Notes under the pieces: model-generated | The model's input: the letters and a program-made list of their open reading frames with translations, nothing else | The model's database searches: none | What the model was told of the DNA's origin: nothing | NCBI GenBank assembly: GCA_964498845.1 | Contig: CAZCIA010000001.1 | Span: 1 to 37,172 of the forward strand | Direction: 5' to 3' | From: Candidatus Micrarchaeota archaeon | GTDB taxonomy: Archaea; Micrarchaeota; Micrarchaeia; Micrarchaeales; Micrarchaeaceae | DNA: 37,172 bases | Shown here: positions 1 to 37,172 of the stretch, piece by piece | Numbering within the stretch: position 1 is the stretch's first letter | Layout: each line of letters starts with the position of its first letter | Translations under genes and position numbers: made by a program

Positions 1-1
1 T

Positions 2-694
2 ACCGTGATTTATGATGACAAACAGCGCATCTGTCGGTTTTGCGCTCCTTCTTACGTCATTCAGGTAATTCGCAAGGTACGGAGTGCTGAAAACTATCGG
101 TGTTCTTCGATCTCCAGTCTTCCCAGAGACCCTTACGTAGCTAATTCCTTCGTTCTGGAAAGATATATCTTGTATTTTGAGGGTCAGAAGCTCTCCGATA
201 CGCATTCCAGTGTCCCAAAGTAGTGCGATTAGAGCCTTATCTCTCTGGTTCATGCATGCTTCTATGAGTTTTTGTATGTCATCCTCTGTCAAAAGCACCT
301 CTGCTGGCAGCCTCTTTGACCCTTCGTTTGACAGCTTTATCCATTTGACAAGGTCTGGGTACTCCTCTGTCTTGCAAACCCATTTGTAGAAGTTCTTTAG
401 ACCAAGTCTAAGCTTGTCCTTTGATATGGAAGCCTTACCGCTCTTGTTTATGGCCAAAGCTACGGTCTCTATGTCCTCTCTTGTGGCCTTCCTTGCATCC
501 TTTGGCAGTATGCCTAAGAGATATCTTAGCTCTTGTAACCTTCTGGCTATTGTCTTCGCTTTGCGGTTATTCAGCTCTAGGAAGCGCTTATAGCCCAAGG
601 CATAGGATAAATTAGGCTCCTTCAATCGCTTCTCCATAGTGCGCAATTCGCTTGCCAGCCTGAAGTCCCCGTCATGCGCATAGTCTCTTGGCAT
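2..694 (-). CDS. Tyrosine recombinase / phage-type integrase, N-terminal ~231 aa only; the C-terminus runs off the left edge of the window
   Basis: Absent from the ORF track because there is no stop in the window. My translation from ATG 694 on the minus strand reads MPRDYAHDGDFRLASELRTMEKRLKEPNLSYALGYKRFLELNN...NQRDKALIALLWDTGMRIGELLTLKIQDISF...VRVSGKTGDRRTPIVFSTPYLANYLN. This shows a SAM-like N-domain, then the first catalytic-Arg box (LLxxTGxRxxEL) and a GKTGxR strand typical of archaeal and phage integrases. The + strand track ORFs at 5-615 are its shadows. Confidence 0.75.
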   Translation of the reverse strand, partial: MPRDYAHDGDFRLASELRTMEKRLKEPNLSYALGYKRFLELNNRKAKTIARRLQELRYLLGILPKDARKATREDIETVALAINKSGKASISKDKLRLGLKNFYKWVCKTEEYPDLVKWIKLSNEGSKRLPAEVLLTEDDIQKLIEACMNQRDKALIALLWDTGMRIGELLTLKIQDISFQNEGISYVRVSGKTGDRRTPIVFSTPYLANYLNDVRRSAKPTDALFVIINHG

Positions 695-732
695 ATTAAG
701 AGGGTCTGTTAGACCTTCTTTATATGCGGGTT

Positions 733-754
733 GGTCAAGGGCATTGAACCTTCC
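733..754 (-). repeat. T-arm-like partial copy of the tRNA-Asn 3' region (possible att or tRNA remnant)
   Basis: The minus strand GGAAGGTTCAATGCCCTTGACC shares AGGTTCAAT plus flanking bases with the tRNA T-arm (GCAGGTTCAATCCCTGC, + coordinates 771-786). It lies 33 nt downstream of that T-arm, between the tRNA and the integrase start. Confidence 0.3.
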
Positions 755-761
755 AATCGGA

Positions 762-833
762 CGCCCGAAGCAGGGATTGAACCTGCGACCTACTGGTTAA
801 CAGCCAGTCGCTCTACCACTGAGCTATTCGGGC
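762..833 (-). tRNA. tRNA-Asn (anticodon GTT), 72 nt, no encoded CCA, no intron
   Basis: The reverse complement is GCCCGAA-TA-GCTC-AGTGGTA-GAGC-G-ACTGG-CTGTTAA-CCAGT-AGGTC-GCAGG-TTCAATC-CCTGC-TTCGGGC-G. It folds as a full cloverleaf with a 7-bp acceptor stem, 4-bp D stem, 5-bp anticodon stem (loop CTGTTAA, anticodon GTT) and 5-bp T stem. Confidence 0.9.
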
Positions 834-872
834 TTATTCGTTTTGTGAGTTGCTATTTTAGAGCCTTTCTGT

Positions 873-1709
873 CTAGTGTCTGAAAATCAGGCTTATCAGA
901 TGCATTACGGCGTATACTGGCTCATAGACTATCGGGAATGCTGTTATCCCGCTGCCTATCGCATAGTAGTCGTTAAGCAGCGTTGCCTGCGTTATTATGG
1001 TAACGCTCGTCTGCCTGTATATCAGCGGGCTTGCAACCGACCTGACATTGATGTTGACCTTGTATACTCCTGGCTCGCTCAATGAAACCGGATATGTGAA
1101 AGTCTTTGTTGCATGGTGCAATGCTATGACGCTCTGCGTTATGTTGTATGCGGGCAGTCCTGAAAGGCTTATCAGGAAGAGGCTGTCTGAAACCCCTGTG
1201 TTGTTTATGCTAACATATATGTTTGTGGGGACCCCCGCGCTCACGTACGCCGTGTCTGGCGTCACACCAAGCTTGAAGACGTTAGGCGTAACATTAATCT
1301 CTGCAATGAACCTTATTGCGCCAAGCTTTGAGTAATTGCCCACATTCACTGCTGTGAGATTAAACTTGTAAGTGCCGTTGGGGGTGCTTGCTGCCGGCGT
1401 TATCTTCACCGATAGCGTTGGATTGTAGAGCGACGAGTTCTGCGCTATCCACCCCGAAGGAAGACCTGTCACCACGAACTTGTTCCAGCCAAGGTTGTTC
1501 ACCACCCCTGTGCTGTTTGTAGTGGCTGCCGATATGGTCACATAGAATGTCTGGCCAGGCCCGTCCTTGCCGATGTAGACCGTGCTGTTCGCCGTGTAAA
1601 CCGTGGTGTTGAACGGCTGTATTATGCTTACGTATGAGGCGCTGCTCGCCTGCATGAGCACTATTGCAAATACCGCAGCGGAAACCGCAAACGAGGATGA
1701 TGATCCCAC
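873..1709 (-). CDS. Secreted or membrane-anchored surface glycoprotein candidate with NEW3/CARDB-like Ig-fold segments
   Basis: 278-aa ORF with a GTG start. It has a signal-like N-terminus (SFAVSAAVFAIVLMQASSA), about ten N-x-S/T sequons and a hydrophobic C-terminus. The segment GLPSGWIAQNSS...TPNGTYKFNLTAVN resembles the PxGW...pGxY pattern of NEW3/COG1470 surface domains. Confidence 0.6.
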   Translation of the reverse strand: MGSSSSFAVSAAVFAIVLMQASSASYVSIIQPFNTTVYTANSTVYIGKDGPGQTFYVTISAATTNSTGVVNNLGWNKFVVTGLPSGWIAQNSSLYNPTLSVKITPAASTPNGTYKFNLTAVNVGNYSKLGAIRFIAEINVTPNVFKLGVTPDTAYVSAGVPTNIYVSINNTGVSDSLFLISLSGLPAYNITQSVIALHHATKTFTYPVSLSEPGVYKVNINVRSVASPLIYRQTSVTIITQATLLNDYYAIGSGITAFPIVYEPVYAVMHLISLIFRH

Positions 1710-1824
1710 TCAATCGCCTTAGGAATAATCAAACACCATTTATTTATAACTTCAGTTGGCCTGGTGGCTAATTGCACAGCAGTCCAGCCGAAACATATGC
1801 AAGCCTTTATAATCTTCCATTTAG

Positions 1825-3081
1825 ATGTACGCCTGTGATAGTGTGAGATTATCGGTTGCCGCAGCCCTGGCTGTTATAGCGGTCATCGTTGCAGGATCCT
1901 TGGTTTATATATATTCTGGCTCCATTGCAGGAAAACCTCAAGCCGGCTATCTATTGAGCATAACCGACCCTCCGCAGGTGCCGGCAGGAACGTCATCGCT
2001 TGTCCTGTACTACTACTCGATAGCGGCCCATACAACAAACAGCGGATGGATATCAGCTAACATCACGGGGAGCGTGGACCTCATGCGTGTGCTAAACTCC
2101 AGCCAGGTGCTAGGCAGCATAAACCTGCCTAACGGCTCCATCGTAAACCAGGTGAGGTTCAACGTAAGCTCAGCGTCCATAACGATAAACGGCACCACCT
2201 ATAATGTTACGGTACCAAGTAAAAGCGTAACGGCGCACCTCGTGGCTAACAGCAAGGTGAACTCGGGCAGCGGCGCCCTGATAGACCTGTCGCCTGTCGT
2301 TGTAACCATATACACGAACAGCACAAGCGTGCCAAAGGACTTCGTCCTTGTGCCTTCGGTCATAGCAATCAGCATAGGCAGCAGGCACGTAAGCTTAAGG
2401 GCAGGAGAGATGGAAGCGCTTAACTCCAGCGAAAGGGAGGCGCTTGACATGCTCGGTAGCAACATAAGCATAACAGGCGCCGCGCTTAGCGCGTCGAACG
2501 GCAACGTCACAGACCTGTTAGTCACGGTGAGGGATAACTCCAACAGCAGCGTTGACCTGCACTTCATAGGTGTATTCGGCAGGGAGAACGTAGTGGTGAA
2601 TTTGAGCATGTTCGCTGCCGAAGCAAACACAATACTTAGCAGGATGGCGGCAAACGCAAGCGCGAACTCCATCGGCGATTTCGAGGACATGATGAGCAGG
2701 CTGAACGTGACCAGCGCCATGCTGGCGAATCTGAGTACAAATAGCACGTTGTACAACTCGCTAAGCGCAAGGCTTGCTGCTGATCTGGCCCAGCGTACAA
2801 CCGAGGAGGGTGACTTCCAAGAGAATGAGAACATGCTGCCGTTCCTGATCACAGCCAACGGCACCTTGGCAGTACCTTTTGCATCAGGTGAAATGAATGA
2901 CAATGAGGACAGTCCTGGATTTACCCTTCAGCCCGGACAATCGCACACCTTCTCTTTCATCGGCAGGATCACGCCTGCAAGCAGGTACTTCACAATAACT
3001 CCGGTAGCAGGCGCAAATTACAGGATAACTGTTGTAGGAGAAGAGGATGCAAGGATATCCACCAATGTCACAGCCGCTTAG
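1825..3081 (+). CDS. Membrane-anchored extracellular protein, DUF4382-like N-terminal beta domain
   Basis: 418-aa ORF with an N-terminal TM segment (LSVAAALAVIAVIVAGSLVYI). The stretch LSITDPPQVPAGTSSLVLYYYSIAAH...WISANITGSVDLMRVLNSSQVLGSINLPNGSIVNQVRFNV...VTVPS matches the DUF4382 pattern. It is very rich in N-x-S/T sequons. A TATA-like CCTTTATAATC lies about 25 nt upstream. Confidence 0.6.
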   Translation: MYACDSVRLSVAAALAVIAVIVAGSLVYIYSGSIAGKPQAGYLLSITDPPQVPAGTSSLVLYYYSIAAHTTNSGWISANITGSVDLMRVLNSSQVLGSINLPNGSIVNQVRFNVSSASITINGTTYNVTVPSKSVTAHLVANSKVNSGSGALIDLSPVVVTIYTNSTSVPKDFVLVPSVIAISIGSRHVSLRAGEMEALNSSEREALDMLGSNISITGAALSASNGNVTDLLVTVRDNSNSSVDLHFIGVFGRENVVVNLSMFAAEANTILSRMAANASANSIGDFEDMMSRLNVTSAMLANLSTNSTLYNSLSARLAADLAQRTTEEGDFQENENMLPFLITANGTLAVPFASGEMNDNEDSPGFTLQPGQSHTFSFIGRITPASRYFTITPVAGANYRITVVGEEDARISTNVTAA

Positions 3082-3609
3082 CTACGTGTAGGTGGTGCTG
3101 AACGCCAGCACCTGCTGCGTCGTCTGGTAGCTGTTCGGAAGCCCCGAGTACGTGTAATTGAGCCATACGTACCCAATGAACGTGCTGCCAAGCGCGCCAG
3201 TAGCAGGCGTGCTGCCAGGCGCATCATAACAGAATACGGTGAACTGCTTCGGCGCGTTCGAGAAGAGTATAGGGTAGGGTGCGTTCCCTGTCATCTTCAC
3301 GTTGCCGTACCTTGGCCCGACCCCTGTGCCGTTCACCTCGCTTGAGCAGCCTATACCGGTTATCTTTATTGATGCGCCTATGGACTGTGTAAGCAGAAAT
3401 GTGAAATTGCCGTTCGTGAACATTGCGAAGGAGGAGCACGAGAATGACGGGGCAGGGTTGCAGTACTGCGGCGCGAACTGCGGGCTGAAAACCCCGAGCT
3501 GGAATATTATGGCCACGGTGATGGCGACCACGGCTATGACTATGCCGTACGATGTTAGGAAATCTATAGTTGCCTGGGACCTTGCACCGCCGCTATGGCT
3601 GGCTCTCAT
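3082..3609 (-). CDS. Archaeal type IV pilin-like protein (class III signal peptide)
   Basis: The N-terminus MRASHSGGARS|QATIDFLTSYGIVIAVVAITVAIIFQLGVF has the pattern of a charged leader, small residue, Q, then a hydrophobic helix. The rest is a beta-rich, sequon-bearing domain. The start lies 5 nt after the stop of the response-regulator gene. Confidence 0.7.
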   Translation of the reverse strand: MRASHSGGARSQATIDFLTSYGIVIAVVAITVAIIFQLGVFSPQFAPQYCNPAPSFSCSSFAMFTNGNFTFLLTQSIGASIKITGIGCSSEVNGTGVGPRYGNVKMTGNAPYPILFSNAPKQFTVFCYDAPGSTPATGALGSTFIGYVWLNYTYSGLPNSYQTTQQVLAFSTTYT

Positions 3610-3614
3610 CTAAT

Positions 3615-4826
3615 CTATCCCTCCTTTTCATCGTCCGCACTCTTACCCACATGAAGCTTGACGCCGTTCGCATCCCTGGTTATCTTTATGTCGAGGTTCT
3701 TCATGCCGAATAGGCGCTGCAGCTCATCGTATGTGTATGACCCAGCATCACCCTGGAACCCTCCACCCCTGCCCTTGAGTATCTCGTTCCTCCTCTGTTT
3801 TATTTGATCCCTGTCGGATTCCTCGTACACCAGGGTGAGTTTCGGCACCTCCTTGGATTCGAACAGGCTGTCTATGTTAAGGTCAAGCAGCTTGTATCCA
3901 GCGTCCTGCAGTATGAATGGCAGCACGGCGGTGAACTCGTTCTTTATCTCATCAATTATCGCATTGACTTCCTCCTTCTTACCGGCAAGGACAAACTCGT
4001 CGCCGTTAAGGAAGCCGGTGAACGCGCTACCGCCCTTCACCTTTATCGAGTCCTGGAGCAGCTGCGATATGAGCCTGAGTATTACCACTCCTGCATGCTC
4101 CCCGAACCTCCTGACATATGCCCCGAGCCCGTCTATCTTTATCGTGCCTATTGTATAAAGTGCGCCCTCCTTTATGGACCGCTCAACCTCATTAGATATG
4201 CGCTCCTCGTCAGGCAGGTCGACCAACGGGTCGAACCGCTTCCCCTTCTTTTTCAGGAATATGGTTACAAGGGTGCGCAGGTCGCTTGGGTCGAACGGCT
4301 TCTTTATATAGTAATCCGCGCCGTACTTTATGCCCTTGAAGCGGTTGCTTGTCGGGTCCATCGCGCTCACCAGTATGACGACTATGTTGCTTGTGCTCGG
4401 GTCGCTCTTTATGGTCTGGCATATGTCGAGGCCGTCCTTGTGCGGCAGCATCAAATCTAATATAACAAGCTCAGGCCTGACAGCCCTGACCGCCTCTATT
4501 GCCTCCCCTCCATCATATATCTGGCCTACCTCGAATCCCTTCCCTATCGAGAGAGCCATCAGCTTGCTTATGTTCTTGTCATCCTCTATTATGAGCACTC
4601 GGCGCATAGCCGATTCCTGCTGCAGCATGTAGTAGGTCATCACTCCGCCGCTGCTCCTTGAAGCTATCAGCTTGGAATCCTCGAGATCCTTGAGGGAGCC
4701 CTTCAGTTCGTCCTCCGACACCCCACGGCTGAACATCATGTCGCTCAGTTCATTGTAACTGAGCTGCTGCTTCTCATTGACAAGAGCCATTATCACTTCC
4801 TTTAAGGGAACATTGCCCGCCGCCAT
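3615..4826 (-). CDS. Response regulator: small winged-helix-like N-domain, CheY-like receiver, and GGDEF-like (NGDEF) palm domain
   Basis: The REC domain spans aa ~75-192: acidic pocket LIIEDD, phospho-acceptor VILD(124)LMLP, VSAMD, YYIKKPF. The C-terminal aa ~198-330 align motif-by-motif to GGDEF domains. DPLVDLPDEE matches DxLTxLxNR, IKIDGLGAYVRRFGEHAG matches lDiDhFKxiNDxxGHxxGD, and FLNGDEFVL (nt 3993-4007) matches GGDEF. Confidence 0.8.
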   Translation of the reverse strand: MAAGNVPLKEVIMALVNEKQQLSYNELSDMMFSRGVSEDELKGSLKDLEDSKLIASRSSGGVMTYYMLQQESAMRRVLIIEDDKNISKLMALSIGKGFEVGQIYDGGEAIEAVRAVRPELVILDLMLPHKDGLDICQTIKSDPSTSNIVVILVSAMDPTSNRFKGIKYGADYYIKKPFDPSDLRTLVTIFLKKKGKRFDPLVDLPDEERISNEVERSIKEGALYTIGTIKIDGLGAYVRRFGEHAGVVILRLISQLLQDSIKVKGGSAFTGFLNGDEFVLAGKKEEVNAIIDEIKNEFTAVLPFILQDAGYKLLDLNIDSLFESKEVPKLTLVYEESDRDQIKQRRNEILKGRGGGFQGDAGSYTYDELQRLFGMKNLDIKITRDANGVKLHVGKSADDEKEG

Positions 4827-4939
4827 CCGATCGCCTGATAGATATCAACGGAAAGAATATTATGCTTTGCACCATTCCTTTGGTTTGCGGCAGTCATCAA
4901 AACTTTAATAAACCTTTAAAGGGGATATCCTCTGGTTCG

Positions 4940-5890
4940 ATGGTGCGCAGGATCCACATAGGGCTTGGCATTGTAGTCGCAATAATAGTGGTAGTTGTCG
5001 TGCTGATACTCTTCGCCTTCGGCAGCGGAGCGCTGAGCATAAGCGGCCCGACCACTCTGACGCTCACACAGGCGCCTACCGTGATCAGGGTGGGGGGCAC
5101 CCAGTACGTTGTGAGCCTGCACAGCGGCCAAGCGGCGTCAAACCTGGCTTACATATACATAGGCAAATCTCCTGTCTTCATAAACCCGACGCTGAACGTC
5201 ACGCTCATACTCCACAACTCAACAAGGGTAAGCGGAAGCCTGAGCAGGCAGGCCGACATGCAGATACGCCTTAATTCATTGACAAACGCAACAGCATTAG
5301 TGACGATAACGCCGCTAACCGCCTATCTGAACGAGAGCCCTGATTACAGCCGTATCCACGTGATAGGCCAGGTGACAGGGCCTATGGCGAACTACTCCAC
5401 CACGATAATAATATACAACGTGAGCTTGCAGAGCACCACAACTGTTAGCCAGGCATTGACCCCGCAGCAGCGCATAACCGCGTACCTGAAAAACAACGAG
5501 TGGTACGGGCTTATGCAGAATTACACCATAGCGTATGCAAACACAAGGAACTGCACGCAGTCGGTGTACACCAACGATTACGCGAGCCATTACAACAGAA
5601 TTCCGACCGGGCCGGCCACGTACGCGAATGCGACGGCTATTGCGCCGTACGCGATTACATACAATGTGACAAGCGTTGGCAAAGGCAACTATGCGGCTGT
5701 GTGGTCGACCGTGTCGTCCACCTCTTACACTACAGGGTCCGCCCTCACGCTCGTTGTCAACCTCACAACAGGCAGCATCCTGAACACCACCATGGGCGGC
5801 GTGTTCAAGGATCTCAGCTTTTCATCGCTCCAGAACTCATTAGTTATGGCGTCCGCATTCGGCAACGCCTGCGGCATACTTGTTGCATGA
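4940..5890 (+). CDS. Membrane-anchored extracellular glycoprotein, unknown function
   Basis: The track ORF starts at 4862. I prefer ATG 4940 (MVRRIHIGLGIVVAIIVVVVVLILFAF, charged N-terminus plus TM) because TTTAATAA/TTTAAA boxes at 4903-4920 fall inside the longer version. The protein has many N-x-S/T sequons and no recognisable enzymatic motif. Confidence 0.6.
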   Translation: MVRRIHIGLGIVVAIIVVVVVLILFAFGSGALSISGPTTLTLTQAPTVIRVGGTQYVVSLHSGQAASNLAYIYIGKSPVFINPTLNVTLILHNSTRVSGSLSRQADMQIRLNSLTNATALVTITPLTAYLNESPDYSRIHVIGQVTGPMANYSTTIIIYNVSLQSTTTVSQALTPQQRITAYLKNNEWYGLMQNYTIAYANTRNCTQSVYTNDYASHYNRIPTGPATYANATAIAPYAITYNVTSVGKGNYAAVWSTVSSTSYTTGSALTLVVNLTTGSILNTTMGGVFKDLSFSSLQNSLVMASAFGNACGILVA

Positions 5891-8122
5891 TCACTGCTGC
5901 GCCTTCAGCCTCCTCGTCTTCGGCTTGACCCTTAGTGTGAACCAAAATCTCGTGCCCTTGCCGGGTGTCGATTCGAACGATATCTCGCCGCCGTGCAGCT
6001 TCACCAGCTCCTTTGCTATCGATAGGCCGAGGCCTGTGCCTGCGCCGTCCTGCTTGACCAGGTCCTTCTTCGCCTGCACCTGGTAGAACTTCCTGAAGAG
6101 CCTGTGCCTGTCCTCCTCGCTTATGCCTATCCCAGTATCAATGACGTCGCACTGGACTTTGCTTCGCATTCTCCGGTATATCTTGACTTGGATGCTGCCG
6201 TTGTCAGTGAACTTTATGGAGTTGCCTATAAGATTAACAAATATCTGTATCAGCCTGTTTGGGTCCGCCCTGATTGTCGGCACATCGTATGCAACATCCC
6301 ACTTGAAGGCCAGCCCCTTCTCCTCCGCTGATTCCTTGAGTGCGACTATGCTAGGATTATCCTTCATCGCGTTGAGGTCTACATCCTTCAGCTCCAGCTT
6401 TACCTTCTGGGCGTCCAGCTTTGCAGAGTCTAGCACCTGCTGGATTATCAGCATCAGCCTGTCGGCCTCATCCGATATCGTCTGTATGTACTGCCTCTGC
6501 TCATCGTTGAGCTCGCCGAACTCCCCGCTGTAGAGCAGCTTTGCGAAGCCCTTTATGTTTGTCATCGGCGTCTTGAGTTCGTGCGATATGTTGTATATGA
6601 ACTGTGATTTCAGCTCGCCGGTAGATCTGAGCTGCTTCAGGTCCCTCTCCATCTTGTTTAGGGCCAGCTCCATGTCATCCAGGCTCCGCTTCGTCAGAAG
6701 CTCCCTTATCACGACCAAGTACTCCGTGCTGCCCTCATGGTCCGTCAGCAGCCTTATCGACTGCGTTCCTGGCACTATGTCACCGCTCTTCGCAAGCAGG
6801 TCTACATAGGAATTGTCTGGCTTGCCAAGGTTCCTGGCGTAGGTCATATCCCTGTCGACTATCGCTTGCTCTTTGTATATGGATCGGATGTCCTTGCCGA
6901 CAAGGTCCTCACGGCTGTAGCCGAGCGTAGATTCCGTTGAAAGATTGCACGATGTTATGAAGCCCATGCCATCCACCCTCAGCACTATCTCTGCGGCGTT
7001 GGCGATGAAGTCGTTGAGGCTCTCGCGCAGGTCCTCCACATACTTCTCAGCGTCTGACCTGACCAGCATGAAAACATAACCGTCCAGCGACCTTATCGCA
7101 GAGAAGTGCATCCTCATCGGATATCCGCTTATTGAGAGCATCTCGGTCCTGCCTGTCAGCTTGCCGTGCTGCTTCTCATCCCTCACCATGGCAGCGAAGC
7201 CCTCGCGCTGCTTGTCGCTTATTATGTCTGTTATGGGCTTGCCCATCATTATCCTTTTCTCATAGCCGAGTATATGCTCGAAATTCTCTGTGGAGTCAAC
7301 CATGCTGAGCAGGCTGTCCGTGAATACTATCATCGCGTCGTTGCTCTGCGCTATTGATTGCACAGCATTCCTCATCGATGACATGTCTGATACGTCCTGC
7401 AGCGCGACATGGAGGAGCGCGTCGCTGGCTCTGTTAACGCTTGCAGAATATGTCCGGTCGGTCCCGTCCTGCCTGATGGCTATCGTGCTCGGTGCGCTTC
7501 TATTTGTCATTGATAGCACGCCGTTGTAATCCACGCCTATCGCGCTTTTTATGTCGGAACCCTGCTGCACCCTGAAGAGCTTCATGGCCGCCTTGTTGGC
7601 CTTGACTACGCTTCCACCAGTAGCAACGAGCATCTGGGGATTGTCGCTGTTGAAGGCTGCATCAAAGTACTCTGCGAGCCTGCCGTTCCTGCTGCGCTCA
7701 GACTTGTACGCTAGCGCGAAACCGATAAGCAGTGCACCGACAGAGACGTCATGGATGATTTCTTCTGTGAACCTGTTCTCCGAAGGCGAGAGCATCTCTA
7801 GTAGTGATACCACACGGCCGTCAGCGACTATCGGAACTGCGGCATAGCTCCTGTAGCCGCTGCTGCCGTAGCCTATAAGCTCAGGTGAAAGAGAATACTC
7901 GCTCAGGTTGTTGTCGATGAATGGCTTTCTTGTAGAGAGAACCTGCGTGCTTACTGCAGATCTATCCTCACTGTCATCAATATCCTTTATTGAGACCTTA
8001 TCTATGCCGTATGCCTCCCTGACAAGGTCGGTGAAATACTTTATCATCTCCTCTCTAGTAACGTCGCTGCCTGCGAGGGACGCTAGGCCTACTACAAACC
8101 TGTTCGACGGAAGGTCGGCCAT
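5891..8122 (-). CDS. Cytoplasmic multi-sensor histidine kinase (GAF, at least 2 PAS, HisKA, HATPase_c)
   Basis: 743 aa with no TM segments. The N-terminus looks like a GAF domain, followed by PAS-like repeats. H-box FIYNISHELKTPMTNIKGF, N-box LIQIFVNLIGNSIKFT, G1 DTGIGI, G2 GTGLGLSIAKELV. Confidence 0.85.
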   Translation of the reverse strand: MADLPSNRFVVGLASLAGSDVTREEMIKYFTDLVREAYGIDKVSIKDIDDSEDRSAVSTQVLSTRKPFIDNNLSEYSLSPELIGYGSSGYRSYAAVPIVADGRVVSLLEMLSPSENRFTEEIIHDVSVGALLIGFALAYKSERSRNGRLAEYFDAAFNSDNPQMLVATGGSVVKANKAAMKLFRVQQGSDIKSAIGVDYNGVLSMTNRSAPSTIAIRQDGTDRTYSASVNRASDALLHVALQDVSDMSSMRNAVQSIAQSNDAMIVFTDSLLSMVDSTENFEHILGYEKRIMMGKPITDIISDKQREGFAAMVRDEKQHGKLTGRTEMLSISGYPMRMHFSAIRSLDGYVFMLVRSDAEKYVEDLRESLNDFIANAAEIVLRVDGMGFITSCNLSTESTLGYSREDLVGKDIRSIYKEQAIVDRDMTYARNLGKPDNSYVDLLAKSGDIVPGTQSIRLLTDHEGSTEYLVVIRELLTKRSLDDMELALNKMERDLKQLRSTGELKSQFIYNISHELKTPMTNIKGFAKLLYSGEFGELNDEQRQYIQTISDEADRLMLIIQQVLDSAKLDAQKVKLELKDVDLNAMKDNPSIVALKESAEEKGLAFKWDVAYDVPTIRADPNRLIQIFVNLIGNSIKFTDNGSIQVKIYRRMRSKVQCDVIDTGIGISEEDRHRLFRKFYQVQAKKDLVKQDGAGTGLGLSIAKELVKLHGGEISFESTPGKGTRFWFTLRVKPKTRRLKAQQ

Positions 8123-8225
8123 TCTTATACCAGATTTTGCACTGAAGTAACTTTTGGGTATCTCATTAAACCTAAATACGTGGAAAGTATTTAAATCTAG
8201 TTCGAGATATTTTGGTGGTGGAAGG

Positions 8226-8639
8226 ATGGCCAGGGATGGTGACCCTGACAGGGGTAGCCTCTTGAAGAAGGCGCAAAGAGACTTCGAACTAGCCAGACGC
8301 TACAGGGACGCGAAGGAACTGGTGGCAGCCTCCCTGCTCTACAACAGCGCAATAGAGCGTGTGCTGCGTGCGCTCTTCATGAAGAAGACGCACAAGACTC
8401 CGCCAGAGAAGGCATCCATAGCATATCTTACCAGGCAGGCTGACCTGCCGACTGGCATAAAAGAAGAGCTGATGTCGCTGCAGGACGAGATGGCAGACGT
8501 GATGGAGGAGGAGCTGGAGATAGAGCATGCGGAGGAGGACATACTGACTGGTGTGGAGGAGAGGAAGGAGTACAACACGGTGCTCAACAAGGGCACCATA
8601 GCCAAAAGGCTGATGGGCTACGCCTACGCAAAAGGATAA
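8226..8639 (+). CDS. HEPN-like helical domain protein
   Basis: LLKKAQRDFELARRYRDAKELVAASLLYNSAIERVLRALFMKK resembles the first two helices of HEPN (PF05168-type). ATG 8226 is preferred over the TTG at 8154 because TATTTAAAT lies about 30 nt upstream. I saw no clear Rx4-6H motif and no adjacent nucleotidyltransferase. Confidence 0.5.
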   Translation: MARDGDPDRGSLLKKAQRDFELARRYRDAKELVAASLLYNSAIERVLRALFMKKTHKTPPEKASIAYLTRQADLPTGIKEELMSLQDEMADVMEEELEIEHAEEDILTGVEERKEYNTVLNKGTIAKRLMGYAYAKG

Positions 8640-8693
8640 GTAAGTTCGGGGCCATAGACTTGCAGGTATACCTAAGGGTGCCTGCGTGCTTCG

Positions 8694-9347
8694 ATGATTA
8701 AGGAGATATTCAACGGTGTATACAAGATAGACGGCAGGCTTGCAACAAGGAACATGCTGCCAGGCAGGAAGGCCTACACGGAGGAGCTGTTCAAGGACAA
8801 GAGCGGGGAGTACAGGATGTGGAACCCTTACAGGAGCAAGCTTGCCGCTGCTATACTCAACGGCCTGAAGCACTTCACATTCGACGCGATGAGCTCCGTG
8901 CTGTACATAGGCGCTGCCACAGGTACTACGGCAAGCCACATCAGCGACATAGTAAAGGGCGGCAGCGTCTACTGCATCGAGCTTTCGGAGAGGAACATGC
9001 GAGAACTTGTAAGAGTCTGCGAGGACAGGAAGAACATGCTGCCGATACTTGCCGATGCGAGATACCCCGACAGATATAACAGCATGGTAGATGAATGTGA
9101 TATAATTTACCAGGACGCTTCAGCAAGAGAGCAGGCGCAGATGCTCAAGATAAACTCAAAATTCCTCAAGAGCGGCGGTACGGCATACTTCGTTATAAAG
9201 TCGCAGAGCATCGACGTGTCGATGGATCCGAGGGCTGTATTCAAGAGGGAGCTTAGCCTTCTGAAGGACGAATTCGAGTTTATCCAGACCGTGCCCCTGG
9301 AGCCTTTCGACCGCTTGCACATGTTCGCAGTGCTTAGGAAAAAATAA
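8694..9347 (+). CDS. flpA: Fibrillarin-like rRNA/tRNA 2'-O-methyltransferase
   Basis: YRMWNPYRSKLAAAILNGL and the SAM motif VLYIGAATGTTASHISDIV are present. The 217-aa length is typical of archaeal fibrillarin. Confidence 0.9.
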   Translation: MIKEIFNGVYKIDGRLATRNMLPGRKAYTEELFKDKSGEYRMWNPYRSKLAAAILNGLKHFTFDAMSSVLYIGAATGTTASHISDIVKGGSVYCIELSERNMRELVRVCEDRKNMLPILADARYPDRYNSMVDECDIIYQDASAREQAQMLKINSKFLKSGGTAYFVIKSQSIDVSMDPRAVFKRELSLLKDEFEFIQTVPLEPFDRLHMFAVLRKK

Positions 9348-9367
9348 ATTAGATAGTTAGTGTTATC

Positions 9368-10192
9368 ATGAACCTGAAATCGTACGGCAGTGCGCTAGAC
9401 TATGCAGCCAAGAACGGAAGGCTTCTCATGTGCCGGTACTGCGGGGAGGAGAGCACTGCGATCGGCGGCATTGCGATGTGCTCCAACTGCGAGCTGCCAG
9501 TCAATACAGAAAAAGAGGCGCTACAGTCTAACGCCACGGCCTTCACAGCTATATCGAAGATAAAGGAGCTTATGGAGAACAGCGATTACGAGAACGCTGC
9601 GAAGGAATACGATGCAGTGTACAAGAGCGGCAAGGACCCCTCCTACTTGTATGCGGAGGCGCTGCTGCGCATAAAGCAGTCCAATGCGCAGATAGCGGGC
9701 ATAAGATATGACAGGAAGGGTTTCATGGAGGAGAACACGGCGTTCAGGGATAACGGCGCAAAATTGGCGTCCGCGGCGAGGGGGCTTCTCAACGACACGA
9801 TAAACGCATGCACAAAGCAGATGAACGAGGAGAGGCCACCGCTCGGCGTTGTTTATCTTGCATTCCTGTGCCATATGAAACTATCAAATCTAAGGGAGGC
9901 TGTGGTGCTGCTCAAGGTTATAGAGGGCATTGATAGCACCTACACAGGCGCATATTCAAGGATGATGCTGGACCTCAACCTGCATAAGCCGGAATCCGTG
10001 ATACGGAACGCAGAGCAATTGCTTAAGCCGAATTCCTTCTCAATCAACGCGCTTTTCTACATCGCTGTGGCGCTTTTCGACATGAAGAGATACAGCGACG
10101 CTAAGAGCATAATCGTGATGCTTCAGCCGCACCTGCAGAACGGGCAGACGATGGCACTCGCATCGGAAATAGAGGAGGCCATCCATGTATAG
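9368..10192 (+). CDS. Zn-ribbon plus TPR-like helical repeat protein, unknown function
   Basis: N-terminal CRYCGEE...CSNCELP gives a CxxC-x14-CxxC ribbon. The remainder is helical with TPR-like spacing (DYENAAKEYDAVYK..., RYSDAKSIIVML). Confidence 0.5.
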   Translation: MNLKSYGSALDYAAKNGRLLMCRYCGEESTAIGGIAMCSNCELPVNTEKEALQSNATAFTAISKIKELMENSDYENAAKEYDAVYKSGKDPSYLYAEALLRIKQSNAQIAGIRYDRKGFMEENTAFRDNGAKLASAARGLLNDTINACTKQMNEERPPLGVVYLAFLCHMKLSNLREAVVLLKVIEGIDSTYTGAYSRMMLDLNLHKPESVIRNAEQLLKPNSFSINALFYIAVALFDMKRYSDAKSIIVMLQPHLQNGQTMALASEIEEAIHV

Positions 10193-10727
10193 TGAGAGCA
10201 TGGCGAGAACGCTGATCCGAACGAAGAACTACGCGTTGCAGGTCATGCGCGCAAACCTTCCGAATGGAGTGAAGAAAAGGGTCACATACATCAGGTTCAG
10301 GCCTAATGTGATTGCGGTGCTTCCTGTGCTAAACAACGGAAAGCTTGCGCTGGCGCTGGAATACAGACCGCTGCTGAAAAGTTATATCTACTCTGTCGTG
10401 ACCGGCAAGGTGAACCGTGGCGAGACCTATGCCAGGGCTGCAGCTAGGGAGCTCGGAGAAGAGACGGGGTATCATGCCAGAAGGCTTAGGTTGCTGTTCA
10501 AGTTCTACATACTGCCTGGCCAAATCAGGCAGAACGCGGTGCACGCTTTCATTGCGACTGGGCTGGACCTCAGGAAAAGCAATCCAGAAATAGACGAGAT
10601 AATAAAGGTGGAGGCGGTGCAGCTCAACAAAGCGCTTCAGTCCATAAAAAGCGGAAAGATAATAGACCTGACAACCATAGCAACGGTGCTATTTTACGCG
10701 AGCTTCGCGAAAAGGGATTCACTTTGA
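10185..10727 (+). CDS. NUDIX hydrolase (ADP-ribose pyrophosphatase-like)
   Basis: The Nudix box GKVNRGETYARAAARELGEETGY fits GX5EX7REUXEEXGU. The gene overlaps the upstream gene by 8 nt. ATG 10200 is an alternative start. Confidence 0.8.
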   Translation: MYSESMARTLIRTKNYALQVMRANLPNGVKKRVTYIRFRPNVIAVLPVLNNGKLALALEYRPLLKSYIYSVVTGKVNRGETYARAAARELGEETGYHARRLRLLFKFYILPGQIRQNAVHAFIATGLDLRKSNPEIDEIIKVEAVQLNKALQSIKSGKIIDLTTIATVLFYASFAKRDSL

Positions 10728-12428
10728 TATGAAGATGAACTGCATCCCCTTCTTGTCGTCAAGTATGCAGTAGCCGAAACGCTCGAACTGCACTATCTCG
10801 TGCTCATTCAGCCTCTCTGCGTAGCTCTCTACGTACCCGGAAACCTTTTGCAGGCTATTCGGGCTGAAGTTGCCTTCGTCATCTACAATGGGCATTGGCA
10901 CGAGCACTATGCACTCGATGTAATTTCCCTCTGACACCCATTGAACTATCTTTCCCTCTCTACCTTCGCTCTCATGGGCGTCTATGGTGCTGCCCTTCCT
11001 TGTTATTTCTGCATCCTTGAAATCCTTTAGCCTTAGCTTCGTTCCAACCTCGATGTCTGACGCATCCTCCTTGCTTATGTAGAATGTCTCCTTCGTCTCG
11101 TATTCTCTGAACCCATAGTCGTTCGCGGGGTGCAGCCTGAGCTTCGCCTCTGAGTGCTCGTGCCCTTTTATCACTATCTTCACAGGATCTGGCACGAAAT
11201 AGAGGTGCTTTGCTATCGGGTCTATCGCCTTCTTGTTCTCAGCAAGCAGCATCTCCAAAGGAACAGTGCTGTCCGTCTTCGTCATGCCCAGCTTCGCCAC
11301 GAAGCTCCTTATCGCCTGCGGCATTATGCCCCTGCGCCTGAGCGCCATTATTGTCAATAACCTTGGATCGTCCCAGCCCTGCAGCTTCCTCTCCTCGATG
11401 AGCTTCCTTATCTCGCGCTTATGGGTTGTGTTGCCCTTTATGTTTAGCCTCGCCTCCAAGTGCATGCGCGGGACCCTGAGCTTGAGCGCCTCTAGTATGG
11501 CCCTGCTCTCCTCATCTCTTAGTTCATACTCCTTGCTGCGTATTATGTCGGTTATGCCGTTGAGAGAGTCCACTACAGGTGTATTGAACTCGTATGTGGG
11601 CCACACCCTGTATTTATTGCCTACACGGTAGTGGGGCACATCAACTATCCGCATGATCACTGGGTCGCGCATGGCCGTATTCTGCGAGCTCATGTCGCCC
11701 TTGAACCTTATCGTGGCGCTACCCTCAGGCATCTTACCATTTAGCATTTCATTGAAGATTCGTTTGTTCTCGTCGGTGCTTTCCTTCCTGTGCTCGCACT
11801 CCAATCCAAGGAACCTTCTCTCTTTCATCACCTCCCTTGTGCACGTGCACACGTATGCTTTCTTGGAGCTGATGAGCTGCCTCGCGTACTTATACATATC
11901 ATCCACGTGGTCGCTCGCATAGTATGTCCTGTCGAACTTCAGCCCAAGCCATTCGTGGTCCTTCATCATCGCGTCCACATATTCCTGCTTGCACTGCTCT
12001 GGATCGGTATCGTCGAAATACCTGTAAAACTTACCGCCGTATTTGTGGGCCACCTCCTCGCTGAGCAGCGCCTGCTTGACGTGGCCTATGTGCATGTAGC
12101 CGCTTGGCGCCGGGGATATCCTGGTTATGACATTGCCCTTTTCCGCCCCGTCTATCTCCAGGTTGGGCATCGTAGTCTTCTCGACAATCTCTTTAGCTTT
12201 CTCTTCGAACTCTTCCTTGAACCTGGAGTACTCTTTCTCCAAATCCGCCCTCTTCATACCGTTGATTTCCTTTACGGTGCTTTCGACCAGCTTCTTGAGC
12301 TCAGGTACCTGAGCCCCTTTTGCACTTTGGATCACCTTGCCGAGTACGCTTCCTATTTCTGCCTTCCCGTAATCGTGAGCGTTCTTTATCGCATACTTTC
12401 TTGCTATCTCTGTGATATCTGAACCCAC
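10719..12428 (-). CDS. gltX: Glutamyl-tRNA synthetase, archaeal/eukaryal type
   Basis: The class I HIGH region is SPAPSGYMHIGHVKQALL. The N-terminal helical extension (KYAIKNAHDYGKAEIGSVLGKV) is typical of archaeal GluRS. The GTG start at 12428 is preceded by GGTGA-N4. Confidence 0.85.
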   Translation of the reverse strand: MGSDITEIARKYAIKNAHDYGKAEIGSVLGKVIQSAKGAQVPELKKLVESTVKEINGMKRADLEKEYSRFKEEFEEKAKEIVEKTTMPNLEIDGAEKGNVITRISPAPSGYMHIGHVKQALLSEEVAHKYGGKFYRYFDDTDPEQCKQEYVDAMMKDHEWLGLKFDRTYYASDHVDDMYKYARQLISSKKAYVCTCTREVMKERRFLGLECEHRKESTDENKRIFNEMLNGKMPEGSATIRFKGDMSSQNTAMRDPVIMRIVDVPHYRVGNKYRVWPTYEFNTPVVDSLNGITDIIRSKEYELRDEESRAILEALKLRVPRMHLEARLNIKGNTTHKREIRKLIEERKLQGWDDPRLLTIMALRRRGIMPQAIRSFVAKLGMTKTDSTVPLEMLLAENKKAIDPIAKHLYFVPDPVKIVIKGHEHSEAKLRLHPANDYGFREYETKETFYISKEDASDIEVGTKLRLKDFKDAEITRKGSTIDAHESEGREGKIVQWVSEGNYIECIVLVPMPIVDDEGNFSPNSLQKVSGYVESYAERLNEHEIVQFERFGYCILDDKKGMQFIFISK

Positions 12429-13027
12429 TAATTCACCTGTATGTTATTGTTGTAGACGTTGCCGTTCGGCAGAACCAGGGCCTGCACGCTGACAGGCACG
12501 TTCGCCCCTGTAGGTTTCAGCATTTGGGCGGGCACAGAGAAGTTCGTGATGTTCGTGTAGACGTTGATTGCTGTACCGTAATAGTATAGCACCATTCTAC
12601 TTGGTATGCTTACGGATTCGGATCCGTTCAGCGCTATAGAGTTTGGTGGAAGCGATGAATAGAACGCCTGCTGCACCGTGTAGGGTGCATTGCCTGGTGC
12701 ATAGACTATGAAACCGTTGCTTGTAGGTATGAAATTCGTGATGGTGCCGTTGGATTCCAAAGCAGATAGAGTGCTATTGAGCGCATTGTCAGCGCTCTGA
12801 TTCACTAGCGTAACAGACAGGCTGCTTCCGTAACCGGTAACAACCGCGTTTGCGCTCCCGAACACAGGGTACGTGCTCTGCGTTATTGTTGTGCTGCTTG
12901 TAGGCGCGGAGCCGTTGTTGCCGAATGCGGCATACGAAGTGACGAACATCACGCCTACCACCATTGCTCCTAGGAAGAGCATCATCTTCTTTCTCTTTTC
13001 CTTCTCCATCGTACCCCTGCTTGACAT
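12428..13027 (-). CDS. Membrane-anchored extracellular protein, unknown function
   Basis: It has a charged N-terminus plus TM (KRKKMMLFLGAMVVGVMFVTSYAAF) and a Ser/Thr/Asn-rich ectodomain with several sequons. Its stop overlaps the GluRS start (TAGTG). Confidence 0.55.
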   Translation of the reverse strand: MSSRGTMEKEKRKKMMLFLGAMVVGVMFVTSYAAFGNNGSAPTSSTTITQSTYPVFGSANAVVTGYGSSLSVTLVNQSADNALNSTLSALESNGTITNFIPTSNGFIVYAPGNAPYTVQQAFYSSLPPNSIALNGSESVSIPSRMVLYYYGTAINVYTNITNFSVPAQMLKPTGANVPVSVQALVLPNGNVYNNNIQVN

Positions 13028-13084
13028 ATTTATTCGTATGTTTTTTATACGTATTCAATCAAATATAACGCTATCGGTAATTCT

Positions 13085-13801
13085 ATGGCTTTCAAGGATG
13101 GCGATTTTCTAGAGGTAGACTACAGTGCGTGGGACGCAGCGACGAACGAGCTCATCGCAACGACTGACGAGAAGCTGGCCAAGGAGAAGGACCTCTACAG
13201 CAAGGATTCGGTGTATGGTCCTACGCTGGTGATTCTAGGGTCGAACAGCGTGATAAAGGGCCTTGACAGGGAGCTAAGGGCCATGAGCCTGAACGAGATG
13301 AAGAGGTTCACATTCAAGCCCGAGGATGCATTCGGGAGCAGGCACGAGGAGCTTGTGAGGGTTATGCCGTTGTCGGATTTCAGGGCGAGGGACCTGAATC
13401 CGTATCCAGGGATGAGGGTTGAAGTGGAGAACATGACAGCCACTGTCAAGAGCGTCAATTCCGGCCGTGTGGTGATTGATGCGAACCACCCGTACGCAGG
13501 CAGGGACATAACCTATGAGGTAAGAATAATAAGAGATATAACCGAGCCGTCGCAGAAGGCGGAGGCGCTCGGAAAGACATACAACGTCAAGCCGAGCTCG
13601 GTCTCGATAAAGGGCAAGGAACTGGTGCTGTCTTACGACAGCAAGACGAGGAAGAACGCCGATTACTTTGTCGGCAAGTCCAGCCTTGTCGCGTCTATAC
13701 TGTCGCTGATGAAGGATGTAGAAAAGGTAGAGGTGGTTGAGGACTACGACAGGGCTGAGATAGCGAAGAGCAGCGAGCCGAAGAAGGAGGAGAAGGCCTG
13801 A
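13085..13801 (+). CDS. FKBP-type peptidyl-prolyl cis-trans isomerase, long archaeal (SlyD-like) type
   Basis: VIKGLDRELRAMSLNEMKRFTFKPEDAFG and DANHPYAGRDITYEVRII (the NHPLAGK motif) are present, followed by a C-terminal chaperone-type domain. Confidence 0.85.
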   Translation: MAFKDGDFLEVDYSAWDAATNELIATTDEKLAKEKDLYSKDSVYGPTLVILGSNSVIKGLDRELRAMSLNEMKRFTFKPEDAFGSRHEELVRVMPLSDFRARDLNPYPGMRVEVENMTATVKSVNSGRVVIDANHPYAGRDITYEVRIIRDITEPSQKAEALGKTYNVKPSSVSIKGKELVLSYDSKTRKNADYFVGKSSLVASILSLMKDVEKVEVVEDYDRAEIAKSSEPKKEEKA

Positions 13802-14017
13802 TCACTTCTTGTACTGGTAATAGCTCACTACCTTGCCGAACTTGTTGTCCATCCTCCTTGCTATGCAATCCAGCATGTCCTTTGGCCCATCATCTTTCAG
13901 GACTTTGGCCTTTACAAGGTAACCGTAGTCCACGCCAGTTAGGAAAACCTCCTGAACAGGCTTTAAGGAAAGTATCTTTTCTATGAATGCCCAATTATCG
14001 AAAGAGGGGATTCTAGA
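13802..14017 (-). CDS. Open frame of 71 codons without a canonical start; weak resemblance to a stand-alone Lrp/AsnC ligand-binding (RAM) domain; may be a pseudogene
   Basis: The frame reads SRIPSFDNWAFIEKILSLKPVQEVFLTGVDYGYLVKAKVLKDDGPKDMLDCIARRMDNKFGKVVSYYQYKK*. It is the same frame as spt4, separated from it by TAA-GTA-TGA. The only in-frame ATG or GTG codons are late. Its stop abuts the FKBP stop as TGATCA. Confidence 0.25.
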   Translation of the reverse strand, partial: SRIPSFDNWAFIEKILSLKPVQEVFLTGVDYGYLVKAKVLKDDGPKDMLDCIARRMDNKFGKVVSYYQYKK

Positions 14018-14023
14018 TCATAC

Positions 14024-14218
14024 TTAGCCCTTTATGTCGAGCGCATAGACGCTGTTCATCTTCAAGTTCATTTTCTTTGCGACTACCGACTTCTCAGAAT
14101 TAAGAATGATTATGTAGCCACCTATCTTGTCTGTCAGGTCCTTCGACCCGCACAGCGGGCACGTATCCGTGTGCCTTACTACAATCCTGCAGTTCTTGCA
14201 TGCCTTTTCCTCTGCCAT
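14024..14218 (-). CDS. spt4: Transcription elongation factor Spt4 (RpoE'')
   Basis: MAEEKACKNCRIVVRHTDTCPLCGSKDLTDKIGGYIIILNSEKSVVAKKM has a CxxC...CxxC zinc ribbon followed by the Spt4 NGN-binding segment. ATG 14218 lies 4 nt after the rpo7 stop. The longer track ORF would overlap rpo7. Confidence 0.85.
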   Translation of the reverse strand: MAEEKACKNCRIVVRHTDTCPLCGSKDLTDKIGGYIIILNSEKSVVAKKMNLKMNSVYALDIKG

Positions 14219-14222
14219 AGCA

Positions 14223-14801
14223 TCACCTTTTCCTCGATCCTCCCTTTCTTGCCCTCGCCCTTGCACTTACCAGGTTAGCCCACTCTGGCCTTCCAAGCCC
14301 GTCCGGCTTCATTGTCAGTGCAATCTTCGAGTCCTTTATCGTATTCTTCATGCTCACTGTTGAGACCTTAGCGTAGACGATGTCACCCTTCTTTAGGCTT
14401 ATGCTGCTTTTTCTTGACACGAATGTCTGGTTCTTCTTGTCGAATGTGAGGAATTCACCGGCTATCTGCGAGACGTGGACTAGCCCGTCCATGGGCCCTA
14501 TCCTCACAAAAGCCCCAAATTCCACCAATTCTGTCACCATTCCCGGAACGACCTCGTCGACCTGTGGCGTGTATGCAAGCACGTCGAACTCCGCATCGTG
14601 ATGCGTGGCTGGATCGCCAGGATATATGAGACCATCACCGATGTTCCTGATGTTGAATATCGCAACGATGACGCCCATGTCCTTGTCTATCCTGCCTTCA
14701 TACTTGTTCTGTATTATTGTAGTTGCCACCTTCTCTATGTCCTCGCCGAAGTACTCGGGCGGCATCTTGAACATGTCTCTTACGCTGTATATGCTGTACA
14801 T
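14223..14801 (-). CDS. rpoE1: DNA-directed RNA polymerase subunit E' (Rpo7) with S1 domain
   Basis: VPGMVTELVEFGAFVRIGPMDGLVHVSQI forms an S1 fold after an Rpb7-like N-domain. It has the conserved rpo7-spt4 neighbourhood and GGTGA-N4-ATG. Confidence 0.9.
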   Translation of the reverse strand: MYSIYSVRDMFKMPPEYFGEDIEKVATTIIQNKYEGRIDKDMGVIVAIFNIRNIGDGLIYPGDPATHHDAEFDVLAYTPQVDEVVPGMVTELVEFGAFVRIGPMDGLVHVSQIAGEFLTFDKKNQTFVSRKSSISLKKGDIVYAKVSTVSMKNTIKDSKIALTMKPDGLGRPEWANLVSARARARKGGSRKR

Positions 14802-14809
14802 TCATTCAC

Positions 14810-15184
14810 CTATCGCTTTAGGATTCCGCTCTTTGACAATTTGAAAACGTTCCCATTAACGGGCCTTACCTTCTTGAAGAGAAGCGTATCATTTGTTATG
14901 ACAACGATGTTATTATGCCTTGCGGCTGTGCTAGCTATCCAAGAGTCGACGCTCCCGTTATTGCTATCCACTTTAAGATTTTTAACCCTTATCAATGAGA
15001 GCGCGGCCCTGGCCGATGCGCCCTTTCTGCCTCTGTTCTTTGATATACCATGAAGCTCACGGATTATGCCTCTTGATGTCAGAAATGTGCACCTGTTGAA
15101 TCTCCTTTTTGCTATCCCGAATGCATCCTTCCTGAGAGAGATTCCGAATATTATGCTGCTTGTGTCTATTATTACTTGGGCCAA
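14810..15184 (-). CDS. PIN-domain protein, Fcf1/Utp24-like
   Basis: VIIDTSSII, IIRELHG and VITNDTLL supply the acidic PIN residues. The position directly upstream of rpo7 is the usual archaeal context for the Fcf1-like PIN (COG1412). TTG start. Confidence 0.7.
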   Translation of the reverse strand: MAQVIIDTSSIIFGISLRKDAFGIAKRRFNRCTFLTSRGIIRELHGISKNRGRKGASARAALSLIRVKNLKVDSNNGSVDSWIASTAARHNNIVVITNDTLLFKKVRPVNGNVFKLSKSGILKR

Positions 15185-15193
15185 AGAAACACG

Positions 15194-15556
15194 CTACCTT
15201 GCCTTGCTTTTCATCCTTTTTGTCAAGACCCCTAGCAGCACTACCGCGTTGTTGCGCTTTGGGTCCTTTGCCGAATACAGGAAGGTGACCGGATCGGCGT
15301 TCTGCACTATCTGGATGAGCTTGTCTAGCGTACGGTTGCCCTGCAGCTCCTTCTTGTACCGTTTCTTGAATCCCATCCATTTCTTAGGATCGTGCGCAAA
15401 CCACTTCCTGAGCTCGTTGCTTGGCGCGACATTCTTCACCCATATGTCTATATTTGAGGTGCTTCTCCTTATGCCTCGCGGCCAGAGCCTGTCGACGAGA
15501 ATTCGTTCACCGTCCGTCACTTCTATGTGCTCGTAAACCCTTTTCAGCTTGATCAT
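15194..15556 (-). CDS. DUF488 family protein
   Basis: IKLKRVYE...ILVDRLWPRGIRRS...IDIWVKNVAPSNELRKWFAHDPKKWMGFKKRYKKEL is the characteristic DUF488 pattern. Confidence 0.75.
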   Translation of the reverse strand: MIKLKRVYEHIEVTDGERILVDRLWPRGIRRSTSNIDIWVKNVAPSNELRKWFAHDPKKWMGFKKRYKKELQGNRTLDKLIQIVQNADPVTFLYSAKDPKRNNAVVLLGVLTKRMKSKAR

Positions 15557-15694
15557 TTAGACCGATTAGTATAGCCATAGTATGTTTTTAAGCCTTGCCT
15601 GATTTCATGTGAGAAAATTGCTGGCGCGCTTCCGCAAAAGAGAAAGTATTAAAAAAGAGATATGTATTATCTTGTTGGCGATAACGGTGAGCAA

Positions 15695-16072
15695 ATGAGC
15701 ATCTTTAACAAGCTGGGTGGTGTGCTGGGCACATCCAAGGAACTCGACGTAGAGGAATATATGAATTCTGCAGAGATGGAGAATGTAGACGTGATGAACG
15801 AACCAGCAGACTTTTACATAAAGCCGGTTGCATTGCAGCAGGAATCTGACCTTGCCCTGATAGAGGACGAGCTGCGCAGGAAGAATATCATACTTCTCAA
15901 CATATCCGAGATGGCGAAGAGGCCGAACACCCTCAAGGGCATGATCGACAAGCTGAAGGACTATGTGGCAAAGACGAACGGTGACATAGCGAGGCTTGAC
16001 GAAGCGAAGATACTTCTTACTCCGACAAAGGTAAAGATAATAAAGAGCAGGAAGCAGGCCCCGAGCAGATAA
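15695..16072 (+). CDS. sepF: Cell division protein SepF (archaeal FtsZ membrane anchor)
   Basis: The N-terminus MSIFNKLGGVLG looks amphipathic. The core FYIKPVALQQESDLALIEDELRRKNIILLNISEM...GDIARLDEAKILLTP matches the SepF/DUF552 pattern. ATG 15695 is preceded by GGTGA-N4, and TATTAAAAAA lies about 40 nt upstream. Confidence 0.8.
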   Translation: MSIFNKLGGVLGTSKELDVEEYMNSAEMENVDVMNEPADFYIKPVALQQESDLALIEDELRRKNIILLNISEMAKRPNTLKGMIDKLKDYVAKTNGDIARLDEAKILLTPTKVKIIKSRKQAPSR

Positions 16073-16762
16073 TTACCTGTCTTCTTTTGGGGAGAACGCT
16101 ACTGATATTGCTCTCAGTTCCTCTTTTGTAGGAGAGGACCTCATCATCATGTGCCTTAGCGCCATGGCGACGGCCTTCTTGTCGCGTATACCTTTCCTTT
16201 TAGATACAAAGATATCGATAAGCAGGTTTATCCTTTCCATCTCCTTGCAGTCTGGCGCTTCAGGCCTGTCCTTCCATCTTTCCGAGGCCGAAAATGCATA
16301 GAGCATTATGGCAAGTGCGTGTGATATGTTGAGGGCCGGGTACTCTTCATTTGTTGGTATGAATACGTTGGCGTCACACTCCATAAGCTCCTCCTTTGTC
16401 AATCCAGTATCGTCCCTGCCTATCAGTATGGATACCTCCTTTATACGGTTCCTTTTGATGAGCCGCAGCAGCTGGGATGGCTCATACACGTTGTAGAAGG
16501 CCTTGCCGGTCTTCCTCCATAGCGCGGTCGTACCCACAACGAAGGTGCTCTTTGTGGCCTCCCTTATGGACTTGAATGTTGCCGCCTTTAGAAGCAAATC
16601 CTTTGCATGTTTCGAGTACTTGATCGCTTCCCTGCCCCTGTAATTGCACCTCGGCCTTACAAGATTCAATTTCTTTATCCCGAAATTCTTCGATACCCTT
16701 GCTATGTAGCCCAGGTTTTGCTGGTACATCGGCTCTACTATAACCACATTGAGCCAGTCCAT
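16073..16762 (-). CDS. trmJ: SPOUT (SpoU/TrmH-family) RNA 2'-O-methyltransferase, TrmJ-like
   Basis: VVIVEPMYQQNLGYIARVSKNFG, ILIGRDDTGLT and PALNISHALAIMLY correspond to the three SPOUT motifs. Confidence 0.7.
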   Translation of the reverse strand: MDWLNVVIVEPMYQQNLGYIARVSKNFGIKKLNLVRPRCNYRGREAIKYSKHAKDLLLKAATFKSIREATKSTFVVGTTALWRKTGKAFYNVYEPSQLLRLIKRNRIKEVSILIGRDDTGLTKEELMECDANVFIPTNEEYPALNISHALAIMLYAFSASERWKDRPEAPDCKEMERINLLIDIFVSKRKGIRDKKAVAMALRHMMMRSSPTKEELRAISVAFSPKEDR

Positions 16763-16766
16763 TGAA

Positions 16767-17513
16767 TCATATCAGGATCGCAAGCACCAATAGCCCCAGC
16801 AGGTTGACCAACATGTGGGCTATTATCGATGGGTAAAGGGAATTATTCTTCATTCGCACGTAGCCGGCAAGTATTCCAAAGACAAATGCGGCAATGAATT
16901 CGGATATCGAATTGTACGAGAGGTAGTGCAATGCCCCGAATATGAGCGCGCTTATCAGTATGCCTGCCCACATCGCAAATGTGTAGTCCTGCCTCGTAGG
17001 CTTCCGCAGCGCAGAAATCAGAGTGGCACCAATCTTCGGGACAAGGAACCCCCTGAAGAGTATCTCCTCGTTCACAGGCACAACAATAACAGAGAAGAGA
17101 AGGAACCAAAACGGCAACCCGCTGAAGATCTGGGTGACGTTAGTTGGCAGCTGCACCCCAGTGATAGCCTGGAAGGCGCTGATTATTATCTCCAATAGGA
17201 ATATGGCGGCGAATAGCCCCACCCCATACAGGATGTACCTGAAGCCCCACGACCTTCTTGAGAGGCCAAGATCTTGCAGTGCCTGCTTGATCGTGTCCCG
17301 CCTTGCAAACAGATATGCGAGCACGACGAACGAGAAGAGCAGCGACTGAGCCATAGATGCGTATACAAGATAATTGTTCTGGCTCAGCTGCCTTATAGTG
17401 TAAAGGTGTATCGTTGTGCCTAGCGTCACAAGCAGGGCAAAGAATATCGCATATACCAGGTATCTTATAGGTCTTTCCTTCCTTCTCCGCCTCATCCCAC
17501 TCTTCTGCAGCAT
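16767..17513 (-). CDS. CPBP-family intramembrane protease (CAAX protease/Abi-like)
   Basis: The protein is multi-pass TM with EEILFRGF, FGALHY and AHMLVN motifs. I start it at ATG 17513 (MLQKSGMRRRRKE...), because the 42-aa N-terminal extension of the track ORF overlaps the S27ae gene in another frame. Confidence 0.8.
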   Translation of the reverse strand: MLQKSGMRRRRKERPIRYLVYAIFFALLVTLGTTIHLYTIRQLSQNNYLVYASMAQSLLFSFVVLAYLFARRDTIKQALQDLGLSRRSWGFRYILYGVGLFAAIFLLEIIISAFQAITGVQLPTNVTQIFSGLPFWFLLFSVIVVPVNEEILFRGFLVPKIGATLISALRKPTRQDYTFAMWAGILISALIFGALHYLSYNSISEFIAAFVFGILAGYVRMKNNSLYPSIIAHMLVNLLGLLVLAILI

Positions 17514-17514
17514 G

Positions 17515-17664
17515 CTATACCTTCTTATCGTGGCCCTTGAACTCGGTGTAACCGCAGTTGCCACATGAGAACCTGTCTGCGTGCTCAGCCATACGCCTGC
17601 TGCATTTTGGGCAGGCACGTCCTGGCTTGTAGGGTGCATGCTTTTTCTCCTTCTTCTCTGTCAT
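17515..17664 (-). CDS. rps27ae: 30S ribosomal protein S27ae (eS31)
   Basis: Absent from the track (49 aa). My translation is [49 protein letters not shown]. It has the CPxC...MAxHxDRxxCGxCGYTEF signature and sits in the conserved S24e-S27ae pair. Confidence 0.85.
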
Positions 17665-17670
17665 GGATCA

Positions 17671-18105
17671 TCATTCCTTCTTCTCTTCTTCCTTCGCTTC
17701 CTCTTTCGGCTTTTCCTCTTTTGCCTCCTTCTTCTCTGACTTCTCCTCCTTCTTCCCCGCCATCTTCTCCTGCTTCCCCTTCGCCTCCTTTGGCTTCTCC
17801 TCCTTCTGTTCCGCGCCCTCCTTCTTTTCACCCTTTGACAGCCTTTTTATAAGATAACCAGGCTCTGCCTTCTCGAGCTGCTCCTTTGATCCGTAGGAGT
17901 GCACAATGCCGGTGCTCCTTCTCATGCCGAACTCCTGCTTTATCTCCGTTATTATGGTGCTGTCAGGATTCAGATTCAGTCGCTTGCAGAGCTCCTGCTT
18001 TATCTGTTCCTTTGACGCGGTCTTGTCATCCTGTACGGCCGAGAAGGAGATCTCGCGTCTTCCAACATTCTTGTTGTCATTATCAGAAAGTATATTTATC
18101 TCCAT
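17671..18105 (-). CDS. rps24e: 30S ribosomal protein S24e with a ~53-aa Lys/Glu-rich C-terminal tail
   Basis: NKNVGRREISFSAVQDDKTASKEQIKQELCKRLNLNPDSTIITEIKQEFGMRRSTGIVHSY is the S24e core. The tail reads KGEKKEGAEQKEEKPKEAKGKQEK...EEEKKE. Confidence 0.85.
   Translation of the reverse strand: MEINILSDNDNKNVGRREISFSAVQDDKTASKEQIKQELCKRLNLNPDSTIITEIKQEFGMRRSTGIVHSYGSKEQLEKAEPGYLIKRLSKGEKKEGAEQKEEKPKEAKGKQEKMAGKKEEKSEKKEAKEEKPKEEAKEEEKKE
17674..17832 (-). repeat. Low-complexity polypurine (coding strand) / polypyrimidine (+ strand) tract encoding the KE-rich tail
   Basis: The + strand is almost exclusively C/T for about 160 nt (cttcttctcttcttccttcgcttcctctttcgg...). This also creates the spurious + strand SPPSS-type ORFs at 17565-17857. 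Confidence 0.7.
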
Positions 18106-18109
18106 AAGA

Positions 18110-18514
18110 TCACTCTGTGGTCAGCGCCCTGGAGAGGGCTCTTCTGCCCATCGCCTCCATTATCTCAACCAGGGAACCTGGCTTCACCTTGCCCTTGAAT
18201 TCATCTGTCAGTGCCAAATCGTAGACCTCATACGTGTCGGAGTCCATTAGCTGAACAGTAGCATCGCTTACTGATACCACCTGGGCTTTCTTCTTTGTTA
18301 TCACGGGTGCTTCCACATCGGCGCTTGACGGCTTAAGCAGCGTCTTCTTCTGCCCGTCGAACATTCCTATGCCTGTAACGCGCATCTTCGCCGATCCGTG
18401 CTTGCCAGGCGAGCTCGTCTCTATATCAACGACCCTGCACGGTATCCCGTCGATTATTATGTAGCGGCCTACCCTCACATCCTTCATTGATACAAGTGTA
18501 ACCTCGTCGCCCAC
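18110..18514 (-). CDS. eif5a: Translation initiation factor 5A (aIF5A)
   Basis: The hypusine loop TSSPGKHGSAKMRVTG is present. GTG start with GGTGA-N4. 134 aa. Confidence 0.9.
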   Translation of the reverse strand: MGDEVTLVSMKDVRVGRYIIIDGIPCRVVDIETSSPGKHGSAKMRVTGIGMFDGQKKTLLKPSSADVEAPVITKKKAQVVSVSDATVQLMDSDTYEVYDLALTDEFKGKVKPGSLVEIMEAMGRRALSRALTTE

Positions 18515-18577
18515 AGATTCACCTTAACGTAATCTAGTTTGCACGCTAGGTTATTAAAATGTCTCTCAAGCAGCGAA

Positions 18578-19588
18578 TCAGACCAGCTCCAGGTTGAGGT
18601 CTCCGAGCGGCGGTGCGTTCCTATCAATTCCAAGGCCGAACTTCGGTGTTACTCCTGTGACTATTGACATCACGCGTATCTGGTCGTTCAGCTCCGGTAT
18701 CAGCCTTGCGCCGAATATCACGTTCGCCTTCTCATCCATGCCCTCCGTGACGCCCTGCCCTATTGCTGTCGCCTCCTGTATAGTGAGTGAGGTGCCACCT
18801 GCAACGTGCACAAGCGCGCTTTTGCCTCCTACCAAGTCCACATTGAGCATAGGGTGCGTCAGCGTTGACTTTATCGCCTTGTCGACCTTGTCGTGGCCGT
18901 TGCCTGCGCCAAGGTTTATCACAGCCGTCCCAGCATCACGCATTACAGCCCTGATATCAGCGAAATCAAGATTTATCAGGCTTGGCAGCATTATGGTGTC
19001 TGCAATGCCCCTCACGGCATTGCATGCAACGCTGTCGATCAGCTCGAACGCCTTCTCCATTGGCAGGTTGGGCGCGTAGCTGAGCACGCGGTCGTTCTCT
19101 ATCACAACTGTAGTATCGGTATTCTTGCCGAGCTGCTGAAGCGACCAGTCGGCCTTGGCCTTCCTGCTCCTCTCCAGCGAGAACGGATATGTCACAAATG
19201 CGACTACCAGTGCTCCCTGTTCCTTGGCTATCCTTGCCACTACCGGTGCTGCCCCGCCTCCAGTTCCTCCACCCATTCCAGCTGCTATGAACACCATGTC
19301 GTATCCCGAGATCGCCTCCGCTATCTCGTCCTTAGATGCATCTGCGCACTTTTCACCTACCTCAGGGAATCCGCCTGCCCCTAGCCCGTGGGTTATGTTC
19401 TTGCCTATCAGAACACGCTTGTCGCCCTTCACTATTCCGAGGTGCTTTGCATCCGTGTTAAGGAGAAGCGTGTCAGCGCTCCTTATCCCGTTGCTGTAAA
19501 GACGGTTGACCAGGTTGCATCCCTGGCCTCCAACACCTACCACTGCAAGCTTAGCTACGTATTCCTCCCTGACTTGGTCGCCCAACAT
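18578..19588 (-). CDS. ftsZ: FtsZ/tubulin-family GTPase, paralog A (deviant GGGTGGG signature)
   Basis: G1 VGVGGQGCNLVNRL; GLGAGGFPEVGEKCA; AAGMGGGTGGGAAPVVARIAKE; T7 loop SLINLDFADIRAVM. ATG 19588 is preceded by GGTGA-N4 and lies 24 nt after the stop of paralog B. Confidence 0.85.
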   Translation of the reverse strand: MLGDQVREEYVAKLAVVGVGGQGCNLVNRLYSNGIRSADTLLLNTDAKHLGIVKGDKRVLIGKNITHGLGAGGFPEVGEKCADASKDEIAEAISGYDMVFIAAGMGGGTGGGAAPVVARIAKEQGALVVAFVTYPFSLERSRKAKADWSLQQLGKNTDTTVVIENDRVLSYAPNLPMEKAFELIDSVACNAVRGIADTIMLPSLINLDFADIRAVMRDAGTAVINLGAGNGHDKVDKAIKSTLTHPMLNVDLVGGKSALVHVAGGTSLTIQEATAIGQGVTEGMDEKANVIFGARLIPELNDQIRVMSIVTGVTPKFGLGIDRNAPPLGDLNLELV

Positions 19589-19612
19589 TGAATCACCTAA
19601 ATGTCAACGTGG

Positions 19613-20677
19613 TTAGCCTATCATCTCAAGGTCGCTGTAGGATTCCTGCTTCTTCTCCTCCAGCCTGCCGACTATGCTCGCTCCCCTGACCCCTGTCACT
19701 ATGGCCACGATCTCGAGCTGGTCCTCATACCCTGGGATTATCCTGGCGCCCCACTTTACATTGGCCTTCTGGTCCATCTTCTCGGTGATTATCTCACCTG
19801 CATGGACAGCGTCTCCGATAGTAAGCGATGATCCTCCTGAAATGTGCACCAGGGCGCCGCTTGCCCCCTCGAAGTCAACGTCAAGGAGCTTGTTCTTCAG
19901 GACGCCTTCCGCTGCTGAGTTCACCTTGTCCGTGCCCCTTCCGGTTCCAACCGCTATGAAGCCGACTCCGCCACCGACCATGATGCTCCTCACGTCAGCG
20001 AAGTCTATGTTGATCATGCTTGGCTGCGTTATAGTCCACACAAGGCCTCCTATCGCCTTTGCAAGCACAGAATCGGCAAGCGCGAATGCCTCTGTCATTG
20101 GCAGGTTGGGTACTAGCCTGACAAGAGTGTTGTTGTCAAGTATGATCACGCTGTCGCAGTGCTTCCTGAGCTCCTGTATGCCCTCTTCGGCCTTGACCTT
20201 TCTTACCCTCTCAAGATCAAAGGGGTATGTCACCATCGCAACAACTATCGCTCCCTGTTCCTTTGCCACCTGTGCTGCTACGGATATAGCGCCGGTTCCG
20301 GTGCCGCCTCCCATTCCGCCGCACAGGAATACCAGCTGCGAGCTGCTGAACGCCTCCTCTATCATGTTCCTGTCTATCTCTGCGGCTTTTCTTCCTATTA
20401 TCGGATCTCCGCCTGCGCCTAGCCCTCTTGTAAGCGACTTCCCTATCAGAACCTTCTTGATCCTGTCATCTATTATCTTAAAGTGCTGCGCGTCTGTGTT
20501 AACGGCAACGAACTCGGTGCCCTTCACACCCGCCTTGATTAGTCTGTTGACTATGTTGCATCCTGCGCCGCCGAATCCGGCAGTCACAATCTTTATCTGC
20601 GAGGAACTAAAGTCTTCCTGTGGTGTCGTGTTGCTATCTCTTGCTTGTCCCAATAGGTCATTAACGAGGTCGCTCAT
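19613..20677 (-). CDS. ftsZ: FtsZ cell division GTPase, paralog B
   Basis: GFGGAGCNIVNRL; GLGAGGDPIIGRKAAE; GGMGGGTGTGAISVAAQVAKE; T7 SMINIDFADVRSIM. The acidic/hydrophobic C-terminal peptide is ESYSDLEMIG. Confidence 0.9.
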   Translation of the reverse strand: MSDLVNDLLGQARDSNTTPQEDFSSSQIKIVTAGFGGAGCNIVNRLIKAGVKGTEFVAVNTDAQHFKIIDDRIKKVLIGKSLTRGLGAGGDPIIGRKAAEIDRNMIEEAFSSSQLVFLCGGMGGGTGTGAISVAAQVAKEQGAIVVAMVTYPFDLERVRKVKAEEGIQELRKHCDSVIILDNNTLVRLVPNLPMTEAFALADSVLAKAIGGLVWTITQPSMINIDFADVRSIMVGGGVGFIAVGTGRGTDKVNSAAEGVLKNKLLDVDFEGASGALVHISGGSSLTIGDAVHAGEIITEKMDQKANVKWGARIIPGYEDQLEIVAIVTGVRGASIVGRLEEKKQESYSDLEMIG

Positions 20678-20706
20678 TTAATCGCCTGAAATAAATGCAA
20701 TGAATA

Positions 20707-20717
20707 GCTTTAAAAGC
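20707..20717 (-). promoter_or_regulatory. Near-symmetric TATA/BRE-like element upstream of ftsZ-B
   Basis: The minus strand GCTTTTAAAGC lies 30-40 nt upstream of ATG 20677. Its near-palindromic form could also fire toward the + strand. Confidence 0.4.
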
Positions 20718-20745
20718 CTTGTGCATTTCTCTCTGATAGTAGTAG

Positions 20746-20808
20746 TTCCGCTTTCACGAAGAAAAACCATAGATTCGCAATCGTGAAAGAGCGGAATTTT
20801 TATTTATT
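20746..20808 (+). other. Imperfect 14-bp hairpin followed by a T-rich run, in the largest intergenic spacer
   Basis: TTCCGCTTTCACGA (20746-20759) pairs with TCGTGAAA-GA-GCGGAA (20781-20796), giving a 2-nt bulge and a 21-nt loop. It is followed by TTTTTATTTATT (20797-20808). There is no + strand gene upstream. Confidence 0.3.
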
Positions 20809-20864
20809 GTAGTATAATGCCTTTTATTATGATATATCTTATTGTATAAGGGTATAGGAAAATT

Positions 20865-21518
20865 TCAGTGCGTGAGTGTGTAATTGAAGATTATCGAGCC
20901 TGTTGAATTAAGAATCACGTACTCTGAATATGGTGCCCGTATTGCTGTGTAGTTTATCTGCCAAACATTGAGAAAGCTGCCGCCATATGGGTTTACCATT
21001 CGGTTGAGCGTGAGGTTCTGGTAGTGTCGCGCGTATACGTTCGTGCTGTTATAGCCGTACGTGTTGACGTATACGACAAGCGCTGGAAATGAGGTATTGA
21101 ATGATTTCGCAATTGCTATCTCAGGCGATGTTATCAGGTATGTATAATACGGCAGTGACGTGCTCGATAGGCCATATATTACGCAGTGCTGCGTATAGAG
21201 GTTCGCCACGCTTGGCACAAGCCCTGTTGCCGGATAATCGTATTGCTCGAGATACACGGTTGGGCAGGGCCTCGTCGCATTATATATTAGGCTTATGAAG
21301 ATGTTCCAGCTGCCCTGCGACAGCGTTGACGGAGTGACGTTTATCACGCTTATGCTTGCGTTTGGGTATGCTAGCTTCAGGTCGCGCTGCACTATCTGCT
21401 GCGCCTGCGATGCGGTTAGGGTGCTCGAACTGCCTACAACATACCTGAAGAGCAGCGCTCCTCCGAATATGGCGACAAGTATCACGGCGACTATTCCCAC
21501 TTTCACGAGGAGGTCCAT
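20865..21518 (-). CDS. Membrane-anchored extracellular protein, unknown function
   Basis: N-terminal TM segment VKVGIVAVILVAIFGGALLF, a sequon-rich ectodomain and two Cys residues. No catalytic motifs were recognised. Confidence 0.55.
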   Translation of the reverse strand: MDLLVKVGIVAVILVAIFGGALLFRYVVGSSSTLTASQAQQIVQRDLKLAYPNASISVINVTPSTLSQGSWNIFISLIYNATRPCPTVYLEQYDYPATGLVPSVANLYTQHCVIYGLSSTSLPYYTYLITSPEIAIAKSFNTSFPALVVYVNTYGYNSTNVYARHYQNLTLNRMVNPYGGSFLNVWQINYTAIRAPYSEYVILNSTGSIIFNYTLTH

Positions 21519-21553
21519 GTTATGAGGTCGCAGATTAGAAATATATAACTATC

Positions 21554-22459
21554 TTATCTGCCGTCCAGTTCTGAGAGGTAGAGGAGCAGCGCCTTGTTGA
21601 GCAGCAGCTTGTTCTCTGACTGTTCCCATACTATACTCCTGGGCCCGTCCATCACCTCGCTGGTTATCTCCTCACCTCGGTGCGCCGGCAGGCAGTGCAT
21701 CGCCAGCGCGGTCTTGGACGCATACGAAAGCGCCTTGCTGTTGAGCTGGTATGGCGCGAAGATCTTCTTCCTGTAATCGGTCTGCGCCTCCTGGCCCATG
21801 CTCACGTACGTATCCGTATACACTATGTCAGCGTCATCAAGTCCGGATTCGATTGAGGAATCGGTGTAGACCTTGCTGTACTCCCTGGCCTTGTTGTAGT
21901 ACATGCTGTTTGGCGGATGCTCGCTTGGGCCGACAAGCGCCACCTCAGCGCCAAGCTTTGCCGCAGTTATCATCAGCGAGTTTGCTGTGTTGGAAGATAT
22001 ATCGCCAAGGAATGCTATCTTTGTGTCGCGTATCCTTCCGATGTGCTGCAGTATGGTGTAAACGTCTGCAAGCGCCTGCGTCGGGTGCTCCAAGTCAGTT
22101 AGAGCGTTTATGACAGGGACCCTGGAGTTCTTGGCCATCTCCACAAGCTGCGCTTGGTCGAACAGCCTTGCGGCGATGAAGTCGCAGTAGCTGCTTATCA
22201 CCTTTATCGTATCTGCTAGCGTCTCCCCTCTCGACATCTGGGTGGTCTGCTTGTCCAAGTATATGGTAGAGCCGCCAAGCTGCGCCATAGCGACCTCGAA
22301 TGATATCCTTGTGCGTGTGGATGGCTTCTCGAATAGAAGCGCGAGGGTTGCGTGCTCCTTTATCGTCACCTCTACCTTGTTGATGTGTATGTCGTCTGCT
22401 ATCCTGAATATCCTAAGTATCTGATCCTTTGACAGGTCGTCAGAGCTTATCAGATTCAT
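21554..22459 (-). CDS. argF: Ornithine carbamoyltransferase
   Basis: STRTRISFE, HPTQALADVYTI, YVSMG and HCLPAHRGEE are present. The HCLP and SMG motifs favour OTCase over ATCase. Confidence 0.8.
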   Translation of the reverse strand: MNLISSDDLSKDQILRIFRIADDIHINKVEVTIKEHATLALLFEKPSTRTRISFEVAMAQLGGSTIYLDKQTTQMSRGETLADTIKVISSYCDFIAARLFDQAQLVEMAKNSRVPVINALTDLEHPTQALADVYTILQHIGRIRDTKIAFLGDISSNTANSLMITAAKLGAEVALVGPSEHPPNSMYYNKAREYSKVYTDSSIESGLDDADIVYTDTYVSMGQEAQTDYRKKIFAPYQLNSKALSYASKTALAMHCLPAHRGEEITSEVMDGPRSIVWEQSENKLLLNKALLLYLSELDGR

Positions 22460-22837
22460 CTAACCGCCGAATATCGCACCTATACCGGCATTGCCGGCGT
22501 TGTGTTCCTCCTCAACAACAGAGATAAATTTTTCTTCCTCCGTTTTGGATGCGCGTTTCAAGCTCTTGAACTTTTTCTTGAGCTTCGTATCAGCACCCTT
22601 AAGGAAATCATCATTGGCATTTATGTACAGGTAGAACTTTTCCTTGGACAGGCCCAGCGACGTCCCATCGCGCATGCTGAACTCCTGCCTCGAGAATATT
22701 ATGTTAGCTTCCCTGTCGCTGTTCAGCTTCTTTAGCGCCTCATCATCAAGGCTCTTATCCAGATACGGATCATACTCAATGAACTTCTTCAGCTCGTTGG
22801 CTTCAGAGGCATCACATTCGTATACAACAGCCGGCAT
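22460..22837 (-). CDS. Hypothetical 125-aa protein with a Gly/Ala-rich hydrophobic C-terminal tail
   Basis: The ORF is tightly packed between S8e (4-nt gap) and argF (0-nt gap). It is charged and helical, then ends in NAGNAGIGAIFGG. I recognise no family. Confidence 0.5.
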   Translation of the reverse strand: MPAVVYECDASEANELKKFIEYDPYLDKSLDDEALKKLNSDREANIIFSRQEFSMRDGTSLGLSKEKFYLYINANDDFLKGADTKLKKKFKSLKRASKTEEEKFISVVEEEHNAGNAGIGAIFGG

Positions 22838-22841
22838 TGCA

Positions 22842-23240
22842 TCAGTTCTCTAGGAGGAGCGCGTTGACGCTGCCCTCTCTGCCGGGCCTGTTGGTCACCT
22901 GGGCGCGCCCCATTTCAGTGTTGATTATCGTGCCCTTCGTTATTATGTTCTGCCGCGCGAAGTTCCTGTTATCTCTCGATTCAAGGACACCCTTTATCTT
23001 GACCTTCTTGTAGCCCTGCTTTGTGAGCAGGTTGACGTAACCGGCGCTCTTGAGCACCATAGTAAACCTGCCGCCGCGCATCCTGTGCTCCCTGAATGCG
23101 TTTTCGTCAGACATCTTCGTGGCCGAGAAGTAGCTGCCTATCTCGCTCTTCCTCTTATCCCTGATCTTTGTCCTCTTCTTGCCATTGCCTGCGGCTTTCG
23201 TGTGCGACTTAGAATGCAGCTGCACGCCAAACTGACTCAT
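22842..23240 (-). CDS. rps8e: 30S ribosomal protein S8e
   Basis: SKSHTKAAGNGKKRTKIRDKRKSEIG...TMVLKSAGYVNL fits the typical S8e length and basic N-terminus. Confidence 0.85.
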   Translation of the reverse strand: MSQFGVQLHSKSHTKAAGNGKKRTKIRDKRKSEIGSYFSATKMSDENAFREHRMRGGRFTMVLKSAGYVNLLTKQGYKKVKIKGVLESRDNRNFARQNIITKGTIINTEMGRAQVTNRPGREGSVNALLLEN

Positions 23241-23387
23241 TGCACCACTTAAAAACAGGCGTTATTTTATTGGGGTTAAGTTATTTATAGCATTCCATTA
23301 TGCGGTGCCTGTAGCCCGTGCATAGTTCATACTGCACTGGCAGATCCGCGTTAGGATAACAAAAAGTTATTTATATCTGAGAGGGGT

Positions 23388-23738
23388 ATGACTTGCCAGG
23401 TTAGGGCGGTTTTTATAGTGAATATAAACGAGTTTTCCAACATAGACATTAGGGTAGGGGAGGTTCTTGAGGTGATAGAGCTCAATTCAAGAAAGCCGAT
23501 GTATGGGCTGAAGGTCGACCTCGGCGAACTTGGCATCAGGAACATCGCTGCTGGCATAAAAGACAGATATACCAAGGAAGAGCTCATAGGCAGAAAGATT
23601 GTGATGATTGCAAACCTCGAGCCTAAGAAGATCGGTGATTTCATATCAGAGGGGATGCTGCTTGCGGCAGAAGACGGAGGCAGCCTTTCGCTACTGCAGC
23701 CCGACAAGGATATCCAGAATGGAACAAAAGTGAGATAG
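23388..23738 (+). CDS. Stand-alone tRNA-binding domain protein (Trbp111/CsaA-like, MetRS C-terminal-domain-like)
   Basis: FSNIDIRVGEVLEVIE...LKVDLGE..RNIAAGIKDRYTKEELIGRKIVMIANLEPKKIGDFISEGMLLAAED is the OB-fold tRNA-binding pattern. GTG 23418 is an alternative start. Confidence 0.8.
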   Translation: MTCQVRAVFIVNINEFSNIDIRVGEVLEVIELNSRKPMYGLKVDLGELGIRNIAAGIKDRYTKEELIGRKIVMIANLEPKKIGDFISEGMLLAAEDGGSLSLLQPDKDIQNGTKVR

Positions 23739-24377
23739 ATGTTGAATCAGATACCAGCAAACAGGAAACTTTTAGAAGGAAATGAAAAGTTTAGGGAGAC
23801 GAATATAGCATATAAGAATTTGACAGACGGACAGCACCCTACAACTGTGGTGATAGCGTGCTCCGATTCACGGGTAGCGCCCGAAACGATAGCAGACAGC
23901 GAGCTCGGCGAACTGTTCGACATAAGGGCGATAGGCCAGGTGATAGACCAGAGCGTGGTAGGCTCAGTTGAGTATCCGATTGCGCACCTTGGTGTGAAGG
24001 AGCTAGCCATAATCGGGCACACGATGTGCGGCGCAGTGACAGCGGCGCAGAAGATGCTTGCGGTAGGAATGATCGGAGGGAACAGCAAAAGCGACCAGTC
24101 CGCGCTTGACAGTACAATAGCTGACATATGCAGGGGCATATCAAAGAACAGCAAGGAGAACCTGGTCGACCTGACGCATGCTATTATAGACAATGCGATG
24201 GCACAGGCACAGAGGCTTGTAGAGGCAAGCAGCATAATTAGGGATGCTGTTGCCGACGGCTCTTTGAGGATTAATATATGGCTTTATGACATAAGCACAG
24301 GCAGACTCAGTGTGGTGAAGGCCGCATCTTTTGATAAAAAGACTGAATCGCTTTCGTTCGAGGATCTACCACTCTAA
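23739..24377 (+). CDS. Beta-class carbonic anhydrase
   Basis: The zinc ligand motifs CSDSRVAPE and GHTMCGAV are present. The start is immediately adjacent to the upstream stop (TAGATG). Confidence 0.8.
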   Translation: MLNQIPANRKLLEGNEKFRETNIAYKNLTDGQHPTTVVIACSDSRVAPETIADSELGELFDIRAIGQVIDQSVVGSVEYPIAHLGVKELAIIGHTMCGAVTAAQKMLAVGMIGGNSKSDQSALDSTIADICRGISKNSKENLVDLTHAIIDNAMAQAQRLVEASSIIRDAVADGSLRINIWLYDISTGRLSVVKAASFDKKTESLSFEDLPL

Positions 24378-24379
24378 TA

Positions 24380-25834
24380 TTATACTTTCTTGAAAAGCAT
24401 CTCCCCCTTAGTCACCTTGCCGTTGAACTGCCCGAATGTGCAGTCATTCAGTGTGCCTGCCGGAACACCGAGCTGCGCGTTTATCTTTTCGGAACTGCCT
24501 GGCATAAACGGACTCACCAATATAGATATTATGCGGACAGCCTCGAGAAGATTGTAAAGAACGCTGCCTAGTTCGGCTCCTTTGAGCTTCCATGGTTCCT
24601 TGTCGTTGACATACTTGTTCGCTGCCTTTATGTATGCGAATATCTCATCCAACGCTCCATGTGTATCGAGGTTGTCCATCAGCTCGGTTATCTTGCCCAC
24701 GTTAAGGCTAGCCCCCAACTCCGGCTTCCCTTCTATCTTACCGTCAAATCCTGCAGCTATCGTTACGGTTCGGTTGAGCAGGTTTCCAAGCTCTGCCACC
24801 AGCTCGTTGTTGAGCCTTGTCTGAAGACTTTTCTCTGAGAAGTCCCCATCGTCACCAAGTGGCATTTCCTTGAGCAGCGTGTACCTAAATGCATCTAGCG
24901 CGTACTTCTTGGAGAGTGCAACGGGATCTATGGCGTTGCCGGTGCTCTTGCTCATTTTCTGCCCGCCAATGGTCCACCAGCCGTGCGCAAAAACTTTCTT
25001 TGGAGGCTCTATTCCGGCGGAGAAGAGCAGCGCGGGCCATATCACTGAATGAAACCAGTTTATCTCCTTGCCCACAAGATGCACATCAGCAGGCCAGTAT
25101 TTCTTGAACTTTTCGCCGTCTGGCCATCCGAGTGCGGTCACATAATTCAGTAGTGCATCCACCCATACGTACAAGGTATGCGCTTTGTCGAGAGGGAACG
25201 GCACTGCCCACTTTATCGTAGTGCGCGTTATGCTTATGTCCTTCAGACCATCCTTGACCCTGTTCAGTATCTCCTTGGACCGGAACTTCGGTGATAGGAA
25301 CTCTGGATTGTCATTATAGAATTCAAGCATCCTTTCCTGGTACTTGCTAAGCTTGAAGAAGTAGCTCTCCTCCTTGACATTCTTCACCTCCCGGCCGCAG
25401 ACAGGGCACTTTCCGTCCTTCAGCTGCAGCTCGGTCCAGAATGTCTCGTCAGGGACGCAGTACCATCCCTCATAAAAGCCCTTGTATATGTCGCCGTTCT
25501 TGGCTATTTTCTCTATTATTTTTGCTACAATCTCTTCGTGCGCAGGGTCGCTGGTCCTAATGAAGTAATCATATGATACGTTCAGCTCCTTCCATATCTG
25601 CTTGTACTGCCCGACTATGCTGTCCACGAATTCCCTTGGGCTCCTGCCGGCGTTCTTTGCAGCCTGCTCGACCTTCTCGCCGTGCTCGTCCGTTCCTGTG
25701 AGAAAGAACACGTCATCACCCTTCAGCCTGTGCCACCTGGCCAGCACGTCAGCTACTATAGTAGTGTATGCATGCCCTATGTGGGGCTTGTCATTGACGT
25801 AGTATATCGGCGTTGTGACATAGAACTTCGGCAG
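24380..25834 (-). CDS. metG: Methionyl-tRNA synthetase core (no C-terminal tRNA-binding domain); probable CTG start
   Basis: The frame is open back to 25843, where a TAA sits at 25844-25846. It reads GEKLPKFYVTTPIYYVNDKPHIGHAYTTIVADVLARWHRL..., which includes the HIGH motif that the track ORF (GTG 25747) omits. KMSKS is present (GQKMSKSTGN), as is a CxxC knuckle (CPVCGRE). There is no ATG, GTG or TTG upstream of HIGH. GGTGA-N4-CTG at 25843-25832 fits the spacing seen at other genes in this window. Confidence 0.8.
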   Translation of the reverse strand: MPKFYVTTPIYYVNDKPHIGHAYTTIVADVLARWHRLKGDDVFFLTGTDEHGEKVEQAAKNAGRSPREFVDSIVGQYKQIWKELNVSYDYFIRTSDPAHEEIVAKIIEKIAKNGDIYKGFYEGWYCVPDETFWTELQLKDGKCPVCGREVKNVKEESYFFKLSKYQERMLEFYNDNPEFLSPKFRSKEILNRVKDGLKDISITRTTIKWAVPFPLDKAHTLYVWVDALLNYVTALGWPDGEKFKKYWPADVHLVGKEINWFHSVIWPALLFSAGIEPPKKVFAHGWWTIGGQKMSKSTGNAIDPVALSKKYALDAFRYTLLKEMPLGDDGDFSEKSLQTRLNNELVAELGNLLNRTVTIAAGFDGKIEGKPELGASLNVGKITELMDNLDTHGALDEIFAYIKAANKYVNDKEPWKLKGAELGSVLYNLLEAVRIISILVSPFMPGSSEKINAQLGVPAGTLNDCTFGQFNGKVTKGEMLFKKV

Positions 25835-25838
25835 CTTC

Positions 25839-25843
25839 TCACC
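25839..25843 (-). promoter_or_regulatory. Shine-Dalgarno-like GGTGA 4 nt upstream of the proposed CTG start of metG
   Basis: The same GGTGA-N4-start arrangement occurs at gltX, rpo7, sepF, aIF5A, ftsZ-A and the Zn-ribbon gene. Confidence 0.5.
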
Positions 25844-25976
25844 TTAAGGTATTATTCCACTAAAGGGTTTTGATTGTATATAATATAAATAGCTCTGTCC
25901 AGATAGATGCTGCATTTTCTGGGAAATTAATATTAATCTGAAATGCGAAACGCTATTGGCGTTTCCAGGGGGTAAA

Positions 25977-28040
25977 ATGGTAGATGCGGAACTTGAGGGT
26001 ATCAAGTCAAGGTTTGATGACTTCTTCGACAGGTACTATACAGAACAGATAAATGATCTTGTCATATCGTTCCCTGAGAAAAGGAGCCTTGCGGTTGATT
26101 TCAAGGACGTCGCGAAGTTCGACCCAGAGCTTGCAGAATCCCTTCTGGAGCAGCCCGATCCGATGATAGAAGCGGCTACCGAATCGCTGAAGAAGAAGAT
26201 GGGCGATGTAAAGTTTGAAGGAAAGGAGGTCCATGTGCGGCTCTTTGGCCAGAGCGTCAATATGCCCATGGTGCAAGATGTCGGATCGGCTTACATAAGC
26301 AAACTCATACTCCTTGATGGCCTGATCGTGAAAAGGTCCGAGATAAACCCAAAGGTGCAGGTCGGTTCCTACAGGTGCACATTCTGCGGCGCGACATACA
26401 AAGTAAGGACAGGTAAGGACGAAATGCCGGAACTGTGCCTGTCGTGCAAAAGGAGATCGCTCAGGCAGGTTGCCGAGGAATCCCAGTTTATAAACCTGCA
26501 AAAGATAGCGATACAGGACCCACTTGAAAAGTTGCGCGGCAGCGCACCGACATGGCAGCTTGAGGTGTGGATAGAAGATGATCTGGTAAACACGGTAATA
26601 CCAGGGGATAGGATAGAGCTCACCGGGATATTGAGAATAAGACCGAGGAGGAACATACGGGGAAAGCTCGACAAGGACATCTACACCATGTTCCTTGATA
26701 CCGTTTCGATAGTCCCCAAGCAGAAGGAATTCGCCGAGCTCCAAATAACGGCAGAGGAAGAGAGGATAATAAAAGAGTTAGGCAAGGATCCGCACGTATT
26801 CGAGAAGGTGTACAAGTCCATAGCGCCGGCCATCTACGGCTACAACGAGATAAAACAGGGCGTAGCACTCCAACTCTTTGGCGGCACTCCGGGTAAGACG
26901 CTTGTGGACGGCGGTGCGATAAGGAGCGATATGCACATTCTTCTCATAGGAGATCCTGGCAGTGCGAAGACTAGAATCCTTTTATCGGTGGCTAGACTGG
27001 TACCGAAGGGCATATATGTCAGTGGAAAATCTGTCACTGGTGGAGGCATGACTGCGGTAGCAGAAAGGGATGACTTCTCCGAAGGTGGCTGGACCCTGCG
27101 TGCGGGAGCCATGGTCTTGGGCAGTGGAGGAACTGTTTGCATAGACGAATTTGATAAGATAACTGATGATGACAAAGCCTCGCTCCACGAGGCCCTCGAA
27201 TCCCAGACGATAAGCGTTGCGAAGGCAGGTATTATAGCGACGTTCAATGCGAAGACAGCTGTGCTAGCTGCTGCAAACCCAAAGTACGGCAGGTTCGACC
27301 AGAACGCATACCCGGCGGATCAGTTCAACATACCGCCCACGCTCCTTTCCAGGTTTGATCTCATATTCCCGATAAAGGACGTGATGGACGAGGAGCTTGA
27401 CAAGAACATAGCCAGGCACATACTCCTACAGCATGAAGCTGCAGGTGCGAAGATATCGGAGATCCAGGAATACGAGCAGGTGGAGAAGCCGCCGATAGAT
27501 AGCGATATACTCAGGAAGTATATAGCCTATGCTAGAAAAAACATAATGCCAAGGATAACTAAAGAGGCTGCAGCGAGGATCCAGGACTATTACTTGGATC
27601 TGAGGAAGCTCGGTCTGAAGCAGGGAACCACACCAATAACTCCCAGGCAGATAGAGGGGCTGATAAGGATGGCGGAGGCCAGCGCGAAGACCAGGCTGTC
27701 CAATCTGGTAGAGGTGCCAGATGCAGAGAATGCGATTGCGCTTAATGAGTTCATGCTCCAGACCCTTGCTGTTGATAGAGGGAACAGGCGTGACATAGAT
27801 ATCCTTGTGACCGGAATGCCGCGTGAGAAGGTGGTCAAGATAAACCAGGTCCTTAGCATAATAAAGAAGCTGGAGGCAGATGAGACAACCGCAAGGATGC
27901 AGCGTATAATAGAAGAAGCTGAGAAGGCGAGCCTCGACGCCGCTGAGGTAAACAGATACTTGATAGAGCTTGAGAGGAACGGCGACATATTCAGGCCGAA
28001 GGCGGGGATAATAAAGACGATAAGCCATGAGAACGAATAG
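25977..28040 (+). CDS. mcm: MCM replicative helicase
   Basis: Zn finger CTFCGATY...CLSCKRR; Walker A LLIGDPGSAKT; Walker B CIDEFDK; arginine finger SRFDLIF; C-terminal wHTH. The size leaves no room for an intein. ATG 25977 is preferred over the TTG at 25956. Confidence 0.9.
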   Translation: MVDAELEGIKSRFDDFFDRYYTEQINDLVISFPEKRSLAVDFKDVAKFDPELAESLLEQPDPMIEAATESLKKKMGDVKFEGKEVHVRLFGQSVNMPMVQDVGSAYISKLILLDGLIVKRSEINPKVQVGSYRCTFCGATYKVRTGKDEMPELCLSCKRRSLRQVAEESQFINLQKIAIQDPLEKLRGSAPTWQLEVWIEDDLVNTVIPGDRIELTGILRIRPRRNIRGKLDKDIYTMFLDTVSIVPKQKEFAELQITAEEERIIKELGKDPHVFEKVYKSIAPAIYGYNEIKQGVALQLFGGTPGKTLVDGGAIRSDMHILLIGDPGSAKTRILLSVARLVPKGIYVSGKSVTGGGMTAVAERDDFSEGGWTLRAGAMVLGSGGTVCIDEFDKITDDDKASLHEALESQTISVAKAGIIATFNAKTAVLAAANPKYGRFDQNAYPADQFNIPPTLLSRFDLIFPIKDVMDEELDKNIARHILLQHEAAGAKISEIQEYEQVEKPPIDSDILRKYIAYARKNIMPRITKEAAARIQDYYLDLRKLGLKQGTTPITPRQIEGLIRMAEASAKTRLSNLVEVPDAENAIALNEFMLQTLAVDRGNRRDIDILVTGMPREKVVKINQVLSIIKKLEADETTARMQRIIEEAEKASLDAAEVNRYLIELERNGDIFRPKAGIIKTISHENE

Positions 28041-28049
28041 GTGTAGCGC

Positions 28050-29039
28050 TTGCCCTTGAGAGTTGTTGAGACCAGGCAGGTACTACAGATAATCACAATA
28101 TTCATGATCGTACAGTTCTTCGGGCTCTTCATGTCAAGCGAGATCTATTCCGGTGCGACATACCAGGAAATCACCAACGCACAGATAGTAACATCTGCTG
28201 TGAGCGCACTCTTCTACATAGTCTACATTGTCATATTTGCTGCGATAATAATCCTGATAATGAAAATCTACAAGGGAGACAAATTCTTTTATATACTGGA
28301 AGGTGCTGTGATATTCATCACGTCGTTCTTCGTCTTCATGATCCTTTCGGGGTTGGTGATAAATAGAGTACTATTCACTGTAAGCGGCAGTCAGATAACA
28401 ACCAGTTTCATCATAGGCATAGTTGCGGCCGTATGGCTCATAGTCTTGAAGAACAAGATTCCTAAGCTCAGGAATGCTACGGCGATAATAGCCAGCGTGG
28501 GCGTTGGCCTTGTCCTGGGAATTAGCTTCAGCTTCCTCGTCGCCTTCATATTCATGGCGATACTCGCTGTATATGATTTTATAGCGGTATTCGTGACAAA
28601 GCACATGGTGACCATGGCTAATGCACTGGGATCGAGGAACCTTGCATTCCTTGTAGGAGTGAGCGAGGTGGAGGCACTTCCGAAGAGCGAGTTCACAAAG
28701 AGGGAGCTTTCCGATTACCAGAAGGAGATGAAGGGCGTGAAGATGAGCCCAGAGCTGAAAAAAATGTACAAAAGCGGAATGCTTCCGGTGCCTGCGCGCA
28801 TGGAGCTTGGCGCAGGCGACCTCGCCGTGCCGCTCATGTTAGCTGTTGCAGCGTACAAAGTATTCCTGAACTTTGCACTGAGCTTCTTTATAATAATTGG
28901 GGCAGTAGGGGGGCTTGTCCTGGCGGCTTACATAGTCAAGAGGTACCAGCGCATGCTGCCTGCGATTCCGCTGCTCCTCTTCGGGATATCAGTTGGCATA
29001 AGCGCATATGCCCTGGTATTCGGGCTTGTCCCGCTCTGA
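28050..29039 (+). CDS. Presenilin/signal-peptide-peptidase family (A22) intramembrane aspartyl protease homolog
   Basis: The protein is multi-pass TM. The catalytic motifs are LAVYDFIAVF (YD) and ELGAGDLAVPLML (GxGD), with a PAL-like MLPAIPLL near the C-terminus. TTG start 9 nt after the mcm stop. Confidence 0.75.
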   Translation: MPLRVVETRQVLQIITIFMIVQFFGLFMSSEIYSGATYQEITNAQIVTSAVSALFYIVYIVIFAAIIILIMKIYKGDKFFYILEGAVIFITSFFVFMILSGLVINRVLFTVSGSQITTSFIIGIVAAVWLIVLKNKIPKLRNATAIIASVGVGLVLGISFSFLVAFIFMAILAVYDFIAVFVTKHMVTMANALGSRNLAFLVGVSEVEALPKSEFTKRELSDYQKEMKGVKMSPELKKMYKSGMLPVPARMELGAGDLAVPLMLAVAAYKVFLNFALSFFIIIGAVGGLVLAAYIVKRYQRMLPAIPLLLFGISVGISAYALVFGLVPL

Positions 29040-29058
29040 TGCGAACTAAAAGAGGAGG

Positions 29059-29067
29059 TTTTTATAG
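29059..29067 (+). promoter_or_regulatory. TATA box (TTTTTATAG) for the secreted Lon-like protease gene
   Basis: GGTTTTTATAGCTTAT lies about 30 nt upstream of ATG 29097. The identical 14-mer TTTTTATAGCTTAT recurs upstream of rpl10e at 34847-34860. Confidence 0.5.
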
Positions 29068-29096
29068 CTTATTCCTTGATTATCTGTAGGAATTCT

Positions 29097-30932
29097 ATGA
29101 GGGGAGCGATTTTGCGCTATCTAGTACCTATGCTTTTCGTCTTTGCATTGTTTGCGCAGTCATCTGCGGCGCAATCGGGATCCAATGCACAGACACTTAC
29201 AGTGGGCAGTGCATCGCTACTTGCACCAGCAGTCATCAACAACAACACCGGCGCGCTCACAAATATATCTGTAACAGTTACGAAGGGTACTGGCTACATC
29301 AGGATACTCGGGCCGAGCAGCATAGGGGAGGACACCAACGCGTCTGCGATCAACGCTTCGATGTCTGCAGCGCAATACCTAGGGCTAAATTACAGGAATT
29401 ACAATTTTATATACACCATAGAGGATTACAACCAGAGCGTGTCCGGGCCCAGCGCCGGCACAGCGATGACACTGCTTGCGATATCCGCAATATCAGGAAA
29501 ACCGCTGATGCACAATTTCACAGTCACGGGTACAATCTACAACGGCGCGGTAGGCCCGGTAGGCGGGGTTTATGACAAAACCAGTGCAGCGGCTTCGCAC
29601 CACATAAAATTCATAATTGTGCCGATGGCTGCGCAGGGCAGCGAAGAGAACGAGCTATATTACTTCATACAGAGCAGATTCAACATACCACTGATACAGG
29701 CAGCCAACATAAGCGCTGCCGCTGGATATGCTTTCGGCACTTCCCCGATAGCAAACGCAAGCACCACCTTCACGTTCTACAATAATTATCATACGGGGTT
29801 GATTCCAAAAGCACCGCTTTCCTGCAGCAATGGCTGCAACACAACACCATTCAAGGAGCTGGCGGGCTTCACCTTCAACCTTACAGCATCGCAGATATCG
29901 ATGGTAACAGGCTTCCCCAACGCAAGCGCACAGCTTTATAGTGAACTGAACCAGAGCAGGGCGGTAGCCGCGCTAGGGTACCTTTATGTCGGCTCTGACA
30001 TAAGCTTCCTCAATTACATTAACGCGGTTTATTTCTCGAACAGCAATCCGGCCATAGACAGCAGCATGCATGCGCTGCAGAACATAAGCAACTACTGCGC
30101 ATCGCTGAGCGCGCCTGCGCTAACGAAGCAGAACTACGAGTGGGTTATCGCCGGTGAGCTGAGGCAGGCCTGGGGATCATACACAGCGTCCAGCGCATCT
30201 TCCGTATACGGCAACGTCAGCGAATTGACAACAGATGATGTGCTTGCGTCGCTCTACCAGGGAGGGCAGGCCAGCGGGTGGTGCAAAGCGGCGAACGACA
30301 TGTTCGGCATCGCAAACAACATTGGTGGAATCCAAGTAAGCGTGTCGCAGAACCTCTCTGCGGTGGCGAAATCAAGGATCAGCCGCGCGTCCATATACGG
30401 CGACAACTTTTATCTGCTCACTGCGGAGACGGCATACGCTAAAAACAATTACCCGGTGGCAATGATGGATGCCGACTACGCATATGCAAGCGGGATGGCA
30501 GGTACGACAAGCCAGAACATGACCACCGCTCAGCTGATTAACGCATCGGCTGCGATGGCGGCAAACTCAACATACGGGACTTGGGCCACGCAGTTCTCAA
30601 ACGAGGCCATGTTCTACGTGCACCAGTCGGAAATAACCAACAGCGCGGCAGGCGCGCATTCGAATGCGCTCCAGGCCTACAGCGCTGCGCTGCTTGCGCA
30701 GCAGATAAGCAACGACACCATGCTGGTATACCAGAGCGTCTCGCCTGGCAAGGCCACCACCACCATAACGCAGATAATACAGCCTGTGCATTACAACATA
30801 CAGCAGATCATTCTCCTGTTAATACTGACAGTGATGGTGGTTATACTTGTCATCGACTTCATCATACTATTACTTGTCTCGAGGATGATGCACAGGATGC
30901 CTAAGGCCGGATCCGGAAGGCGCAGAAGGTGA
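29097..30932 (+). CDS. Extracellular, C-terminally anchored Lon-like (S16) serine protease domain protein
   Basis: Signal peptide LVPMLFVFALFAQSSAAQ. The catalytic Ser motif is VSGPSAGTAMTLLAISAISGKP, with a Lys candidate in GGVYDKTSAAASHHIKFIIVP. A ~350-aa Ala/Ser/Asn-rich sequon-laden region follows, then a C-terminal TM segment and an RRRR tail. Confidence 0.7.
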   Translation: MRGAILRYLVPMLFVFALFAQSSAAQSGSNAQTLTVGSASLLAPAVINNNTGALTNISVTVTKGTGYIRILGPSSIGEDTNASAINASMSAAQYLGLNYRNYNFIYTIEDYNQSVSGPSAGTAMTLLAISAISGKPLMHNFTVTGTIYNGAVGPVGGVYDKTSAAASHHIKFIIVPMAAQGSEENELYYFIQSRFNIPLIQAANISAAAGYAFGTSPIANASTTFTFYNNYHTGLIPKAPLSCSNGCNTTPFKELAGFTFNLTASQISMVTGFPNASAQLYSELNQSRAVAALGYLYVGSDISFLNYINAVYFSNSNPAIDSSMHALQNISNYCASLSAPALTKQNYEWVIAGELRQAWGSYTASSASSVYGNVSELTTDDVLASLYQGGQASGWCKAANDMFGIANNIGGIQVSVSQNLSAVAKSRISRASIYGDNFYLLTAETAYAKNNYPVAMMDADYAYASGMAGTTSQNMTTAQLINASAAMAANSTYGTWATQFSNEAMFYVHQSEITNSAAGAHSNALQAYSAALLAQQISNDTMLVYQSVSPGKATTTITQIIQPVHYNIQQIILLLILTVMVVILVIDFIILLLVSRMMHRMPKAGSGRRRR

Positions 30933-30936
30933 ATTA

Positions 30937-31101
30937 ATGGTCTTGCCAGGAAAAACATGCGTATCATGCGGCAGGCTCACTAACGAGTACACCGAATTCA
31001 AGTGCCCGCAGTGCGGCAAGGGCGTGATAATAAGGTGTTACCATTGCAGGGAGATATCAAACACCTACAAATGCACGGAGTGCGGATTCGAGGGACCCTG
31101 A
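30937..31101 (+). CDS. Small four-Cys-pair Zn-ribbon protein (COG2888-like, usual neighbour of aEF-1beta)
   Basis: Absent from the track (54 aa). My translation is MVLPGKTCVSCGRLTNEYTEFKCPQCGKGVIIRCYHCREISNTYKCTECGFEGP*. It has GGTGA-N4-ATG, and its stop overlaps the ef1b ATG by 1 nt. Confidence 0.75.
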   Translation: MVLPGKTCVSCGRLTNEYTEFKCPQCGKGVIIRCYHCREISNTYKCTECGFEGP

Positions 31102-31349
31102 TGTCCAAGGTCTCTGTGATATTCAAGGTCTACCCGAAGGAGGGCAGCATGGAGGAGACGCTGAAAAGGATAAAGGACGAGCTGATTCCGGTAGCAATAC
31201 AGAGCGAGGAGGTGGCCTTCGGCATAAAGGTGATAAAGGCACGGTTCGTCTTCGATAACGAGAAGACAAGCTCGTCCGCAATAGAGGAGCAGTTAAGGAA
31301 GGTCGAAGGGGTCAGCGAAATAGATGTGGAGGAAGAGAGCCTCATATAA
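31101..31349 (+). CDS. ef1b: Translation elongation factor aEF-1beta
   Basis: MSKVSVIFKVYPKEGSMEETLKRIKDELIPVAIQSEEVAFGIKVIKARFVFDNEK...VEGVSEIDVEEESLI has the typical ~82-aa aEF-1beta pattern. The longer track ORF overlaps the Zn-ribbon gene. Confidence 0.85.
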   Translation: MSKVSVIFKVYPKEGSMEETLKRIKDELIPVAIQSEEVAFGIKVIKARFVFDNEKTSSSAIEEQLRKVEGVSEIDVEEESLI

Positions 31350-31399
31350 CCACACGATAGTCTTTTTATAACTGAAAGCGCAATATTTACCTTGGTTTG

Positions 31400-33709
31400 A
31401 TGATAACGGAGATAGAGCTCCGCAACTGGAAGACCCACGGCCATACAAAGCTGGCATTCCAGAAGGGGGTCAACGTCCTTATAGGCATAATGGGATCTGG
31501 AAAGAGCTCGGTAATTGAGGCCATATCCTTCGCCCTCTTTGGGACATTCCCCTCGGTTAAGCAGAGGCGCACCAAGCTGGAGAACATGATAAAGAGCAGG
31601 CCGTCAGCCGAGAGCGAAGCTGAGGTCAGGCTCTCTTTCATTGTCGGGAAGGACCACTACACCGTTACAAGAAAGATAACCGCTGCTGGAGCTACCGCTG
31701 CAAGGCTAGACAAGAACGGGTCGCACCTGCAGTCGCAGCCAGTGCGCGTGAACGAGGAGATAGCCAGCATCCTAAAGGTCGATTACGACACCTTCGCAAG
31801 GGCCATCTATTCTGAGCAGAACGGGATGGAGTACTTCCTGGGCATAGCGAAGGGCGACAGGAAGAAGCAGATAGACGGCATGCTGGGGCTTGATCAGTTC
31901 GCCACAGCAGAGGAGAACTGCACATCACTGATAAACAGCATAAAGACCGTGGCATCTGGCGAAGAGAGTGTCCTGGCGGGGATGGACGTCGCATCATTAA
32001 CAAAGCAGCTGGAGAGGGCGGCATCAGAAAAAGACGCATCGCTGAAAGAGATCGCCGCTCTGAAGAAAAGCGAGGCCTTTGCCAAGACCGAGCTGAAGGA
32101 GCTAGAAGACGCCATGGCAGGGCTGCGTCAGCAATACAGGAAGAGGGACGAGCTGCTGAAGAAAGCTGCTGAATTATCAGGAAAGGTGCAGCTGCTAAGA
32201 GATGAGGTGGAAAAGATAAATGCAAAGACTAGCGGCTTGATGGAAACGGCAGCGTCGAACGTGCTTGCTGCGCAGCTGGCAAAGGAAAAGGAAGCCAAGG
32301 ATGCGATAGAGAGCGCGGAAAAGGTTACGAAGACACTTACAAAGGAGGTCGCCGACCTGCAGGCAGCCATAAAGAACGATGAGAGAAGGCTTGCCGAGAA
32401 GGCCAAGCTGGAGGCCCAAGCGAACCTCGGCGACCTTGCAGCTCTTGAGAAGGAGCTTGCAAAAGAAACGGGATCGCTCAACATCTTGATCGATAAGGTG
32501 GCGCTTGACAGGAGCAGGCTCTCCGATATCAATACTTCACTAAAGGAGCTGGAGAAGCACCTTGCAAAGTGCCCGGTATGCGAGAGGGAGCTTGGCGCAG
32601 AGATGAGCGAGAGGCTGATAGCCGCAAAGCGAGCGGCAGCTGGCGCCTTACAGCTGGAAGCGGCGCAGAACGACAAGCTGGCGGGGGAGAAAAGGTCTGC
32701 CATAAAAAGGATCAGCGAGGAGGTCGGCGCCCTTTCGCTGGCAAAGAGCAGGCTGAAGGATTATGCTGGTGTGGAGGAGGTGCTGCAAAGGAATAGGGAC
32801 CCACTCAAAGCGCTGGCAAAGAGCATGGAGGACTCTGCAAACATGCTGGCGGACAGAAGGCTAGAGCTTGACAAGCTAAAAGAGAGGACCCAGGAAACAA
32901 GAACACTCTTGGAGCTGTACAAGAAAAAGGCAGAACACGAAAGGGACATAGAGAACTACTCAAAGCTTGTGGAGAACAACAGGCGCGAGTCCGATTCGAT
33001 TAAAGTTAGCCAGGGCGATATAGATTCTCTGCAAAGCAGCCTGACCGGGAAGAGCGCTGCGCTGGCAAAGACTACAGCAACAATATCCGGAATAGAGAAG
33101 CAGCTCGCCGGGCTAGATTCAAACATCACAAGCCTTGTGAAGCAGATAGACGGCATAAAGGAGATGCAGCAGAGGATAGAGAAGCGCAGGTCCATAGTCA
33201 AGAACCTGAACGTCTTTAAGGCATCGCTTGTAGAGACAGGGGCATTCCTGAGAAGCAGGCTCACGCAGTCGATAAACAGCCTGATGCAGAGCATCTGGCC
33301 GGAGCTTTACCCGTATGCAGATTACCAGGGCCTGCGGCTTAGCGCGAAGCCTGACGATTACCTGCTTGAAGCTAGCGTTCAGAACAACGGCACAAGCGAC
33401 TGGGTGCAGGTCGATGCTGTTGCAAGCGGCGGTGAGCGCAGCATGGCCTGCCTGACGATGAGGATTGCAATGTCTATGGTGGTTGTCCCGAACCTGAGAT
33501 GGCTCATACTTGACGAACCGACGCACAACATAGATGCAAGTGGCATATCGAGGCTGATAGGCGTGCTCGGCGATGCGCTGCCCAAGGTGGTAGAACAGGT
33601 ATTCATCATAACCCATGATGACAACCTGAAGCAGATAACATCAGCTAAGATCTACCAATTGGACCGTGATAAAGGGGCAGCCGGCTCTACAGAGGTGTCA
33701 GAACTGTAG
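31400..33709 (+). CDS. rad50: Rad50-type SMC-like ATPase with CxxC zinc hook
   Basis: Walker A GIMGSGKSS; long coiled coils with a central hook CPVCEREL; signature SGGERSMACL; Walker B WLILDEPT; H-loop IITHDD. TTTTTATAA lies about 30 nt upstream. Confidence 0.8.
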   Translation: MITEIELRNWKTHGHTKLAFQKGVNVLIGIMGSGKSSVIEAISFALFGTFPSVKQRRTKLENMIKSRPSAESEAEVRLSFIVGKDHYTVTRKITAAGATAARLDKNGSHLQSQPVRVNEEIASILKVDYDTFARAIYSEQNGMEYFLGIAKGDRKKQIDGMLGLDQFATAEENCTSLINSIKTVASGEESVLAGMDVASLTKQLERAASEKDASLKEIAALKKSEAFAKTELKELEDAMAGLRQQYRKRDELLKKAAELSGKVQLLRDEVEKINAKTSGLMETAASNVLAAQLAKEKEAKDAIESAEKVTKTLTKEVADLQAAIKNDERRLAEKAKLEAQANLGDLAALEKELAKETGSLNILIDKVALDRSRLSDINTSLKELEKHLAKCPVCERELGAEMSERLIAAKRAAAGALQLEAAQNDKLAGEKRSAIKRISEEVGALSLAKSRLKDYAGVEEVLQRNRDPLKALAKSMEDSANMLADRRLELDKLKERTQETRTLLELYKKKAEHERDIENYSKLVENNRRESDSIKVSQGDIDSLQSSLTGKSAALAKTTATISGIEKQLAGLDSNITSLVKQIDGIKEMQQRIEKRRSIVKNLNVFKASLVETGAFLRSRLTQSINSLMQSIWPELYPYADYQGLRLSAKPDDYLLEASVQNNGTSDWVQVDAVASGGERSMACLTMRIAMSMVVVPNLRWLILDEPTHNIDASGISRLIGVLGDALPKVVEQVFIITHDDNLKQITSAKIYQLDRDKGAAGSTEVSEL

Positions 33710-34744
33710 GCTTCCAAGCCCGTAATCCTCCTTGCCTTCATCCTTGTTGCTTCCCATTATGGATTCGCTCTTTACCCCTGTGAATATTGCAATCACTTCG
33801 ATCTTGCCGTTGTACGCCGGGTCTATCCTCGCGCCCCATACGACGCTTGCTGTGGGCGATGACACATCAGAGAGCCTTCTCCCTACCTCGTTGGCCTCGC
33901 CAAGCGTCATGTCCTCTCCTCCAGTTATGTGGAGCAGCACGCTTGTCGCGTTCTCGTAATCCACATCAAGCAGCTTGTTCTTCAGCGTGTCTGCAACAAC
34001 GTCCTCGACCTTGTTCGTGCCTTTGCCTTCCCCCACGCTTATCATCGCAAGGCCGCCGCTGCTCATGACATTCCTAACATCTGCATAATCCAGGTTTATC
34101 AGGCTTGGAGTGTTTATTGTTTCCGTTATCCCTTTCACTGCTCTTGATGCCACCTCATCAGCTATCTTGAAAGCCTGTTCCATAGCTACGTTCGGATAAA
34201 GATCAACGAGCCTCTGGTTGTCTATCACTATAAGCGTGTCTATGTTATGCCTCAACTCCTCTATGCCCTTCCTTGCAACATCTATCCTCACGCGTTCTAG
34301 CGAGAACGGGTACGTGACTATGCCTATTACAACTGCACCGGCCTTCTTTGCTATCTCTGCAACAACTGGCGATGCGCCAGTTCCTGTTCCGCCGCCCATG
34401 CCTGCCGTAATAAACACAAGGTTGTAATCCTGCAGTGCGCTCTCGAGCTCGTTCCTTGAATACTGTGCCGCACGATTTGCCACCTCTGGAAATCCTCCTG
34501 CACCTAGCCCTCTTGTAAGCGCTCCTCCTATGAGTATCCTACGTATGTTCGCATCAAGCGTGTTGAGGTGCTTGCCGTCAGTGTTGATGGCTATCAGGCT
34601 TGCTCCCCTCACTCCCATCTTGCTTATCCTCTGTATGGTGTTGCTGCCGCCGCCTCCTATGCCGCATACGGCTATGCGCGCCCTGAATAGCTCTTCATCG
34701 GCTGCGGCTGCTGAAGGGCTCAGTGCGGTGTCAACAAGATCCAT
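33698..34744 (-). CDS. ftsZ: FtsZ cell division GTPase, paralog C
   Basis: GIGGGGSNTIQRI; GLGAGGFPEVANRAA; AGMGGGTGTGASPVVAEIAKK; T7 SLINLDYADVRNVM. The C-terminal peptide is EDYGLGSLQF. The 3' end overlaps rad50 by 12 nt. Confidence 0.9.
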   Translation of the reverse strand: MDLVDTALSPSAAAADEELFRARIAVCGIGGGGSNTIQRISKMGVRGASLIAINTDGKHLNTLDANIRRILIGGALTRGLGAGGFPEVANRAAQYSRNELESALQDYNLVFITAGMGGGTGTGASPVVAEIAKKAGAVVIGIVTYPFSLERVRIDVARKGIEELRHNIDTLIVIDNQRLVDLYPNVAMEQAFKIADEVASRAVKGITETINTPSLINLDYADVRNVMSSGGLAMISVGEGKGTNKVEDVVADTLKNKLLDVDYENATSVLLHITGGEDMTLGEANEVGRRLSDVSSPTASVVWGARIDPAYNGKIEVIAIFTGVKSESIMGSNKDEGKEDYGLGSLQF

Positions 34745-34845
34745 TCCAGCACACTGACGAATCTCAAGGAAGTTATAAATATATTCTGTAGTCAGTCGTT
34801 AGAATGATAGGTTAAACATAATGGGCACACTTAGCTACCAGTAGC

Positions 34846-34856
34846 ATTTTTATAGC
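34846..34856 (+). promoter_or_regulatory. TATA box upstream of rpl10e
   Basis: ATTTTTATAGC lies about 55 nt upstream of ATG 34910. A GGTTA-N4-ATG sits at the start codon. Confidence 0.45.
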
Positions 34857-34909
34857 TTATCGCACAGATTACTACTACTTCGTTAACTGATCCTGATGAA
34901 GGTTATTAT

Positions 34910-35452
34910 ATGGCTAGACTAAGGCCGGCAAGGACGTGCAGGACTCCAAATTCGCAAGCCTGGGCTAGGTACTCCCTCAGGAAACCTCGCAAGAATTATG
35001 TGCGGGCGCTCCCGCACTCCAGCCTCACTGTGTTCAAGACAGGTGTGGAGAGCGCCAGCTACGACATTGCTGTCACGCTTGACTGCAACCGGCTCATACA
35101 GCTGAGATCAAATGCGCTCGAATCGGCAAGGATAGCAGCTGGGAAGTTCCTAGAGGCGAACATACCAGGAGAGTACTGGTTCACGCTGAGCGTTTACCCT
35201 CATAACGTGATAAGGGAGCACAAGATGGCAACAGGTGCAGGCGCAGACAGAATATCGCAGGGCATGAACCTTGCTTTCGGGAAGCCGGTATCTGTCGCTG
35301 CTAGGATAAGGCCTGGCCAGTCGGTCTTCCTGATAAAGATAACAGGGGCAAACGTTGACATTGCTAGGAGGGCTCTCAAGAGGGCGATGTCGAAGCTGTC
35401 TGGCAGCTACAGGATAGTGACGAAGCCTATAGAGAGGCCAGCGGCTGCGTAG
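34910..35452 (+). CDS. rpl10e: 50S ribosomal protein L10e (uL16)
   Basis: MARLRPARTCRTPNSQAWARYSLRKPRKNYVRALP... and the 180-aa length are characteristic of L10e. Confidence 0.9.
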   Translation: MARLRPARTCRTPNSQAWARYSLRKPRKNYVRALPHSSLTVFKTGVESASYDIAVTLDCNRLIQLRSNALESARIAAGKFLEANIPGEYWFTLSVYPHNVIREHKMATGAGADRISQGMNLAFGKPVSVAARIRPGQSVFLIKITGANVDIARRALKRAMSKLSGSYRIVTKPIERPAAA

Positions 35453-35459
35453 TGTTTTA

Positions 35460-36389
35460 ATGCGACTACTTTTGCAGTTCCCCGAGGGACTGAAGCAGCA
35501 AGCGCTAGCGTATGCGAAGGATCTTGAGAAGAGCGGCGACGAGGTATTCGTTTCTGCGTCTCCGACATTCGGCGCTTGCGACCTTGCGTTGGATGAGGCG
35601 CGCAGCATCAATGCCGATAAGCTGATACACTTCGGCCACGCCGAGTTCCAACATATCGACTTCAATGTGGAGTACGTTGATTTCAAGGTAGATGCACCGT
35701 TAGGCATACTTGATGATTCATTGAAGCACCTGATTGGCTACAGGACCATCGGCCTTGTCACAACCATACAGCATGTGCACCAGCTCGGCTCGATAAAGGA
35801 ATTCTATGAGAGCAACGGCAAGCACGTCCTGATTGGGAAGCCTTACGGGTTCGCGAAGCAGAGAGGCCAGATACTTGGTTGCGATGTTGGAAGCGCCGCC
35901 ACAATAGACAGGGAGGTGGATGCGTTCGTCTATTTCGGCGGGGGGATGTTCCATCCGCTTGGCGCTCTCCTCAACACTACCAAACCTTTTCTGGTAGTAG
36001 AGCCATTCGCAAACAAGGTGGAGCTAATTGACAATTACAGGAAGATTTACAAGGGTAGGAGCAGGGGCAAGATACTGAAGGCTGTAAATGCGAAGAGCTT
36101 CGGAATACTCCTTACAACAAAGAACGGACAGCACAACGAGAGCCTTGCAAGGATACTGAAGCAGAGGATAGAGAGGGATGGCCTATCCGCATGCATACTC
36201 ACATCAAGCACTTTCGATTTCACTTCGCTTGAGAACATGCGCGAGTTCGATGCATTTGTCAACACAGCGTGCCCAAGGATAGCGATAGACGATACCGACA
36301 GGATAAGCAAACCCCTCCTGAGCGCGAACGAGCTCATGGATGTGCTCAGGATGAAGAAGGAACTCGCCGAGCTGAGGGCAAAAAATTAA
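35460..36389 (+). CDS. dph2: Diphthamide biosynthesis protein Dph2 (2-(3-amino-3-carboxypropyl)histidine synthase)
   Basis: LQFPEGLK...SASPTFGACDL...HFGHAEF...ILGCDV...NTACPRIAIDD gives three conserved Cys contexts of the radical-SAM Dph2 family. Confidence 0.8.
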   Translation: MRLLLQFPEGLKQQALAYAKDLEKSGDEVFVSASPTFGACDLALDEARSINADKLIHFGHAEFQHIDFNVEYVDFKVDAPLGILDDSLKHLIGYRTIGLVTTIQHVHQLGSIKEFYESNGKHVLIGKPYGFAKQRGQILGCDVGSAATIDREVDAFVYFGGGMFHPLGALLNTTKPFLVVEPFANKVELIDNYRKIYKGRSRGKILKAVNAKSFGILLTTKNGQHNESLARILKQRIERDGLSACILTSSTFDFTSLENMREFDAFVNTACPRIAIDDTDRISKPLLSANELMDVLRMKKELAELRAKN

Positions 36390-36439
36390 GCCGCGCGGCT
36401 CGCACTGCTCCTGAAAAAGAAAAAGAAGGAAATGGCGGA

Positions 36440-36982
36440 TTAGGTACCCTTCAGCGTTACCGTTGCTATCTGGGTCCACTGGATTCCTGTTACACCGCTC
36501 GCCTGGTATGCTACCCATAACGCGCCGCTTATTGAAGCCCCTACTGTAGAGGGCATTGCCGTGCATGTCACAACGCCAGTGCTTGCAACTGCGCTTGCTG
36601 TGGATGCATAGCCGGTGAACGTTGCAATGAATGTCTGGCCGCTTGAGAGCCCGCCAGAGTTTGACTGGACGCATGTGCCGGTTATCGTGTTGCTGACCGC
36701 TACTGGGCTCCCGCCTCCGCTTATGAACACCGCGTTAACTGTTGTCCACGATGTGCCTGTTGCCTGCCCAAGCGTCACGATAAAGTTGCCTGCGTACAAG
36801 CTAGGGCTTGAGCAGAAGTAGCCAGATGCTGGTATGCATGTGGTTCCTATGAAGGAGCTGCTGCTGAAGACTCCCAATGAGAACAGCGCCCCGAGAACGA
36901 TTGCTATGATGAGTATGGCCCAGCCATACGTCATCAGGTACTCCATGGCGCTTTGCGCCTTAAGTCTCCCTTTGAATGACAT
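36440..36982 (-). CDS. Archaeal type IV pilin-like protein (class III signal peptide, DUF361-type)
   Basis: MSFKGRLKA|QSAMEYLMTYGWAILIIAIVLGALFSLGVF is the canonical QSAxEYLxTYGWAIL prepilin N-terminus. A Gly/Ser/Thr-rich beta domain follows. Confidence 0.8.
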   Translation of the reverse strand: MSFKGRLKAQSAMEYLMTYGWAILIIAIVLGALFSLGVFSSSSFIGTTCIPASGYFCSSPSLYAGNFIVTLGQATGTSWTTVNAVFISGGGSPVAVSNTITGTCVQSNSGGLSSGQTFIATFTGYASTASAVASTGVVTCTAMPSTVGASISGALWVAYQASGVTGIQWTQIATVTLKGT

Positions 36983-37015
36983 TATTACACCTTACTCTAG
37001 ATAAGCAATAGGCAC

Positions 37016-37025
37016 GTATAAAAAG
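37016..37025 (-). promoter_or_regulatory. TATA box for the pilin-like gene
   Basis: The minus strand CTTTTTATAC lies 34-43 nt upstream of ATG 36982, and GGTGT-N4-ATG sits at the start. Confidence 0.45.
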
Positions 37026-37172
37026 CTTTCTCTGAAGCGGAAGCAAGTTGCATTTGCATTTTTCTTGGCAACCTAATTTAACAACGTGAGCGGGAGATCC
37101 CACACGCTTTAGCGGTAGGATGAAAGCGAACCGCAGCGATAAACATTCGCCCCACTTTTCCATCAGGGGCAT

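Follow-up and report, generated by a model that had tools for sequence, protein, structure and literature searches.

The closest described relatives of the regulator considered here are found in the 2018 census of Galperin, Makarova, Wolf and Koonin (PMC5847659), which counted a single histidine kinase and a single response regulator in the complete Micrarchaeota genome Mia14 and labeled the Mia14 protein 'wHTH-REC-bGlyc'. The same census entered proteins of Candidatus Micrarchaeum acidiphilum ARMAN-1 and ARMAN-2 and of Micrarchaeum sp. AZ1 as 'WspR-like (REC fused to inactivated GGDEF)' or 'wHTH-REC-GGDEF' (BK997_02000, UNLARM2_0239, and JJ59_05330; EET90385 / OJI07771 / OJT93977), gave them one sentence, and left a doubt over contamination open (PMC5847659). 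[quoted passage not shown] The regulator described here resembles the catalogued Micrarchaeum proteins in its phylum, in the order of wHTH, receiver (REC), and GGDEF domain, in a GGDEF domain judged inactivated, and in a GAF/PAS kinase located two locus tags away; by these matches of architecture, taxon, and neighboring kinase it is very likely their orthologue. Since the arrangement had been listed for the lineage in 2018, the regulator is genuine but not new.

The regulator and its neighbors are listed in Table 1 by their positions in the window, i.e., the whole stretch of 37,172 nucleotides of Candidatus Micrarchaeota DNA that was analyzed. A frame check showed that nucleotides 3837-4235 (-) encode residues 198-330 of the 403-aa open reading frame, and that the in-frame translation contains FDPLVDLPDEE, IKIDGLGAYVRRFGEHAGVVIL, and FLNGDEFVL. 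When the full-length AF2 model (pLDDT 82.3) was compared by Foldseek, the top matches were the REC-GGDEF regulators WspR, DgcR, and PleD (E 1e-14 to 1e-11).

Table 1. Features of the regulator locus, with positions in the window
Feature	Position	Strand	Basis
Response-regulator gene, wHTH - REC - inactive GGDEF-like - C-terminal extension, 403 aa	3615..4826	(-)	ORF, orthologues, AF2, Foldseek
Winged helix-turn-helix, presumed DNA-binding output, residues 1-70	4617..4826	(-)	Family N-terminal profile, Pfam matches of members, AF2
REC, phosphorylation site intact, residues 75-192	4251..4604	(-)	Pfam PF00072, invariant residues, Foldseek
GGDEF-fold (palm) domain, catalytically degenerate, residues 198-352	3771..4235	(-)	Sequence homology for 198-313; remainder from structure model only
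Entry motif FDPLVDLPDE (residues 198-207), corresponding to DxLTxLxNR of GGDEF domains	4206..4235	(-)	hhalign pairing
Lys230 at first Asp of DxD	4137..4139	(-)	Same register in four alignments
NGDEF (residues 274-278) at GG(D/E)EF signature position	3993..4007	(-)	Alignments; only F278 conserved in family
Family-specific C-terminal extension, residues 353-403	3618..3770	(-)	AF2 elements, conserved residues
Presumed cognate sensor histidine kinase, GAF - PAS - HisKA - HATPase_c, 743 aa	5891..8122	(-)	Pfam
Divergent membrane-anchored protein, 315-378 aa, rich in N-glycosylation sequons	4862..5890	(+)	ORF; true start probably ATG at 4940
Type IV pilin-like protein, 175 aa, class III signal-peptide-like N-terminus	3082..3609	(-)	N-terminal motif
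Secreted or surface protein, 278 aa, signal peptide, C-terminal hydrophobic anchor, many NxS/T sequons	873..1709	(-)	Translation

The earlier note had proposed that a receiver is joined to a GGDEF-like palm domain that aligns along the catalytic core over residues ~198-330, and had suggested profile searches and the comparison of a predicted structure as checks. The Pfam GGDEF profile PF00990 missed its gathering threshold, scoring 15.7 bits with the whole protein and 17.5 bits with the isolated domain versus a cut-off of 23.8 bits, with a match that covered residues 207-287 and profile positions 12-94 of 161; among 17 family members, seven matched this profile at E<=1 (best 2.4e-5). Other profile methods gave significant results. 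A search with a profile of the 17 members matched more than 400 proteins (E<1e-3), the matches spanning profile positions 5-120; ten of these proteins were scanned, and the nine well-matched ones all proved to be bona fide GGDEF proteins. Alignment of the family with bona fide GGDEF proteins by hhalign reached 99% probability (E 5.6e-18, 116 columns) and paired the entry motif with NPLTxLPGN of intact relatives, in agreement with the note's equation of DPLVDLPDEE with DxLTxLxNR. BLASTP aligned the regulator with one REC-GGDEF protein over 228 aa (31% identity, E 4e-35), collinearly from REC across the linker and into the GGDEF domain for ~100 aa. The AF2 model of the domain (pLDDT 78.7; C-terminal half of low confidence) retrieved GGDEF-domain structures at each of ranks 1-48 of the Foldseek search of the PDB, with probability 1.00, E-values down to 1.7e-4, and TM scores of 0.4-0.56 normalized to the target. 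These results, together with the PF00072 match of the receiver, bear out the proposed fusion. Significant sequence similarity ended at about residue 313 (pLDDT <50 at 313-324), and the C-terminal halves of the family and of intact GGDEF domains, aligned alone by hhalign, showed no significant match (E 0.013, probability 3%). Residues 314-352 were thus assigned to the GGDEF fold from the model only, and the proposed core alignment stands for residues 198-313 and not, at the level of sequence, beyond ~313. Overall, profiles and model show a GGDEF homology that is real, far above chance yet remote. The window protein had no Pfam match to class III cyclase, Cas10 palm, or CD-NTase at E<=10, and the single cyclase among the best 50 Foldseek matches of the domain model, an adenylyl cyclase, appeared at rank 49 (E 7.4e-3); with GGDEF structures ranking above it, kinship with any of these three groups was rejected. 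A role as a defense-system component was likewise rejected, as the PADLOC defense models returned trivial REC and HATPase matches only.

The domain was then compared residue by residue with PleD, in which D327 is reported as a metal ligand, K332 as the catalytic Lys, and N335 and D344 as the guanine-recognizing residues, R366 also belonging to the catalytic set (Chan 2004; Wassmann 2007); the invariance pattern of intact relatives supports these roles. Lys230 occupies the position of D327, the first Asp of DxD, in four independent alignments; the corresponding column of the family reads K/A/S/T/R/D/E, Asp and Glu each occurring in a single member, versus an invariant Asp in 11 intact relatives. 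The earlier note, which had considered the first metal-binding Asp to be kept, was mistaken on this point: the Asp that is kept, Asp232, corresponds to the second one of DxD, which is not invariant. Further substitutions in the window protein were K332 to G235, N335 to V238, D344 to V247, and R366 to F272, with G235, V238, and V247 at positions that vary within the family. The base-reading positions are therefore changed, as had been noted, and the equivalent of D344 is Val (Val247), also as noted; the equivalent of N335 is Val238 rather than Arg, with Arg239 being the next position (equivalent to D336). Translation and alignments agreed with the placing of NGDEF at the signature. Among 16 orthologues the signature was found as NGDEF, NSDVF, NNTEF, NSEMF, DADDF, GEGEF, GESSF, GDSFF, and others, i.e., as N/D/G, G/S/N/A/E/D, D/T/E/G/N/S, and E/V/M/D/S/F in the first four columns, followed by Phe, which alone is conserved. 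The I-site RxxD expected five residues upstream of the signature was absent, with residues 265-268 reading GGSA and the family columns G/A/D/T/V/R/E and A/L/V/T/G/F. Other positions were invariant, including (i) F198, D199, L201, D203, L204, and P205 of the entry motif; and (ii) G242, R251, L252, S254, D259, F278, F298, F304, and Q307 across the 16 orthologues. Basic residues were frequent at the former active site, with K/R at 230 in 10/16, R/K at 239 in 11/16, and R251 in all. Signature and metal positions that are unconstrained next to positions that are invariant form the pattern of a conserved non-catalytic function, and the acidic pair, missing in many orthologues, is not under selection.

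That the protein might nonetheless be active as a nucleotidyl cyclase, with its substrate specificity altered, is highly improbable. The window protein does retain D276 and E277 of NGDEF as well as Asp232, and the palm fold is kept; however, a lysine replaces the metal-ligand Asp, Gly, Val, Val, and Phe stand at the other four PleD positions, the orthologues with NSDVF, NNTEF, NSEMF, GESSF, and GDSFF have lost the acidic pair, and the C-terminal half with the phosphate-binding residues is unrecognizable. The lack of Pfam matches to class III cyclase, Cas10 palm, and CD-NTase and the low rank of the adenylyl cyclase point in the same direction. Judged by its residues, the GGDEF domain is catalytically dead and would make neither c-di-GMP nor another cyclic nucleotide. 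As the domain is not an archaeal cyclase, the generalization cited in the earlier note, that Archaea lack GGDEF/EAL signaling, stands.

The remaining parts of the protein are those of a response regulator. The receiver scored 80.9 bits against Pfam PF00072 (cut-off 30.2 bits, E 9.6e-23) and superposed on OmpR-family receivers with Foldseek rmsd values of 1.2-1.9 A; D82, D124, S154, and K176 were invariant in 16 orthologues, and D83 was retained in at least 90%. The window protein by itself matched wHTH families weakly, and individual family members matched TrmB (5.7e-6), HTH_20, MarR_2, and HTH_24 with E-values of ~6e-6 to 2e-4. The N-terminal profile of the family, compared with the PDB, matched the CodY wHTH (E 1.3e-4), followed by ArsR/SmtB, MecI, MarR, Lrp, Lrs14, and TFE, and the AF2 topology was H-E-H-H-E-E. 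By profile and model the N-terminal domain is a wHTH, and DNA binding is presumed to be the likelier output. The C-terminal extension consists of a Gly-rich loop, a YTYxEL helix, and a beta-hairpin, LDIKITRDxxGVKLxVGK, modeled by AF2 as H366-372, E380-385, and E388-393; the family shows no variation at Y364 and D379, and T365, E368, and I382 are retained in at least 90%. In the search with the family profile, this extension was matched in family members or fragments only, and no homologue was detectable outside the family. The earlier note's three readings of the domain, i.e., a rare archaeal synthase, a degenerate receptor domain, or an acquired bacterial module, fared differently: degeneracy and a bacterial-type module hold, the nearest intact relatives being bacterial, and an active synthase falls with Lys230 and the loss of the K332, N335, D344, and R366 equivalents.

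All 11 full-length genomic matches to the regulator were from Ca. Micrarchaeota, to which the family is confined, and represented 11 GTDB species, with orthologues 43-74% identical. A bacterial contaminant on a mis-binned or chimeric contig could be suspected from the near absence of GGDEF domains from known archaea (PMC5847659) and from one cluster member that is named Methanothrix sp. in NCBI. This explanation has next to no probability and was rejected, being refuted by synteny: the gene is embedded in 37 kb that carries archaeal housekeeping genes (fibrillarin, MCM, RpoE, aIF5A, S8e, S24e, and Dph2), the GC content is uniform along the window, and the orthologues lie in 11 independent Micrarchaeota assemblies, beside fibrillarin and GluRS and in the same local gene order. 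Because this synteny is conserved over up to 11 species, a binning artifact or contamination is excluded, as the earlier note had argued from the archaeal context, and the gene for the REC and degenerate GGDEF domains, bacterial in type, is an authentic gene of Micrarchaeota passed on by vertical descent. Its nearest intact relatives are bacterial REC-GGDEF proteins of Chloroflexota, Thermodesulfobacterium, Thermodesulfobacteriota, and Desulfovibrionales, a taxonomy taken from cluster names. Of 69 bacterial loci retrieved through a REC pattern, 0/69 carried the 'GGDDF' subfamily domain. Most likely, an ancestor of Micrarchaeota obtained the REC-GGDEF body from bacteria, and its inactivation preceded the diversification of the phylum.

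The gene neighborhood was also found to be conserved. A kinase orthologue is encoded upstream of the regulator in 7/11 loci (L001, L003, L005, L006, L008, L009, and L010), with a weak match in L011; in L010 the kinase directly adjoins the regulator on the same strand, and L081 has the same arrangement. The divergent membrane-anchored gene is kept at the same position in 8/11 loci; neither its product nor the other surface-protein neighbors matched a Pfam or NCBIfam family. The pilin-like gene lies directly downstream of the regulator in L001-L006, and orthologues of the surface protein encoded at 873..1709 follow downstream in L001, L004, L005, and L006. Seven orthologues of the pilin-like protein share the N-terminal motif [KR]xQ[AS]A[ILM]DF[LM]xSYG followed by a hydrophobic helix; as no Pfam, NCBIfam, or PDB match was found for this protein, 'pilin-like' is a reading of the N-terminal motif. 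In the window, the regulator stop and the pilin-like start are separated by 5 nt, with GGAGG inside the last codons of the regulator, and from this layout the two genes are apparently co-transcribed. A search for operators upstream of the regulator in nine loci revealed only a shared BRE/TATA-like AAAGCATAATATT box, with no palindrome beyond it, and a scan for sigma-70 promoters and terminators gave counts at the level of shuffled sequence.

On balance, we consider it fairly probable that the protein serves a two-component system found across Micrarchaeota as its response regulator and acts as a phosphorylation-switched transcription factor, in which the dead GGDEF domain serves as a dimerization and regulatory scaffold. 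These reduced genomes probably have no other such system. Asp124 would be phosphorylated by the cytoplasmic GAF-PAS histidine kinase, whose gene lies two genes away, and phosphorylation would alter the dimer arrangement of the REC-GGDEF body, as in REC-GGDEF cyclases. Instead of joining two active sites, the change in the dimer would position the two N-terminal winged helices for DNA, with the dead GGDEF domain and the tail as the scaffold for dimerization and regulation. Likely targets would be the regulator's own operon, including the pilin-like gene, and the divergent surface-protein gene; with such targets, the system would tune cell-surface or attachment structures. We infer the DNA binding, dimerization, and phosphotransfer of the regulator. 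An output by protein-protein interaction, with the GGDEF-like domain and tail docking a partner such as the pilus or surface machinery and the wHTH acting as an interaction or dimerization module, seems distinctly unlikely. Such interactions are the prevailing mechanism of archaeal response regulators according to Galperin et al. 2018 (PMC5847659), and the tight, conserved linkage to surface and pilin-like genes and the lack of a conserved operator would be consistent with this output; however, in its recognition helix and wing the wHTH is much like the DNA-binding domains of CodY, TrmB, MarR, and ArsR, its 'IASRSxGG' segment is conserved, and the divergent promoter and operon layout are typical of a local transcription factor.

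Against the transcription-factor model, the strong conservation of the helix RLxSQxxQD and of the C-terminal tail is not accounted for by a mere scaffold and could instead mark a ligand or partner site, and the basic residues at 230, 239, and 251 could bind an anionic ligand. Degenerate GGDEF domains often persist as receptors, with PdeA/CC3396 binding GTP and PopA and PelD binding c-di-GMP. Here, the dead domain and tail might form a small-molecule receptor (for a nucleotide, second messenger, or other anion) that gates the regulator and integrates a metabolic or host signal with the kinase input. We regard this as rather unlikely, the evidence being divided. Conserved, family-specific residues are concentrated on the helix that follows the former 'GD' position (R251, S254, Q255, Q258, and D259) and in the tail (Y364, T365, and E368), Lys or Arg replaces the metal-ligand Asp in 10/16, and Arg or Lys is common at 239. 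On the other hand, both known binding modes are gone, with Val in place of the guanine-reading N335 and D344 and no RxxD I-site; positions 230 and 239 vary within the family; and no EAL, HD-GYP, or PilZ domain was detected among the 44 window ORFs scanned. A more specific version, in which an anionic and possibly host-derived ligand occupies the basic former active site (K230, R239, and R251) and the sole two-component regulator of Micrarchaeota combines it with the kinase input to activate genes for pili and the cell surface, so that the cells attach to the Thermoplasmatales host, is speculative and improbable; if true, it would represent a new ligand-binding mode of the GGDEF fold and the first signaling circuit defined in a DPANN symbiont.

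Micrarchaeota are DPANN archaea of minute cell size that depend on a host and have about 1,000 genes. One regulator that is shared across the phylum and linked to genes for pilin-like and surface proteins offers a good entry point to host sensing and attachment in such cells. For c-di-GMP biology the result is negative yet clarifying. The contamination doubt of 2018 is settled, in that the gene truly belongs to Micrarchaeota, and its GGDEF region is a clear case of a pseudo-enzyme domain under selection for a non-catalytic role.

Compared with known systems, the regulator is similar to archaeal LtrR of Methanococcoides burtonii and FilR1 of Methanosaeta in having an N-terminal (w)HTH before the receiver, with control of transcription presumed or shown (PMC5847659). 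Unlike the window regulator, LtrR and FilR1 have no GGDEF-like domain and occur in other lineages (Methanosarcinales and haloarchaea). The order of REC, linker, and GGDEF is that of bacterial WspR (3bre, 3i5a), DgcR (6zxb), and PleD (1w25, 2v0n), and the same domain order is found in an uncharacterized subfamily of ~310 aa ('NPLTxLPGN ... DLDNFKxYND ... HIGGDDF') from Thermodesulfobacteriota, Chloroflexota, and others. Similarity to the bacterial REC-GGDEF cyclases is collinear across REC and the entry motif and extends over the initial ~110 residues of the GGDEF domain. These cyclases are activated by phosphorylation-controlled dimerization. Unlike them, the window regulator (i) is without the catalytic and substrate-binding residues and without the I-site; (ii) has a second domain half diverged beyond recognition; and (iii) adds an N-terminal wHTH and a C-terminal helix and hairpin in an archaeal host. 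Bacterial GGDEF pseudo-enzymes, including PopA, PelD, FimX, LapD, CsrD, PdeA/CC3396, and GdpP, retain the fold as a scaffold, receptor, or adaptor, and PopA is, like the window protein, a response regulator. Receptor-type degenerate GGDEF domains retain either the RxxD I-site (PopA and PelD) or GTP-binding residues (PdeA), whereas the window family keeps neither. To our knowledge, none of these seven joins GGDEF to an N-terminal wHTH. What is added here to the 2018 entry on the Micrarchaeum regulators is a description of the C-terminal extension, of the degeneracy residue by residue, of the spread across the phylum, and of the linkage to pilin-like and surface genes.

[quoted passage not shown] The basic observation of the earlier note, a GGDEF-like domain fused to a receiver in an archaeon, was confirmed, and all strings quoted in it were present in the translation of the GGDEF-like region. 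Two opposite-strand ORFs were rejected as antisense artefacts, as a strongly conserved gene underlies them. Pfam scans found the window to be archaeal throughout, with genes for fibrillarin, GluRS, RpoE/Rpb7, aIF5A, S8e, S24e, and L10e as well as MCM, Rad50, Dph2, aEF-1beta, SepF, and three FtsZ paralogues, and its GC content was uniform; the archaeal flanks remarked upon previously extend from end to end as housekeeping genes. When GTDB species were scanned (one genome per species), 11 full-length matches were detected at 44-74% identity, all in Candidatus Micrarchaeota/Micrarchaeia MAGs, and all remaining matches were REC-only and bacterial. The gene order of the regulator locus recurs across these loci and in a further related contig (L081). 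This synteny across independent Micrarchaeota assemblies rules out a contaminating or mis-binned contig, against which the earlier note had also argued, and contamination is effectively excluded, its probability being close to nil.

Coordinates of the regulator gene and other features of the window
Feature	Position (nt)	Strand	Remark
Sequon-dense, secreted, C-terminally anchored protein	873-1709	(-)	recurs downstream of regulator
Sequon-dense protein	1825-3081	(+)	
Pilin-like protein	3082-3609	(-)	directly downstream of regulator; 175-200 aa in loci L001-L006
Regulator	3615-4826	(-)	403 aa
Rejected ORF	3804-4460	opposite to regulator	
Rejected ORF	3835-4158	opposite to regulator	
GGDEF-like region	3837-4235	(-)	regulator residues 198-330
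NGDEF	3993-4007	(-)	
AAAGCATAATATT	4855-4867		~29-41 nt upstream of regulator start
Membrane-anchored sequon-rich protein, 315-378 aa	4862-5890	(+), divergent	8/11 loci
TTTAATAA	~4903-4912		second TATA-like element; faces divergent gene
Sensor kinase, GAF-PAS-HisKA-HATPase	5891-8122	(-)	Pfam
Small HEPN-domain protein	8154-8639	(+)	between histidine kinase and fibrillarin
SepF homologue	15662-16072	(+)	
FtsZ	18578-19588	(-)	
FtsZ	19613-20677	(-)	
Presenilin-type signal-peptide peptidase	28050-29039	(+)	
Lon_C protein, 618 aa	29076-30932	(+)	
FtsZ	33698-34744	(-)	

Several further features were observed. The regulator is split or frameshifted in several metagenome assemblies (139 aa + 246 aa in L081, at 8534-8953 and 9001-9741; scrambled stretches in P0019; an aberrant C-terminus in P0017); these are probably assembly errors, and pseudogenisation in some populations is possible. 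A partial family member (P0167, MEM3883806.1, P0003 cluster) was deposited as 'Methanothrix sp.' and almost certainly comes from a mis-binned Micrarchaeota contig. Elsewhere in the window, three FtsZ paralogues of full length (Tubulin + FtsZ_C) fall inside 16 kb; two form a tandem pair and SepF is nearby, which is much division machinery for a reduced genome. Pfam matches the 618-aa protein only to a Lon_C proteolytic domain, at residues 58-188 close to the N-terminus, and the gene of the signal-peptide peptidase adjoins that of this protein.

The Pfam GGDEF model matched the regulator below threshold (15.7 bits vs the 23.8-bit cut-off) over half of its length. Residues 193-403 had 19 homologues among 5.8 billion proteins searched, and a profile of 17 of these, when searched against 1.84 billion representatives, matched ~23 family members over the full length and >400 other proteins at profile positions 5-120 only; nine of the ten scanned from the latter group were bona fide GGDEF proteins, most with an N-terminal REC and some with EAL. 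The family profile, compared with that of 11 intact GGDEF proteins, gave 99% probability (E 5.6e-18), and BLASTP against two of the intact type gave 29-31% identity over ~230 aa (E 4e-35 and 6e-35), with alignments collinear through REC, linker, and the first ~100 GGDEF residues. For residues 194-403, the AF2 model (pLDDT 78.7) retrieved only GGDEF structures at Foldseek ranks 1-48 (probability 1.00), including DosC, DgcB, PleD, WspR, and ImcA, and the matches of the full-length model (pLDDT 82.3) were led by the REC-GGDEF regulators WspR, DgcR, and PleD (E 3e-14 to 6e-11). Because these analyses agree, the palm/GGDEF fold and homology are real, though Pfam fell below its cut-off. Class III cyclase, Cas10 palm, and CD-NTase relatives, raised as alternatives, gave no matches in Pfam and none ahead of GGDEF structures in Foldseek, where an adenylyl cyclase came only at rank 49, and the PADLOC defence models gave no defence-system signal. 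The alignment previously drawn along the whole catalytic core stands for homology up to about residue 313, where significant sequence similarity stops; pLDDT drops below 50 at residues 313-324, and the C-terminal halves of the family and of intact GGDEF proteins, compared alone, gave no significant alignment. Further on, AF2 predicts a strand (331-336) and helix (339-352) at the place of the final GGDEF elements, followed by the tail that the earlier note could not place, modeled as a family-specific loop rich in Gly, then the YTYxEL helix (366-372) and a beta-hairpin (380-393).

Four independent alignments agreed on the residue register of the domain, for which PleD numbering and residue roles are those reportedly described by Chan and colleagues in 2004 and Wassmann and colleagues in 2007. 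K230 occupies the position of D327, which we take to be the metal ligand and first Asp of DxD, and D232 that of D329, presumably the second. G235 replaces K332, the presumed catalytic Lys; V238 and V247 replace N335 and D344, both assumed to recognize guanine; R239 lies at D336, after N335; F272 replaces R366, taken to bind substrate; N274-G-D-E-F278 aligns with the GGEEF signature; and the I-site RxxD position reads GGSA. The Asp formerly regarded as a retained metal ligand is D232, the second of the pair, with K230 at the ligand position; of the altered base-reading residues, the Val at D344 held and the Arg did not, N335 being Val, and the change of the first signature Gly to Asn was correct. 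The 11 intact relatives show no variation in the first Asp, Lys, Asn, Asp, Gly-Asp, or GGDDF but do vary in the second Asp, as would be expected if the first Asp is functional. Among 16 Micrarchaeota orthologues, the signature appears as NGDEF, NSDEF, NSDVF, NNTEF, NSEMF, DADDF, NGDDF, NADDF, NSNDF, GEGEF, GNGEF, GESSF, or GDSFF, and the metal position as K/R/A/S/T, with D in one member and E in one member. None of the 16 keeps the complete catalytic set, so inactivation appears older than the diversification of the family. (Near-)invariant positions are F198, D199, L201, D203, L204, P205, G242, R251, L252, S254, Q255, Q258, D259, F269, G271, F278, F298, V301, F304, Q307, Y364, T365, E368, D379, and I382. 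Judged from these alignments, the domain is not a cyclase and is under purifying selection, not for catalysis. A cyclic-(di)nucleotide synthase of new specificity, one option of the earlier note, does not survive the loss of catalytic and guanine-reading residues and the unconstrained signature, and an active cyclase is effectively excluded as highly improbable; the degenerate-domain option is upheld by positions that are non-catalytic yet conserved. The main rival to the working proposed below is that the dead domain serves as a ligand receptor, to which the invariant RLxSQxxQD helix and basic residues in the former active site would lend themselves; both known nucleotide-binding modes are lost, and we consider this reading unlikely. 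A purely protein-protein output is less likely again.

In the nearest intact clusters, the members that carry a taxon name belong to bacteria (Chloroflexota, Thermodesulfobacterium, Thermodesulfobacteriota/Deltaproteobacteria, and Desulfovibrionales); their annotations are diguanylate cyclase or response regulator, and they have the REC-GGDEF order in common with the regulator. They form a recognisable subfamily (NPLTxLPGN ... DLDNFKxYND ... HIGGDDF ... PxxYDxEDxxxGY), echoed in the archaeal proteins (DPLIDLPDE ... GFLNxxxF ... PFILQDEGYK). The simplest reading of these sequences would be that a bacterial REC-GGDEF regulator was taken up once, long ago, and then lost catalysis and gained the wHTH and tail, in line with the bacterial-module option. 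At least one bacterial relative of the 'GGDDF' subfamily (P0066, 274 aa) is itself degenerate (HLGDNTF; YFEPESFEVYARKYG), so catalysis has also been lost independently within this subfamily. Overall, the earlier interpretation held for a degenerate, bacterial-type, and genuinely archaeal domain, and not for a new synthase or a retained metal Asp.

Pfam places the receiver at residues 77-187 (E 9.6e-23). A winged helix occupies residues 1-70; its family profile matched the wHTH of CodY (E 1.3e-4), with many ArsR, MarR, MecI, Lrp, and TFE domains next in line; single members matched TrmB, HTH_20, MarR_2, and HTH_24 through this region, and its AF2 topology is H-E-H-H-E-E. A kinase orthologue lies upstream of the regulator in 7 of the 11 loci, and an eighth has a weak match; the kinase gene often adjoins fibrillarin and GluRS, an arrangement also seen in the window, and locus L010 has it immediately beside the regulator. 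A weak HEPN gene was also seen beside fibrillarin, near the kinase, in L081 (4616-5014). Downstream, the invariant N-terminus of the pilin-like protein ([KR]xQ[AS]A[ILM]DF[LM]xSYG + hydrophobic helix) resembles archaeal class III (type IV pilin) signal peptides; the protein also contains two pairs of conserved Cys and a WxNYTYxxLP motif in its C-terminal part, and had no match in Pfam, NCBIfam, or PDB. Since only 5 nt separate the regulator stop from its ATG and GGAGG falls within the final regulator codons, the two genes apparently form a translationally linked operon. The three sequon-dense proteins around the regulator are family-less and membrane-anchored or secreted, and two of them recur beside it in other Micrarchaeota. 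The divergent ORF probably starts at ATG 4940, leaving a 113-bp divergent promoter region. The BRE/TATA-like element upstream of the regulator holds the palindrome AATATT and is kept with ≤2 mismatches at the equivalent site in 7 of 8 orthologous upstream regions (L001-L006 and L009; shuffles ≤3/8).

Archaea have been described as without response regulators having GGDEF/EAL outputs, the sole archaeal GGDEF known in 2018 being in Methanocella arvoryzae (Galperin, Makarova, Wolf, Koonin, J Bacteriol 2018, PMC5847659). That study catalogues a REC fused to an inactivated GGDEF in Ca. Micrarchaeum ARMAN-1, ARMAN-2, and AZ1. In its Table S3, UNLARM2_0239 appears as "(wHTH-REC-GGDEF)" and the kinase UNLARM2_0237 is two tags off, while regulator BK997_02000 is paired with kinase BK997_01990; Table S2 assigns the complete Mia14 genome one HK (Mia14_0098, GAF/PAS) and one RR (Mia14_0100, "wHTH-REC-bGlyc"). 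Contamination as the source of such bacterial-type regulators was left undecided. As architecture, taxon, and kinase-x-regulator order match, orthology of the window protein to these catalogued Micrarchaeum regulators is almost certain, and this kind of protein is already on record for the lineage. The same study labels the ARMAN-2 regulator 'wHTH-REC-GGDEF'; if it and the Mia14 regulator are orthologous, which the order of locus tags suggests, one of the labels is inconsistent. The present analysis adds that (i) the gene is genuine and phylum-wide; (ii) its product is, residue by residue, a predicted pseudo-enzyme; and (iii) in this host-dependent DPANN archaeon, pilin-like and surface-protein genes are linked to it.

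With an intact receiver, a wHTH, a conserved non-catalytic GGDEF fold with tail, and a linked cytoplasmic sensor kinase, the regulator is probably a phosphorylation-switched transcription factor with a dead GGDEF domain. The kinase would phosphorylate Asp124, and the targets would be the local surface and pilin-like genes. Phosphorylation rearranges the REC-GGDEF dimer in WspR, DgcR, and PleD; by analogy, the same rearrangement in the regulator may set a pair of winged helices onto DNA, in place of the paired active sites on GTP.
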